Notes under the pieces: generated by a model
Seen by the model: only the letters and a program-made list of their open reading frames with translations
Databases searched by the model: none
Told to the model about the DNA's origin: nothing
Position numbers and translations under genes: made by a program
In this document: in pieces, positions 1 through 42,306 of the stretch
Layout of the letters: every line of letters starts with the position of its first letter
How positions within the stretch are numbered: position 1 is the stretch's first letter
Virus record (IMG/VR): IMGVR_UViG_3300021057_000009
Span: 1-42,306 of that record
Length of the DNA: 42,306 nt
Strand: one strand, 5' to 3'
Source of the DNA: a virus

Positions 1-127
1 CTCCCCCTCCCCCAATACCCCCCGACCGACTTTTGGTATCCCTAACAAAACAATGGCGGATGTTTGGTTTCCTAACACAAAGTATAGTCATAAGTCTTTT
101 ATTATCAATAAGTTGCTAATATAAAGA
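1..127. repeat. Terminal redundancy, copy 1 (identical to 42180-42306)
   Basis: Base-by-base comparison of ctccccctcccccaataccccccgaccgac...gttgctaatataaaga at both ends gives 127/127 identity. Confidence 0.95.
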
Positions 128-242
128 CCCGATAATAGGTATTATGTTAAGTTGTAAGCCCTTGATATTATTAAACTTGCAACGTATACGCGCTATTAGA
201 ACGCATTAGAGAGAGAGCGCTAAACCATTTTATTATAATAAC

Positions 243-728
243 TTACGTCTGCGCTGTTGGGTCTGATTCTATTGGCCGGTCTAAGTGATAATCAGCCATG
301 CCTAAGGATTTATTCATTGATTCTAGGCTATTGGCTATGTTTAGGAGCTTATCAGCGACTTGACCATCAACTAGCCATTGATTCATCGACCTGGCGTCAA
401 TGTTGATCTCGCTCCCCTCGCTCATTACCTTCTGTAGCTTAAAACCAGTCTTGATAGCATCTTGCCGAATAGCGCAATCCTTCTTATTCTCCACAATGTT
501 TGACTTCAACTCCCCTGTCAAAAACTCAAGCGTAAGCCCTTGAGCATCCATTATTTCCTGGATTCTCGTCTTGACTTCCGGTCGCTGGGCAACCAAGCAG
601 GAATAGGAGTTAGCCGTAGTTTGCTTTGCGGATTTGTAGGTGTCCATATACGCTTCGGTCAAATTGCCTTTGTGCTTGACGACATTTTTGGCGAAGACTT
701 CATGTTTGAGATTTTTTAATCTAGGCAT
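243..728 (-). CDS. terS: Terminase small subunit (Terminase_2-like)
   Basis: 161 aa. The N-terminus LKHEVFAKNVVKHKGNLTEAYMDTYKS...RPEVKTRIQEIM fits the small-terminase pattern. SD AAAGGTGG lies upstream. It is upstream of terL on the same strand once the circle is closed. Confidence 0.65.
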   Translation of the reverse strand: MPRLKNLKHEVFAKNVVKHKGNLTEAYMDTYKSAKQTTANSYSCLVAQRPEVKTRIQEIMDAQGLTLEFLTGELKSNIVENKKDCAIRQDAIKTGFKLQKVMSEGSEINIDARSMNQWLVDGQVADKLLNIANSLESMNKSLGMADYHLDRPIESDPTAQT

Positions 729-769
729 AATCCACCTTTAACCACAATATATAGTGGTGTGTCAAGTTA

Positions 770-798
770 TTTATACCATATGTTGATATAGATTGTAA
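770..798 (-). promoter_or_regulatory. Candidate sigma70-type promoter for terS (TTACAA-17-TATAAA on minus strand)
   Basis: -35 at 798..793 and -10 at 775..770, read on the minus strand, with a 17-nt spacer. Confidence 0.3.
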
Positions 799-828
799 TG
801 GGCTAGGAGGATTTATTTTTAATAAGGG

Positions 829-857
829 TTTACATTGTTATGACGACGTTGTATAAT
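829..857 (+). promoter_or_regulatory. Sigma70-type promoter P1 of the plus-strand island (TTTACA-17-TATAAT)
   Basis: tttaca 829-834, 17-nt spacer, tataat 852-857. Confidence 0.6.
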
Positions 858-889
858 TTGGTTATAAATCTGGTTGTGAAGATTATCAC

Positions 890-918
890 TTGACAATGTA
901 ATGGCATCGTCTTATACT
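890..918 (+). promoter_or_regulatory. Sigma70-type promoter P2 of the plus-strand island (TTGACA-17-TATACT)
   Basis: ttgaca 890-895, 17-nt spacer, tatact 913-918. The first ORF starts at 926. Confidence 0.6.
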
Positions 919-925
919 CGTTTCT

Positions 926-1072
926 ATGATTAAAACCAAGTATATTCAAATTCGAGTCACCGACGATGAGCGCCAATTGATCGAAAAAGCCATGCACAAA
1001 GAGAATTTTTCATCCATGAGCGAGTACATTAGGAAGACGATGAAAGATAGGGCGCATGAAGTTCTACGCTGA
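926..1072 (+). CDS. Ribbon-helix-helix (CopG/Arc/MetJ-type) DNA-binding protein, 48 aa
   Basis: Own translation: MIKTKYIQIRVTDDERQLIEKAMHKENFSSMSEYIRKTMKDRAHEVLR. A beta-strand (IQIRV) followed by two helices is the classic RHH pattern. It is the first gene behind P1/P2 and is shorter than the ORF-track cut-off. Confidence 0.6.
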   Translation: MIKTKYIQIRVTDDERQLIEKAMHKENFSSMSEYIRKTMKDRAHEVLR

Positions 1073-1136
1073 TATTTTTTTGCCTCTTGTGCATTACAAT
1101 GTGGGGATTTTTTTTGCCCTGGGAGTTAACTAGCCG

Positions 1137-1256
1137 GTGAACACGCAACTAATTATCGAGGAAATGGAGCGACTTTATCGCCTCTACTCTGCGGGCGCTC
1201 TTACCTGGGAGGAATTAAGAGGAAAGATTAAAGATCTCTTGAGGGGGGCCGAATGA
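1137..1256 (+). CDS. Hypothetical 39-aa protein (GTG start)
   Basis: Own translation: VNTQLIIEEMERLYRLYSAGALTWEELRGKIKDLLRGAE. Its stop overlaps the next start (ATGA). There is no clear SD. Confidence 0.3.
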   Translation: MNTQLIIEEMERLYRLYSAGALTWEELRGKIKDLLRGAE

Positions 1257-1348
1257 GGGAGACTTTGGCTTTAGCTTTGATTGTATGGGTTATGGCGGGT
1301 TTCTTCCTCGGTATTGAAGCGCTCATAGCATTGGTTGGGAATTTCTAA
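1253..1348 (+). CDS. Hypothetical 31-aa hydrophobic peptide (single TM)
   Basis: Own translation: MRETLALALIVWVMAGFFLGIEALIALVGNF. SD GAGGGGGG lies 4-5 nt upstream. It overlaps both neighbours by ATGA/TAATG. Confidence 0.4.
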   Translation: MRETLALALIVWVMAGFFLGIEALIALVGNF

Positions 1349-1485
1349 TGGGTCGCTATCGCCTATTATTCCTTTCGCCTGTCATGCAGGGAATGTATCA
1401 GGATTTGAGGAGGATTGGTTTTTCTAAGCGGCAAGCAGTGGACATGGTTAGGCGAGTGTTTCATTTTGAGGAGGTGACGCTTTGA
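1348..1485 (+). CDS. Hypothetical 45-aa protein
   Basis: Own translation: MGRYRLLFLSPVMQGMYQDLRRIGFSKRQAVDMVRRVFHFEEVTL. It has TAATG coupling to the previous ORF. Confidence 0.35.
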   Translation: MGRYRLLFLSPVMQGMYQDLRRIGFSKRQAVDMVRRVFHFEEVTL

Positions 1486-1619
1486 GCAATAGAGTTTATG
1501 CGAAGGTTTTGATCTTGCTCAATTATGTAGACGAGCATGAGTTGGACAGGAAAAAGGAAGTGAAGGTTACCGAGTTGATTGATGAAATTTGGCGAGTGAT
1601 TGAGCGGAGGAAGGGTTAA
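1482..1619 (+). CDS. Hypothetical 45-aa protein (TTG start)
   Basis: Own translation: (L)SNRVYAKVLILLNYVDEHELDRKKEVKVTELIDEIWRVIERRKG. SD GAGGAGG lies 7 nt upstream of the TTG. Confidence 0.4.
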   Translation: MSNRVYAKVLILLNYVDEHELDRKKEVKVTELIDEIWRVIERRKG

Positions 1620-1654
1620 CGAGTGAGTTATGCGCAAATACAAGGGGGCGAGTG

Positions 1655-1828
1655 ATGTTGATCGACTTCAAATGCGGTCACGCCGTGGACATTAAGAGCG
1701 AAGGCGCAATTAAGATTGCGCTCTTAGGTGCTGGCCGGTGTCCTGATTGCTCTATTAAGAGGCGCAAGAGCGTAGCCGGTCAGCGTATGAATAGGTTTCA
1801 TGCCGGGAAATCAAAGCGTAAGGGCTAG
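1655..1828 (+). CDS. Hypothetical 57-aa Cys-containing basic protein (zinc-ribbon-like)
   Basis: Own translation: MLIDFKCGHAVDIKSEGAIKIALLGAGRCPDCSIKRRKSVAGQRMNRFHAGKSKRKG. SD AAGGGGG lies 6 nt upstream. Confidence 0.4.
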   Translation: MLIDFKCGHAVDIKSEGAIKIALLGAGRCPDCSIKRRKSVAGQRMNRFHAGKSKRKG

Positions 1829-1851
1829 TAAGGCTTAAGGGGATCTTTTAG

Positions 1852-1865
1852 GCGCCTTACGGCGC
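1852..1865 (-). repeat. GC-rich hairpin element (family copy)
   Basis: The minus strand reads CCTTTC-CGCGCC-GTAA-GGCGCC-TAAAAG. 5-bp stem, 4-nt loop. Confidence 0.6.
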
Positions 1866-1878
1866 GGAAAGGCACGAA

Positions 1879-2073
1879 ATGACCAATTGCACGATTCACG
1901 TTGAGCGGGTTGAGGGCCAGCAAGCCTATTATGCGGACGGCAAGTGTGAGCATGGCCGCACTATCGGAATCGGTCAGAATATCGGCCTTACTCGCCGCCA
2001 AGCCTATTTCCTCGCTTGGAAGGCTCTTAACGAGGAATGCGGCAAGAAACACGCTTGGGGATTTGACAGATAA
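1879..2073 (+). CDS. Hypothetical protein, 64 aa
   Basis: ORF track entry. SD GAAAGG lies 6 nt upstream. The overlapping alternative frames look less protein-like. Confidence 0.5.
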   Translation: MTNCTIHVERVEGQQAYYADGKCEHGRTIGIGQNIGLTRRQAYFLAWKALNEECGKKHAWGFDR

Positions 2074-2109
2074 ACAAAAACCCGCCGCCTAGCTGTAACT
2101 AGGGGCGGG
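2071..2109 (-). terminator. Intrinsic-terminator-like hairpin oriented for minus-strand transcription
   Basis: Arms 2081-2092 (cccgccgcctag) and 2099-2109 pair over 11 bp with one bulged G, with loop ctgtaa. On the minus strand it is followed by TTTTTGTTTA. On the plus strand no T-run follows. Confidence 0.5.
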
Positions 2110-2142
2110 GTAAACAAGGCCAACTAAGAAGGAGTTAGCCCA

Positions 2143-2793
2143 ATGGATACATTAGCACATGAAATCGAGACTTTCAGAGAGAAATTACGCGCTATGGGAT
2201 GCGCTCACTATTCCATTAACGGAATGGACGAGGATACAAGCATCAAGCGAGCGATTGCGGAAAAGTGGTCTTTCTTCTTTGTTTGTGTTCGCGACCCGTA
2301 CCACGCTATGAAGAATAAGAGCGCAAACTCAATCCGTTTTCGCCTGTTTCCTACGGTGAAAGAATCGCCTTCTATTCCCATGGGCTATACCGGCTGTCCC
2401 ATGTTTGCTTTCGAGTGTTTCGACGGTGAGCCAATGAAGAAAGCAATTTCGGAGATTAAGAAGCGTGTTAAAAGCGAGTATACATACAAGATCGAGGACG
2501 ATTTAATCACTTGTTACAAGGTGGTACCGGACACCGAAAAGCGCGTTAAGGTGGCCTATCTTATGGACGCTAAAGAAGGCGAAAAGGCGGTCTGTTACTG
2601 GACTAGCTCAAACCGTCAGTTTAGGGGCGCTTGTGAGGTTGTCCGAGTCAATGCGGCAACATATCGCGTTCGGTTGCTGGAGGCGGTCAAACAGGAGGAC
2701 GGATACGGCGGGTTTATCGAGTATCCGGTAGGGCGTGAATTGGTGATACCGAGGACGAAACAAACGCAGTTTAACTGCTTGGCGGTGGCCTAA
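2143..2793 (+). CDS. Hypothetical protein, 216 aa
   Basis: Long ORF with SD AAGGAG 8 nt upstream. I recognise no motif. Confidence 0.75.
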   Translation: MDTLAHEIETFREKLRAMGCAHYSINGMDEDTSIKRAIAEKWSFFFVCVRDPYHAMKNKSANSIRFRLFPTVKESPSIPMGYTGCPMFAFECFDGEPMKKAISEIKKRVKSEYTYKIEDDLITCYKVVPDTEKRVKVAYLMDAKEGEKAVCYWTSSNRQFRGACEVVRVNAATYRVRLLEAVKQEDGYGGFIEYPVGRELVIPRTKQTQFNCLAVA

Positions 2794-3155
2794 TGACTAC
2801 TAAAGGGGATATGGGCGGCTTCGCCGCGAAAACAAAGGACACGACGATGCACACGCCAGGCCCGTGGGGATTCGACGTAATTAAAGACGAGGCGGGGATA
2901 CCGGACGAGTACGTTGTATACGGTAACCATCCCTCAGACTTGGACGAAATAGCGGATATCAAATACTCCGAGGTCGAGGGGAGACAGAGAGCGAATGCGG
3001 CTCTTATTGCGGCGGCTCCTGAGCTTTTAGAGGCGCTTAAGGTGGCGCGAGAATGGATGGGAAGCGATGCGCCTAAGTACCAAAATGGGGCGCATGTTCT
3101 AAAAGACGCTCAAAAACTGGTTGATAGAGTAATTTCCAAAGCCGAGGGCGTATGA
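2793..3155 (+). CDS. Hypothetical phage protein with TPGPW and ANAALIAAAPELLEALK motifs, 120 aa (possible later start at 2847)
   Basis: ORF track entry with TAATG coupling to the previous ORF. The alternative ATG at 2847 follows a family hairpin (2815-2827) and AAAGGA. Confidence 0.7.
   Translation: MTTKGDMGGFAAKTKDTTMHTPGPWGFDVIKDEAGIPDEYVVYGNHPSDLDEIADIKYSEVEGRQRANAALIAAAPELLEALKVAREWMGSDAPKYQNGAHVLKDAQKLVDRVISKAEGV
2815..2827 (-). repeat. GC-rich hairpin element (family copy)
   Basis: The minus strand reads TGTTTT-CGCGGC-GAA-GCCGCC-CATATC. 5-bp stem, 3-nt loop. Confidence 0.6.
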
Positions 3156-3277
3156 CTATCCATCTAAAAGACGTTTACGAGGCGCGTTTTCACGCGCAAG
3201 ATCGGGGGAGCTTGGTGTTATTCTATGCTTTGGCGGGATTGGCGCGGCAGTTACAGCGGGAAAGGTGGGGATTGTAA
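3152..3277 (+). CDS. Hypothetical 41-aa protein
   Basis: Own translation: MTIHLKDVYEARFHAQDRGSLVLFYALAGLARQLQRERWGL. ATGA overlap with the upstream stop. Its stop abuts the next ATG. Confidence 0.4.
   Translation: MTIHLKDVYEARFHAQDRGSLVLFYALAGLARQLQRERWGL
3182..3197 (-). repeat. GC-rich hairpin element (family copy, 6-nt loop)
   Basis: The minus strand reads GATCTT-GCGCG-TGAAAA-CGCGCC-TCGTAA. 5-bp stem. Confidence 0.5.
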
Positions 3278-3496
3278 ATGGAGATAGTCATCACATCGGC
3301 GGCGGTCAATAAAAAGGCCGCTGGAACGATTAACGGGCAAGCGTTCGAGGCATACTGGCATTGGAACGGCAGGGCCAGCCAATCGGGTACATGGCGAAAT
3401 AGCCTCCGTTTTAAACTGTCGCCAGCCGAGAATCAAGCTATCGGCAGGGCAATAAAAAAGTATCTTGCGCCCAAAGGCGCTAATAAGGGGGTTTAA
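3278..3496 (+). CDS. Hypothetical protein, 72 aa
   Basis: ORF track entry. SD AAAGGTGGGG lies 7 nt upstream. Confidence 0.55.
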   Translation: MEIVITSAAVNKKAAGTINGQAFEAYWHWNGRASQSGTWRNSLRFKLSPAENQAIGRAIKKYLAPKGANKGV

Positions 3497-3497
3497 T

Positions 3498-3620
3498 ATG
3501 GGCGCGATTTTGGTACGGATCAACAATGACAAATGCGAGATTGAGAACGCGAAGCAATTGGGCGAAGTGATTCTCTCATACCTTGAGGATGGTCCTGTTA
3601 AGGTGGAAAGGTTTGATTGA
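3498..3620 (+). CDS. Hypothetical 40-aa protein
   Basis: Own translation: MGAILVRINNDKCEIENAKQLGEVILSYLEDGPVKVERFD. SD AAGGGGG lies 6 nt upstream. Confidence 0.4.
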   Translation: MGAILVRINNDKCEIENAKQLGEVILSYLEDGPVKVERFD

Positions 3621-3643
3621 TGAGCGCCTGAAAGACGCACCCC

Positions 3644-3799
3644 GTGAAAGAGTGTAAGCACGAAAGCACGTTGGCGGCGCATGAGTTTGAAGGCCGCTAT
3701 TGGATGGCGGAATGGATTCCAGCAGATCGGATCGTATGCGTAGTTTGTAATGAGGTAGTTAGCTTGGTTTCCAAAAGAAAAGCGATTCGTGATGAGTAG
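3644..3799 (+). CDS. Hypothetical 51-aa Cys-containing protein (GTG start)
   Basis: Own translation: VKECKHESTLAAHEFEGRYWMAEWIPADRIVCVVCNEVVSLVSKRKAIRDE. There is no convincing SD. Confidence 0.25.
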   Translation: MKECKHESTLAAHEFEGRYWMAEWIPADRIVCVVCNEVVSLVSKRKAIRDE

Positions 3800-3805
3800 T
3801 ATTTC

Positions 3806-3820
3806 GCGGGTGAAACCCGC
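3806..3820 (+). repeat. GC-rich hairpin element (family copy, plus orientation)
   Basis: The plus strand reads GTATTT-CGCGGGT-GAA-ACCCGCC-CAAAGGAG. 6-bp stem, GAA loop. Confidence 0.6.
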
Positions 3821-3875
3821 CCAAAGGAGCCTTTGAAATAGAGAGAGGCAGTTCCAAACCAAAGGAGGAGGCGCA

Positions 3876-4106
3876 ATGCATCCATTTGTAAAAATCAATG
3901 TGACAGTAATAATTAATGCGACTGAAGCAGCCGTAATTCAGGAGAATACGATTCTCACAAAAGAGGGCTGGAGAAAAGTCGGCGCTGTTATTATGAAGTC
4001 AGGTAAAGAGTATGAGTCCAATCTATCCTTCCAAGAATTGGAGAGTTTAATCATTAAAGCTCTCCCCCCTCCTAGCTCGGATGATCCTGTAAGAATTAAA
4101 CTCTAG
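3876..4106 (+). CDS. Hypothetical protein, 76 aa
   Basis: ORF track entry. SD AAAGGAGGAGG lies 5 nt upstream. Confidence 0.55.
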   Translation: MHPFVKINVTVIINATEAAVIQENTILTKEGWRKVGAVIMKSGKEYESNLSFQELESLIIKALPPPSSDDPVRIKL

Positions 4107-4260
4107 TTAGTTCTCAGCGGTAGATTATGTTAGACAGGTGTTAGATAGTGCATGAGTGAACTTTGGTTAACTCTTGTAACTTATTGATAATTAGAGAGAA
4201 GCGAATACAAGATTATCTCACTCCCCAGATTTTGTGCATCTAATTTCCTATTGGAGCGTG
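4107..4260. other. Candidate attP region (convergent gap next to int, TGTTAGA repeats)
   Basis: Non-coding gap between convergent genes, immediately 3' of int. gttaga occurs at 4129-4134 and 4140-4145, with further copies inside the int 3' end. Confidence 0.3.
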
Positions 4261-5460
4261 TTAGGAGTTAGTGTCTTTTGAGAGATAGTTAACCGGAAAG
4301 TTACCCTTATTGGTGGAGGGTGTTTCGGAGTGTTTTGTTAGATGGTTGTTAGATGGCTTTTTGGTATCTAACAATTGGTCTAGTTTGTGAGGGCCGGGAC
4401 GATGGCGCATGAGGTGAGCGTAAGTGTCCATGGTGATTTTGAAGGAGCCGTGACCGAGTTGTTCTTGGAGGTATTTGAGGTCTTTGAGTTCGAGACCGGA
4501 TTCCAACATGAGCGAGGCGTAGGTATGGCGTAGGCCGTGGAGAGGGATTCTCGGGAGACCGGAGGATTCTTGGTATTCCCAGAGTTTCATTAGTAGGTGT
4601 TTACGGTCATAAGGAGTGCCGTTACGGGTACTGAAAATTAGCTCATGAGGGTTTTCATGGGCCGTTATGAGATGGATTTGAAGAGATTCTCTTACGAGTT
4701 TAGGCATGTCTACTCGTCTTGTGCTGCTATGGGATTTGGGTATGGCAAAGTACCAACGAGATTTGTTCTGATCTAGTTTTTTAACATGCCAGCACACTTG
4801 GCGCTGGATTCTGATCTGATTCTCCTCCCAGTCGATATCCCCTTTTTGGAGTCCTGTTAGTTCTCCTACTCTTAGACCGAGCATGCCCATTGTGAGAAAC
4901 ATGGTGCGCCAGGGTTCATCGGATTTGGAGAGGAGGAGTTGGAATTGTGAGACTGAGTAGAAGGCACTGGGAGTAGGGTGATGTTTCTCCCTTATGATGT
5001 GCGATACCGGGTTCTCATGGGTCAGGCCCATACGGATGGCGTATTTAAAGACGGATGAAATTGTGTCCAGCATCTGGTTATTAGCGCGTGTATGTTGCAG
5101 CCGCCGCGCTGATTGGCGAAGTTTCTCAATGAGTTGAGGTGTGATTTTATTAAGTTTCAAATGGCCTATGACTGGATAGGCATACTTTTCTAATCGAAGT
5201 TTGTAGCTAATGTGAGTAGAAGGCTTGAGAGTAGAGAGGACTTCAGAGAGATAATTTTGCGCGACTCCTTGAAATGTTAAACGAGTATCAGGGTCATAGT
5301 AGCCCTTCGTATGGAGACTTGATAGGACTTTGGTAAGTAATATGTCGGCATCGTGTTTCCTGGAACCGGCAGAGATCCACTTCTGCTTATTGGATTCTCT
5401 GTAGACGATGAAATAGACGGGACCAGATTTGGTGAGTCTTCGGACTATTGAGCCTCGCAT
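4261..5460 (-). CDS. int: Tyrosine recombinase / phage integrase
   Basis: 399 aa. Catalytic signature GLRVGEL (Arg), HGLRHTYAS (His-x-x-Arg), LGHGS..TMDTYAH (His, Tyr nucleophile). Confidence 0.9.
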   Translation of the reverse strand: MRGSIVRRLTKSGPVYFIVYRESNKQKWISAGSRKHDADILLTKVLSSLHTKGYYDPDTRLTFQGVAQNYLSEVLSTLKPSTHISYKLRLEKYAYPVIGHLKLNKITPQLIEKLRQSARRLQHTRANNQMLDTISSVFKYAIRMGLTHENPVSHIIREKHHPTPSAFYSVSQFQLLLSKSDEPWRTMFLTMGMLGLRVGELTGLQKGDIDWEENQIRIQRQVCWHVKKLDQNKSRWYFAIPKSHSSTRRVDMPKLVRESLQIHLITAHENPHELIFSTRNGTPYDRKHLLMKLWEYQESSGLPRIPLHGLRHTYASLMLESGLELKDLKYLQEQLGHGSFKITMDTYAHLMRHRPGPHKLDQLLDTKKPSNNHLTKHSETPSTNKGNFPVNYLSKDTNS

Positions 5461-5648
5461 GGTGATCCATTGTAGGACTTTGATTTGAAGGAGGCAAGGA
5501 CTTCAGAGACATCAAAGCGAAGGTAGCGGCCTACTTTGAGGTGGGGGATTGTGCGGATGTGGTCGTAGATCCATGATGGGGAAACGGAGAGGATTTGGGA
5601 GAGTTCGTCTACTCCTATGTACTTGGGGAGGTTTGTTTGGGGATTCAA
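5445..5648 (-). CDS. xis: Excisionase-family HTH protein
   Basis: 67 aa. The LSVSPSWIYDHIRTIPHLKVGRYLRFDVSEV pattern fits MerR/excisionase HTH_17. It overlaps the int start. Confidence 0.7.
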   Translation of the reverse strand: MNPQTNLPKYIGVDELSQILSVSPSWIYDHIRTIPHLKVGRYLRFDVSEVLASFKSKSYNGSPCEAQ

Positions 5649-6007
5649 TTGGACTCCTTGAGTAAATGAGGATGTTCGTAGATGTTGCCGAGGACTTCGA
5701 CCTCTTTGGAGATGACGAAGAAATCGAGGTCATCCGCTTCGGCGTGGGATAGCATGAATCTCGCTTCGTCAAAGGTCACGAAGCTGACTTCGCGCCCGCA
5801 CTCGTCTTGCCAGTAGCGCGATAGCTTGATGACATCCCCCTCCCAGATCTCCTTCCCATTCTTGTCGTGGAGGCCGGTGAACTGACTCCACTCAAAATCT
5901 TCGACATCCGCCGCGTACCAAGTGTCATCCAAGAAATCTGCAAGCGAGTAATAAAGCCATTCCTTTTTGGTCTTGTGCCACGCCCTAAACTTAATCGGTC
6001 TATTCAC
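5645..6007 (-). CDS. YopX-family protein (paralog 1)
   Basis: 120 aa. IKFRAW..., TGLHDKNGKEIWEGDVIK and VLGNIYEHPHLL are YopX hallmarks. GTG start. Confidence 0.8.
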   Translation of the reverse strand: MNRPIKFRAWHKTKKEWLYYSLADFLDDTWYAADVEDFEWSQFTGLHDKNGKEIWEGDVIKLSRYWQDECGREVSFVTFDEARFMLSHAEADDLDFFVISKEVEVLGNIYEHPHLLKESN

Positions 6008-6147
6008 TCCCCCTCCTTTGTTGATTTAGGCGGCTGAGGCCGCGAATCACGTTCAAAATTTTGCATAATTCCGTACAAACCAAATCCGAAAGCCGCACCA
6101 CTAAAAAATCCAAAACCAAACAAAACCAAATTAGCTTCCTGGCTCAT
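6004..6147 (-). CDS. Small membrane protein, 47 aa (internal ATG of the 68-aa track ORF)
   Basis: MSQEANLVLFGFGFFSGAAFGFGLYGIMQNF... has one TM segment. ATG 6147 overlaps the upstream TGA (ATGA). Confidence 0.5.
   Translation of the reverse strand: MSQEANLVLFGFGFFSGAAFGFGLYGIMQNFERDSRPQPPKSTKEGE
6030..6043 (-). repeat. GC-rich hairpin element (family copy)
   Basis: The minus strand reads GTGATT-CGCGGC-CTCA-GCCGCC-TAAATC. 5-bp stem, 4-nt loop. Confidence 0.6.
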
Positions 6148-6704
6148 TTCGCCTCGTCCTTCCCATCCCCGCCGCCTAGAAGATCGTCTAGTTTGGAGAG
6201 GGCAAACCAAAACCGCTCCCTGGCTTTTAAAGCACCGACTATGTAGCTTGTCGTATAAGAGCGCCGCTCTACCTCGGCTTTGAGAATCTCCTCATCGTGC
6301 TTTTTAAGTTGCTCGTCCCAAGTTCTCGCCCATCCGATAACCGCTTCTTTGGCTTCTAAGACAGGGGTATAGGCGGGCGTTGCCCGCGAAAGGGCTAGGG
6401 CTTCGCATATAGGGCAAGGGGAGAACGTTTCCTCCCGGTAGCAGGGTCCGTAGTGATGCCCGGTTTCGTCAGTATTGAGCTTTAGCGCCTCGGTGAGCTT
6501 CCCTATGAGGAAGTCTTTTTTGGCGGCTTCGCCGCGAAGAACCTCAACCTCTTTTCTTGCGTCTCGGAGTTCTGCCCTCACGGAAGGCTGTGCCGCCAGT
6601 GAGGCGGTGAGGCGTAGGTTCTCCGAAACGAGTTTGCGGCACTCGTCACGGAGCATGGCCTCAGTCATCATGTCGATCTGGTCGGGATACGGCTCTTGCA
6701 TCAT
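6144..6704 (-). CDS. Hypothetical coiled-coil protein, 186 aa
   Basis: ORF track entry, coupled to its neighbours by 4-nt overlaps. Confidence 0.7.
   Translation of the reverse strand: MMQEPYPDQIDMMTEAMLRDECRKLVSENLRLTASLAAQPSVRAELRDARKEVEVLRGEAAKKDFLIGKLTEALKLNTDETGHHYGPCYREETFSPCPICEALALSRATPAYTPVLEAKEAVIGWARTWDEQLKKHDEEILKAEVERRSYTTSYIVGALKARERFWFALSKLDDLLGGGDGKDEAK
6373..6387 (-). repeat. GC-rich hairpin element (family copy, intragenic)
   Basis: The minus strand reads CCCTTT-CGCGGGC-AAC-GCCCGCC-TATACC. 6-bp stem. Confidence 0.55.
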
Positions 6705-7042
6705 GGTCGATAGCTCCCATCGCCTTCGTTAAGTGCTTGATCGAGTGTAGGGCAACGCTTGAGCCGTTCGTTCTCCGCGCGAAGCGCCTTCAATTCATCA
6801 AGCTTGCGCTTAAGAACGTCAACCGCTCCTTCGCTTTGGCCTGTCTCGCCGACGTGATCCATCAAGAGGACACAAAGTTCGTTTGATAACTGGCTGTCTT
6901 TGCGTAGGTGTTCGATCTCCTTGTCTTTGGAGGCGAGTTGGGCGCATAGCTCATCAATCTCTTCTTGGTAACACGCCGAACAGGGTTGCGGTTGATACGC
7001 CACCTTTGGATGCGGGCAGTGCTTCGAGGAACGGTATTCCAT
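6701..7042 (-). CDS. Hypothetical coiled-coil/Cys-containing protein, 113 aa
   Basis: ORF track entry with overlapping start/stop with its neighbours. Confidence 0.65.
   Translation of the reverse strand: MEYRSSKHCPHPKVAYQPQPCSACYQEEIDELCAQLASKDKEIEHLRKDSQLSNELCVLLMDHVGETGQSEGAVDVLKRKLDELKALRAENERLKRCPTLDQALNEGDGSYRP
6777..6787 (+). repeat. Weak GC-rich hairpin (possible family copy)
   Basis: The plus strand reads CCGCGC-GAA-GCGCC. The stem is only 4 bp. Confidence 0.3.
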
Positions 7043-7290
7043 TACTTCCCTCTCTTCTTTGTGGGTTTATGGGCGTCCTTCGGACGCGGAAGAACCGGAC
7101 GAATTTCAACTTCTACAAGGTCAGCCATGAAACCCCATCCATCCCAATCTTTCAAGGCATTCTCTTTTCTGAAATAAATGGTTCTTAGCTTTCCAGAGAA
7201 CCAATCTTCGCCATCTGACATGAGAGGAACCAATCCATCCGGTCTTCTTGCACAAACCGCCCACGCCTTAATAGCCTTCTCCTTCTTCAT
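7042..7290 (-). CDS. Hypothetical protein, 82 aa
   Basis: ORF track entry with ATGA overlap with the upstream YopX gene. Confidence 0.6.
   Translation of the reverse strand: MKKEKAIKAWAVCARRPDGLVPLMSDGEDWFSGKLRTIYFRKENALKDWDGWGFMADLVEVEIRPVLPRPKDAHKPTKKRGK
7073..7087 (-). repeat. GC-rich hairpin element (family copy)
   Basis: The minus strand reads GTTCTTC-CGCGTCC-GAA-GGACGCC-CATAAA. 6-bp stem, GAA loop. Confidence 0.65.
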
Positions 7291-7685
7291 GGGGTGTCCT
7301 TGGGCGTGGCTTCGCCACGCGAAAGCAATTCAGGGTTTTCGTAGATGTTCCCGAGAACTTCTATGCCAGCGGTATTCTCACCGCACCAAAATTCAGACTC
7401 GAAGCACCCGCCCCTGAACTCAACAACTGCGATCCGTTCGGCTATTTTTCCGTTCGGATTCATTAGGCTAGATTTCAGGAAGTGCTTAAGAATATCCCCC
7501 TCCCAAATCTCCTTGCCGTTCTTGTCGAGGAGGCCCGTCCAGAAAACTACTTTGTAGTGAGGCGCGGCCTTCGATGATTTGCCTCCTACGACAAACTCTA
7601 AATCTCCGAGACCGTTCATATGACAGTCCATTGGGTGCATCCAGCATTTCAGAGATTCGTTCCAGAACCTGAACTTCGGTCTCAT
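7287..7685 (-). CDS. YopX-family protein (paralog 2)
   Basis: 132 aa. PKFRFW, TGLLDKNGKEIWEGDILK, VLGNIYENPELL. Confidence 0.8.
   Translation of the reverse strand: MRPKFRFWNESLKCWMHPMDCHMNGLGDLEFVVGGKSSKAAPHYKVVFWTGLLDKNGKEIWEGDILKHFLKSSLMNPNGKIAERIAVVEFRGGCFESEFWCGENTAGIEVLGNIYENPELLSRGEATPKDTP
7304..7320 (-). repeat. GC-rich hairpin element (family copy)
   Basis: The minus strand reads TGCTTT-CGCGTGGC-GAA-GCCACGCC-CAAGGA. Perfect 7-bp stem, GAA loop. Confidence 0.7.
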
Positions 7686-7688
7686 CCC

Positions 7689-7874
7689 CTACTCCTCTTT
7701 GGGTGCTTTAGGCGCGTTCCGCGCAACGATAACTTCACCTTTCCGATCAAGTCGGTACTCCTTGCAGTACAAGCAAACCAAGTACTCGTCCTCGACGTAT
7801 CCAGAGCCATCGTCAAAGAGCACCGTCCGACCAGACGGGATTATCGGCGGTACGAAATAGTGGCTACAGCTCAT
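7689..7874 (-). CDS. Hypothetical small Cys-containing protein, 61 aa
   Basis: ORF track entry with 4-nt overlap with the upstream gene. Confidence 0.5.
   Translation of the reverse strand: MSCSHYFVPPIIPSGRTVLFDDGSGYVEDEYLVCLYCKEYRLDRKGEVIVARNAPKAPKEE
7712..7724 (-). repeat. GC-rich hairpin element (family copy)
   Basis: The minus strand reads ATCGTT-GCGCG-GAA-CGCGCC-TAAAGC. 5-bp stem, GAA loop. Confidence 0.6.
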
Positions 7875-8179
7875 TCCTTATCCCTAGTAGTGGGTCCAGG
7901 CGTCCCTTCGGGCCGCGAAAGAGCTTCACGGGCTACGGTTTCCGGGCAATCGCAGTAGCGGTTATGAGCCGCGCCATAACAGCCAGGAATTGCCTCATTA
8001 GCGATCTTCTCCAACGCCTCCCGTAGACGTTTGTTCTCCTGGCACAATTCGTGAAAGTCTGCATCGTCGTAGTACCGCTTCTCTGCCCCATCGTCCTTAA
8101 GGAGCTTGCAGATGGCGGCGAGGGTTCCACCGATCTTCTTGTTCTCCATGCGTAGGATCTCGGCTGTTAGGTCGCTCAC
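7871..8179 (-). CDS. Hypothetical protein, 102 aa
   Basis: ORF track entry. GTG start preceded by AAGAGGGA. Confidence 0.6.
   Translation of the reverse strand: MSDLTAEILRMENKKIGGTLAAICKLLKDDGAEKRYYDDADFHELCQENKRLREALEKIANEAIPGCYGAAHNRYCDCPETVAREALSRPEGTPGPTTRDKE
7900..7916 (-). repeat. GC-rich hairpin element (family copy)
   Basis: The minus strand reads CTCTTT-CGCGGCCC-GAA-GGGACGCC-TGGACC. 7-bp stem with one G-A mismatch. Confidence 0.65.
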
Positions 8180-8565
8180 GATTCCCTCTTAGTTTCTTTG
8201 GGCGATTTCAGCGCGATAATTGCAGAAAAGATCGACTCGTGTTGGCAGATGTCTAGCGCGTTTGATTCCAGCTTGTCTGCTAATTCTGCCGCCTCTTGTA
8301 AGGCTTCTTCCCTTCCTTTTTGGTGGGCGGATTGTAGGCGCTCTGCGAGCGCAAGAACAAGATCATTGTTTTGGAAGCAAAGCTCGTTCGTTGTGTAGCC
8401 TTTGTAGTTCCCAAGATTGCATGAACGACAACTCCAGGTCTTACATTCAAGACAGTCACATACACAGACGTTGGCATCTGCGGCCAATAGAATCTCCCTC
8501 GCCTCTTTCATGTAGGGTATGGGCGCGAAGGGGTCAGGTAAGGGTGGAAATGGCTTTTGCTTCAT
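8176..8565 (-). CDS. Hypothetical Cys-rich protein, 129 aa
   Basis: ORF track entry containing the CVCDCLECKTWSCRSC cluster. Confidence 0.6.
   Translation of the reverse strand: MKQKPFPPLPDPFAPIPYMKEAREILLAADANVCVCDCLECKTWSCRSCNLGNYKGYTTNELCFQNNDLVLALAERLQSAHQKGREEALQEAAELADKLESNALDICQHESIFSAIIALKSPKETKRES
8338..8352 (-). repeat. GC-rich hairpin element (family copy, intragenic)
   Basis: The minus strand reads GTTCTT-GCGCTC-GCA-GAGCGCC-TACAAT. 6-bp stem. Confidence 0.55.
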
Positions 8566-8936
8566 TTCCCGCCCCTCGTCTCAAAGTAGGAGAAGGCGGC
8601 TTTGGCGCAGTGGCGATAGTGTTCTTTGCTTCCAGGCCCAAGATTTTCCCAAAGACTATCGGTTCCAGTGGCAGGGTACAGATACAACACCTTGGCTAGT
8701 TCTTCTATTGGGTCTTGGGGGCGCGGTTCAAGTCCAAGGATTAATGAAATATCTAATGGCATAAGGCGCTGCTTGCGTCCCAGTCCCCACAGCTCAACAG
8801 CCTTGTCTTTAAGCCAGTCGATGAGAATCTTGTCGGCTCTCACATCACCGCCAAAACCATGAAAACAATGCGATTTACTAAGCTCTTCGGTGAGCGGGTG
8901 CATCATTACTCTCCTTTTAGGATCTATGGGCGTCAC
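8562..8936 (-). CDS. Hypothetical protein, 124 aa by track (likely starts at ATG 8906)
   Basis: The track start is GTG. The ATGATG at 8906 is preceded by AAAAGGAG. Confidence 0.6.
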   Translation of the reverse strand: MTPIDPKRRVMMHPLTEELSKSHCFHGFGGDVRADKILIDWLKDKAVELWGLGRKQRLMPLDISLILGLEPRPQDPIEELAKVLYLYPATGTDSLWENLGPGSKEHYRHCAKAAFSYFETRGGK

Positions 8937-8946
8937 TTCGTGCCGC
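8930..8946 (-). repeat. GC-rich hairpin element (family copy)
   Basis: The minus strand reads GATTTA-CGCGGCAC-GAA-GTGACGCC-CATAGA. 7-bp stem with a G-A mismatch at the same position as copy 7900-7916. Confidence 0.65.
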
Positions 8947-8951
8947 GTAAA

Positions 8952-9086
8952 TCACTTCGGTTTTTCGATAAGCTGTACTGTTACTCGCACCGAATCGTAC
9001 CCATTCAGGCGCATCCAAACCGAGAACCAGAGACAAAACGCGCCCAACAAACCCAGGATTAGGCCAACAACCAACAACTTACTCAC
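8952..9086 (-). CDS. Small membrane protein, 44 aa (GTG start inside the 72-aa track ORF)
   Basis: VSKLLVVGLILGLLGAFCLWFSVWMRLNG... has one TM segment. The longer track ORF would overlap the ligase gene by about 50 nt. Confidence 0.4.
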   Translation of the reverse strand: MSKLLVVGLILGLLGAFCLWFSVWMRLNGYDSVRVTVQLIEKPK

Positions 9087-9117
9087 TCTTCTTTCTCTTC
9101 TTTCCTTTTGAGGACAT

Positions 9118-9741
9118 TTAGGCGCTCCGCGCGGGTAAGGCTTTGCTTTTCGGCATTTCGTCTTTCTCAATGGTTTTCTTGAAGCCCACGTTTCCTTGTG
9201 TGTGAAAAACCACGATTCCTTCGGGCTTCATAAAGCCGGGGGCCGCGACACTCCCGCCAACTTTCAGTAGTTCTAGACATTCGTCGATCTTCTGCGTGTC
9301 GAACACGCCCCGATACAGAACGGGTACTAGCGAACAGCCTTCCGGTAGGCGGTCCTGGTACTTCTCGATACGGGGATCTTGCGTCTCAATACGCTTCGGT
9401 TCCTCGTTTGGAAGACACCACCGAACGACGTTGAAGAGGCTCCAACGCTTCTCGCCTTTTGGGAGTCCGTACCCACGCTGGCAACCGCTTCCCCACCACT
9501 CCCCGAAGTGATGCCCGGGCCCTAGCTTCATAAGCTCGTCACGGCGGGTATAGGCCCAGGCCGCGAAGCCGTAGTTATCCTTCTCCGGGGTAATCCATTG
9601 GGTACGGCTACCGCAAAGGAAAGTGCCGTCCTCTCCGATGTAGACCGAGGCGTTCGTACCGTCGATCTTCTCAGTAACGATAATCTCCCTGGAAAGCCTA
9701 GCAATTTTCGGAAACTCCCTGAACTCCACTTCCTTCCCCAT
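9118..9741 (-). CDS. ATP-dependent RNA-ligase-like nucleotidyltransferase (minimal domain)
   Basis: 207 aa. Motif I EKIDGTN (KxDG), motif III-like HHFGEWWG, motif IV-like PEGIVVF, motif V-like GFKKT. Confidence 0.7.
   Translation of the reverse strand: MGKEVEFREFPKIARLSREIIVTEKIDGTNASVYIGEDGTFLCGSRTQWITPEKDNYGFAAWAYTRRDELMKLGPGHHFGEWWGSGCQRGYGLPKGEKRWSLFNVVRWCLPNEEPKRIETQDPRIEKYQDRLPEGCSLVPVLYRGVFDTQKIDECLELLKVGGSVAAPGFMKPEGIVVFHTQGNVGFKKTIEKDEMPKSKALPARSA
9122..9132 (-). repeat. Weak GC-rich hairpin (family copy, 4-bp stem)
   Basis: The minus strand reads CCTTACC-CGCGC-GGA-GCGCC-TAAATG, at the ligase stop codon. Confidence 0.35.
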
Positions 9742-9758
9742 ACCTTAAGCTCCTTTAG

Positions 9759-9772
9759 GCGCCTGACGGCGC
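9759..9772 (-). repeat. GC-rich hairpin element (family copy, intergenic)
   Basis: The minus strand reads GTTTTAC-CGCGCC-GTCA-GGCGCC-TAAAGGAG, followed by the ligase ATG. Confidence 0.6.
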
Positions 9773-9780
9773 GGTAAAAC

Positions 9781-10086
9781 TTAAAGTTCTAATTCCCCAC
9801 CGATCAATTGAATCGCCTGAATCGCCGCTTCCAGCTTGTCCACGTTCGTCCTAATATTACCGACCACAGCGGACGAGACGGGGGTAGGGGCTACCTGTTC
9901 ACCACACCCCGGAATTGAACGCTCGACTCGAAGTGGGCGAAGCTTCTCAAAATGACTCTGAAGCGCCTCCATGAGACGATCCGTAGTTCCCGTTAGTCTG
10001 GATAACTGATTGGACAATTCGGTGCTGTTATTGCTCGGTAAAGCCGTCTTTGCGTTGCTTAACTGACCGTTCTGGTACATATCCAC
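9781..10086 (-). CDS. Hypothetical protein, 101 aa by track (likely ATG at 10080)
   Basis: ORF track entry. AAGGGGG lies upstream of the ATG at 10080. Confidence 0.6.
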   Translation of the reverse strand: MDMYQNGQLSNAKTALPSNNSTELSNQLSRLTGTTDRLMEALQSHFEKLRPLRVERSIPGCGEQVAPTPVSSAVVGNIRTNVDKLEAAIQAIQLIGGELEL

Positions 10087-10120
10087 CCCCTTGTTATCCC
10101 CCTCATAACTACTCCTCCAG

Positions 10121-10133
10121 GCGGCTTCACCGC
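10121..10133 (-). repeat. GC-rich hairpin element (family copy)
   Basis: The minus strand reads TTTTTAA-CGCGGT-GAA-GCCGCC-TGGAGGAG. The fifth pair is G-U, which is possible only in minus-strand RNA. Confidence 0.6.
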
Positions 10134-10356
10134 GTTAAAAACTGGGCCTTCTCTCAGGCTGTCACGCCTTGTTTTACAGGGTCGCCGCGTTCCGCTGGCT
10201 TCGGCTTTTTACTGGCCGATCCGATCCTCCCCCGACCATACCTGTCGATATGGACCCGGTTCTCTGTGCCGAGTATGGGCGCGACCCCATCAGTTTCCTG
10301 TCCACGTTGCCGCCTAACCTTGTTAGGTCTCTCCGTGAAACTCGGCATTCTCTTTC

Positions 10357-10374
10357 GCGGCCCGTTAGGGACGC
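10357..10374 (+). repeat. GC-rich hairpin element (family copy, plus orientation)
   Basis: The plus strand reads CTCTTT-CGCGGCCC-GTTA-GGGACGCC-CAGAAT. Arms are identical to copy 7900-7916. Confidence 0.6.
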
Positions 10375-10514
10375 CCAGAATTAAGTATTACCGCCATACG
10401 ATCCCTCTCCAAATCCCTGTCATAATTCACCCCATCGACCCACCACACAGTGATTAGAAATACAACTAACAAACCTGTCAGGATGAACCAGATACGATTC
10501 TCTGTATCAATCAT
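10365..10514 (-). CDS. Small membrane protein, 49 aa
   Basis: Own translation: MIDTENRIWFILTGLLVVFLITVWWVDGVNYDRDLERDRMAVILNSGRP. ATGA overlap with the DUF3310 stop. One TM segment. Confidence 0.4.
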   Translation of the reverse strand: MIDTENRIWFILTGLLVVFLITVWWVDGVNYDRDLERDRMAVILNSGRP

Positions 10515-10899
10515 TCTCAATCTCACTAATAAGACGGGTCAGATACCACTGAGCCTTTTTCAAATCCTCCACAGGATGCTCCTTGTGTTGATAACGCCAG
10601 AGGTATTTGAGAATGTTTCCTTGTAAGTAAGCAGCAAACCCATCGACACCTACAGCGGATTTGATCGCCTCGATGCATTCAATCCCCCCCTGGGTGTAGT
10701 GAGCAGGGTGATTCACTCGATCTAAATTCTCGGTTTGTTCCGAAAGAAGATGAGGACAAGGATCGCAAACATGATCCACACTGTCAGGGTTAAGATTGTT
10801 TGATGTAGAATTCCCATACAGGGATTCGCTTGCATCCTTTGATGTCACAGTTTTCAGGCTCCTCACACGTATCCCATTGACCAGACTTAACCTTTTCAA
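10507..10899 (-). CDS. DUF3310-family protein (start uncertain)
   Basis: The C-terminal VNHPAHYTQGGIECIEAIKSA...LQGNILKYLWRYQHK...DLKKAQWYL matches the remembered DUF3310 pattern. The N-terminal ~36 codons overlap the upstream ORF. Confidence 0.7.
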   Translation of the reverse strand: MKRLSLVNGIRVRSLKTVTSKDASESLYGNSTSNNLNPDSVDHVCDPCPHLLSEQTENLDRVNHPAHYTQGGIECIEAIKSAVGVDGFAAYLQGNILKYLWRYQHKEHPVEDLKKAQWYLTRLISEIEND

Positions 10900-10987
10900 C
10901 TAAAGTTCGATGATGCTCACAGATTAGGTATCTAGTGCCTATGCTCAGTTCCAACCTCTGTTTAGACAATCGCTGAATGGGGGACAT
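10790..10987 (-). CDS. Hypothetical Cys/His-containing protein, 65 aa
   Basis: ORF track entry with TAATG coupling to the upstream 40-aa ORF. Confidence 0.45.
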   Translation of the reverse strand: MSPIQRLSKQRLELSIGTRYLICEHHRTLVEKVKSGQWDTCEEPENCDIKGCKRIPVWEFYIKQS

Positions 10988-11109
10988 TAGTTGTCACTGA
11001 ATTGTTCACTGGTGGCATCTTCTCCACTTTCATGGAGGTATTCATTTAGATTGGGGCAATCCTTCTCATGCCTATTACCCCCCTTACCGCACCAGCGACA
11101 GATCGACAT
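10987..11109 (-). CDS. Hypothetical 40-aa CxxC protein
   Basis: Own translation: MSICRWCGKGGNRHEKDCPNLNEYLHESGEDATSEQFSDN. SD GAGGGGG lies 7 nt upstream. Confidence 0.45.
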   Translation of the reverse strand: MSICRWCGKGGNRHEKDCPNLNEYLHESGEDATSEQFSDN

Positions 11110-11111
11110 CC

Positions 11112-11570
11112 TTAATCCCCCTCATGTGATAAGTAACCAAACTCAGCTTCAATATGACTTTTCTTCTCATCGTGCCGCTTCGTTCGCTGAGTGGACCAGA
11201 TGAACTCATCCCCCACTCCCAACTTCTCGCACACAGCGTCTATCAAAACCTTTTCCAAGTTTGTAAGGTCACGCCGACGAACCTTCCCGTTTTTATAATA
11301 GAAGTCACCGACCGCCACCCAATTGAAGTAGAAGAGGCCGGTAGGGTGATGAGGATTCGGCTTAAACGTGGGTACGTATTCTTTGGCTTGCGTTTTCCAG
11401 AGTCTGACTTCTGGTTTGAGGACATATTGGTATTCCCCGAAGTGACCTTTGATGTGATAGTAGATATCGTTCATTGATGGAGGGAGTAAGGGGATGAGGA
11501 ACCGAATAAATTGAGGATTCTGAGCCTCAACCTTGCTATCCCCCGTCCCCTTACTCTCCTCTTTCTCCAC
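11112..11570 (-). CDS. rusA: RusA-like Holliday-junction resolvase
   Basis: 152 aa. LPPSMNDIYY..., LKPEVRLWK and RRRDLTNLEKVLIDAV...GDEFIW fit the RusA pattern. GTG start. Confidence 0.65.
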   Translation of the reverse strand: MEKEESKGTGDSKVEAQNPQFIRFLIPLLPPSMNDIYYHIKGHFGEYQYVLKPEVRLWKTQAKEYVPTFKPNPHHPTGLFYFNWVAVGDFYYKNGKVRRRDLTNLEKVLIDAVCEKLGVGDEFIWSTQRTKRHDEKKSHIEAEFGYLSHEGD

Positions 11571-11572
11571 TA

Positions 11573-11719
11573 TCAGTTCTGTATGGATTGCTCTAACTTA
11601 TTGATGTGAAATATCAGTGCCTGTAGATCCAATTCCCGCACTACCTGTTCATAGACCTTATCGCTGACGGAATAGCCCGTATCGGTTTTTTCCTCATAGA
11701 CCACTACACGAACTCTCAC
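11573..11719 (-). CDS. Hypothetical 48-aa protein (GTG start)
   Basis: Own translation: VRVRVVVYEEKTDTGYSVSDKVYEQVVRELDLQALIFHINKLEQSIQN. SD AGGAGG lies 5 nt upstream. GTGA overlap with the upstream stop. Confidence 0.45.
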   Translation of the reverse strand: MRVRVVVYEEKTDTGYSVSDKVYEQVVRELDLQALIFHINKLEQSIQN

Positions 11720-12312
11720 TGAGCCCTCCTGAAGGAGGACAGTTGGTTCTGATAAGTCCCCACCCCTTTGTATTCCCCTGTTTGAGGGTCACGGGCTTGA
11801 TCCTCTTTCTTAATAACGTTACAGAGGAGTTCACAGCCGATAAGGGTTTGAACTAGTGAGTCCATGTCGATTCTCCGATCAGACTTGCGGTAGTCGTTAA
11901 GCGAAGGGTCGATACCGCAAGCAGATATGAGTTGTTTGAACTCAACCATGTATTGTTGGGTCTTCCACCACTGGCGCGTGGTTTCCTTCTTGGCTGTCTC
12001 GACTTTGAGCTTCACTTTGTCGGGATGAACCCAGTAGGTAATCCGCTGCGGGAATTGGGGGATCAACATATCGGCGTACTTCATCTCAGTCTCCCCTGTT
12101 TCTGAATTAGTCACAGGGACTCCATCGACTACTTGGAAGCTGATATTTAGTGTGGCCGTGTCCTGATCCTTGTTCATCGCGGCTTTTACCTTCTTCACGC
12201 GTACACGGAGGTTTGAAAGAGGCGGGAGGACAAACCTCTGCTCCTTAACCTCGTTCAAATCACCGATTTCAATACTGTCAATCACATCAAAACCCTCATC
12301 CGACATCATCAT
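11716..12312 (-). CDS. Hypothetical protein, possibly DUF669-like ssDNA-binding protein
   Basis: 198 aa. The function is suggested only by its position directly after a Sak4-type ATPase, a common phage pairing. Confidence 0.45.
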   Translation of the reverse strand: MMMSDEGFDVIDSIEIGDLNEVKEQRFVLPPLSNLRVRVKKVKAAMNKDQDTATLNISFQVVDGVPVTNSETGETEMKYADMLIPQFPQRITYWVHPDKVKLKVETAKKETTRQWWKTQQYMVEFKQLISACGIDPSLNDYRKSDRRIDMDSLVQTLIGCELLCNVIKKEDQARDPQTGEYKGVGTYQNQLSSFRRAQ

Positions 12313-12329
12313 TTAGCTCCTTAGTTGAC

Positions 12330-13160
12330 TTACTGTTGGACTTGCTTAGCCGGTTCCTTAATCTGTTTGACTGATTCCATTAGAGTTTGATAGGACACGT
12401 TTTCCACTTTGACGGGCAGACCATAACGGTTCTTAGCGTTAATCGTGGACCCCATTGCCCTGGCCTTCTGGCAGTAGGCTATGAATTTCGGCTTACCGTC
12501 AGGGGTTATTTCACGGTCCAGGTAGAGCGAAGCTCCGAACATTCCCTCGGACTGATTCCTGAATCCTCCAAGGATGTTGGGGGAGATATCGGCTGACTTG
12601 TCGATCTTGTCCTCCATTGCTTCCTCGGATTCTCTTTTTAAATGACACGACACAATTACGTTACCGGGGAAGTTGACTATCTCCATGGAGATGAAACGGA
12701 ATAACCAACGGGCTAACTCTCCGTACATTCCCTGAGTGTCTACATTCCCAGTCTTGGCTGAGATGACTTTCTGGAAAGTGTTGATGTAGAGCCAGAATTT
12801 CTCAGAGGTGTAGGTGAGATTATCGAGGAAGAGGGTTTCAACTTCCCCTTTGGCATAGAGTTCCTTCGCTCTCCTGGCGGCTTTGTAGATAGCCCCTCCC
12901 TCATCCTTCCCCGAAGGTTCCTTGAACATGCCACGGACTTCTTCATGAGTTGATGGGAGGAAGTATTCATACTCGACTAAGTTATCGAGCAGGGGGTTAT
13001 TCACAGCTACGTGGAGGAGATCCAGCCCCCCAGGTTCTGTGCCGATATAGAACACTTTGGGGAAGGTGAGCCCGAAGTGGGTCTTACCTGTTCCAAACAA
13101 ACCATTGAGTTGAATCTTGAACGTGGGTTTCTTGGATCGAAACTCTTCCTTATTAGGCAT
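12330..13160 (-). CDS. AAA_24 / Sak4-like RecA-fold ATPase (recombination)
   Basis: 276 aa. Walker A GLFGTGKTHF near the N-terminus. The size and context match phage Sak4-type proteins. Confidence 0.7.
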   Translation of the reverse strand: MPNKEEFRSKKPTFKIQLNGLFGTGKTHFGLTFPKVFYIGTEPGGLDLLHVAVNNPLLDNLVEYEYFLPSTHEEVRGMFKEPSGKDEGGAIYKAARRAKELYAKGEVETLFLDNLTYTSEKFWLYINTFQKVISAKTGNVDTQGMYGELARWLFRFISMEIVNFPGNVIVSCHLKRESEEAMEDKIDKSADISPNILGGFRNQSEGMFGASLYLDREITPDGKPKFIAYCQKARAMGSTINAKNRYGLPVKVENVSYQTLMESVKQIKEPAKQVQQ

Positions 13161-13341
13161 TGGCTACCTCCAATACCTCACAGCTACTCATCGGTACACG
13201 AACCAGTGAATTCGTGTTCTCATCCACACCCGTAATAGTGACAACAGGTTCTTTGAAGTATTTCTCCATTCCTTGAATCTTCATGATGAGGACTACTTTC
13301 ACCCTATCCCCTATCTGCATCATCGCCTCCTTCGGTTTCAC
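13153..13341 (-). CDS. Hypothetical protein, about 55-62 aa
   Basis: ORF track entry. Probably starts at an internal Met (MMQIGDRV...) because the 5' end overlaps the nuclease gene. Confidence 0.5.
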   Translation of the reverse strand: MKPKEAMMQIGDRVKVVLIMKIQGMEKYFKEPVVTITGVDENTNSLVRVPMSSCEVLEVANA

Positions 13342-14209
13342 TTTTTAGGTATTTGAACGGATCGCACTTCTCGTACATGATTTCGATACACTCCCTGTCT
13401 GCTTCGTCTTCAGGATTCCATTCAGCTATGCATACAGGCCGGTAGGAGCAAAAGGAACATTGCCCCATGTTTTTAGGCCAGGAGTTGTCGCTGCGAGAAG
13501 TAGTGAACTTCTGGACCCATTGAAGGACATCGAGTTTCCAACTATCCATTTGCCTCTGGTTGCGGTTAAACATCTGTCGCTGGAATTCGTAATAGAACCC
13601 GGCTGGCTGATCCTTGTATTTGCGCTCCCTGTGACCGAACCGGATAGCGTTGATATAAGCCCCTGAGCATTCCCCGTATTTGGATTGCACATAGGCACAG
13701 TAACCTGTGAGTTGGGAGTTGGGTTCAAATTGAGCCCAATAGTATGGGGTAAAGGCTTTCCCCGTAGTCTTGTGATCCCAGATGTAAACCCCCCCATGCT
13801 CCGTGTTCTCGGCTATAAGGTCGATCTTGACTAGGTATTTGATTCCAGGGGCTAGTTCAATCTCCCCCTTTTCCTCCACCCCAAGGATGCGCCACTTTTT
13901 GTCCTCTAGCCTGTAATGGTCCAGATAACCCTTAAGGAGTGTCAACCCATTGGCTTGAGTCTTAGACTTATCCTCAGAGTCCAACTGCTCAGGGTAGAGT
14001 TTGATAAACTCAGCCTCACATTCTTGTTCCGATTTGCCCAAATAATGAGCCTCTAAATACCCATGGACCGCCGTACCCATATTGCGGTCATGTTCCTCCG
14101 CTCCAGCCTGGATTTTTCGGTATCCGTCGATGTACTGAAGTCGGTACCGAAATGGACAATTTTTGAAGCATTGAATCTGACTGTTGTCTATATTAATCAT
14201 GGGTGACAA
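13304..14209 (-). CDS. PD-(D/E)XK nuclease, Cas4/RecB-like with Fe-S cysteines
   Basis: 301 aa. N-terminal QCFKNCPFRYRL, core IDLIAE...YIWDHKT, C-terminal CSFCSYRPVC. Confidence 0.8.
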   Translation of the reverse strand: MSPMINIDNSQIQCFKNCPFRYRLQYIDGYRKIQAGAEEHDRNMGTAVHGYLEAHYLGKSEQECEAEFIKLYPEQLDSEDKSKTQANGLTLLKGYLDHYRLEDKKWRILGVEEKGEIELAPGIKYLVKIDLIAENTEHGGVYIWDHKTTGKAFTPYYWAQFEPNSQLTGYCAYVQSKYGECSGAYINAIRFGHRERKYKDQPAGFYYEFQRQMFNRNQRQMDSWKLDVLQWVQKFTTSRSDNSWPKNMGQCSFCSYRPVCIAEWNPEDEADRECIEIMYEKCDPFKYLKSETEGGDDADRG

Positions 14210-14243
14210 AACGAAAAAGTCGTGTCATTTTTTTGTCATGGCC

Positions 14244-14252
14244 TGTGGATAA
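14244..14252 (-). promoter_or_regulatory. DnaA box (TTATCCACA on minus strand)
   Basis: tgtggataa is an exact reverse complement of the 9-mer consensus. Confidence 0.6.
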
Positions 14253-14285
14253 CTTCATCAGTATCTTCATATTAGTTCGCTTTAT

Positions 14286-14294
14286 TGTGGATAA
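14286..14294 (-). promoter_or_regulatory. DnaA box (TTATCCACA on minus strand)
   Basis: tgtggataa is an exact match, in the same orientation as the first box. Confidence 0.6.
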
Positions 14295-14529
14295 AGGTGA
14301 CAAAAATGACGCTAAATGACAATTTTTTTTCAGTTTTGTCATTTTGCAAACCTCATAGGTACAATTAGTTAAGTTATGCAATGACAAAAATGACGTTTTT
14401 TTCTTATATTCTTTCTTATTCCACTACGACCTTTAGAAAGGTAGCCGCTGCGGGACGCATATATAAGGAAGGAAGGAGATATATATAGAATATATATATA
14501 TATATGTTTGAAAATTTGCGTCATTTTTG

Positions 14530-15837
14530 TCATTTTGTCATTTGAGTCACTAATTGAGTCACTGGACGAAGACCGATTCCGATCCATAATCTTGACTCAC
14601 TTGAACGGTCTTCTGAGATATCTGGGAGATACTTTTTAAGTAGTTTTCCAAATCTACTTTTACCCAGTGGTTTGTACCCGTTTTCATCGCAGTAATCAGA
14701 GTAGGCTGAGTAGAGGGTATTTTTGGGGATGGATAGGACACTGGCCACTACGCAGCACTCTTCGATAAAGCCTACGTAGTTGTTGTTTTCTTTTAGGTAA
14801 TCAATCTTAGACTGTCTAACGGATTCTGAATCGGAGAAGATTCGATGAGTCAAAAGGCGGTGGTAGCCTTTAAGACACCAATTGAGAATGCCTGATTTTT
14901 CGTTTTTAAGCTGTTCTGTGAGGTTTTTGTTCTGTTTGGCCTCGGGTATCTGTTTATTGAATTGAATAGGCAGGATGCGCCTGTAAAAGGCATCTGTGCG
15001 GTCTTCTATGCGTGGGTATTGGTTAAAAGCGAAGATTAGTTTACAGGTATTGCGGAATTTGAACGGGTGGCAGAACTTTCTTTCAGCGGCGATTACCTCT
15101 CCAGATACTAACTGTTTGAAGGTAGATTCATAGACTGTGGTTTTTGTATTTGTTTCAGTGGAGATATTGACCATTCGCCCAAAGAATTCGGCCAGGTAGT
15201 TTGGGTTCTTGAACTGTTCCATTGGTACAGTGGAAACATTCTCGGAGCCGAAGAGGGATTCAAGGACGTTTAGAATGACGGATTTTCCATTGGCTCCGTC
15301 CCCTATCAGCATCAGGGCTTTTTCTTGGTGTGTGTGTCTACAGAGGGAATAACCGATGAATTCCTGGATGATGGTAATTTTTGATGGATCATCACCCAGG
15401 ACTTCGGATAAAAAGGATTCCCACTTTGGGCAAGAGGCGTTGGGCTCATACTTCGTGTTGAGTTGGTTGATGCTGATATAGGGTTCGGTGTGACTCATTA
15501 GGGTTAGTTTGTCTAAATCCAGGATACCGTTTTGGACGTTGAGGAAGGTGCTTACTTGGTCCAGTAGCTCCGGGTTCCACCAAGTCTCTGCGGCAAGTGA
15601 GTTTTTGACTTCTTTGAACAGGTGGATGGAGAATTTATCCCCCACTATGTCCTTAATCATCTTGCCGATGACGATATCTGATGTGGCGCGGTAGACACCT
15701 TCTTTGTAGATATAGAAAACGTCATTCATGAAGATGATGCCGCCGTGACAGAGGTTGAGGATTTCATGCGAAATTGCGTTTGGATTGATCTTGGAAGAAT
15801 TGCGGAATGGATTCTCATCAGTTTCTTGATAGTTCAT
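14530..15837 (-). CDS. P4/D5-type SF3 replicative helicase (primase-helicase family; no primase domain recognised)
   Basis: 435 aa. Walker A LIGDGANGKS. The KLIFAFNQYPRIEDRTDAFYRRILPIQF block is typical of the phage/plasmid primase P4-family C-terminal domain. Confidence 0.85.
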   Translation of the reverse strand: MNYQETDENPFRNSSKINPNAISHEILNLCHGGIIFMNDVFYIYKEGVYRATSDIVIGKMIKDIVGDKFSIHLFKEVKNSLAAETWWNPELLDQVSTFLNVQNGILDLDKLTLMSHTEPYISINQLNTKYEPNASCPKWESFLSEVLGDDPSKITIIQEFIGYSLCRHTHQEKALMLIGDGANGKSVILNVLESLFGSENVSTVPMEQFKNPNYLAEFFGRMVNISTETNTKTTVYESTFKQLVSGEVIAAERKFCHPFKFRNTCKLIFAFNQYPRIEDRTDAFYRRILPIQFNKQIPEAKQNKNLTEQLKNEKSGILNWCLKGYHRLLTHRIFSDSESVRQSKIDYLKENNNYVGFIEECCVVASVLSIPKNTLYSAYSDYCDENGYKPLGKSRFGKLLKKYLPDISEDRSSESRLWIGIGLRPVTQLVTQMTK

Positions 15838-16246
15838 TCGATTTGGATTCCTTCACGGGTTCAATCCTGACTCGAATCACCCCCTCACGAAGAGGGGCTA
15901 TGTGTCGGAAGGCGGCTTTAGAAAGGTCGATTATTTTGCCCTGGGAGTAACACTTCTTGCTCGGGCCGAAATCGTTGTGCCTGACTATGACCGAGCGGTT
16001 ATTGCTTAGATTGGTCACTTTGTAGTAGCGCCCAAAGTCACGGGATCGCATTGCACAGGTGAAATCATTGTGGTCGAACTTCTCTAAAGAAGCCGTATAA
16101 CGCCCCGATGTACCTTCCTTTCGACAAGATTCATAGGAGTACCATGTGGCTTTTCCAGTAGTAGAGGCGTGTGATTCACCAGTTGGTAAACTCACAAGGC
16201 AAAAAAATAGACTAACTTTGCCTATGCGATTCAGAAAGTTCACCAT
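15818..16246 (-). CDS. Secreted RlpA-like double-psi beta-barrel protein (putative lytic transglycosylase)
   Basis: 142 aa. Signal-like VSLFFCLVSLPTGESHA, then GKATWYS...GRYTASLEKFD...YKVTNLSNNRSVIVRHNDFGP...IDLSKAAF, as in RlpA/DPBB proteins. Confidence 0.65.
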   Translation of the reverse strand: MVNFLNRIGKVSLFFCLVSLPTGESHASTTGKATWYSYESCRKEGTSGRYTASLEKFDHNDFTCAMRSRDFGRYYKVTNLSNNRSVIVRHNDFGPSKKCYSQGKIIDLSKAAFRHIAPLREGVIRVRIEPVKESKSNELSRN

Positions 16247-16250
16247 TTGG

Positions 16251-16484
16251 TTACCTTGATGGGGAAAAAAAATACATAATTGGTTTGTTCAAAACGTGAA
16301 CTAATGGAACAATCGCATCAGCCGGTGGCGAGAACATACGTTCCCAGTTGAAGATGGTACGTTCACAGGTTTGATACCCAGTCTTGCGAAGGAGACTGAC
16401 CAGTTGTTTCCTGGACATATTCAACTCTATGCGAGCTTTTTCAATTTTATTACCTATTGAGTATTTATTTGTTTTACTTTTCAT
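16251..16484 (-). CDS. Cro-like XRE-family HTH regulator
   Basis: 77 aa. IGNKIEKARIELNMSRKQLVSLL...TIFNWE is an HTH_3 pattern. It is divergent from the CI-like gene. Confidence 0.75.
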   Translation of the reverse strand: MKSKTNKYSIGNKIEKARIELNMSRKQLVSLLRKTGYQTCERTIFNWERMFSPPADAIVPLVHVLNKPIMYFFSPSR

Positions 16485-16531
16485 TTGTAATTTCTTTCAA
16501 GTAAGGATTAAAATGCCCTAAGATGGAGCTA

Positions 16532-16560
16532 CTTTAATGAGTGGGTATGATCTATGTCAA
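16532..16560 (-). promoter_or_regulatory. Candidate leftward early promoter (TTGACA -35, weak -10)
   Basis: TTGACA at 16560..16555 on the minus strand. TTAAAG/TAAAGT lies 17-18 nt downstream. Confidence 0.4.
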
Positions 16561-16604
16561 GAAATATTTTGCATGTACGAAAATTAGTAGCTTGCCATCT
16601 ATAA

Positions 16605-16633
16605 TTGCAATAAATTGCCTAATGCGATATAAT
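16605..16633 (+). promoter_or_regulatory. Sigma70-type promoter of the CI-like gene (TTGCAA-17-TATAAT)
   Basis: ttgcaa 16605-16610, 17-nt spacer, tataat 16628-16633. The ATG is at 16651. Confidence 0.6.
16607..16618. promoter_or_regulatory. Operator-like inverted repeat GCAAT-AA-ATTGC
   Basis: gcaataaattgc overlaps the -35 and spacer of the cI promoter. A near-identical site lies at 18558-18569. Confidence 0.5.
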
Positions 16634-16650
16634 AGGCGAAATAATAAAAG

Positions 16651-17370
16651 ATGTATATACACTTGACAGCCATGGAAACCGACAAAACAGAAATTATGAC
16701 TGATCAATTAGAAGAATTTCATCATTTTTTGTACAAGCTCATGGCAAAAAAAGTAATCAGTCAGTCAGAGTTAGCAGAGAAGTTGAATTTCAGTCGTTCA
16801 TATATTTCGCAGTTACTCAGCGGTGAGAAGAAAGCCCCTCGTCCGGTTAAGATGGAACAATTGGCACAGGCACTTGATTGCAATAAGGAAGAATATGATG
16901 CGCTCATGAATTATGCGTATCAACGTGCGTTGGGAACGAATTATTCTTTGGATCGTCAAGTGCATATTGATGCTGCCAGAGTGAATTTTATTCCGATAAT
17001 TGAATGGGATTATTTGGATAAATTAGATTTCACGCAGTCCGCGTTGCCACTTGATGGCGTGGGTGTAGTTGATGATGTTGCCACTGAGTTTAAGAATAAG
17101 AACTTATTTGCGCTGATTGTGCATGATGACTCGATGGAACCGGAGTTTAAGGTTGGTGATACGATTATCGTAGACCCTCATGCAAAGGTTACGGATAATG
17201 ACTTTGTGATTATCAAGGTCAAGAACGATCAACCTGTTTTGAGAAAATGGAATCGAGTGGATGTGTTGAATCTGCTCCATCCACTGAATCCAGATTACAA
17301 GGATTTAATTTTCAAAGATTCAGAGTGTAAGTTAATTGGTCGAGTGATTGGAAGTCAAGTTAGGTACTAA
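16651..17370 (+). CDS. CI-like repressor: XRE HTH + S24 (LexA-like) autopeptidase
   Basis: 239 aa. ISQSELAEKLNFSRSYISQLLSG is the HTH. VHDDSMEPEFKVGDTIIVDP carries the Ser and VLRKW the Lys of the S24 dyad. Confidence 0.85.
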   Translation: MYIHLTAMETDKTEIMTDQLEEFHHFLYKLMAKKVISQSELAEKLNFSRSYISQLLSGEKKAPRPVKMEQLAQALDCNKEEYDALMNYAYQRALGTNYSLDRQVHIDAARVNFIPIIEWDYLDKLDFTQSALPLDGVGVVDDVATEFKNKNLFALIVHDDSMEPEFKVGDTIIVDPHAKVTDNDFVIIKVKNDQPVLRKWNRVDVLNLLHPLNPDYKDLIFKDSECKLIGRVIGSQVRY

Positions 17371-18131
17371 GCACCACTGAAGGATTGACCTAGTTCCACA
17401 AACTGCCCGTCGATAATGTGGACGTAGTGTGGAGTGAATTGTCCAGACGGCATTGTGTCGATGTATGCGAACATGTGGACCCAGTTTACAGGTGGCTTGC
17501 CTACTAGGTAAGACAGATCCATTCGTGATAGCGTTCCAATCGAAGCCGCTTCAACGGGCCTACCATCTAGTCCGATACCAGTGGCTACTTGAAACTGGTG
17601 AGTGTGGCCGTAGATGATGTTTTTGTGAAATAGTTGTAAGTGTTTCTGAGCATGGTTTCCACCTGTAATCCAGCCGTGGGTGTAAATCACCTTCCCGTAT
17701 TCCCTCCACTGACCGTATTCACACCAGGACCAGTGACGATCTGGTAGATTATACTCGTCATACCAAGTCTTCAGTCGGCGCATACGGCGCATTCCTAATT
17801 CCTGACCGTGTTTGACTCTGAACTTGGTGTATCTGGCCTCGTGGTTCCCACCGATCATTACCTTTTCACAGGATTGAGGCAAAATGGAGTCGATGCGGTC
17901 TAAGAGTTCATTAGCCGCTTCCCTTTCCGTGTCGATGTTAACTACATCTTCTTCTCGACGTGGATCGTAGGTGGTAACTGAATCCCAATCGCAGAAGTCC
18001 CCTAGCTGGATAAGGCGGTTAGGTTTATAGTGTTTAATGAAGGCAATGGCAGCATTGACCGATGCCTTGTGGTCGTTGGGAGTATGGATGTCTGGTAGGA
18101 CTACGGTTCTGTGAAGCTTAATAGTCGGATC
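17367..18131 (-). CDS. Calcineurin-like metallophosphoesterase (start codon unresolved)
   Basis: All motifs are present in one open frame: LPDIHTP, QLGDFCDW, GGNHE, GHTH. The track ORF starts at TTG 17882 and would lose the first two motifs. The frame is open up to the TAG at 18132-18134, with no ATG/GTG/TTG before 17882. ATT at 18122 is preceded by AGGA 7 nt upstream. Confidence 0.75.
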   Translation of the reverse strand, partial: DPTIKLHRTVVLPDIHTPNDHKASVNAAIAFIKHYKPNRLIQLGDFCDWDSVTTYDPRREEDVVNIDTEREAANELLDRIDSILPQSCEKVMIGGNHEARYTKFRVKHGQELGMRRMRRLKTWYDEYNLPDRHWSWCEYGQWREYGKVIYTHGWITGGNHAQKHLQLFHKNIIYGHTHQFQVATGIGLDGRPVEAASIGTLSRMDLSYLVGKPPVNWVHMFAYIDTMPSGQFTPHYVHIIDGQFVELGQSFSGA

Positions 18132-18431
18132 CTAGAAGAAATGAACTCCTAACAACTGCCAAGAGTCCCGTTTATTCTCAGTTGTGTTGTGAGAGTCGGT
18201 TTTGTTTATAGTCCCCACCGGCCCATCCACTCGCTCTTCTACTACATGGGCTGGTGCGGGAGGTTTGATGAATTTGGCCTTCACGACTGACACTATCGCT
18301 GAGAGGATGAATATCTCGGCCAAGAAGACAGCGCCGAAGATGAGGGCTTTGGCCCAGGTACGGCCATCAAATGGGCCAGTTAGGAGCTTAGTCCACGACC
18401 ATCCCTCCTTAGCTTCCTTTATATCAGCCAT
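18132..18431 (-). CDS. Single-pass membrane protein, 99 aa (holin/lysis-module candidate)
   Basis: Has a TM segment AKALIFGAVFLAEIFILSAIVSVV. It lies at the distal end of the late operon. The function is a guess. Confidence 0.55.
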   Translation of the reverse strand: MADIKEAKEGWSWTKLLTGPFDGRTWAKALIFGAVFLAEIFILSAIVSVVKAKFIKPPAPAHVVEERVDGPVGTINKTDSHNTTENKRDSWQLLGVHFF

Positions 18432-18433
18432 TT

Positions 18434-18535
18434 TTAGTCATTCTTCCGCTCAAGTTTGAGGATTTGTGTCTTGATAAAGTTGCTTAGAAGAACTCCAAGA
18501 CCGAAGCTAACGAGTCCGAAGAGGATTAGTTTCAT
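18434..18535 (-). CDS. Small membrane peptide, 33 aa
   Basis: Own translation: MKLILFGLVSFGLGVLLSNFIKTQILKLERKND. SD AAGGAG lies 8 nt upstream. Its stop is 3 nt before the next ATG. Confidence 0.5.
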   Translation of the reverse strand: MKLILFGLVSFGLGVLLSNFIKTQILKLERKND

Positions 18536-18547
18536 GACATTTTCTCC

Positions 18548-18576
18548 TTGTAATTAGGCAATTAATTGCGTATACT
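18548..18576 (+). promoter_or_regulatory. Sigma70-type promoter of the opposite-strand secreted-protein gene (TTGTAA-17-TATACT)
   Basis: ttgtaa 18548-18553, 17-nt spacer, tatact 18571-18576. AGGAGG at 18588-18593. Confidence 0.55.
18558..18569. promoter_or_regulatory. Operator-like perfect palindrome GCAAT-TA-ATTGC
   Basis: gcaattaattgc fills the promoter spacer. It matches the site in the cI promoter at 11 of 12 positions. Confidence 0.5.
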
Positions 18577-18598
18577 ATTCGCTTAACAGGAGGCTACG

Positions 18599-18829
18599 AT
18601 GACCGCCCGTTTCTTCTTAATAGCTCTTGTGCTACTAGCTGCAAGTTCCGAAGCACTTGCCGGTACCACACGCATTCGGAAAGTCGGGAACTATGATCAG
18701 TATTACAACTCTGACGGTTCGATGGGGACTGGTTACGCCGTTGGTGATCGGTACTATTACAGCGACACCTCGGGGAACATGGCTCAGGTTTATGGGGTCG
18801 GTGATACTGATTACGTAAATACCTACTGA
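18599..18829 (+). CDS. Secreted Tyr/Gly/Asp-rich repeat mini-protein (moron)
   Basis: 76 aa. Signal peptide MTARFFLIALVLLAASSEALA. The mature part has two related repeats, YYNSDGSMGTGYAVGD and YYYSDTSGNMAQVYGVGD. It has its own promoter and a strong SD. It is the only plus-strand gene in the late region. Confidence 0.65.
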   Translation: MTARFFLIALVLLAASSEALAGTTRIRKVGNYDQYYNSDGSMGTGYAVGDRYYYSDTSGNMAQVYGVGDTDYVNTY

Positions 18830-21135
18830 TCCTGTTCATTTCCACCTTGGCGCATTAGTAGTGCTAAGAGGGCTCTTGATCCCCGCTGACTCTTACCGAC
18901 CTTGCCAACCTTTTGAGAGGCACGACCCATCGACTGCCCCACCGACTGACCCGCAGTAATCGCTCGACCCAAGTTAGCAGGATTGAGTGACGCGATACCA
19001 CCAGCCATGGCCGCAGCGCCCACTGCTGGATTAAATGCAAAAAGGCCGCCCCCTCCTAAGAGATAGACCAACGCTCTAGCCCGGAAGAAGTTTTGAGGTC
19101 TGGACTGGTAGGCTTTAGCTGTCTCGTGATTCTTTGCTTCTTGGAGGAATTTGTAGAACTTCTGCTTAATGGCTGAGTCGTAGCGGGATAGTATGGTTTC
19201 GTTCAAAGCTTCATCGGGTTTATTGAGCTTGGATAAACTCCGAACGAAATTTGACTTGGCCTTGGTGATATAGTCGGTTTTCTTGAGTTCCGCTATCTCC
19301 TTCGCTGCCCCCCACTCCTTGATACGGGATAGAAGTTTCTTATTACCCTTCGGAACAAAGTTATCCAGATCAGCTACAACGGATTGGTATGACCCGGCAC
19401 GTTCACCCGCGTAGATTTGCTTCATAATGGACTCAGCGGTAAGCGCGGCTTGAGCGTTTCCTGCTTCCATTGGTTTTAGGATAGACTTTAGCTGCTCGAA
19501 GTTGCCGAATCTCTCCTTCATTTTGGCTAATTCAGGAGAAATAGTGTCCAGTTGGCTACGGATGCTGCTCAAAAAGACGCTTAGAGGTCGGGCCTGTTCG
19601 TCGTCTAGGACTTTATAAGCCCTACTGAGGAGGGGTTTCAGGTCTCTTAAGATTCCAAACACCTCACTCGCAGACATTCTCTCCATGTATTTGCCTACAG
19701 CATCGAAGTTGACACCTTCGATACCTTTGGCGAATTCAGGGTTCTCCTTGAGAAGCTTGGCTAATCCAGGGTTAGTCTTGGCGTTGAATCCAGAGGATTG
19801 TTTGAAACGCTCAAGGACTTCTCGGTATAACTTAATCGCTTCCTTCCCTGTGTAGGTTTCACTAAACTCCCCACTAGATAGGATTCCCAATCCTCCAGGA
19901 TTATTGGCTTCGAGATTGGAGATCATTTCATTGATCCCCTTCTTGAGGTCAATTGTGGATTTAGCCTTGGGGCCTGTTAGGGAAGCGCGTAGGATTGTTC
20001 CATATCGTTCATCTAACGCGCTCTCGGCTTTTGTGATAGTGTCCATCAACTCTTGAGCCAAGTAGCGGCCAGAGTCAGATGCTTGAAGGGTTTTGCTTAG
20101 TAACTGAGTTCCATGGTTCACCATTTGGTCCAGAGATTCATCACTTAGACCGAAGGTGGTTTTATAGAACTCCTTCACGGAGGCGCGATTGACTGGATCG
20201 GCTTTGAAGTAGAGATTCTGGAACTGACGAATTAGGTTGTCTTCCGATTCATCGACTCCGGTGTGTCCGAAAAAGGTACGACGGAATAGGTTGCCTGGGA
20301 GATTCGGATCGGCAACTTTGTCATTAAGAATGTCACCCGCTGCTTTACCAGCTTTGAGTTGATTCATTAGGTTCAGGGTTTCACCCTTGGGGATTTGACC
20401 GATAGACTCCATGAGGGATGGAGTGCTGTCCCCTAGTTTCTTGGCGATGAAGTTCATCGGGCCTGAGATACCTTTTAAGGCTTTGCTTCCAACGGCTCCT
20501 ATACCAGCACCTACAAACGGACCAGCCGCACCGAGGGCAGTTTCTCCAGCTAAGTGACCTAAACTGGGTTGCTCTCCACTTACTTGATGAGCTAAAGTTT
20601 GTCTCACCCCCTCACCGGCAGCAGCACCAGCGGCACCAGAGGCGGCAAGTAGGGGTAAAGAGGCCCCTCCCGTGGGCGCGGCAGCGGCTACTGTGGCTAT
20701 ATCAGCACCAATCTGGCCAGCGATTGGGAGTCCAGGCCCGAACATATCACCGATGTCACCGGGAAGGTCACGGAGGAAGGAGACTATACCCTGTGGGGAT
20801 GGGTCATACGTTTTCCCGTTTACTAGGATTTTCTGCTCAGGAGTCAGTTGAACGTCTTGGAATCCTAGTCTCCTAATGGCTTCCATTTTGGCATCGGGGG
20901 TTCTGGGGAGAGATACCAAACCTCTTTCAATTGGATTTAATGCGCTTGGTTCATCCGGTTCTGACATTGGACGATCTGGCAAATCAAATTGACCATCAGC
21001 AACTGTGGATGACATATCACCCGATAGTCCACTAAAGACTTGCTCTAACTCTTGTTCACTGGGAGGAGTATTATCCTCTGAGCGTAGAGTTACTGTTTTA
21101 CCAGATTGTGGGTCTGTGACCTTGAAAGTAGCCAT
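18823..21135 (-). CDS. Large internal virion / ejection-type protein, 770 aa
   Basis: Position after the fibres and before the lysis-like genes. Has Gly/Ala-rich hydrophobic stretches (GADIATVAAAAPTGGASLPLLAASGAAGAAAG; LLGGGGLFAFNPAVGAAAMAGG). No enzymatic motif recognised. Confidence 0.55.
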   Translation of the reverse strand: MATFKVTDPQSGKTVTLRSEDNTPPSEQELEQVFSGLSGDMSSTVADGQFDLPDRPMSEPDEPSALNPIERGLVSLPRTPDAKMEAIRRLGFQDVQLTPEQKILVNGKTYDPSPQGIVSFLRDLPGDIGDMFGPGLPIAGQIGADIATVAAAAPTGGASLPLLAASGAAGAAAGEGVRQTLAHQVSGEQPSLGHLAGETALGAAGPFVGAGIGAVGSKALKGISGPMNFIAKKLGDSTPSLMESIGQIPKGETLNLMNQLKAGKAAGDILNDKVADPNLPGNLFRRTFFGHTGVDESEDNLIRQFQNLYFKADPVNRASVKEFYKTTFGLSDESLDQMVNHGTQLLSKTLQASDSGRYLAQELMDTITKAESALDERYGTILRASLTGPKAKSTIDLKKGINEMISNLEANNPGGLGILSSGEFSETYTGKEAIKLYREVLERFKQSSGFNAKTNPGLAKLLKENPEFAKGIEGVNFDAVGKYMERMSASEVFGILRDLKPLLSRAYKVLDDEQARPLSVFLSSIRSQLDTISPELAKMKERFGNFEQLKSILKPMEAGNAQAALTAESIMKQIYAGERAGSYQSVVADLDNFVPKGNKKLLSRIKEWGAAKEIAELKKTDYITKAKSNFVRSLSKLNKPDEALNETILSRYDSAIKQKFYKFLQEAKNHETAKAYQSRPQNFFRARALVYLLGGGGLFAFNPAVGAAAMAGGIASLNPANLGRAITAGQSVGQSMGRASQKVGKVGKSQRGSRALLALLMRQGGNEQDQ

Positions 21136-22322
21136 TAAGAAACCTCGACTTCAAAGCGACCTATTTTCTGAACTTGCTTATTATGCCTGGAGGCGTCTCC
21201 CTTACCCCTGGCTTGCCGAATCTGCTTAATCAGCGAATCTACGTCCGGTAACTTTTGACCCCCTTGAGGTATTTGGGCATTAGCCTGATTGATTACAGAC
21301 CTCAAACGGCCTCGGAAAGTTGCATCCTTTGACGTAGCTGACGATTCGATCATTCTTTTGACGTTTTTATAATCAGTATCAGTAGCCGCTCTGCCTCGTT
21401 GTTGTGCAATGTGATCTGCTGTTGCGTAGATGAGACCTGTCATCATTGATTCAAATTCGGCTATGTCCTCATCACCACTGCCGATGAAGGATTTGAACTT
21501 TGCGAAGTTTCCACTGATCGGACCAGTTTTGCCTTTGGATTTTAAGTTCTCGTAAGCATCAATCGCACCGATTAACTTTTGACCGAATGTGTCAGCGGAT
21601 CTGTGTTCCTTTTGGATTTCGGTGAGTTTTCCTGTGTTAGCTAGTTCGGATTTGAGAAGTTCGATGTTTGCACTTAGAAAATCCCTCTGCGACGGAGGAA
21701 CTTGAGTCGCTTCGTTATATTTCTGAGCCAGTTGGCCTTGAGGTGTTTGCCCCATTATCTGCATCTGCTCAAGCGCATCACGGGTGGACTTACCAAACAC
21801 TCCACCAAAGAATCCTGATTCTCTGATATTTCCGTCAGGTAATACCTGTGCTGAACCAAACGGACCCGATGCTGGTTGGAACTGAGGCATGGGAGGTTGT
21901 GGAGACTGTGGGGCCATGATAGATTGGTCTGGCATTTGACCTGCCAATCTCAATGCTACTGGGTTCTGTTGCTGAGATGGCTGCTGAGTTTGCTGCGGCT
22001 GTTGAGGCTGACCCGCTGCCATTGGGCCTTGGGCTGCATGGGCTTCGCTCATACTTAGAAGCTGTCCTAACGCTTCGGCCCCTCCAGGCTGCTGAACCAT
22101 TTCCATGGCTGAATTTTCGTAGTATTTTTTCAGCACTTTATTAGCAGATTCTAAAGCAACTTGAGGTAAGCCAAGGACAGGGTTCAGGCTCGACAAAGGA
22201 GCCATCATTTGAGCCATTTGTCCAGTTGCGACCATAGCGCCATGGCCTAGACGCTTTTTATTCAACTGTTCAGCGAAGGATTGACCTACCTTGGTACCCG
22301 ATTCAACGTAGTTAGTAGGCAT
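21135..22322 (-). CDS. Internal virion-type protein with Gln/Pro-rich linker, 395 aa
   Basis: ORF track entry with 1-nt overlap coupling and low-complexity QPQQPQQTQQPSQQQ. Confidence 0.5.
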   Translation of the reverse strand: MPTNYVESGTKVGQSFAEQLNKKRLGHGAMVATGQMAQMMAPLSSLNPVLGLPQVALESANKVLKKYYENSAMEMVQQPGGAEALGQLLSMSEAHAAQGPMAAGQPQQPQQTQQPSQQQNPVALRLAGQMPDQSIMAPQSPQPPMPQFQPASGPFGSAQVLPDGNIRESGFFGGVFGKSTRDALEQMQIMGQTPQGQLAQKYNEATQVPPSQRDFLSANIELLKSELANTGKLTEIQKEHRSADTFGQKLIGAIDAYENLKSKGKTGPISGNFAKFKSFIGSGDEDIAEFESMMTGLIYATADHIAQQRGRAATDTDYKNVKRMIESSATSKDATFRGRLRSVINQANAQIPQGGQKLPDVDSLIKQIRQARGKGDASRHNKQVQKIGRFEVEVS

Positions 22323-22324
22323 GA

Positions 22325-22942
22325 TTAACCTCCAAACCCGATGCCACCGGGTCTGTTACCGCCGAAGCCGAAGGATGCACCGCCAAACGTGCTTCCAAGT
22401 GAGGATTGAAAACTTCTCATAAAAGGATTCGCTCCCATGTTGGTTTGAGTTCCACTAGAGGTAGTGGATCTCAATCCAGCCAGTCTCTGAGACAGAATTT
22501 GTGATTGAGCGATTAATGGTTGCTGAATTTGTGCCTGTCCACCTACTGCTAAGTTGAGTAGGTTGAACAAATTGTTCATATTAGTCTCAGCCACTGAACG
22601 CCTGATATCCCCCGCCACACGACCTGAGATAGCTGCGTTCACGCCACTGTCCAATAGTCCAGACTGTTGGAATGTGGGTTGTAGATCAGATATGGCTTTC
22701 TGAGTTAAGTCTTGAGTAACTGTTTCATTTATTCCTTGAGGTAAGGTTGATAAATAGCCAGGTAGTGACTGACCACCGAGTAAACGGTTGATTAGATCAA
22801 GTCCAGATTGCTGAACCTGAATCTGTCCTGGATTTGTCGCTTCCTGACGGGCGATTTCTAATTCATTAAGTCTGCGTTCTTCCGGTGTGGCTTGTGGAGT
22901 CGTTGTACCACTGGTTTGAACTGTCGTACGTTCCTTACCCAT
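22325..22942 (-). CDS. Virion-associated protein with Gly-rich C-terminus, 205 aa
   Basis: ORF track entry. The C-terminus reads GGASFGFGGNRPGGIGFGG. Confidence 0.5.
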   Translation of the reverse strand: MGKERTTVQTSGTTTPQATPEERRLNELEIARQEATNPGQIQVQQSGLDLINRLLGGQSLPGYLSTLPQGINETVTQDLTQKAISDLQPTFQQSGLLDSGVNAAISGRVAGDIRRSVAETNMNNLFNLLNLAVGGQAQIQQPLIAQSQILSQRLAGLRSTTSSGTQTNMGANPFMRSFQSSLGSTFGGASFGFGGNRPGGIGFGG

Positions 22943-23391
22943 TACCTTTCCTCCGAGATGTATTTCTTATAGAATTCTTGCCTTGTGAAGACTTTGACGG
23001 GAGCGCACTTTTTTCTTCTGGCTTCTCCAACGAAGTGTGTACACATGAAGTTTTGTCTGAAGAATAAGTGCTTGAGTACGAGTATGGCTTGTGCCTTTCT
23101 AAACGGTTTTCTGATAAAAATGTTCGCAAGATAACAGACATTGCCTGTTTCCACATCTTCACCAACTGCGGAGAAGGGTTCACCGCAGATAATTCTTCCG
23201 AAGTTGTGGAAAGAAATTCTCCAAGATTCAACGTATCCTTGTAGGTAGTTATCGGTGTCGCATGAGTATAGGATTCGCCCTTTTTTAAGCAGCGACTCGA
23301 AGTAGATTGCTGAATCTGCTTCCGATAATTTCTTTTCATGCCAGTTTTCTTCGGTTTGATAGATTTGGACAAGTTGATCAACCAAGCTCAC
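22942..23391 (-). CDS. Hypothetical protein, 149 aa
   Basis: Preferred over the overlapping same-strand frame 22935-23381, whose product is a basic low-complexity string. Confidence 0.5.
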   Translation of the reverse strand: MSLVDQLVQIYQTEENWHEKKLSEADSAIYFESLLKKGRILYSCDTDNYLQGYVESWRISFHNFGRIICGEPFSAVGEDVETGNVCYLANIFIRKPFRKAQAILVLKHLFFRQNFMCTHFVGEARRKKCAPVKVFTRQEFYKKYISEER

Positions 23392-24506
23392 GTTGCATTG
23401 GGGGTTTCGATGAGTTGCGTAGTGGAAATCAACTTACCGTTGAATCTTTGAGCCGTGGCTGTAGCAGAGCCGTTGAGATACATGGCGTTACCGGCATTGT
23501 CACCAACTCGGAAAGTAAATTCGGTGTAATCGGTGCTGGATGGTGTGTAGACGTATTCGATGCTGGCTGTAGTTGATAAGTCTGAGTTACCTCCGTTAGC
23601 CACTACGACATCAACGGCATTAGCCGCCCCATCCTGAAATACAGCAATAATGGCGTAAGAGTTACCTCCAGCGGATATTTGTATACTTCCACGAAGAGCC
23701 ACAGTTCCTGTAGTAGTAGTGGGCCTAAATCCGATGGTCATTGAGGAGATTGCATTCCCCTCTCCTATTTGTGGGATGGTATTGTCGAGAGGAATGGTAG
23801 TTGATCCCAGACTTGAGTAAGCTCCTGTACTCCTCACTACTTGGTTAGGAATGCCCATCTCAGCCAGGTTTCCGACTCCATATGTGTCTAACTCACCACT
23901 GCCGGTAGAGTTCATACGAAACCAGCCAATTACGCGGTAGACGGTGCCAGACCAAGTGACATATCTCTTCGTGCCGTTGGTGTTGTCTACGTCATAGTTC
24001 GAGTGAGTAGGCGCTGTCGTGTGCATTCGGATTTCTCCAGATGCGTTAACGCCTACATATCCAGTAGTACTGACTGCCCTTAGTGACGAGCCGCCAGCCC
24101 AGTCTGCGGCTGTGGTTAGAGTCAGGGTAGTGGAGGAAGTTTTGGTGATAGCTGTGTCATCGACCTCCAATATCCCAGGAGAAACAGTCATTGTGGTTGT
24201 AGAAGCTTGCTCCACGAACATTTCAGAACGGTAATTTCTGGAGACGATTGTTGGTAAATTGGCAGTTGGTATAGTTCCAGCGCCACTTGGGATACTGCTA
24301 AGACTCGTAAGAGCTGCTCCAGAAACCTTACCGGCAGTAGTAATCTGAGCTAACTTCGAGTCCACTATTGCGGCAGTGTTTGAGATATTGGCGTTGGAGA
24401 TAGAGCCGTTGAACTCGTTGTAGATAGTATCGAAGTTCGAGTTATGCTCTGAGGCTACAATCGTATTACCGGCAGAGAATGTGTTGGGTTTGCTAATTAG
24501 TGCCAT
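23388..24506 (-). CDS. Tail fibre / receptor-binding protein (paralog B)
   Basis: 372 aa. Its N-terminal ~55 aa (ALISKPNTFSAGNTIVASEHNSNFDTIYNEFNGSISNANISNTAAIVDSKLA) are shared with 25025-26017. The rest is Thr/Ser/Gly-rich. Confidence 0.7.
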   Translation of the reverse strand: MALISKPNTFSAGNTIVASEHNSNFDTIYNEFNGSISNANISNTAAIVDSKLAQITTAGKVSGAALTSLSSIPSGAGTIPTANLPTIVSRNYRSEMFVEQASTTTMTVSPGILEVDDTAITKTSSTTLTLTTAADWAGGSSLRAVSTTGYVGVNASGEIRMHTTAPTHSNYDVDNTNGTKRYVTWSGTVYRVIGWFRMNSTGSGELDTYGVGNLAEMGIPNQVVRSTGAYSSLGSTTIPLDNTIPQIGEGNAISSMTIGFRPTTTTGTVALRGSIQISAGGNSYAIIAVFQDGAANAVDVVVANGGNSDLSTTASIEYVYTPSSTDYTEFTFRVGDNAGNAMYLNGSATATAQRFNGKLISTTQLIETPNAT

Positions 24507-24515
24507 GTGTCTCCG

Positions 24516-25025
24516 TCAAAACAACTGAAAGAAGTTTCCAGTTCCAGCTACTGCGTCTTGTTGATAAAACTCAAGCTCAGCACAATACTGTTCGTTCACC
24601 GCGCCGTTTGATGTGAATCTCAAACGGTGGTAGCGATAAGCCGTCGACGTGTCGATCCCGCTTGTGATGTCGCGTGTTTGCGGCGGACCTGTCCCGGAAG
24701 TCGTTGTAAAGTTATCTGTATAAAGATTGGTCCAGTTTGAATTGTCGTTAGACCCCTGAAGCGTTATCGTATAAGACAAATTTTCTAACGCATTAAAGCT
24801 GCCGGTATTATCCAGGTTCATGCCGGTAACGGTGTAACGATCAATCGTATGTGTTACGCCGACGCCCCAATCTTTGCCGCAAGTCGTGTTGTTTGTATTG
24901 GCGGCACCACGAGCGGATTGTGTATGATCCTGGTTAGCATTACCGTCGAACGCAGCAGCCAGACCTCCCTGAAAGGTCATATCCCCTATTGTAGTGCCAT
25001 CGGTTCTCGGTATCAGAGTTGACAT
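24516..25025 (-). CDS. Discoidin (F5/8 type C)-like carbohydrate-binding protein
   Basis: 169 aa. The pattern FDGN..., ...GSNDNSNWTNLY..., YRYHRLRF...AELEFYQ resembles galactose-binding-domain-like modules. It lies between the two fibres. Confidence 0.5.
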   Translation of the reverse strand: MSTLIPRTDGTTIGDMTFQGGLAAAFDGNANQDHTQSARGAANTNNTTCGKDWGVGVTHTIDRYTVTGMNLDNTGSFNALENLSYTITLQGSNDNSNWTNLYTDNFTTTSGTGPPQTRDITSGIDTSTAYRYHRLRFTSNGAVNEQYCAELEFYQQDAVAGTGNFFQLF

Positions 25026-26017
25026 TAGGCTTCAGTTACAGTGGCAACTGCATCCCATTTGGTGTCAGTAGCGTTGTAGATACATCCGACATAAGTGGTT
25101 TTATTGACCGTAGTTGTCGTTGGTAATGTGATGCCCACTGCCCTAAACACTGCATTCCAAGTAAGCGCTCTGGCTGTTCCGTTATCCTTTAATCGGATTA
25201 TCAACCTCTGACCCGCCGTGGGGGTTCCCGTGGTTGAAATAGTAGTGGCATTAGCCATAGCGGTGAGTTGATATTGATCCGTAACATCAACGTCAATTTC
25301 TGCCGTAGAGTCATCAGTAGTGGTGACAACTCTCGAAGTGATTCTCTTATTAGTCAGCGTGTTAGTGCTTGATATTGAAGGTATGACTACTCCTTCAACC
25401 GCTAACACACCGGCAGAGGAGCGACTGAGGGTTGTATCACTGGCGTGACCTAATTCGACTGACCCAACACCCAAAGCAGTGGTAGTAGAGGCAGTGATAC
25501 CGGCTACTGGAAGCCCTGTACAATTGGTCAGTGTTCCAGATGAGGGGGTTCCTAACGCACCACCGGAGGCTAAGAGAGTTCCAGTGGTTGGTAGGGTAAC
25601 GTTAGTAGCACCAGTAGTGGTAAGGGTAAGAGAGTTGGCTCCTGAAGTAATAAAATCAGCAGCCGTGTTTAAAGCTCCTCCTAGAGTAACTGTGCGATCC
25701 GAATCGCCAGTGGTAATCGTCAGAGTCTTATCAGCCGTCAGGTTTGATCCTGGAACAATGCTCAAACCGTGAGTTGCATTAGTATCCTTAATCTTGAGCC
25801 CGGTATTGTCTAAGTAGACTGATGTAATATCCGTATTAGCGCCACTTGCCGCCACACCGGAGAGTTTGGAAATTGAAATAGCAGCCGTAGAGGAGATATT
25901 GGCATTTGTGATATTGCCGTTGTAGTCACTGTAGATAGTATCGAAGTTGTCATTTTGCTCCGCAGCATAGATGATGGCACCGGAGGCAAATGTGTAAGGT
26001 TTGGTAATAGTTGCCAT
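25025..26017 (-). CDS. Tail fibre / receptor-binding protein (paralog A)
   Basis: 330 aa. Its N-terminus ATITKPYTFASGAIIYAAEQNDNFDTIYSDYNGNITNANISSTAAISISKLS is paralogous to 23388-24506. The body is Thr-rich and beta-like. Confidence 0.7.
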   Translation of the reverse strand: MATITKPYTFASGAIIYAAEQNDNFDTIYSDYNGNITNANISSTAAISISKLSGVAASGANTDITSVYLDNTGLKIKDTNATHGLSIVPGSNLTADKTLTITTGDSDRTVTLGGALNTAADFITSGANSLTLTTTGATNVTLPTTGTLLASGGALGTPSSGTLTNCTGLPVAGITASTTTALGVGSVELGHASDTTLSRSSAGVLAVEGVVIPSISSTNTLTNKRITSRVVTTTDDSTAEIDVDVTDQYQLTAMANATTISTTGTPTAGQRLIIRLKDNGTARALTWNAVFRAVGITLPTTTTVNKTTYVGCIYNATDTKWDAVATVTEA

Positions 26018-26443
26018 TTAAATCTTCCCCTTATTGCGACTCTTCGTACTGGCAAAATCCGGGGCCTTCTCTTTCACTGATTTCTCAATGGTTTCCCTGG
26101 TCCAATGTTTATCTTCACGACCAACGATTAATCTCTGTGCGTACCTATCCAAATGTTTGCGTTTCTTTTCATCGTCCCATTTGAGATAGTGTTCGATTTC
26201 AAACTTCCACCCTTTGTAGACTGACTCCATAATGGAGGGAGTGTCTTCCGGTTGAAGATTAGTCTTACACTCTCTGCATAGAGTCACTCGCATGAGAGAA
26301 TTGTCATCTAGCCTGAACTCAGCCCAATCCGCATCTCCCAAAAGGCGCACGATTTTCTGATCCCCGTTGAATTCCGCAATAGCCTTGTGGCATTTTGCAC
26401 AGTAACCCGGTTTGTCGTATTCGGGATTTGGTATGAGGCTCAT
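26018..26443 (-). CDS. Zinc-ribbon-like protein, 141 aa (internal ATG of the 164-aa track ORF)
   Basis: CAKCHK...CRECK. ATG 26443 overlaps the upstream TGA (ATGA). Confidence 0.55.
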   Translation of the reverse strand: MSLIPNPEYDKPGYCAKCHKAIAEFNGDQKIVRLLGDADWAEFRLDDNSLMRVTLCRECKTNLQPEDTPSIMESVYKGWKFEIEHYLKWDDEKKRKHLDRYAQRLIVGREDKHWTRETIEKSVKEKAPDFASTKSRNKGKI

Positions 26444-26814
26444 TTGACTAGGAACACTAAGAAGGTCACGGATGTGCCTGTTGATTTGAAATAAACAGTA
26501 GTAGTAGTCCAAGCTGTGCCGGTGGACGGACCTTGATACAATTCCCCCGCTTTGTCTTTCCAGAACACTATGGCTCCGATAGGGACCGCGTTAAGGGTAT
26601 GAGTAACCGAGAACTCCGTATTGGCCGATGCATGGCTTGTGAACTGTTGAAACTCCCCTGCAATGTTCTCCCCTCTTGCACCATCTGTACCCGAACCAAA
26701 ACGGACTCTCCCGGAGGCTAATTGAAATAACTTATCCATGTTGTTTTGGAGAATAGGAATCTGTCGCTTGAAGTCCGAATCGGCATTGAGTTTCAAAGTA
26801 TTCCCAATCTTCAT
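26440..26814 (-). CDS. Virion structural protein, 124 aa
   Basis: ORF track entry, coupled within the tail gene block. Confidence 0.5.
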   Translation of the reverse strand: MKIGNTLKLNADSDFKRQIPILQNNMDKLFQLASGRVRFGSGTDGARGENIAGEFQQFTSHASANTEFSVTHTLNAVPIGAIVFWKDKAGELYQGPSTGTAWTTTTVYFKSTGTSVTFLVFLVK

Positions 26815-28334
26815 ATGTTGGTCTCCAAGTGAGGCAACATACCTATACCGTCTATCCGAAAAGTTTCGCTGATCGTAGAATTCTTAAAGCCAAAACGAAC
26901 AACGCGACCCCGGCCAAGAAGATCACGACGCTTAACAGAACCACCAGAGCCACCATAAACATTAGTGTCGTATACACCTGTTCCATACAGAGAACCCCCC
27001 GTGGCTGTACTAAATGACTGGCTGTAGGTATCAGAGTCCTCAAAATCATAGGAATACACGAAGGTTATAGTTGCGTTGTTGTTAAGGTAGTAGATGTAAA
27101 CTTGAGGAGTTCCTTTTTGGTTGACGATATCTCCGTAGTCAAACCATTTGGTGTAGTAGTAAGCGTCTATGGCCGTAGATGTGCCAGCAGGGTTATCATT
27201 GGCTCCTGTGTCAGCCCGGTAGACATAACCTGAATAATCGCCAAAGTAGATTCGCTCCTCTCCAGAAGTGAATACAATGGCATAGCAATTGGCGTTATGA
27301 CCTTTATAGACAGAGAACGCATTGTTGAATGAATCCCACACAAGACAGCGATTGTGAGTGGAATCACCTGAATTGGTGCAAGACATCCAGTAGCGATTCT
27401 TTGACTTCTGATATGCGGTCACTGCGTTGGGGAATCTAGTCTTAGCGAATGTTTCCAGTGTTTGAGTCACCCTGTCGCTGACTTTGAAGCTATTATTCCC
27501 ATCGAAGTAATACAGTCCGTCTTGGGAGAAAAAAACTAAACCATTGTCAATGTCTTGAGGCGTGTATCCTGCGGCACATCCTACGTGACTGGGGGTTTTC
27601 TCAAACACGAAGGGTATGTCGGTATCCCCTGTGAAGGTACCACCATGGATGGACCGTTCTTTGGGAATGATGAGCTTATTCCCCAACACTTTGAGCCCGG
27701 TAATCTCCTGACCGTCATTGCGGTCAATGTCTACGAAGTTAGTGGCAGTCCAAGTAAGGGCTTTGAGATCAGACCAGTAGACACGGGATGGATGAGCCGT
27801 TCCAGATACAGTCACGTTAGCCAAGAATACGTAGTTATTGAACACAGTGATGTACTTGGCTTTAGTCAGTCCTGTAGGAACAGTCATGGCTGAACCATTA
27901 CCCGAACCAGTCCACTGGACCGGTACATCTACGCTATTAGTCCCTAACGCTGTGTCGAGGAAAGTAGTCCATTGGAAGTGGTTATTATTCCCCGCCGTGA
28001 TAGTGAGTGAGCCGGTAATGTCATCCCAAGTGCCATCCAGTGAATCCATCTTGGCTAATTTGTTTCCACATGTTCCGATTAGGTAATCAGTGCCAGAGGA
28101 GAGTTCAAACCAGTGAAGACTGGTCCATGTGGCTCCTGAGTTAAATGCCGAGGAGTTAAGAGTGGTATATCCGTTTCTTTTCAAAACGGAACCAGAACGA
28201 TCAAAGTCAACATTCTGGAGCTTGCTTGACTCGTTATCCTGTAAGGTTAAAGGTCCAAAAGTTGAATTCAGTCCACCTGAATTTGACTTGTAACCTATCG
28301 GAATACTCTTGGAGGTAAGCTTCTCTCCAGCCAT
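26811..28334 (-). CDS. Tail structural protein, 507 aa (nozzle/tubular-type candidate)
   Basis: Large beta-rich protein in the tail block of a phage without tape-measure or sheath genes. The assignment is by position only. Confidence 0.5.
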   Translation of the reverse strand: MAGEKLTSKSIPIGYKSNSGGLNSTFGPLTLQDNESSKLQNVDFDRSGSVLKRNGYTTLNSSAFNSGATWTSLHWFELSSGTDYLIGTCGNKLAKMDSLDGTWDDITGSLTITAGNNNHFQWTTFLDTALGTNSVDVPVQWTGSGNGSAMTVPTGLTKAKYITVFNNYVFLANVTVSGTAHPSRVYWSDLKALTWTATNFVDIDRNDGQEITGLKVLGNKLIIPKERSIHGGTFTGDTDIPFVFEKTPSHVGCAAGYTPQDIDNGLVFFSQDGLYYFDGNNSFKVSDRVTQTLETFAKTRFPNAVTAYQKSKNRYWMSCTNSGDSTHNRCLVWDSFNNAFSVYKGHNANCYAIVFTSGEERIYFGDYSGYVYRADTGANDNPAGTSTAIDAYYYTKWFDYGDIVNQKGTPQVYIYYLNNNATITFVYSYDFEDSDTYSQSFSTATGGSLYGTGVYDTNVYGGSGGSVKRRDLLGRGRVVRFGFKNSTISETFRIDGIGMLPHLETNI

Positions 28335-29569
28335 TACATCCTCGACATAGGGCCGTAGTTGCCTCCCAATTGGAGGTAATCAAGGCCGTGGAATGAGTAA
28401 GGGTGACGCTTCATTGAGTGCTTGGGTCGAAGAAGTTGGGGCAGCCAATCCATTCGATCCATGTTGGTTCGCCTGAGAGTTTTCATTTCATCTGTATACA
28501 AACCGAAGAATTTATCCCCCTCAGTGGTCTGATTCTGCTCATACTTCATCTTGGCAGTGGATAGGAGAATGAGAGCCTCATCAAAGTCCTGACCCAGTTC
28601 ATGCACATCCTGGTTGTTCACCAATCGGTATGGATTCTTGTAGTAGTAGATATTGATCTCAAACGCTGATTGAGGAAGGGGCCATATCTGCATCTTCTTG
28701 TATAAAATACCGGCAGTAGTGTCCCCTACTGGTAATACTGCAATAGTAGTATTGGCCGAATCCGCATCCACGGTGATACGCCCAACTGTTGAACTATCCT
28801 TCACCACCCGCTCAACTTCTGAGAATGATTTCGTGCCGCTGACTGCCGTGGTGCCGTTGGAAGCATTGGTAGTAATTTGCTCGAAGTCTGGATAGCCAGA
28901 AACAGTGCCGAACACAGTGATGACTTTCGATGTATCACTGGAAGAGGAACTAGCAACCCTCATAACCCCTGCTTGCTTGGGTTGAGAGATCACCATGTTT
29001 TCCCCCCACATCCTGTAATGAGTCGGAGTAGAGGAAGTGTTCAGCGTCACACCGGAGGAGAAAAATTCTTGATCTGGGATGAAAGAAAGTTGATAAGGGT
29101 ACCCAAACTCATCATGCCAAGCAAATATCTTCGTAGCTTGAATGGGTAGGTTGTACTCATGATTTCCGTAGATCTTATAAGTCTGAGTAGTCGAAGTAGT
29201 TCCGTCGTAGGATTTATCAACAGTGAATGTAGTCTCACCTGTGATAGTGCGAATTTGATAAACATCAGTGGAACCACCAAGAGTCACGTATCTGCCGATC
29301 TTAATGCCAGCAGTGATGAGTAGAGCCCCCGTCACAGTGACATTCTTCGACCCATTGGTAACGGCCACATTGCCGCTTCCTGTCGTGTAATCCCCCTCAG
29401 TCGTGACATAAGTCTTCCGTCTCAAATTAACCCACGGACACTCACGGGCTATGCGGAATAAAGACGCATTGATCGTGTTCTTGATACCATCATCGAAACC
29501 AGTTCCCCCTTGGTCCCGAGTGGCCCTTCGCTTTACTTCTGTTTGAAGGTCTTGAAAGGTGAAAGACAT
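28334..29569 (-). CDS. Tail/adaptor structural protein, 411 aa
   Basis: Position between the head genes and the 507-aa tail protein, with 1-nt overlaps on both sides. Confidence 0.5.
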   Translation of the reverse strand: MSFTFQDLQTEVKRRATRDQGGTGFDDGIKNTINASLFRIARECPWVNLRRKTYVTTEGDYTTGSGNVAVTNGSKNVTVTGALLITAGIKIGRYVTLGGSTDVYQIRTITGETTFTVDKSYDGTTSTTQTYKIYGNHEYNLPIQATKIFAWHDEFGYPYQLSFIPDQEFFSSGVTLNTSSTPTHYRMWGENMVISQPKQAGVMRVASSSSSDTSKVITVFGTVSGYPDFEQITTNASNGTTAVSGTKSFSEVERVVKDSSTVGRITVDADSANTTIAVLPVGDTTAGILYKKMQIWPLPQSAFEINIYYYKNPYRLVNNQDVHELGQDFDEALILLSTAKMKYEQNQTTEGDKFFGLYTDEMKTLRRTNMDRMDWLPQLLRPKHSMKRHPYSFHGLDYLQLGGNYGPMSRM

Positions 29570-29802
29570 TAGTGGAATTTTCCTAGAACATTAATCAACG
29601 TGTAAGCTCCAAAACCCATCCACGCAATTCTTTGAAGCCACTTCACATCGTTTCTGATTTCCCGTTCAATACGAGTGTCGTTATCAACATGTTCCTCAAA
29701 CTTCTTCATGAAATTGGCAAGGTTGGCATCAATTCGAGTCAATAAGTCATGGTCTCGTTGATTCACTTTTCTTCTTTCCTCGCCATTCCATGAATCACTC
29801 AT
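29569..29802 (-). CDS. Small C-terminally membrane-anchored protein, 77 aa
   Basis: ORF track entry with C-terminal hydrophobic IAWMGFGAYTLINVLG. Confidence 0.5.
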   Translation of the reverse strand: MSDSWNGEERRKVNQRDHDLLTRIDANLANFMKKFEEHVDNDTRIEREIRNDVKWLQRIAWMGFGAYTLINVLGKFH

Positions 29803-29811
29803 GGCAAGTTA

Positions 29812-30237
29812 CTAAACTCCAGCACGAGTCCCAGGAACGTCATCAGGGAAACCGAAACCGCCAGGACGAGTCTTACCCTGTCTGGCCGTATCTTCACCGC
29901 CACCGATGAAGTTTCCCGGCTGCTTCCTATCGAGGTCTTTATGTTCATTGATTTTGGCCTTATTTTCCTCATAGGCTATTTCCGCTCTGCGCTTGTCGTA
30001 GTTGAACATCTTCAAATATTCCTCTACGTTCTTAAATCCAAGCTGACGCGCTCTCATAACAAGCTCAGGGTCCACGCTGTAGTGCATCCCAAGATGGGTC
30101 ACGTTCTGTTCCTTCAGCATCTCCATGGCTGCACGATCCGGGCCTTCATAAATCTCTTGACCTTTAGGAGCCTTTGGATCTACTACTCGCTCCATGGCCG
30201 GTTCCCAAATTCCCTCTTTTGAATTAAACGTAGGCAC
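29812..30237 (-). CDS. Hypothetical structural-module protein, 141 aa
   Basis: ORF track entry. GTG start preceded by TAAGGGGGG. Confidence 0.5.
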   Translation of the reverse strand: MPTFNSKEGIWEPAMERVVDPKAPKGQEIYEGPDRAAMEMLKEQNVTHLGMHYSVDPELVMRARQLGFKNVEEYLKMFNYDKRRAEIAYEENKAKINEHKDLDRKQPGNFIGGGEDTARQGKTRPGGFGFPDDVPGTRAGV

Positions 30238-30267
30238 TAGCGTCCCCCCTTACGGTTTAGGCGTGGC

Positions 30268-30624
30268 TTATTGAAGAACAACAGCAATAGCGGTGCATCG
30301 GGCAGTGGCCTGGTTACCGCTTGAACCATCGACGGTTAAGTTGAGTAACGTATCGGCTGAGAGGTCATAACCCTCTTCGCCAAAATCAACCACATACACT
30401 CCAACAGCATCTGCATCCGCTTCAAAGAATCTAGTTCCACCAACTCCGTCCTCTAAAGCCACCTCACCACCCGCCGCAGCAGCAGCAACAGTGACTGTTA
30501 CAATGGCCTTCTTAATTCTTAGCTTTTTTCCAGTCCCCTGAGCCGCGATAACGGTCTTATCCGCATCGCCATTCGCTGCTTCAGCGGTCCCTTGAACTTT
30601 TTTGTAAATCTCACCCGTTAACAT
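30268..30624 (-). CDS. Small Ala/Gly/Val-rich beta protein, 118 aa (decoration-like)
   Basis: ORF track entry. Overlaps the upstream glycosyltransferase stop by 14 nt. Confidence 0.5.
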   Translation of the reverse strand: MLTGEIYKKVQGTAEAANGDADKTVIAAQGTGKKLRIKKAIVTVTVAAAAAGGEVALEDGVGGTRFFEADADAVGVYVVDFGEEGYDLSADTLLNLTVDGSSGNQATARCTAIAVVLQ

Positions 30625-31537
30625 TCACTTCCTCCTTGATCAACGTCTTCATGTGACTCAGCATCGTTCCCACTCGATGATCAATGGTGTGATGCTTCAT
30701 AACTTCTTCAAAGCCAGCTTGTGCAATCTTCTCTCTCTCGTCGTCATGAGCCAGATAATATTTCGCCTTTTCCACCATTTCATCCATCGTCTTATAAGTG
30801 GCAAGGTGTACACCTTCTTTGAAGAATTCATCAATGTCTGGCAGATGATTGGTTAATAGGAACGACCTCGATCCCAACACCTCAAAAACTCTCATGTTCA
30901 GATCATCCAGCATGGAAATGTTGAACACGATTTTGGACTGGGCATACTTCTCAGCGGCTTCGTTGAATAAACGCTGACCGTAGTAAAAGTTTGGGAATTC
31001 CCGGAATAACCGATCTAGAGAATCCTTCCTGTTGGCTGAGTTGATATGCCCGATAAAGCAAACGTCATATTTTTTTGTAAGAAAGTTGTACGGCTCAGGT
31101 TTGTTGCGATTGAATGAATCCGGGTCTAAATAAGCTTCAGGCTCAACAGCGTGAGGTAACCAGTGGACATTGGACACACCATCACGCTTCATCTCTTCCA
31201 CCGCTCTCTTCTGAGCGCAGAAGGTCAGGTCAGCTTGTTTGGCGCATTGGAGCCTGTAGTCATAGCCAAGGTGAGTGTCACTAGCCCAGTAGATCAGTGG
31301 TTTTGCGGGAGGATAAGCTGGCTTATAAGGCAAAAGTCCCGTCAATCCATCTTCACCCCAATCCACCCATACATTGGCGTCATATTGACCAAATGGATTC
31401 AGGTCACCGTCTGGGATCAGATGATCTACTTCGAGTAATCCCTGCTCTTGCATACGCTTAAGGGAACGGAATACATACAGAGGATTCCCATCATTGCGTC
31501 CAAGCCGATTTTCGTAGTAGATCGCCAGTCTTAGCAT
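30611..31537 (-). CDS. Glycosyltransferase, CgeB / Glyco_trans_1_2-like
   Basis: 308 aa. The C-terminal half YDVCFIGH...KIVFNIS...MRVFEVLGSRSFLLTN...EGVHLATY...EREKIAQAG matches the remembered CgeB-type GT pattern. Confidence 0.7.
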   Translation of the reverse strand: MLRLAIYYENRLGRNDGNPLYVFRSLKRMQEQGLLEVDHLIPDGDLNPFGQYDANVWVDWGEDGLTGLLPYKPAYPPAKPLIYWASDTHLGYDYRLQCAKQADLTFCAQKRAVEEMKRDGVSNVHWLPHAVEPEAYLDPDSFNRNKPEPYNFLTKKYDVCFIGHINSANRKDSLDRLFREFPNFYYGQRLFNEAAEKYAQSKIVFNISMLDDLNMRVFEVLGSRSFLLTNHLPDIDEFFKEGVHLATYKTMDEMVEKAKYYLAHDDEREKIAQAGFEEVMKHHTIDHRVGTMLSHMKTLIKEEVNVNG

Positions 31538-32151
31538 TCAACCCCCTTCTCAATAGCCATGGCCCCATGTGACTCCAACGACTCCCGAATAACCTTGTAC
31601 TCAGAATGTTTGTCTAAGAAGTCACAGACAGCATCCCCCATACCAAGTCCCATCTTCTCGTACTTGGAAATCTCTTCTCCGGGGTACGGGTCGCTCGTAC
31701 CGTATCTGTAGGCTTGGCCTGAGTTCTTTCGATAAGTCTCCGTGTCATGCATGACAATCAGGCCACCTGGTTTCAACTTAGGATGAAGGGCTCGAAGTTC
31801 CTCCCTCATAGTCCAGTAGTTGTGATCGGTGTCGATGGAGCAGAAGTCGATCTCATGATCCCTGAAATATCTCATGGCTTTGTAGGACAGGTCATAAATC
31901 CACTCAAACTCTTTTGGAGAATAACGATTATCAAGTTTCATCGTTTCCTCCGCATAAGGGGCATCACTGATGGTATAGAGTTTGAAAGAGTAGATTTCGA
32001 GAAGGGATAAAATCTGCCTGGTGTTCTCCCCTGAAGCGCCGCCACACTCCACTAACACCTTCGGTTGGCGCTCAAGGATGAGTTCCTTCACGTTGAGATG
32101 CTTATCAAAGTGGTTATGCATTAAGCGGTATCGCAGTGACATCGCCTTCAT
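31531..32151 (-). CDS. Class I SAM-dependent methyltransferase (Methyltransf_24/O-MT-like); start may be ATG 32121
   Basis: 206 aa. Motif I LVECGGASGENT and post-I/II LKPGGLIVMHDT. Confidence 0.7.
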   Translation of the reverse strand: MKAMSLRYRLMHNHFDKHLNVKELILERQPKVLVECGGASGENTRQILSLLEIYSFKLYTISDAPYAEETMKLDNRYSPKEFEWIYDLSYKAMRYFRDHEIDFCSIDTDHNYWTMREELRALHPKLKPGGLIVMHDTETYRKNSGQAYRYGTSDPYPGEEISKYEKMGLGMGDAVCDFLDKHSEYKVIRESLESHGAMAIEKGVEC

Positions 32152-33445
32152 AGAAACGATCCAAACTGTTCATGTAAGGCTCACACTTCACCACTGGCTT
32201 ACCCAACACAGCTAAGAAGGAGATTTGATTCTCAGTGTCCTGAGTGTTGCAGTATGCAAACCCAATAGCATCGGCAAGGTGTTTTATGGAATCTTGAGTA
32301 AATGCGTGGTAATGAGTCGGGTCGAGGGGGATGGTATTGAACTTAGTTTCATCCGGTAGGGCCAAGATCAACCTACCACCTGGTTTGAGAATCCTAGTCC
32401 ATTCCTTCAATGTCTGAACCGTATCGGTGCAGTGTTCCAGGATGTGTCTGGCAACTACTACGTCAAACTCATTGTCACTAAAGGGTAAAGGTTTCTCGAC
32501 ATCTGCCACCACATCGGCAACGGATACTTCATTCAGTCCGTGAAGAATTGGTGTGGGAGTTCCTTTTGGTACCCTGTCCACACCTACAGCCCACGCTACA
32601 GTCTTCTTACCGCCACAACCCAGTTCCACTACCTTCTCTTGAGGCTCGATGAATGAGGAGATTAAACACCCCTCTTTGTCATCGGGTACATAGGGAATAC
32701 CCGGATTGACTTGAGCCGAGATAGTATCGAAGAAAGTCTTAAACCCATGCTTCCTGATAAGCGCCTGATTGGTCCTATCAGTCATCTCACGGGAGTTCCA
32801 TCCACCGATGCGATTATGATCCCCATGCACCCTGGTCCCTGTACGGAAACCGGCATGGATGATAAAGGCTTGAGGGGTTACCAATAATTTCTTCCCTGCT
32901 TGCCTTAAGCGAATAGATAGATCAAAATCATCGCCACCAGGCAAAGTATCATCCACCCCTCCCACGGCATCGAGATCGGCCCTCCGTAGCATCACAGTGA
33001 AGAAAATAAGCCAGCGAACTTCGGTATCTCCGATGACTGCGTTACGAGAGTAAATCGACTGGCACCCTGCCGCCGTTGTGGTAATAGGACCAACAGCCGC
33101 TATATCGGGATTACGGAATTTGATAAGCATCTTCTCGTAAAAATTTAGAGAAGAAGTCGGAATCACAGTGTCATCGTTCTGAAAGACAACAAATGGGGCA
33201 TCTGATTTCTCAAGCCCCTTCTTTAACCCACCCTCCCAACCTAAATTCTCAGGACTGTCGATAACGGATACATTCCTCAAACCATGTAACTCATCCTTCA
33301 GTGGCTGCTTCCCGTTATTCACCACAATGAGACGGCCAAAACCACACTCGGTGATCCCAGTCTGAATAATTGACTTCACACAGAAGTGCATATCCTCAGG
33401 GTTATTCCAGGTCGGGATGATGATATCTACCGAGGATTTTGACAT
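32114..33445 (-). CDS. Bifunctional GT2 glycosyltransferase - SAM methyltransferase fusion
   Basis: 443 aa. The N-terminus has VDIIIPTWNNPED, FQNDDTV and GGDDFDLSIRL (GT-A/GT2). The C-terminus has VVELGCGGKKT and ILKPGGRLILALPDE (Methyltransf_11/23-like). Confidence 0.8.
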   Translation of the reverse strand: MSKSSVDIIIPTWNNPEDMHFCVKSIIQTGITECGFGRLIVVNNGKQPLKDELHGLRNVSVIDSPENLGWEGGLKKGLEKSDAPFVVFQNDDTVIPTSSLNFYEKMLIKFRNPDIAAVGPITTTAAGCQSIYSRNAVIGDTEVRWLIFFTVMLRRADLDAVGGVDDTLPGGDDFDLSIRLRQAGKKLLVTPQAFIIHAGFRTGTRVHGDHNRIGGWNSREMTDRTNQALIRKHGFKTFFDTISAQVNPGIPYVPDDKEGCLISSFIEPQEKVVELGCGGKKTVAWAVGVDRVPKGTPTPILHGLNEVSVADVVADVEKPLPFSDNEFDVVVARHILEHCTDTVQTLKEWTRILKPGGRLILALPDETKFNTIPLDPTHYHAFTQDSIKHLADAIGFAYCNTQDTENQISFLAVLGKPVVKCEPYMNSLDRFYEGDVTAIPLNA

Positions 33446-34321
33446 TCAGCCTCCAATTACACAGGTGGGTTGATATTTCTTATAACCATTCGCTGACTTC
33501 TTATCCCAAAGGGGATCTTCTTTCCTGATCCTCTCCACATACTCCTCATCAATGTTCAAAGGACGAGAAAGATGACCCAACTTAGTGGCCGTATCCATGA
33601 ACACCCTGGCTCCGACCTTCTTGGCCTTGTAGCAGAAAAGAATGTCTTCCCCGGTTCCGCAGGTGGACATAAACCGTGGAGTATCCATCTTGTCCAATAC
33701 CCATCTCTTAATCAGCGCAGCCCCGAACCCCACGGCATCGCACTCGACCAATTTATCCTTTGGATAATTCATGACCGATGTGTTCATGAAGTAATCCTTC
33801 TTATTCACATGGTCATAGCCTTCAATAGCGGCATAGATCACAGGCTTATGGGGATAATTACGAGTAAATGCTAGGGGGGCCACAATATCGACGTTATGAG
33901 CATACAAACGCTCAAACATGTCATCAGGACACAACATATCGTCATCAATCATGTAAAGGTAGTCACAATCCCACTCCACACACATCTTGGCTGCTTCCTC
34001 CCTGGCAACTGGAGTGAAGATTCGCCCGATGACAGCGAAGCGGAACTCAAACCTCTTTCCATGAATCTCTCTGGATGATTGAATTGGGTGCATCTTGACC
34101 CACTCAGCCAATATCTCCTGGGCGAGTTTCGGGTCACGATTCGCAATTAGTTCAGCCATTCCCCTTGCAACTTTGGCCCCCTCTTCTAACTTCCCCAAGT
34201 GCATGAAATTGACCAATCGGTTACAGTAAGCTTCCACATGGCAGTAGCCCATTGAAGGAATAGCGACACAAACTCTCACTGTGTTTGGCTCTTTCACTTC
34301 ATTAGGATCAGCTACAATCAT
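33446..34321 (-). CDS. GT-A-fold glycosyltransferase (family-2-like)
   Basis: 291 aa. VCVAIPSMG..., YLYMIDDDMLCP (DxD), VDIVAPL, GFGAALIKR, GEDILFCYKAKKVG, LGH. Confidence 0.65.
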   Translation of the reverse strand: MIVADPNEVKEPNTVRVCVAIPSMGYCHVEAYCNRLVNFMHLGKLEEGAKVARGMAELIANRDPKLAQEILAEWVKMHPIQSSREIHGKRFEFRFAVIGRIFTPVAREEAAKMCVEWDCDYLYMIDDDMLCPDDMFERLYAHNVDIVAPLAFTRNYPHKPVIYAAIEGYDHVNKKDYFMNTSVMNYPKDKLVECDAVGFGAALIKRWVLDKMDTPRFMSTCGTGEDILFCYKAKKVGARVFMDTATKLGHLSRPLNIDEEYVERIRKEDPLWDKKSANGYKKYQPTCVIGG

Positions 34322-34557
34322 CGGATTAGCCCTGCCCAGATCATGACCAGTTCATGCAGCTTAAGAATCACGGGCTGCTTCAACTTATGCCCAAAGTGAG
34401 GAGCGAAAGGACACCGATGAGGGGTGGCACTATGCCCATCCGAAGGACAGGTATGCATAGGAACCAGCCCCCCATCGGTGTCACAACGAAAGACTTCCAA
34501 AGCCTTCTTGAATGGCCTTGAAACCTTCATAGTTGGCTTTAGAAGTCCCAATTTCAT
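34318..34557 (-). CDS. Small Cys/His-rich protein, 79 aa
   Basis: ORF track entry containing CDTDGGLVPMHTCPSDGHSATPHRCPFAPHFGH. Overlaps both neighbours. Confidence 0.45.
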   Translation of the reverse strand: MKLGLLKPTMKVSRPFKKALEVFRCDTDGGLVPMHTCPSDGHSATPHRCPFAPHFGHKLKQPVILKLHELVMIWAGLIR

Positions 34558-35000
34558 TACAGCGCTCTCACCACACCACCCACGTAAGCCGCAGCCGAAA
34601 TAGTGTTCGTCGTGGCGGCGTAGACGTAGCGGTAGAGTAGAGTCGAGATGGCCTGATCCGTCAGCGAGGAGGCGAAGTTACCAGCCACCGCAGAAGGCTT
34701 CAGCGTGTCACCGCGAGTAACGGTGATCGAGCTACCTTCATTGGAGATGAGAACCGAGGAAACATAACCCCAAGCACGAACAAGTCCAAATGCGTTGATA
34801 GCGATATCCTGAACCGCCACACCAACGAAACCTTTGTACGTACCCCCAGTCATCCTCACTGCTGAAGCACCATCAATTGACGCACCCGCCTGGACCAGGC
34901 AAGCACCCAGACCAGTCGTAATGGAACCACCCCCGTCAACATTCTTGACGAGGATCGTCACCGTTTCGGCGTCCGCTCTATTAAGTTGCTGAATCTGCAT
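34557..35000 (-). CDS. Head decoration/cement-like beta protein, 147 aa (DUF2190-like guess)
   Basis: Gly/Ala/Val-rich and located two genes after the capsid gene. The family is guessed from composition and position. Confidence 0.45.
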   Translation of the reverse strand: MQIQQLNRADAETVTILVKNVDGGGSITTGLGACLVQAGASIDGASAVRMTGGTYKGFVGVAVQDIAINAFGLVRAWGYVSSVLISNEGSSITVTRGDTLKPSAVAGNFASSLTDQAISTLLYRYVYAATTNTISAAAYVGGVVRAL

Positions 35001-35079
35001 TACATTCTCCTTTTCTTCTTACCTAAGCTGTGGCTTGGGTTATTAACCACCGGCCCTGGGTCTTAAGCAGAAGTCATTG

Positions 35080-35352
35080 TTAACCGTAAATAAGTGTGAA
35101 TCGTCCGTTGGTCACGTTCGACTGGTTGTTCACCGTAACGGTGATAGTTCCGCTGCTAACCGCAACTGAGCAGGGCGTGGGGCGATCTTCCCCTGAAGTA
35201 GCGTCCTGGTTATAAAAGTTCACCAGATACACTCTCCCACCCTTCAGCGTCACAGTTCCCTCAGCGTCACCAGCATTACCCGACCAATCACCGACGAGTC
35301 CGAGAACACTCCCGAAACTCACGGCTTTGACGTTGCTAGTAGCGAAGGCCAT
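35080..35352 (-). CDS. Small beta-rich head-associated protein, 90 aa
   Basis: ORF track entry immediately downstream of the capsid gene. Confidence 0.5.
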   Translation of the reverse strand: MAFATSNVKAVSFGSVLGLVGDWSGNAGDAEGTVTLKGGRVYLVNFYNQDATSGEDRPTPCSVAVSSGTITVTVNNQSNVTNGRFTLIYG

Positions 35353-35370
35353 TTAATCTAACCCTCCCTA

Positions 35371-36321
35371 TTAGGCAGTGATTCCTGTGAGCTTGAAATG
35401 TCTACGCCGGTTGTTCGTGCAAAGATTCCCGCGCCAGAGGATGAACGCCACTTTCGCCGTCTGGTTGACCGGCATAACAAAGGGAGTCATCGCAAAGTCG
35501 GTTTCCGAATCAACGACCAAATCGACATAGTTCAAGTTCAAACCGAACATGAGACCGGAGCCGACAAAGTTTCCATACACAACAGGGATACCCTTGAAGG
35601 TCAGGTTCGTCGCACCAGCGTTGAACGTGAGGTTGCCGTTTGAGATGCGCTCAAGCGGAAGCCTGGTCTGCTCGAAATACTGGAAGATCGTCTTATTCGT
35701 AAAATAAACCGAAGGACGATCCTCAGAAGCAGACGAAGCCACTGCGTAAGTCGCTGTCGTCATGTCAGTGAGACCCTGGGCCGCGAAGGAACCAGAAGCC
35801 GTCACAGTTGCTTGCCACCAAGTCTCAGTGCCACCGGCCACCGTTCCCAGAGTCCCTGTATTCGCCAGAGTTTCCAGGTCGATGAGGTTATTGGCACCAG
35901 ACACGGGGGTAGACAACGCCTGTTCCAGACGCTTCTGAATCGCCAATTCCGAGCGTTCCATCTTCTCTCCAACGAGGTCGATGATCTTATGCTGATCACC
36001 CGAGTTCGCACGTTCCTCGTCACGAGTAAGCTGGATCGGCTCATAGGCGTTCTGCCAGCGATATTCCACCAGGGTTTCCTGATCCGACTGGGAGGTATTC
36101 AGGCTCGTAGAACCGAGATAGAAACCACCAGCGTTCTGGTCGCCCTTGATGAGCGGGTACACAATCGACGTACCACCGTTGACCATCCGCTTCCTGGACT
36201 TCAGGGTACGGAGGAGAACGTTGGAGTTATACACGTTATCCGTAATCGTCTTCGAGTAGTCAGCTATGGAAGTAGCTAACGTAGCGTCGAGTGACGACGG
36301 GATGAAAAGTTCATTAGCCAT
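35371..36321 (-). CDS. Major capsid protein (HK97-fold by position and size)
   Basis: 316 aa, directly after a scaffold-like gene and after the portal. Typical size for podovirus-type major capsid proteins. Confidence 0.7.
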   Translation of the reverse strand: MANELFIPSSLDATLATSIADYSKTITDNVYNSNVLLRTLKSRKRMVNGGTSIVYPLIKGDQNAGGFYLGSTSLNTSQSDQETLVEYRWQNAYEPIQLTRDEERANSGDQHKIIDLVGEKMERSELAIQKRLEQALSTPVSGANNLIDLETLANTGTLGTVAGGTETWWQATVTASGSFAAQGLTDMTTATYAVASSASEDRPSVYFTNKTIFQYFEQTRLPLERISNGNLTFNAGATNLTFKGIPVVYGNFVGSGLMFGLNLNYVDLVVDSETDFAMTPFVMPVNQTAKVAFILWRGNLCTNNRRRHFKLTGITA

Positions 36322-36344
36322 TTAACTTGCTCCTAAATTCTCGA

Positions 36345-37229
36345 CTACTTCCTCTGAGACATGTTCCATCGAGCAAGACGGGCGATGAAACTTGATGTGC
36401 GCTCACCTTCGGCCCTCATCGGTTTCTCACCAACTTGCTCGACCTTCATGCCCGAAGGCTGAGTCGAGCCGTTTAATTTTTCTTGGAGATTTCCATTGCG
36501 GTCTTCAAGACCGAAACGATAGGCGTTGTCTACGTACTTCTCAAAGTTCTTAGCCTTCCAGATAAGTTCCTTGATCTGCTCGTCATTTACCCGGCCATCA
36601 AGAATGTCTTTCTGGAATGACTCAACCATTTGAGGTTGGTAGTCAGGAAACCTCGACTTCACACGTTCATGCTCCTGGGCGTGTCGCATTTGTTCTTGCT
36701 GAGAGAGTAGGGAGTTAACCTTCCCCTGCAAGTCGGTGAATGCACGTTTATCGGAGTCGGAAAGCGCAGACCACTGTTCCGGGGTACCCTCCCAATTAAC
36801 TGGTGCAGATGCTTGGGCTTGGGACTGGTAGACGGCTTGCGCGGCTTGATTAAAATTGGGGTCTTTCAATAACTGCTGGATTCGCTCAGGGGTCCAAGTG
36901 TTTTGAGATTCCACTTGTTGCTTGAGTTGCTCAACCTGTTTCCTCTGTTCAGCCAAATCCATGTACTTCTTGTTGTAACCGGACTCAAGATCCTTAATCT
37001 TCTTCTCAACAATCGACTTGGCTACTGGATCTTTAATCTCATCAAGCTTGAACTGTTGAGTAATATCCGTCTGCTGAGGCTTTTCCTCTTTCGCAGTAGA
37101 GATGCGCTTAACGATGTCATCAACTTTGATCTGCGGGGAGGCCGTCTCAGTGGTAGGCTGAGTTGAAATATCGGCCACGCTTACCGCAGGGGCTACCTGT
37201 GTGGGTTGTTGCGTGACTTGCTCTGGCAT
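36345..37229 (-). CDS. Scaffolding protein
   Basis: 294 aa, Gln/Glu/Lys-rich with a predicted coiled coil, between portal and capsid. Confidence 0.6.
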   Translation of the reverse strand: MPEQVTQQPTQVAPAVSVADISTQPTTETASPQIKVDDIVKRISTAKEEKPQQTDITQQFKLDEIKDPVAKSIVEKKIKDLESGYNKKYMDLAEQRKQVEQLKQQVESQNTWTPERIQQLLKDPNFNQAAQAVYQSQAQASAPVNWEGTPEQWSALSDSDKRAFTDLQGKVNSLLSQQEQMRHAQEHERVKSRFPDYQPQMVESFQKDILDGRVNDEQIKELIWKAKNFEKYVDNAYRFGLEDRNGNLQEKLNGSTQPSGMKVEQVGEKPMRAEGERTSSFIARLARWNMSQRK

Positions 37230-37250
37230 TGTTTCTCCTTGGCCTTGCTA

Positions 37251-37433
37251 TTAACGAGTCGTTTTGTGTGAACCGTTAATCCTTTGATGACCACGATGAG
37301 AACGGAACCCATCATGACTACCACCGGACTTTTTCATCGTCGTATCAATGATGTTGCACATCTTCGGATACGAATCCTGTTTGTACTTCCCTTTAGAACC
37401 CTTGTGGAGCAACTTGGCTGACGTTTTAATCAT
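37251..37433 (-). CDS. Small basic protein, 60 aa (ATG 37433)
   Basis: Internal ATG of the 63-aa track ORF. Overlaps the upstream stop by 8 nt. Confidence 0.4.
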   Translation of the reverse strand: MIKTSAKLLHKGSKGKYKQDSYPKMCNIIDTTMKKSGGSHDGFRSHRGHQRINGSHKTTR

Positions 37434-37776
37434 GAAATCCACCTTCTTTGGCGTTATGTGGTAATTCCTTCGGCTTCTTTGTGATATCCACTCCCTTTTT
37501 CTTCAATTCCTTGATGAACCGATCTCCAGGAACAAACTTTCCCTTCCTCGATCCCTGTTTAACGGTATTCACCATGTCATGAGCCCACTTTGAGGCTTTG
37601 TAAGGTTTGCGCTCGACGGGAGTGGCTTCAGTGAACGGGATGAGACCTTTTTTCTTCAAATCTCCGTAATAATCCGTCTTGGAGTGGTAATACTTTCCCA
37701 ATTCCCTGTTGTAATGAGGCTTGAACGCAGGGGCTTTGCGAGAATCACTTCCAAACTTCTTCACAATAATGATCAC
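37426..37776 (-). CDS. Basic hypothetical protein, 116 aa
   Basis: ORF track entry with 4-nt overlap with the portal stop. Confidence 0.55.
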   Translation of the reverse strand: MIIIVKKFGSDSRKAPAFKPHYNRELGKYYHSKTDYYGDLKKKGLIPFTEATPVERKPYKASKWAHDMVNTVKQGSRKGKFVPGDRFIKELKKKGVDITKKPKELPHNAKEGGFHD

Positions 37777-39842
37777 TTAGCCCCCATCGGAGTCACGAAG
37801 GACTCGCTGAAATTAACCTTACTGTCAGGACGTGGAGATTCCTTCTGTTCCTCTTCCTGAAGAAGCGCGGTTTGTAACTCAATCAACTGCTGCAACAACT
37901 GAACAGCCAAAGTTCCCTCACCACCGGCAGCTTGGAGAATGTTCATAATCTCCGTGTACATCTCAAGTCTCGCCCTGTGATCCTGTCCAGGTTGAGGTGG
38001 TGAAGGGGGTTGGGAACCAGCCAATGCCGCATTTACGTTGTCCTTAGCGGCTCTTACTTCAGCCACTGACACAAATCCCTGAGACTCCTCGGGTCGAATG
38101 TTCCTGAAAACTTCCGGGTCTCTAATTCTCAATCTCATCAGTAGATTCTCAATCACGGGAGCAAAGTTAAAAGTCTTCCCCTCCTGCTGAATCTTCTGAA
38201 AAATAGCTGGATTCTGAATCGCGTTGATCATTAAGTTCAAAATCGTAGTCAACTCCTGAATCTCCTTCTCGGGATTCTCAGGAGCCATGGAGATAACATC
38301 AATATCCACATCCACATCGGCTTGAACGGCTTCTTTGGTGGGATTTTCTGACCACTCAATGTCGAGGGAACCCACAATTCGGACTGCATCCTTAACGGGA
38401 AGATACTGCTTGAGAAGTTGATTCAAAAAGTGGCAGGAATCTTTCAAGAAATCAGCCATTATGTCTTGTCGATAAGCTGGCCGAGCGGAGGAACCGGCCA
38501 TTCTCTCCCTTACCGATGTGGCAGACTCTTCCCCAGACCTCAAAGTTCCCTTCTTGAGATCCGATACACCTGATTTCTCATCCAAATTGGTCTGAATCCG
38601 CTGATCCAGTGTGTACAGAGGTGCTGAAGCAGCCCCACCGGGGGAAGCGATAACCAATTTCTGCTGAGGATTGCCATCAAACCCTATAATGGTCTGCTGA
38701 CCAGACTGAATCTTCTCCACATCCTCCTGATTCAGTCCCTCACGGTCATACCCGACCCAAACTTTGGAGTTTTCTTGTGCATCCCGAAGCTGAAGATTCA
38801 CCACCATGTTCTTTTGATCGGCAATATGGCCATAAACCTCGATGTCCGATAGACCGAACATGGAATCAGGCACATCATTGAACATGAGAACCTTACCGGG
38901 CCATCCTTCAGCCTTGTAAGGCCATGAATTCTCCCTCAGCGGCTTCTCCTGCTCCTTGGTGTAGAGCAGAAGATGTCCATTTACCCTCTCCTTGCGCTCC
39001 TTTTTGGTTGGGCGCATGAAGATTTCATAGACTCGAACAAACTTGGAGTGGGTTCCCTTCTGATATTCACCATCGGTGTAGTCAATTAATGTCTTCGACT
39101 TACTCCCGATTACAATCGTATCCTTCCCCGCGACCATGTTCCTGGCTTGATCAATCGACTCCATCTTATTGGCGTAGCCAAGCTGACCCTTTAGCGCCTT
39201 CTTATCGACATCAAGGGAGTCGTCTTCAACCAAATCATCCAGTGGCACATCGAATGAACGGCCAATCCACCTGGCTTCGTCCAAATTGCTAAGACTCACC
39301 GCTGGATCGAACACAAAATTCATCGGTGAAAGTCTCTTCACAAACACCATTTCATTCTTGATGTACAAAGACTGCTCATCGGTCATACCAAACTCGCCCT
39401 TGTAACCATGCCAGAGAACGCCATGTTTGAATAACAGGGCATCCATCAGGGTCTTCCTGACTTCTTGCTTGTACCGGATCTCCTGTAGCGAGTAGTTCAG
39501 GATTGATTCCTGAGTCTTCGCGCTTTTGGCAGAATCCATAACTGTTTCCTCAAGCACACCAGTAACCGGGTTTCTAACCTTGGCAAAGTAGTTTTTGTTG
39601 CGGGGCTTGAGGAAAACTCGGGGATTACGGAAAAAGGTGGAAGGGAGTTCATATTGAATAATGGGATAAATCTCATTCAGCACGATATCCCAATCCGCAG
39701 CGATAATAGGCACATGCTTGCCCGTGTATCGTTCCAGTGCCTCAATCATCTGCGGCAACAAACGATCCTCATTGACCTTCTCGGCCATGATGATCTCGTT
39801 CTTGATCTGATTGAGCCTGTCTTTACTCAGCTTATCGGCCAC
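37773..39842 (-). CDS. Portal protein
   Basis: 689 aa. It is the first large gene after the terminase, followed by scaffold and capsid. GTG start with TAAGGAG upstream. Confidence 0.8.
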   Translation of the reverse strand: MADKLSKDRLNQIKNEIIMAEKVNEDRLLPQMIEALERYTGKHVPIIAADWDIVLNEIYPIIQYELPSTFFRNPRVFLKPRNKNYFAKVRNPVTGVLEETVMDSAKSAKTQESILNYSLQEIRYKQEVRKTLMDALLFKHGVLWHGYKGEFGMTDEQSLYIKNEMVFVKRLSPMNFVFDPAVSLSNLDEARWIGRSFDVPLDDLVEDDSLDVDKKALKGQLGYANKMESIDQARNMVAGKDTIVIGSKSKTLIDYTDGEYQKGTHSKFVRVYEIFMRPTKKERKERVNGHLLLYTKEQEKPLRENSWPYKAEGWPGKVLMFNDVPDSMFGLSDIEVYGHIADQKNMVVNLQLRDAQENSKVWVGYDREGLNQEDVEKIQSGQQTIIGFDGNPQQKLVIASPGGAASAPLYTLDQRIQTNLDEKSGVSDLKKGTLRSGEESATSVRERMAGSSARPAYRQDIMADFLKDSCHFLNQLLKQYLPVKDAVRIVGSLDIEWSENPTKEAVQADVDVDIDVISMAPENPEKEIQELTTILNLMINAIQNPAIFQKIQQEGKTFNFAPVIENLLMRLRIRDPEVFRNIRPEESQGFVSVAEVRAAKDNVNAALAGSQPPSPPQPGQDHRARLEMYTEIMNILQAAGGEGTLAVQLLQQLIELQTALLQEEEQKESPRPDSKVNFSESFVTPMGAK

Positions 39843-39864
39843 TAAAGCTCCTTAAAGGCTCCGT

Positions 39865-39907
39865 AAAAAAAGAAAGACCAGCCCAGGCTTGTGGCCCGAA
39901 CTGGTCT
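39865..39907 (-). terminator. Rho-independent terminator (minus strand) between terminase block and portal
   Basis: The minus strand reads AGACCAG-uucgggc-cacaa-gccuggg-CUGGUCU. That is 7 Watson-Crick pairs extended by 7 more including 3 G-U. It is followed by UUCUUUUUUUA. Confidence 0.7.
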
Positions 39908-39963
39908 GGTGTCCGATTGGGGAGGAGGCGGTGTCCCTGCTCGGAGATGAGACTTTTAGTCGT

Positions 39964-40122
39964 CTATTTCGTTTTCAAAACTTGTGACTGAACATGAACA
40001 ATGACAGTTTTCACCGTCTCACTCTGTTCGCGTCGTCTTAGAATTGATAGAACTTCATCCTCAACGCCCATTTGAACTATAAGACTCACGAGAGTACGGG
40101 CTAGGGAAGTTCGATCATTCAT
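39964..40122 (-). CDS. Hypothetical 52-aa protein
   Basis: Own translation: MNDRTSLARTLVSLIVQMGVEDEVLSILRRREQSETVKTVIVHVQSQVLKTK. The SD is weak. Confidence 0.3.
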   Translation of the reverse strand: MNDRTSLARTLVSLIVQMGVEDEVLSILRRREQSETVKTVIVHVQSQVLKTK

Positions 40123-40174
40123 AATTTAGTTCTTTCTTGCTTATATGTCAAGTAATTTGTTATAATAACAAGTT

Positions 40175-41866
40175 TTACCTAAATGAGGAATGATGAGGCA
40201 ATTCCCAATGCTTATACTTCCTCCCCGTCAACTTAGGCTTCTCAGGTTTCTCATACTTCTTCTCGATCATGATCCTCCTCACCCGGTCAAACTCGCTCTC
40301 AATTTCCTGTTGTTTGGGGATGTTTTTAGGGAACTGAAGCAGTTGCCTGAGTCCCTGTAAGGCATCGGGAAGGTCATCATGAACACCGGAGGGAAAGCGA
40401 ATTAGCTGGAACTCCAAATCCCCCATTCCATACTTGTGGAAGATGACATTCTGGTTGTATAGAGGGATCAGCCTAGTCTCGATTCTCTTAATCTTATCCG
40501 CATCCCAAGCCAACTCTTTGACAACCAAGTAGTGATTGCGGCGCTTCATCTCATTCTTCAGCACCCACTTTGTCACGTTCTCAAGCATAGCCTTCTCCAT
40601 GCCAACAGGAACAGTCTGACCGGTGATGCGTCTCAGCCTATCCTCAATAGTGAATAAAAACTCAGCAAACTCATCCGGTCTGAGTCCCCTCTTATTCACA
40701 TAAGTCTCTACAAGAGTTTCGCCAGTCGGTGTGAGGAAACCCGGCATAATGATGCTTGAATCCGCGTCTCTCTTTTCACTCCAGGCAAGGTCAACAGCGA
40801 TAGCTGCTCGGCAGTCAGCGAGTCGTCCTCTTCCAACAACTGTGCTACCTTGCCCAAACAGAATGTATTGCCCATCCTCGACCTTCCAGTACCTAAAATC
40901 CTCTCTCTTAAATCTGACATTAGCTCCCGACACTGGATCATTTTGATACTCCTTGGCAAAGACTGACGGTTTTTCCTTTTGCAACTTAAGCAAATAATCC
41001 ACCGACCACTTCTCAGGCCAGAGGGATTTACCATTGTGCATAAGCGCTCTGTAATACAACTTCTTGTACTCAGGATAAAACCGACTAGAAACCAACTTTG
41101 CCATCTGTGAATCGTCATGAAGAATAGTTCCGACAACAATAAACTGACACTTCCCCTTCTCACCGGCTGGCACTAATGATTCGTCATACTGTCTCTGCAA
41201 CTCAGCCCTAAGCTCGGCATTTTCCACCATCTTGTCATCTTCAATGTCGTCACAAATAATCAAATCAGGTCGATATGCCCCATACTTCACGCCACGAATG
41301 GAACCCAACTGGTCATGACCTTTGCAAATAATCTTGGTACTGAATCCATCTCTGTGAGTAATGATGCTGTCCCCTTCAGCATCTTTGGTAATACGAATCG
41401 AATTCCTAAATTCCTTCTTGAAATGATCATTCTCGATCAATTCTTTCTTGATCGTATCGAGATACATGGCCGCTTTCTTGAAAGTATTCGACACGATCAC
41501 GATGAATCTATTCTTCTTGAACACAACACAGTGGAAGGGATAGATGAAAGTGAGAATAGTAGACTTAGCCGATTCACGAGGTGCCGCGACTGCGAGATAC
41601 TGCTGAATACAAGCTTCTTTCAATATCTGTAGATGAAACGGCGGGGATGGAATTCTAAAATGATGCGGGAAGTAGTACATCCCAAACATCAGTGGGTTAG
41701 ACTTAAGCTGGTTAAATAGTTTCTGAATAATATCCTGGTTTACAGAATCCACCCCCTGGTCATTACCAGAAGCTGCTACCCGGTGGGCTAAGTCGCTCTG
41801 TGGCTGTGGCGCGTGACTATCGCCTTGTGGTGTCGGCGGCTGAACCCCCTCATCCCCTATCATCAA
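40175..41866 (-). CDS. terL: Terminase large subunit
   Basis: 563 aa. ATPase motifs AAPRESAKST and DLIICDDIED. Nuclease-domain acidic residues AIAVDLAWS and GVHDDLPDAL. The track start is TTG 41866, and the next codon is ATG 41863. Confidence 0.9.
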   Translation of the reverse strand: MMIGDEGVQPPTPQGDSHAPQPQSDLAHRVAASGNDQGVDSVNQDIIQKLFNQLKSNPLMFGMYYFPHHFRIPSPPFHLQILKEACIQQYLAVAAPRESAKSTILTFIYPFHCVVFKKNRFIVIVSNTFKKAAMYLDTIKKELIENDHFKKEFRNSIRITKDAEGDSIITHRDGFSTKIICKGHDQLGSIRGVKYGAYRPDLIICDDIEDDKMVENAELRAELQRQYDESLVPAGEKGKCQFIVVGTILHDDSQMAKLVSSRFYPEYKKLYYRALMHNGKSLWPEKWSVDYLLKLQKEKPSVFAKEYQNDPVSGANVRFKREDFRYWKVEDGQYILFGQGSTVVGRGRLADCRAAIAVDLAWSEKRDADSSIIMPGFLTPTGETLVETYVNKRGLRPDEFAEFLFTIEDRLRRITGQTVPVGMEKAMLENVTKWVLKNEMKRRNHYLVVKELAWDADKIKRIETRLIPLYNQNVIFHKYGMGDLEFQLIRFPSGVHDDLPDALQGLRQLLQFPKNIPKQQEIESEFDRVRRIMIEKKYEKPEKPKLTGRKYKHWELPHHSSFR

Positions 41867-42037
41867 TTCAACCTCGGGTCACCTGTGGGTCCAATAAACA
41901 CATGAATCCTCAGTTTCGCTCCCCTCCTCACCGCCTCCATGCTCAACCTATAAAAAAAATACCTCGCCCACCTCATCCTTATCGGCAACGGGTAGCAATC
42001 ATTCCTAAACAGCCAATTCCTGACCCGTTTTCTCCAA

Positions 42038-42063
42038 CCCCTACCCCGACCTACCCTAATCCC
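42038..42063 (-). other. Canonical G-quadruplex-forming motif on the minus strand
   Basis: The plus strand reads cccc-ta-cccc-gaccta-ccc-taat-ccc, which on the minus strand gives four G-runs (GGG, GGG, GGGG, GGGG) with loops of 4, 6 and 2 nt. It lies in the terS-terL spacer. Confidence 0.4.
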
Positions 42064-42179
42064 TAATCTCATCACCTAGAGGCTCCTGGGGGGCTAAATC
42101 TGGCTATTGTTCACTGGTTGGTTAAGTAGATAGGCAAAAAAATTTCCTGGCGCGGCGGGAGAGTGAGTGTATGAGCGGC

Positions 42180-42306
42180 CTCCCCCTCCCCCAATACCCC
42201 CCGACCGACTTTTGGTATCCCTAACAAAACAATGGCGGATGTTTGGTTTCCTAACACAAAGTATAGTCATAAGTCTTTTATTATCAATAAGTTGCTAATA
42301 TAAAGA
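42180..42306. repeat. Terminal redundancy, copy 2 (identical to 1-127)
   Basis: See the 1-127 entry. Confidence 0.95.

Follow-up and report, generated by a model that had tools for sequence, protein, structure and literature searches.

A covarying GC-rich mini-hairpin repeat at gene junctions in the accessory region of an uncultured temperate phage

The genome of one uncultured temperate phage (IMGVR_UViG_3300021057_000009; the window analysed is this whole 42,306-nt stretch) contains a GC-rich mini-hairpin repeat at the joints between small accessory genes. When every GCG-stem-loop-stem-CGC hairpin was enumerated with a script, we recovered all the copies quoted in the initial annotation, and the tally now stands at 18 solid copies plus 2 weak ones (Table 1). 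All lie within 1852-10374, an accessory 8.5 kb made up of two accessory-gene blocks either side of int/attP, which is indeed more GC-rich than the remainder, as first noticed (G+C 0.48-0.54 vs ~0.46-0.48). The repeat has the form (T-rich)-C-GCG-[1-4 variable pairs]-[G-N(1-2)-A loop]-CGC-C-YAWA, with an invariant GCG/CGC hairpin base bordered by unpaired C...C, and its core of ~13-21 nt is embedded in a looser ~50-nt context. Finer features reported initially were also seen, including GAA in nine loops (we counted 9-10), identical arms in c7900 and c10357, a G·T(U) wobble on the minus strand of c10121, and a G·A mismatch shared by c7900 and c8930, which lies at the first variable pair and is present in c10357 too.

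Table 1. Copies of the mini-hairpin repeat, the empty site and the weak candidates (copies named by first position; score from the covariance model).
Feature	Position	Strand	Sequence	Bits	Context
c1852	1852-1865	-	GCG-CC-GTAA-GG-CGC	22.3	Intergenic; 23 nt past stop of gene 1655-1828 (+), 13 nt ahead of ATG 1879 (+); complement of T-rich flank (GGAAAGG) acts as SD
c2815	2815-2827	-	GCG-GC-GAA-GC-CGC	23.3	22 nt past stop of 2143-2793 (+), 19 nt ahead of ATG 2847 (start backed by PHROG match); contains d(GCGAAGC)
c3182	3182-3197	-	GCG-CGT-GAAA-ACG-CGC	13.9	Weaker member; 122-nt gap between genes 2793-3155 and 3278-3496 (+), within uncalled 41-aa ORF
c3806	3806-3820	+	GCG-GGT-GAA-ACC-CGC	22.4	Sense; 6 nt past stop of ORF 3644-3799 (+), 55 nt ahead of ATG 3876 (+)
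c6030	6030-6043	-	GCG-GC-CTCA-GC-CGC	20.1	Final codons of ORF 6004-6147, 22 nt ahead of YopX#2 GTG 6007
c6373	6373-6387	-	GCG-GGC-AAC-GCC-CGC	20.7	Internal, in frame, ORF 6144-6704; peptide ALSRATPAYTP
c6523	6523-6535	-	GCG-GC-GAA-GC-CGC	18.8	Internal, in frame, ORF 6144-6704; peptide VLRGEAAKKD; left arm is end of homology to L110 protein P0002
c7073	7073-7087	-	GCG-TCC-GAA-GGA-CGC	23.3	Final 31 nt of ORF 7042-7290, 30 nt ahead of ATG 7042
c7304	7304-7320	-	GCG-TGGC-GAA-GCCA-CGC	29.1	Filled site
c7712	7712-7724	-	GCG-CG-GAA-CG-CGC	18.9	Final codons of ORF 7689-7874, 26 nt ahead of YopX#1 ATG 7685
c7900	7900-7916	-	GCG-GCCC-GAA-GGGA-CGC	29.7	Final codons of ORF 7871-8179, 25 nt ahead of ATG 7874
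c8202	8202-8214	-	GCG-CT-GAA-AT-CGC	19.4	Degenerate member, C·T mismatch at position of the G·A copies; final codons of ORF 8176-8565, 22 nt ahead of GTG 8179
c8338	8338-8352	-	GCG-CTC-GCA-GAG-CGC	17.6	Internal, in frame, ORF 8176-8565; SD-like AAAAAGGAAGGGAAG next, without start codon
c8930	8930-8946	-	GCG-GCAC-GAA-GTGA-CGC	29.5	Intergenic; 26 nt ahead of ATG 8903; then TAAAAGGAGAG
c9122	9122-9132	-	GCG-C-GGA-G-CGC	17.1	Contains GCGGAGC
c9759	9759-9772	-	GCG-CC-GTCA-GG-CGC	24.1	Intergenic; 8 nt past stop of 9781-10080, 17 nt ahead of ATG 9741; adjoined directly by CTAAAGGAG
c10121	10121-10133	-	GCG-GT-GAA-GC-CGC	13.4	Intergenic; then CTGGAGGAG
c10357	10357-10374	+	GCG-GCCC-GTTA-GGGA-CGC	32.7	Inverted vs leftward operon; mRNA strand continues GAAAGAGA-ATG (ORF 10154-10348)
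Empty site	5645-5670	-	TACGAACATCCTCATTTACTC / AAGGAGTCCAATTGA		YopX#2 3' end; hairpin missing exactly where YopX#1 has c7304
Weak candidate	~3032-3049	-	CGCG-CCACCTTAAG-CGCC	16.9 (E 0.0017)	Within gene 2793-3155; stem short, loop long
Weak candidate	9294-9308	+	GCG-TGT-CGA-ACA-CGC-C	12.2 (E 0.085)	Within ligase gene

As described initially, most copies precede a start codon, by 8-50 nt, and adjoin a Shine-Dalgarno (SD) sequence, and several coincide with the final codons of the preceding ORF. As many as four copies are contained in ORFs, three of them in called genes and one in an uncalled ORF. Since ORFs cross and translate the element in all three frames, the "SR.E.TP" tails pointed out previously, which do recur, represent just one frame of a nucleotide-level element. 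The only paralogs among the hairpin-flanked ORFs are the two YopX genes, which suggests that the repeat spread independently of genes. The placement would also suit an element whose role is solely in translation or stability, every non-internal copy, in either orientation, being just 5' of an SD and a start codon.

We quantified enrichment with a strict motif (GCG, 1-4 bp extension, loop of 3-4 nt, CGC-C). In positions 1-10500 there are 21 matches, and in 300 dinucleotide shuffles, a control suggested in the initial annotation, hairpins are far fewer (2.2 ± 1.6, maximum 8). In contrast, the single match in 10501-42306 is at chance level (1.6 expected), and a covariance model trained on the copies and run with filters off gives zero matches at E<1 beyond 10.4 kb, in keeping with the failure to find copies by eye in the other ~32 kb. 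Covariation was measured on a structure-anchored alignment of the copies, in which 96.1% of cells are paired vs 77.1 ± 2.8 after shuffling, a level reached in 0 of 500 shuffles, and both sides have changed in 19 alignment cells vs 6.1 ± 1.8. As a control, offsetting the partner by 1-3 columns leaves 22-53% paired. The compensating changes reported at the stem apex are thus borne out as covariation at the variable positions. These findings show that the repeat family is real, non-random and covarying, a dispersed structured element, as originally proposed, and no set of chance palindromes. The stem interior exists in 13 variants among the 18 copies, differing in almost every copy yet nearly always paired, a diversity more readily explained by lasting selection for structure at the individual loci than by recent selfish spread.

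How the repeat may have arrived is suggested by the two YopX genes, YopX#1 (7287-7685) and YopX#2 (5645-6007), which share the C-terminus ...GNIYE(N/H)P(E/H)LL. In YopX#1, c7304 is a 21-nt in-frame insert, TCGCGTGGCGAAGCCACGCCC, which comes after the conserved ...YENPELL and is followed by AAGGA (the SD of the next gene)...ATGA. In YopX#2, CTC directly abuts AAGGAG...TTGA, leaving an empty site at ~5650-5665. Judged from this comparison, which is one clean pair of paralogs in which gain and loss are indistinguishable, the repeat core is a discrete insertion. The T-rich and YAWA flanks, initially considered conserved parts of the element, are at least partly pre-existing target and not wholly element, the flank in the YopX case being Leu codons plus SD, i.e., pre-existing sequence. 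Elsewhere, c9122 encodes the final codons (...ALPARSA-stop) of an RNA-ligase-family gene (9118-9741), and this tail extends past the end point of six homologs.

For 16 of the 18 copies, the element strand, defined as the strand with the G..A loop, is the minus strand (binomial p ~0.001), which corrects the earlier figure of 14 of 17. Orientation had been equated with the sense strand of the leftward early operon. However, the rightward-transcribed block contains four copies, of which three (c1852, c2815 and c3182) are on the minus strand and hence antisense to their local genes, while still lying just upstream of start codons, and c10357 is locally antisense as well. Repeat orientation therefore tracks the DNA strand rather than transcription, although the bias could alternatively come from lytic transcription running leftward through the rightward block.

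The loops obey the DNA mini-hairpin rule of C-G-closed GNA/GNNA loops, known from GCGNAGC/GCGNNAGC (PMC13037366). G-N(1-2)-A loops are found in 15 of 18 copies and a C-G closing pair in 13 of 18, and only two of the four GNNA tetraloops follow the RNA GNRA rule. In the three copies with a G·A mismatch, the element strand is more stable by 2.0-2.4 kcal/mol (DNA parameters).

Several known systems were considered. The resemblance to boxB-type sites suggested initially does not hold, and a nut/boxB system was rejected because loops are 3-4 nt instead of 5, a boxA-like GCUCUUUC accompanies only two copies, and the leftward operon opens with a gene for a Cro-like HTH protein, no N-like protein having been found. 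Promoters were rejected since no sigma-70-like hexamers are associated with the copies, and terminators since the copies lack T-runs. Membership tests placed the repeat outside N4 hairpin promoters, PeSL and SAS. They also placed it outside REP/RAYT, although it resembles REP elements in behaviour. No mobilising enzyme for the repeat was detected among the phage ORFs by Pfam and HUH motif scans, which counts against a REP-like origin: no scanned ORF has a Pfam match to a Y1/HUH transposase, and an HUH motif is missing from all ORFs of 80 aa or more.

Relatives whose Sak4-like (AAA_24) protein, terminase large subunit and portal are 50-73% identical lack the family, as do 80 ligase-sharing loci, and the covariance model gives zero matches at E<0.05 over 1.38 Mb of such loci. 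When IMG/VR, GTDB genomes and JGI metagenomes were scanned for the pattern, the matches listed were singletons, and no host genome with the repeat is among them, which is weak evidence against a REP-like origin. By these searches, the family is lineage-specific, being absent from every relative and collection examined, and it matches no described family.

Among the roles proposed initially, a REP-like one is best supported, by the filled and empty YopX sites and the ligase extension, and further by copies in both orientations, in-frame copies in ORFs and absence from relatives. Our preferred reading, to which we give somewhat less than an even chance, is that of a lineage-specific REP-like miniature palindromic element that proliferated at the joints between genes and gives rise to intercistronic hairpins in the mRNA. 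The repeat probably spread by copy and paste, and this multiplication would have taken place within the accessory blocks flanking int/attP. New copies would have landed at the pyrimidine-rich/purine-rich joint right upstream of ribosome-binding sites, a few of them in frame within ORFs; insertion elsewhere would destroy a gene, which would explain why survivors are at gene junctions. When single-stranded, the core on one DNA strand may fold into a compact hairpin recognised by a putative copying or recombination machinery. Recognition of the folded strand would account for the conservation of strand, base, closing pair and loop alongside a free stem interior. Transcription of the operon would then turn each copy into a mostly GC-paired hairpin of 4-7 bp located 0-15 nt ahead of the following SD, where its most likely effect would be that of an intercistronic decay barrier, a processing guide or a ribosome-binding-site insulator. 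In mRNA context, 11 of the 18 hairpins have a pairing probability >0.7.

The hairpins form a single family whose number and pairing exceed anything produced by shuffling. An exhaustive listing of hairpins of the type GCG-stem-loop-stem-CGC recovered all 17 copies counted by the initial annotation, although the total is now 18 solid members and two weak ones, each named here by the start of its hairpin (c1852, c7304 and so on). The strict motif occurs 21 times in positions 1-10500, compared with 2.2 ± 1.6 (maximum 8) in 300 dinucleotide shuffles, but just once in the remaining 31.8 kb, where 1.6 are expected. The proposed confinement to the early/accessory region is therefore upheld, and generic GC hairpins show the same trend, with 2.0 per kb in 1800-10400 vs. 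0.1-0.7 per kb elsewhere. When run with filters off, a covariance model scored the 18 copies at 13-33 bits and found nothing at E<1 past 10.4 kb. In an N-padded, structure-anchored alignment, 96.1% of the cells are paired, as against 77.1 ± 2.8% after shuffling (0/500 shuffles as high) and 22-53% in register-slid controls. Changes on both sides of a pair affect 19 cells, as against 6.1 ± 1.8 in shuffled alignments (again 0/500 as high). Since closer relatives are absent from the searched collections, this covariation is throughout between paralogous copies of one genome. The shuffles, the covariance model and the pair counts rule out chance palindromes and bear out the earlier reading of a non-chance structured element.

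All copies share the form (T-rich)-C-GCG-(1-4 variable pairs)-(3-4 nt loop)-CGC-C-YAWA, the core measuring 13-19 nt. Every copy keeps the GCG/CGC base and the 3' C, and the 5' C is found in 14/18. Stems are 4-7 bp long, while loops have 3 nt in 13 copies and 4 nt in five. Fifteen of the 18 loops read G-N(1-2)-A, with GAA in ten and GGA, GCA, GTAA, GAAA, GTCA or GTTA in others. The closing pair is C-G in 13/18 and has a pyrimidine on its 5' side in 17/18, and only two of the four GNNA tetraloops match the RNA GNRA rule. The rule that a G-N(1-2)-A loop is closed by C-G is that of the DNA mini-hairpins d(GCGNAGC) and d(GCGNNAGC), which are hyperstable, and a 2026 review places them at the G4 priming site, RSF1010 ssiA (CCGAAGG) and the N4 early promoters (GCGGAGC) (PMC13037366). 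Judged from sequence, the loop and closing-pair pattern of the copies is that of the DNA mini-hairpin rule. In post hoc tests of the flanks, we found T-richness at -6 to -1 in 17/18 copies (background 17%), GAAA at -27 to -12 in 8/18 (background 8%) and CCC at +6 to +15 in 8/18 (background 10%). The flanks are partly self-complementary, and a longer imperfect palindrome is predicted in 10/18.

The copies are also biased in strand. The G..A loop lies on the minus strand in 16/18 (binomial p about 0.001), a DNA-strand split of 16:2 vs. a local-transcription split of 14:4, to which the rightward block of small genes contributes four copies only. The initial annotation had equated this orientation with the sense strand of the leftward operon, which does not hold since three of the four copies in the rightward block are antisense to the local mRNAs and c10357 is inverted within the leftward operon. 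By predicted energies, G·A mismatches are tolerable only on the element strand, i.e., the one carrying the G..A loop; these copies excepted, nearest-neighbour energies fail to separate the two strands because the parameter sets hold no GNA bonus. Taken together, a strand bias across two opposed blocks, the mini-hairpin loop rule and element-strand-only G·A mismatches are most simply explained by recognition of the folded single DNA strand during copying.

A rival reading takes the copies for single-stranded DNA hairpins of the N4-promoter or ssi/G4-origin type, at which a hairpin-recognising RNA polymerase or primase would start. The anatomy of the N4, RSF1010 ssiA and G4 hairpins (a stem of 5-7 bp and a GGA/GAA or GNNA loop with C-G closure) is seen here, with ten GAA loops, one GGA loop and the C-G closing pairs, as are the literal strings GCGGAGC (c9122), CCGAAGG (c7073) and GCGAAGC (three copies). 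The strand asymmetry is shared too, and in the rightward block three of the four copies have the G..A-loop strand as template, 5' of a gene start. However, in 13 of the 14 leftward copies the coding strand is the one with the G..A loop, the wrong orientation for sense transcription in the main block, where N4-type initiation would yield antisense RNA. No RNA polymerase domain, whether of a hairpin-recognising virion enzyme or another, and no primase domain was found in the 42 kb, which encode a D5-type helicase only, whereas the known mini-hairpins have a dedicated polymerase or primase and number one to three sites per replicon, not 18. Both blocks already have good sigma-70 promoters, and priming signals would not be limited to 8.5 kb. 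We consider such promoters or priming sites very improbable.

That the core behaves as a discrete insertion is best seen by comparing the two YopX genes, whose products are 32% identical and share the C-terminus ...EVLGNIYE(N/H)P(E/H)LL. At the empty site, YopX#2 reads ...TTACTC / AAGGAGTCCAATTGA, which is the SD and overlapping start of the next gene, while at the filled site, which contains c7304, YopX#1 reads ...TTGCTT / TCGCGTGGCGAAGCCACGCCC / AAGGACACCCCATGA. The two differ by exactly the 21-nt hairpin core, in frame, by which the protein gains SRGEATP. In this case the T-rich and A-rich flanks were there beforehand, as Leu codons and the SD, and target preference may therefore lie behind some of the "conserved flank". 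The ligase repeats the pattern: it ends in ...PKSKALPARSA*, six homologs in ...PKSKKK*, ...PKSKQ* or a similar tail, and c9122 supplies the additional codons. Two further hairpins cut ORF 6144-6704 into three segments, with a decayed SD-like stretch after each, which suggests a fusion of once-separate cistrons. This 186-aa ORF has a mosaic look. Its residues 1-58 match (77%) a 105-aa protein, P0002, encoded at 10001-10318 of the related phage contig L110 and its sole database relative; the homology stops in the left arm of c6523, and the rest of the ORF has zero homologs among 5.8 billion proteins. Because the flanked genes are non-paralogous, the YopX pair excepted, the hairpins did not spread through gene duplication, and tandem duplication of gene-plus-hairpin units is excluded. 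Comparable insertions are the Rickettsia palindromic elements, which Ogata and colleagues are said to have described in 2000 as entering genes in frame and being tolerated as extra peptide segments. Unlike the phage hairpins, these are 100-150 bp long, chromosomal and unrelated in sequence.

Finding the same core beside some 18 unrelated genes in a single lineage calls for copy-and-paste, which the insertion evidence directly supports. Our leading explanation, which we put forward tentatively, is that a folded single DNA strand is recognised during copying, as in REP/RAYT or IS200-type systems. Once inserted, a copy would inevitably be transcribed as an intercistronic mRNA hairpin immediately before a ribosome-binding site, where an effect on the stability, processing or insulation of the mRNA would be likely. 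Like REPs and REPINs, the copies are short GC-rich imperfect palindromes at gene junctions, in either orientation, with conserved flanks, compensated stem variation, a hairpin on one DNA strand and insertion-like behaviour, and they are transcribed in operons, where such elements can stabilise upstream mRNA. They differ in having a core shorter than typical REPs (13-19 nt vs. 20-40), a density of ~2 per kb and a phage genome rather than a bacterial chromosome as their home. The REP signature GTAG/GTGG is lacking: the equivalent position is TWTRG, and GTAG occurs in 1/18, the tetranucleotides before GCG in the reverse reading being TTAG (five), TATG (three), TTGG (three), CCAG (two) and ATAG, CTGG, TTTG, CGAG and GTAG (one each). 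The scanned phage ORFs have no Pfam match to RAYT/Y1_Tnp or another transposase, and the H-U-H-U-U motif is absent from every phage ORF of at least 80 aa. The REP-like reading offered initially holds for the compensated palindrome, the insertion and the placement at junctions, but the defining REP traits looked for in the phage, GTAG and a RAYT/HUH gene, are missing. Nor are the copies attC-like: integron attC sites are bottom-strand hairpins of 57-141 nt with R/L boxes and extrahelical bases, arrayed beside an IntI-type integrase, vs. a core of 13-19 nt without an R-box (GTTRRRY) in the phage, whose integrase has an ordinary attP.

The placement of the copies bears on a purely RNA-based alternative. 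As the initial annotation had noticed for most copies, they stand just 5' of starts and SDs: all 14 non-internal copies lie 8-55 nt (one 80 nt) 5' of a start codon, in either orientation, with a purine-rich SD 0-15 nt on their 3' side. Quasi-palindromic flanks make this SD placement independent of orientation. Forward copies read hairpin-CYAAAGGAG and inverted ones hairpin-GAAAGG or hairpin-GAAAGAGA-ATG, where the purines are the complement of the T-rich flank. Eight leftward copies fall at the very end of the upstream ORF, in its last 4-31 nt, so that the overlap with last codons reported earlier is real, but the "SR.E.TP" tails attributed to it are excluded as a protein-level motif since all three frames are used and several copies are non-coding; the element is a nucleotide-level one. 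Promoters and terminators are excluded as well. Of the 25 promoter-like sites in 1-18000, none falls on a hairpin, and the copies have no sigma-70 hexamers; on either strand the T-run precedes the hairpin and an A-rich tract follows it, and the copies are absent from the terminator scan.

The main rival to copying of a folded DNA strand holds that the RNA role is why the family exists, i.e., that this is a purely cis-acting RNA element, with intercistronic mRNA hairpins kept by selection and spread by recombination between junctions through usefulness, not mobility. Such hairpins could act by endonucleolytic cleavage in the U-rich 5' flank, giving monocistronic mRNAs protected by a 5' hairpin, by blocking 3'-5' exonucleases, as do REP stabilisers and engineered intergenic hairpins, or by insulating the ribosome-binding site and aiding termination-reinitiation. 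This would account for the constant place of the non-internal copies, for the eight at ORF ends, where a terminating ribosome has just passed, and for covarying stems that have almost no unpaired cells though their interiors nearly all differ. Moreover, for 11/18 hairpins the predicted probability of forming in their mRNA context exceeds 0.7, the G·U pair of c10121 falls on the mRNA strand, and no copy has a T-run behind it that would terminate transcription. However, a bare hairpin leaves the GCG/CGC base, the unpaired C...C, the G..A loops and the C-G closure unexplained, and GNA triloops and GUCA/GUUA loops are not favoured RNA motifs. The four inverted copies, presenting UUC/UAAC-type loops and G...G flanks, should fail if recognised as RNA, yet they occupy the same place relative to the start. 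Up to four copies are inside ORFs with no start downstream, and 5/15 junctions of the same block are hairpin-free, as are all ~12 among the replication genes situated upstream in that operon. Sequestration of the SD by the C-rich 3' flank is not consistently predicted. An RNA role as the reason for the family is possible, but we consider it rather unlikely.

The hairpin family is lineage-specific. Relatives were fetched by shared proteins: the ligase yielded 80 loci, the terminase 18, the Sak4-like AAA_24 protein L111-L116 and ORF 6144-6704 L110, and the family was found in none. Relatives that have the recombination, replication and structural core in common with the phage, at 50-73% protein identity and on contigs of ~40-45 kb, lack the hairpins, and the accessory genes too are absent except for one syntenic pair in L110. 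In the 80 IMG/VR loci with the ligase the hairpins were not found, and the covariance model had no match at E<0.05 over 1.38 Mb of ligase-sharing loci. Hairpin linkers are likewise missing from over 200 contigs that encode homologs of flanked genes (ligase, YopX, DUF3310, PF27050). Pattern scans gave nine matches in IMG/VR, all singletons in unrelated contigs, and at least 120 in GTDB genomes, where the matches listed are singletons in unrelated taxa and include no host REP family. A stricter consensus pattern gave 24 singletons in unrelated contigs of the JGI metagenomes, near chance expectation. No fetched locus has three or more strict copies besides L108 and L109, which are copies of the same phage contig. 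An Rfam search of 1-11500 with E up to 5 returned one spurious match only, which disposes of a known RNA family, and no tRNA-related candidate emerged. A single look-alike, GCCCTTTC-GCGG-GGT-CCGC-TATG, is found in an intergenic spacer of L110, a distantly related JGI metagenome phage (5563-5573, minus strand of the locus). It agrees with c6373 over 12 nt of 5' flank and stem, and may be either a coincidence or a vestige of the family outside this phage.

Hairpins in plastic regions might instead be recombination linkers for the shuffling of ORFans, with a micro-homology or structure-prone break point at which the Sak4-like AAA_24 protein, the PD-(D/E)XK nuclease and RusA swap genes. The model would be the PeSL cassettes of T4-type phages, which combine a strong sigma-70 early promoter with a terminating stem-loop (PMC2839356, PMC4122927). 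PeSLs are likewise repeated intergenic stem-loop cassettes, present by the dozen in hyperplastic regions 5' of ORFans, and their ends are formed by the SD and start of the gene that follows; they undergo modular exchange, and one PeSL crossover was mapped to the loop. In the phage, the copies are confined to two ORFan-rich plastic blocks beside int/attP, the homology of ORF 6144-6704 ends within a hairpin, and that ORF and ORF 8176-8565 resemble segment fusions split by hairpin cassettes. This is, however, the single homology break point observed, and what the copies share is a very short core that varies from one to another, a poor substrate for homologous exchange. Since the contigs with homologs of flanked genes are linker-free, these genes did not arrive with linkers. 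Unlike PeSLs, the phage copies lack promoter hexamers and a U-tract, conserve the hairpin base and loop itself, and occur in both orientations and inside ORFs. Recombination linkers therefore strike us as improbable.

A conserved loop, closing pair, base and flanks around a variable interior are also the usual signature of recognition by a protein, and the hairpins might be operator sites for a phage-encoded hairpin-binding regulator, whether a translational repressor or activator (T4 RegA, Mu Com), a nut-like antitermination system or an extruded-DNA roadblock (L5 stoperators). Some 18 sites at gene starts of the non-structural region would be in keeping with stoperators or with the SAS/ESAS of Cluster K mycobacteriophages, which number 11-19 copies per genome in the non-structural part only; in some of the genes, SAS directly precedes the start codon, and half of the copies have an upstream inverted repeat at a variable spacer (PMC3203893). 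SAS, however, is a 13-bp asymmetric sequence of the GGGATAGGAGCCC type that includes the SD, has nearly one orientation and is found cluster-wide, and ESAS arms are conserved in sequence. The phage hairpins have a different sequence, arms that covary freely, the SD outside the core, four inverted copies and relatives without the family. With lambda/P22 nut sites they have in common small GC hairpins, a purine-rich loop beginning with G, a 5' pyrimidine-rich tract and the early leftward operon of a temperate phage, and the initial annotation had drawn this parallel. The parallel fails, since loops have 3-4 nt instead of the 5-nt GNRA-like loop of boxB, and stems 4-7 bp instead of a fixed 5 bp. 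BoxA (CGCUCUUA / GCUCUUUA) is approached only in c7900 (GCUCUUUC) and c10357 (CUCUUUC), immediately 5' of the hairpin, other copies being merely U-rich; nut sites number one or two per operon near the promoter, not 18 with some inverted. No N-like arginine-rich antiterminator, which nut sites require, was found at the operon start, where the first ORF reads as a Cro/HTH-like protein.

Several small Cys-rich or basic ORFans among the hairpins are candidates for such a regulator, but they are without any family match. Variable stem length leaves the loop-to-base distance unfixed, inverted copies would show an RNA-binding protein another loop and other flanks, orientation is not tied to transcription as it is in stoperators, and relatives with the same regulatory and replication core lack the family. 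We judge regulator sites unlikely. They nevertheless rank first among the remaining rivals, ahead of PeSL-like linkers and, last, hairpin promoters or priming sites.

Beyond known systems, the recognised object might be a strand-specific hyperstable DNA mini-hairpin in a new DNA-level system, which we regard as doubtful. In one version, this may be the smallest known self-propagating palindromic element, 21 nt long, in a phage, moved via single-stranded DNA. In another, the phage may regulate or recombine by reading extruded, C-G-closed GNA/GNNA hairpins at some 18 gene starts, which, if true, would carry the N4 hairpin-recognition principle past promoters. A mobile family would be an unusually small palindromic repeat multiplying inside a virus, and would offer a direct view of accessory genes gaining C-terminal tails, in-frame insertions and fusions. 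If functional in RNA, it would be a compact natural "intergenic part" through which one operon organises how a dozen ORFans are expressed. The hairpins follow a short sequence rule, C-GCG-stem-GNA-stem-CGC-C, and mark the plastic part of a phage lineage without cultured relatives, and their orientation touches the general question of whether repeats are selected as RNA or as DNA.

The genome carrying the family (see table), that of an uncultured temperate phage, is complete and circularly assembled, with an exact 127-nt terminal overlap (1-127 and 42180-42306) and a unique length of ~42,179 bp. The same sequence emerged independently from two data sets, ENA ERZ27252493 and Logan SRR7004167, each at 100% identity to it and with no population variants between them. 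GenBank phages gave zero matches to 1-12000 by megablast or to the portal by tblastn, and an integrase search of IMG/VR gave none either. The largest encoded protein has 770 aa. The TGTTAGAT clusters adjoin and overlap the 3' end of the integrase gene; from the sequence, this arrangement is the layout of attP arm-type integrase-binding sites, and the attP core is probably between 4150 and 4330.

Main features of the phage genome outside and around the hairpins
Feature	Coordinates	Strand	Basis or remark
CI/S24 repressor	16651-17370	+	Pfam
Leftward-operon promoter	16560-16531		TTGACA-18-TAAAGT
DPBB_1 protein	15818-16246	-	second gene of the leftward operon
Small-gene run (leftward block)	10.9 to 5.6 kb; integrase 4261-5460	-	last members HTH_17 excisionase-like gene and tyrosine integrase
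Ligase	9118-9741	-	RNA_ligase (PF09414)
YopX#1	7287-7685	-	filled site, with c7304
YopX#2	5645-6007	-	empty site
attP arm repeats	4128-4374		five TGTTAGAT (four direct, one inverted), two clusters ~200 bp apart
Rightward small-gene block beyond attP	926-4106	+	own good sigma-70 promoters 829-857 and 890-918
Palindrome CAAAGG-AG-CCTTTG	3821-3836		directly 3' of c3806
Intrinsic terminator	2069-2110	-	between rightward genes 1879-2073 and 2143-2793
Sugar-modifying enzyme cluster	30611-34321	-	Glyco_trans_1_2 protein, Methyltransf_24 protein, 443-aa GT2-methyltransferase fusion, weak Anp1-like match
SU10-type portal and adaptor	window		Pfam
D5-type helicase, PD-(D/E)XK nuclease, Sak4-like AAA_24 protein, RusA	window		Pfam

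The hairpin-bearing blocks (1-11000) exceed most of the genome in G+C by 2-6 points (0.48-0.54 vs. 0.45-0.48), a contrast already noticed by eye; since the hairpins are too small to explain the excess, this suggests that the accessory blocks came from a G+C-richer source. The ligase, 207 aa long, consists of the nucleotidyltransferase domain and nothing else. It has at least 128 relatives in IMG/VR phage contigs that are otherwise unrelated, the best 80 at 47-71% identity, a scatter that marks a widely travelling accessory gene. In the palindrome following c3806, the SD-like AAAGGAG pairs with its own complement, and a two-codon mini-ORF (TTG AAA TAG) comes next, before the real SD and start of gene 3876-4106. 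The intrinsic terminator is a strong one for leftward transcription, with an 11-12 bp stem, CCCGCCCCUAG/CUAGGCGGCGGG, then UUUUUGUUU (-23.6 kcal/mol, z -3.0), and no T-run on the plus strand; it would halt read-through from int/attP heading to the terminase genes. Past the leftward promoter, the first ORF encodes, by sequence reading, a 77-aa Cro-like HTH protein, and the next a protein that looks secreted and has a DPBB_1 (lytic transglycosylase/RlpA-like) domain, an odd operon slot for a wall-acting enzyme. The sugar-modifying enzyme cluster lies within the virion-structure module, an unusual place, and modification of virion or host-surface glycans is one possibility for its role.

Follow-up and report, generated by a model that had tools for sequence, protein, structure and literature searches.

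What is the role of a set of putative glycosyltransferase and methyltransferase genes that is inserted among the head genes of a phage? The window (the whole stretch of DNA analysed, 42,306 nucleotides, IMG/VR record IMGVR_UViG_3300021057_000009) is the complete genome, about 42.2 kb with a 127-bp terminal repeat at its ends, of an uncultivated, temperate, short-tailed phage. Both the temperate life and the short tail had been claimed by an earlier note made from the sequence alone. The former is backed by an integrase gene (4261-5460) and a CI/S24 (CI-like) repressor gene (16651-17370), the latter by the portal protein, of the SU10/P22 type (SU10_portal, Pfam, 48.9 bits, cutoff 30), and by the near-threshold match of the 411-aa adaptor protein (28334-29569, minus strand) to SU10_adaptor (E 1.7e-5, 25.8 bits, cutoff 27), a family that its relatives match too. 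The adaptor gene is the downstream limit of the head-decoration region. The major capsid protein (MCP, 316 aa, 35371-36321, minus strand) matches phrog_9953, major head protein (E 1.2e-39), and is 24-27% identical to the MCPs of Myxococcus phages Mx8 and Mx9 and of Stenotrophomonas phage BUCT555.

Organization of the cassette and its enzymes

GT, glycosyltransferase; MT, methyltransferase. The cassette consists of five minus-strand ORFs (30611-34557), each overlapping or abutting the next. All five are found where the earlier note had placed them, and the motifs that it quoted (MIDDDM, IIIPTWNN, FQNDD, DDFDLS, VVELGCGG, ILKPGGRLILALPD, LVECGGASGENT and LKPGGLIVMHDT) are all present in the translations. 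The junctions, given in nt from a stop to the next start (negative values, overlap), are -1 from p147, the adjoining upstream ORF, to CH79, the first gene of the cassette; -4 from CH79 to the GT-A gene; 0 from there to the GT2-MT fusion gene; -38 from the fusion to the stand-alone MT gene; -7 from the latter to the GT1 gene; and -14 from GT1 to p118. This coupling of stops and starts begins at p147 and continues across the cassette to p118, amid uninterrupted same-strand late genes, and bears out the claim that the cassette is embedded in and coupled to a head/tail operon. The claimed position between capsid/decoration and tail genes stands, but p118, p141 and p77 intervene before the adaptor and tail genes; the capsid/decoration genes placed at 34557-36321 are a gene whose product is a decoration protein by fold (34557-35000) and the MCP gene. 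Around the cassette, promoter- and terminator-like sites are not enriched (12 promoter-like sites versus 20 expected from shuffled sequence). The cassette proteins contain no transmembrane segments (maximal Kyte-Doolittle hydropathy over 19 residues, 1.16) and are all predicted to be soluble.

Profile and structure searches, a check that the earlier note had proposed, support GT and MT folds: the evidence from Pfam, PHROG and AlphaFold2/Foldseek agrees on the three GT domains (GT-A, GT2, CgeB-like GT-B) and two MT domains counted there. CH79 (79 aa, 34318-34557, minus strand) carries a zinc-knuckle-like motif, C-x2-(C/D)...H-x2-H, and matches no family in Pfam, PHROG or NCBIfam. Its description as Cys/His-rich is true in this genome, but the richness is mostly genome-specific, as only C25, T27, H54, G56, H57, P62 and E69 are invariant across 7 homologs. 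The 291-aa protein (33446-34321, minus strand) has only a sub-threshold Pfam match (Anp1) and matches phrog_12406, glycosyltransferase (E 1.3e-11). Its AlphaFold2 model (pLDDT 87.8, pTM 0.88) indicates a GT-A fold, with STIV A197 as the best Foldseek match (E 3.9e-10), followed by COLGALT1, LH3, Mnn9 and mimivirus R699; DDD126-128 is invariant in 58 homologs.

The 443-aa fusion protein (32114-33445, minus strand) comprises a GT2 (GT-A) domain (about aa 1-218, 32792-33445) and a class I SAM MT domain (about aa 267-443, 32114-32647). The former matches Glycos_transf_2 (aa 8-124, E 1.2e-11, 45.3 bits, cutoff 23.3) and Glyco_tranf_2_3 (aa 6-218) of Pfam, and the solved structure closest to it in sequence is that of PglI (9jma, E 1.8e-6). 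The latter matches Methyltransf_11 (aa 274-361, E 1.2e-14, 55.2 bits) and Methyltransf_23 (aa 267-397), and its PDB sequence matches include MitM and a D-glucose O-methyltransferase (6uv6). The stand-alone SAM MT (206 aa, 31531-32151, minus strand) matches Methyltransf_24 (E 1.7e-13) and falls just under the cutoff for RMNT_CmcI, rhamnosyl O-methyltransferase (22.2 versus 23.2 bits). The last enzyme, GT1 (308 aa, 30611-31537, minus strand), is a CgeB-like GT-B that matches Glyco_trans_1_2 (E 2.4e-28, 99 bits, cutoff 25) and, under threshold, DUF3880 (20.7 bits). It has 1245 homologs, the best 120 of which are 55-70% identical to it, many of these being from contigs of 39-44 kb; the names given by JGI to some homologs are 'spore maturation protein CgeB' and 'O-antigen biosynthesis protein'. 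In GenBank phages, a relative was detected only for the GT-A: its residues 118-256 are 32% identical to GTs of Cluster J mycobacteriophages such as Thibault gp11.

The adjoining decoration-fold gene and its linkage to the cassette

The product of p147 (147 aa, 34557-35000, minus strand) folds, according to its AlphaFold2 model (pLDDT 79, pTM 0.77), like capsid decoration (cement) proteins. The best PDB matches found by Foldseek are without exception such proteins: those of Pam3 (8hdt_G, E 3e-4) and HFTV1 (8qsy), the base of phi29 gp8.5 (6qyy), those of T1, TW1 and E217 and, weakly, lambda gpD and SHP. Comparisons with these gpD/beta-tulip-type proteins give TM scores of 0.5-0.64 and a Foldseek probability of 1.0 at 10-19% identity. 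It has 568 homologs. At 15 of its positions, Ser or Thr makes up 90% or more; such conserved residues may be simply structural. The protein contains no N-x-S/T sequon, and no acceptor motif could be defined.

A homolog of p147 is found in 44 non-redundant loci, 36 of which extend at least 4.2 kb downstream, the other 8 being truncated. In all 36, the p147 homolog is followed by homologs of the GT-A, the GT2 and the GT-B, their order unchanged; none has room for the cassette and lacks it. The cassette is thus kept at the same position in related phages, a point that the earlier note had left to be checked. At least one MT is present in each of the 34 of these loci in which the last GT is matched over a long stretch. 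The GT2-MT fusion is found in 32 of 34 related cassettes and the 206-aa MT, a variable accessory, in only 6 of 34. CH79 homologs are detected by tblastn in 4/4 loci of the own lineage and 19/32 of the distant lineage.

The relationships of the block differ from those of the rest of the head genes. The distant lineage C is 24% (TerL), 21% (portal) and 32% (MCP) identical to the window, versus 60% for p147 and 50-56% for the GTs. The corresponding values for the own lineage A are 79% (MCP), 61% (p147) and 55-57% (GTs). The sister lineage B, with an MCP 64% identical, has neither p147 nor the cassette, and an unrelated 280-aa protein fills their slot. Since p147 and the GTs are so similar in lineage C despite its distant TerL, portal and MCP, and are both absent from lineage B, p147 and the cassette form a laterally mobile block that is transferred jointly. 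Such joint transfer is better explained by an acceptor inside the block than by an acceptor that varies with the lineage, such as the MCP.

Two other small genes flank this block. p90 (35080-35352, minus strand), between the MCP gene and p147, matches no family in Pfam, PHROG or NCBIfam; its homologs (39-55% identity) precede p147 in locus L003 and in 10 distant-lineage loci that bear the cassette, and it belongs to the mobile block as an optional member. p118 (30268-30624, minus strand) encodes a small beta-rich protein, with homologs 3' of the cassette in L003, L024, L030 and L045 (50-79% identity). In cassette-less relatives, its place between a cl8 protein and a p141 homolog is held by a family of about 100 aa (cl7).

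Putative function and competing explanations

The cassette would probably serve to glycosylate a virion protein in the cytoplasm, late in infection, and to cap the glycan with methyl groups, with p147 as the most probable acceptor. p147 would be made late, from one head operon, together with the zinc-knuckle-like protein, three soluble GTs and one or two SAM MTs. One GT would transfer a first sugar, presumably from host nucleotide sugars in the cytoplasm, to Ser/Thr of the acceptor; the remaining two would lengthen it into a short oligosaccharide, and the MT(s) would O-methylate the terminal sugar(s) as a cap. The modified decoration protein could then bind the expanded capsid and give it a dense methylated glycan coat. 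Decoration of virion proteins with methylated sugars was already the reading of the earlier note, and it is supported by the enzyme folds, the conserved position, the solubility of the enzymes, the lack of an excess of promoter- or terminator-like sites and the lack of genes for rival routes; all the computational checks that the note proposed favoured it. Among the candidate substrates proposed there, p147 is the best supported, because it has a decoration fold and is inherited and laterally exchanged with the enzymes; nothing specific was found in support of the Thr/Ser-rich fibres. Against this reading, the acceptor of a GT cannot be read from its fold or family, and the proteins closest in sequence to the GT2 domain (PglI, MftF, EpsD) act on lipid-linked or small-molecule acceptors, all NCBIfam scores of the fusion protein against MftF and EpsD being far below cutoffs. 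The MCP, for its part, ends without a Ser/Thr-rich C-terminal tail such as the one that mycobacteriophages glycosylate.

It is rather unlikely that the virion is glycosylated on another structural protein (MCP, p90, p118 or the Ser/Thr-rich tail fibres), p147 being a mere linked neighbour. The acceptors known in mycobacteriophages, as reported in PMC12363180, are capsid and tail-tube subunits; the MCP has five N-x-S/T sequons, the fibres (25025-26017 and 23388-24506) contain 26-29% Ser+Thr, and p90 and p118 homologs accompany the block in some loci. However, the block crosses lineages whose MCPs are about 32% identical and whose fibres have no detectable similarity, always with p147, whereas p90 and p118 occur in a minority of the cassette-bearing loci only. 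That the cassette modifies a glycan of the host envelope (O-antigen, EPS or S-layer), whether in the lysogen or in the infected cell, is distinctly improbable. Such a seroconversion-type activity could block superinfection or keep progeny from re-adsorbing to debris. Lysogenic conversion is conceivable for a phage with an integrase and CI; O-antigen clusters typically contain soluble GT2 and GT4-like enzymes together with methyl-capping MTs, some GT-B homologs bear the corresponding JGI name, and relatives of the GT2 domain use undecaprenyl-linked or other non-protein acceptors. A role at the host surface would not require the strict linkage to, and co-transfer with, a decoration gene seen in about 36 loci. 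Furthermore, the cassette lies away from the integrase and att, in the middle of a late head operon with overlapping stops and starts, lacks a promoter-like site of its own and encodes no membrane protein; screening essentially all ORFs of at least 100 aa in the complete genome against Pfam yielded no GtrA, Wzx or Wzy.

The same screen found no thymidylate-synthase or hydroxymethylase homolog, as had been claimed along with the lack of a Gtr flippase, and no TET/JBP or DNA methylase. The known routes of DNA glycosylation need either a thymidylate-synthase-type hydroxymethylase or 5hoC synthase (PMC13326640) or, by the route described in bioRxiv 10.1101/2023.12.21.572611, a C5-MTase and a TET-like dioxygenase. 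The enzymes required by either known route are missing, and hypermodification of the phage DNA against restriction is therefore very improbable, even though phage GTs are classically DNA-modifying and the stand-alone MT weakly and partially matches phrog_2675, 'DNA methyltransferase' (E 2.8e-6). The Methyltransf_11 and Methyltransf_24/CmcI-like domains are generic class I SAM enzymes of the small-molecule/sugar O-methyltransferase type, not DNA methylases, and the cassette belongs to the structural, not the replication, module. No more credit can be given to a free, lipid- or small-molecule-linked methylated oligosaccharide unrelated to the virion surface (cf. the mycofactocin methylated glucan). 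The best NCBIfam matches of the fusion are indeed MftF (mycofactocin glycosyltransferase) and, weakly, MftM (oligosaccharide methyltransferase), but with scores far under cutoffs (59 versus 280 and 19.5 versus 200 bits); mycofactocin or carrier genes are lacking, and the fixed linkage to the decoration gene is left unexplained.

Comparison with known systems

The cassette is not unprecedented. A GT/MT cassette between the capsid and head-tail connector genes was described in Cluster J mycobacteriophages in 2013 (Thibault gp11-gp19; PMC3706429), which tempers the novelty claimed by the earlier note; the literature searched contains no description of this gene set or of one in a short-tailed phage. 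The Cluster J cassette occupies the same slot and includes several GTs and SAM MTs, a GT-MT fusion (LittleE gp17) and a Zn-binding protein (PMC3706429), its gp11 sharing with the window GT-A the 32% identity given above, over 139 aa. It differs by its 8-10 genes, its Ser/Thr kinase and the lack of an adjacent annotated gpD-like decoration gene; its function is putative. Virion glycosylation is proven for mycobacteriophages Che8, Corndog and Myrna, whose own GTs act on capsid and tail-tube subunits (Freeman 2023, as cited in PMC12363180 and PMC12619734). According to these sources, soluble cytoplasmic GTs encoded by the phage modify its own virion proteins, as would be the case in the window phage. 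However, these are siphophages or myophages of Actinobacteria, with acceptor sites at the C-termini of the subunits, whereas the window phage has an SU10/P22-type portal, no tail tube, an MCP without C-terminal extension, a separate decoration protein as predicted acceptor, a CgeB-like GT-B in the set and an MT that is always present. What is new is that the cassette adjoins a decoration-fold gene, strictly co-occurs with it and moves laterally with it. If the proposed function is right, the capsid bears a methylated sugar coat, so far proven experimentally only for a few mycobacteriophages.

Partial parallels are found outside phages. In Bacillus subtilis, the operon that encodes the shell protein CgeA also encodes CgeB (317 aa), the proposed O-glycosyltransferase for Thr112 of CgeA; more GTs are proposed to extend the spore-crust glycan (PMC13577073). 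The likeness lies in a PF13524 GT of about 310 aa in an operon with a small shell protein and in the proposed cytoplasmic O-glycosylation (PMC13577073); GT1 is likened to CgeB by their common Pfam family and by the names that homologs bear in the source databases, not by pairwise comparison, the system is a cellular one of sporulation, and CgeA is unrelated to p147. In chlorovirus PBCV-1, A064R, a GT+GT+MT protein, makes the terminal part of the capsid glycan and 2-O-methylates it, so that a viral cytoplasmic GT+MT protein and a stand-alone MT (A061L) O-methylate terminal capsid-glycan sugars (PMC9614988). PBCV-1 is a giant virus of eukaryotes whose MCP carries N-linked glycans, and A064R-D1 is not among the PDB sequence matches of the window fusion, no sequence similarity being detected. 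A197 of the archaeal virus STIV heads the structural matches of the GT-A and is believed to glycosylate the capsid protein of its virus while particles assemble in the cytoplasm (PMC10551542); it is a minimal GT-A of 197 aa, only 18% identical, and its acceptor is putative. As for p147, its fold is common to the gpD/beta-tulip group (lambda gpD, phage 21 SHP, phi29 gp8.5 base, Pam3, TW1, T1). To our knowledge, no member of this group has been reported with dedicated modifying enzymes. The p147 gene also resembles this group by its location between the MCP and head-tail connector/adaptor genes.

Genome type and the coupled cassette

Bases 1-127 are identical to bases 42180-42306. Judging from this exact 127-bp direct terminal repeat, the window represents an entire genome of about 42.18 kb, either circular or terminally redundant, so that statements on absent genes are meaningful. 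The phage (about 47% GC) encodes a tyrosine integrase (4261-5460), a CI/S24-type repressor (16651-17370) and the following replication genes: D5-type primase-helicase, PD-(D/E)XK nuclease, RusA, RNA ligase and two YopX proteins. The late operon lies on the minus strand, in the order TerL (terminase), portal, scaffold-like protein, MCP (major capsid protein, 35371-36321), p90 (35080-35352), p147 (34557-35000), the cassette (30611-34557), p118 (30268-30624), p141, p77, adaptor (28334-29569), a 507-aa virion protein and fibres. The portal corresponds to SU10_portal (48.9 bits) and the adaptor to SU10_adaptor (near threshold). No tail-tube gene was found in the window, and no kinase family in the genome-wide Pfam screen. 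The MCP is 24-27% identical to those of Mx8, Mx9 and BUCT555. Among GenBank phages, megablast of 30268-36321 gave no match, and tblastn of three cassette-region proteins (GT2-MT, GT-B and p147; GT, glycosyltransferase; MT, methyltransferase) gave nothing useful.

As regards the host, the genome carries no tRNA genes and the MCP profile found nothing in GTDB genomes. The p147 profile retrieved only two short contigs there, from metagenome-assembled genomes (MAGs) of different phyla. These MCP-p147-cassette contigs (L020, JANLWZ010000078.1; L021, JAKPDK010000119.1), binned into Elusimicrobiota and Hydrogenedentota, are most likely mis-binned phage contigs, not host assignments.

Two further features of the minus strand are noted. 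A promoter-like TTGACA-17-TAAATT (40151-40123) directly follows the TerL stop; 3′ of it are found a 52-aa ORF and then a strong terminator-like hairpin (14-bp stem and T-run, 39907-39875), 33 nt before the portal start. The elements of 39875-40151 may act as an attenuator or mark a transcriptional boundary, separating the terminase gene from the remaining late operon. In 23388-26017, two fibre-like Ser/Thr-rich proteins (330 and 372 aa) have similar N-terminal ~50 residues and then diverge; encoded between them is a protein of 169 aa that weakly matches F5/8 type C (discoidin). The pair looks like two alternative receptor-binding fibres with a common anchor.

The five minus-strand ORFs of the cassette were found as delimited in the earlier note, and every motif quoted there is present in their translations. 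From the p147 stop through to the p118 start, the junctions are -1, -4, 0, -38, -7 and -14 nt, so that 30268-35000 has no intergenic space. Three GT domains are encoded between the decoration gene (p147, see below) and the adaptor gene. A hydrophobic segment that could form a membrane helix is absent from all cassette proteins.

The GT and MT folds that had been read from motifs are borne out by profile searches and a structure model. GT2-MT (443 aa) matches in Pfam Glycos_transf_2 (aa 8-124, E 1e-11) and Methyltransf_11 (aa 274-361, E 1e-14). MT206 (206 aa) matches Methyltransf_24 (E 2e-13), with a rhamnosyl-O-methyltransferase/CmcI match near threshold. The C-terminal part of GT-B (308 aa) matches Glyco_trans_1_2 (E 2e-28; 99.3 bits, cutoff 25); its N-terminal DUF3880 match is sub-threshold (20.7 bits, cutoff 25.2). 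GT-A (291 aa) is the weakest case by profile: a sub-threshold Anp1 match and a PHROG 'glycosyltransferase' match at 1e-11. DDD126-128 is invariant among 58 aligned homologs. According to its model (pLDDT 87.8, pTM 0.88), it is firmly placed in the GT-A fold by Foldseek. A197 of the archaeal virus STIV ranks first (E 4e-10), followed by COLGALT1, LH3, yeast Mnn9 and mimivirus R699; COLGALT1 and LH3 are collagen hydroxylysine glycosyltransferases. In a comparison with predicted viral structures, GT-As of uncultured tailed phages and PLOD-like GTs of giant viruses come closest. PDB sequence searches with GT-A, GT-B and MT206 gave nothing significant, and NCBIfam gave no equivalog, all matches being far below cutoffs.

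The remaining ORF (CH79, 79 aa) had been described as Cys/His-rich. It is kept with the cassette, but its description as a Cys/His-rich zinc protein is only partly upheld: most Cys and His are not conserved, only a C-x2-(C/D)...H-x2-H pattern. A possible fusion of CH79 to GT-A in one related locus (L015, 327 aa) was rejected, the extra N-terminus being due to an upstream alternative start and having no similarity to CH79.

A predicted decoration protein exchanged together with its enzymes

The protein p147 has 568 homologs and no family match. A model built on 52 homologs (pLDDT 79, pTM 0.77) was compared with the PDB by Foldseek. The top matches are all capsid decoration proteins (E down to 3e-4), with TM-scores that are moderate (0.5-0.64) and a match list that is coherent: cyanophage Pam3, HFTV1, the capsid-binding base of the phi29 head fibre gp8.5, T1, FCWL1, TW1, Sf11 and E217; weaker matches are lambda gpD and phage 21 SHP. 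By its modelled fold, p147 is thus a probable gpD-like capsid decoration (cement) protein. Given this fold and the stop/start overlap, the cassette would be translationally coupled to a capsid decoration gene.

Related loci were gathered via the MCP, via GT-B and p147 through the encoding contigs, and via the p147 profile in IMG/VR; these loci are metagenomic, and redundancy at population level is possible for some of them. The earlier note had asked whether relatives keep the cassette at the same position, and they do. Among 44 non-redundant p147 loci, all 36 with at least 4.2 kb downstream carry GT-A, GT2 and GT-B homologs in the same order (tblastn, E 1e-5 or better). The remaining 8 are truncated contigs, and none of the 44 has room for the cassette and lacks it. 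Two apparent cassette-less p147-like loci (L057, L058) were discarded as spurious matches inside long Ser/Thr-rich fibre proteins. All loci with a long match to the last GT (34/34) encode at least one MT: only the GT2-fused domain in 28, the fusion and a stand-alone Methyltransf_24 in 4, only stand-alone enzymes in 2. The GT2-MT fusion is therefore kept in 32 of these 34 cassettes. From gene content, methylation looks like a constant feature of the cassette, the number of MTs being variable.

The related loci fall into three groups. Those of the window's own lineage (group A, n=4) carry the cassette; identity to the window is 57% for TerL, 64% for the portal, 79% for the MCP, 61% for p147 and 55-57% for the GTs. 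Those of the sister lineage (group B, n=10) are 48% (TerL), 55% (portal) and 64% (MCP) identical and lack p147, the GTs and the cassette; their decoration slot is occupied by an unrelated 280-aa protein. Those of a distant lineage (group C, n=32) carry the cassette and are only 24% (TerL), 21% (portal) and 32% (MCP) identical, whereas p147 and the GTs reach 60% and 50-56%. The block made of p147 and the enzymes is thus as similar between two remote lineages as within the window's own, which argues that it was exchanged as one unit. This comparison indicates that in lineage A the block has replaced the resident slot protein. The possibility that p147 is a shortened form of the 280-aa protein was rejected: hhalign detected no similarity (probability 0.2%), and the profile has no PDB sequence match.

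Proposed function and alternative explanations

All statements on function are drawn from synteny, sequence and predicted structures. Cytoplasmic, late glycosylation of a virion protein is the most economical reading. The joint exchange of the block is the strongest argument for the enzymes and the decoration protein working together, and for this reason p147 is preferred to the MCP or the fibres as acceptor; another virion acceptor, which would be a variant of the same explanation and not its opponent, is considered unlikely. No acceptor site is definable in p147: no sequon was found, and its many conserved Ser/Thr are mutually indistinguishable without coordinates. One GT would start a glycan on Ser/Thr of p147, the other two would lengthen it, and the MT(s) would methylate the terminal sugar(s). 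The chlorovirus PBCV-1 offers a precedent for the last reaction: A064R and A061L finish the capsid glycan by methylating terminal sugar(s) (PMC9614988). The modified decoration protein would then coat the expanded capsid.

Both the CgeB-like GT-B and GT-A are candidates for the initiating enzyme by analogy. CgeB of B. subtilis is proposed to O-glycosylate Thr112 of CgeA, a crust protein encoded by the same operon (PMC13577073). Enzymes acting on proteins are among the nearest structural relatives of GT-A, and STIV A197 is believed to be the enzyme that glycosylates the capsid protein of STIV (PMC10551542). CH79, with its Zn-knuckle-like pattern, may, purely speculatively, serve as adaptor or chaperone. 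Possible benefits of the glycan are colloidal stability or hydrophilicity, protease protection, masking and adhesion. Since the block replaced the 280-aa decoration-slot protein in the window's lineage, the glycan may substitute for a protein surface domain.

The main alternative is modification of a host-surface glycan, as in seroconversion. In its favour are the temperate lifestyle of the phage and the fact that GT2/GT4-like enzymes combined with methyl capping are a typical feature of O-antigen synthesis. The cassette, however, lies far from the integrase (about 25 kb), comprises no membrane component and has no own promoter that could be seen. Nor would this alternative account for the linkage of the cassette to a capsid gene. 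The Pfam families of Gtr-type clusters, which are located next to int/att (GtrA flippase, membrane-anchored GtrB, membrane GtrC), were not found in the genome. Overall, this alternative is quite improbable. Glycosylation of DNA is more improbable still. The T-even hmC and 5hoC routes need a thymidylate-synthase-type hydroxymethylase or a 5hoC synthase (PMC13326640), and the route through 5mC and TET needs a C5-MTase and a TET-like dioxygenase (10.1101/2023.12.21.572611). Every known precursor enzyme is absent from this complete genome: as the earlier note had stated for some of them, the Pfam screen of essentially all ORFs of at least 100 aa detected no thymidylate synthase/hydroxymethylase, TET/JBP or DNA methylase. 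GtrA, Wzx and Wzy were not detected in this screen either. A soluble acceptor that is not a protein, whose sole basis is far sub-threshold similarities to MftF and MftM, is hardly to be expected either.

It is quite possible, if somewhat short of probable, that the block is a laterally mobile 'glyco-decoration' cartridge: a cement protein and its own dedicated glycosylation/methyl-capping enzymes, swapped into at least two remotely related podophage lineages (TerL, portal and MCP 21-32% identical), found in hundreds of uncultivated phages and giving their capsids a methylated glycan coat.

Comparison with known systems and other cargo of the slot

So far, virion glycosylation by phage enzymes has been demonstrated in a few mycobacteriophages only. 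It is established for Che8, Corndog and Myrna (Freeman 2023, via PMC12363180 and PMC12619734). As in these phages, the GTs of the window sit among virion structural genes. The acceptor would differ: in mycobacteriophages, the glycans sit on C-terminal extensions of capsid or tail-tube subunits, whereas the MCP of the window has no extension (316 aa, compared with 317-320 aa for the full-length MCPs of cassette-less relatives, with end-to-end alignment).

In Cluster J mycobacteriophages, 8-10 genes are inserted between the capsid and head-tail connector genes; they encode several GTs, SAM methyltransferases, a GT-MT fusion, a Ser/Thr kinase and a Zn-binding protein (PMC3706429). In Mycobacterium phage Thibault (L059, 9422-15301), gp11-gp19 lie between the major head protein and the head-tail connector and are annotated as five GTs, one methyltransferase, one kinase, one Zn-finger protease-like protein and the hypothetical gp18. 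This is the closest published architectural parallel, the window also having a cassette of several GTs and SAM-MT between MCP and connector/adaptor genes. By sequence, only the GT-A core has a match there (Thibault gp11, 32% over 139 aa, E 3e-8); GT2-MT, GT-B and p147 have none in Cluster J. GT-B shares with CgeB the Glyco_trans_1_2 domain (PF13524; the family is named after CgeB) and the operon link, here to p147. GT2-MT resembles PBCV-1 A064R in that a single polypeptide combines a GT domain with a SAM methyltransferase domain; sequence similarity was not seen, A064R-D1 having a PDB entry but not appearing among the matches at E up to 0.01.

The presence of a GT/MT cassette between head and connector genes is therefore not new. 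New are the kind of phage (short-tailed and uncultivated, with an SU10/P22-like portal and ~47% GC), the enzyme set including a CgeB-like GT-B, the invariable presence of a methyltransferase and, most importantly, the constant pairing with a gpD-like decoration protein and the passage of the entire block from one capsid background to an unrelated one. No paper describing a block of decoration protein and GT/MT was found in the literature search.

If the proposed function is true, virion glycosylation extends to a large group of uncultivated short-tailed phages that is widespread in the environment (~570 p147 homologs; >1,000 homologs for each of two GTs). Its logic would be different: a separate decoration protein with its own modifying enzymes, exchangeable between capsids as one block. 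The chemistry of the capsid surface would then be a trait that is modular and can be transferred horizontally. The compact operon (~4.4 kb including p147: one acceptor, three GTs, one or two MTs) would be directly testable by co-expression and might serve to glyco-engineer phage capsids or decoration-protein display systems. Methyl capping would parallel chlorovirus capsid glycans and chain termination of bacterial O-antigens, hinting at convergent control of glycan length.

Other genes are found around this slot in relatives. The cargo at or beside the decoration slot in the sister lineage would, from sequence matches, be either a lectin-domain protein or a putative GT and a sulfotransferase. 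The former (L010 and L013, 13242-15140) is 632 aa long, carries a ConA-like lectin (Laminin_G_3) domain at its C-terminus and is encoded between the decoration-slot protein and the connector genes; the MCP-adaptor region thus seems to be a hot spot for capsid-surface accessories. The latter pair (L005, 13044-14477) lies just downstream of the cassette slot, between the p141 homolog and a protein of the ~100-aa family (cl7) that occupies the position of p118 in cassette-less relatives. It comprises a 293-aa protein, which has an FEDDQ (DxD-like) motif and no family match, and one of 183 aa, which contains the motif HIPKTGGTS and weakly matches a galactose-3-O-sulfotransferase PHROG (E 1.4e-4); the pair may be an alternative module for sulfated glycans. 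In another locus (L004, 13270-14604), a protein of ~444 aa, rich in hydrophobic segments and TPR-like at its C-terminus, is encoded directly upstream of the adaptor gene. A ~444-aa counterpart is found at the corresponding place of L009 (18629-19966); the adaptor gene was not detected in the L009 sequence fetched. These proteins have no Pfam or PHROG match and resemble, in outline, GT-C/PMT-like membrane glycosyltransferases. LAGLIDADG and HNH homing-endonuclease genes (L004, 9678-10199; L005, 17921-18274) are also found in the structural modules, near the same variable slots.
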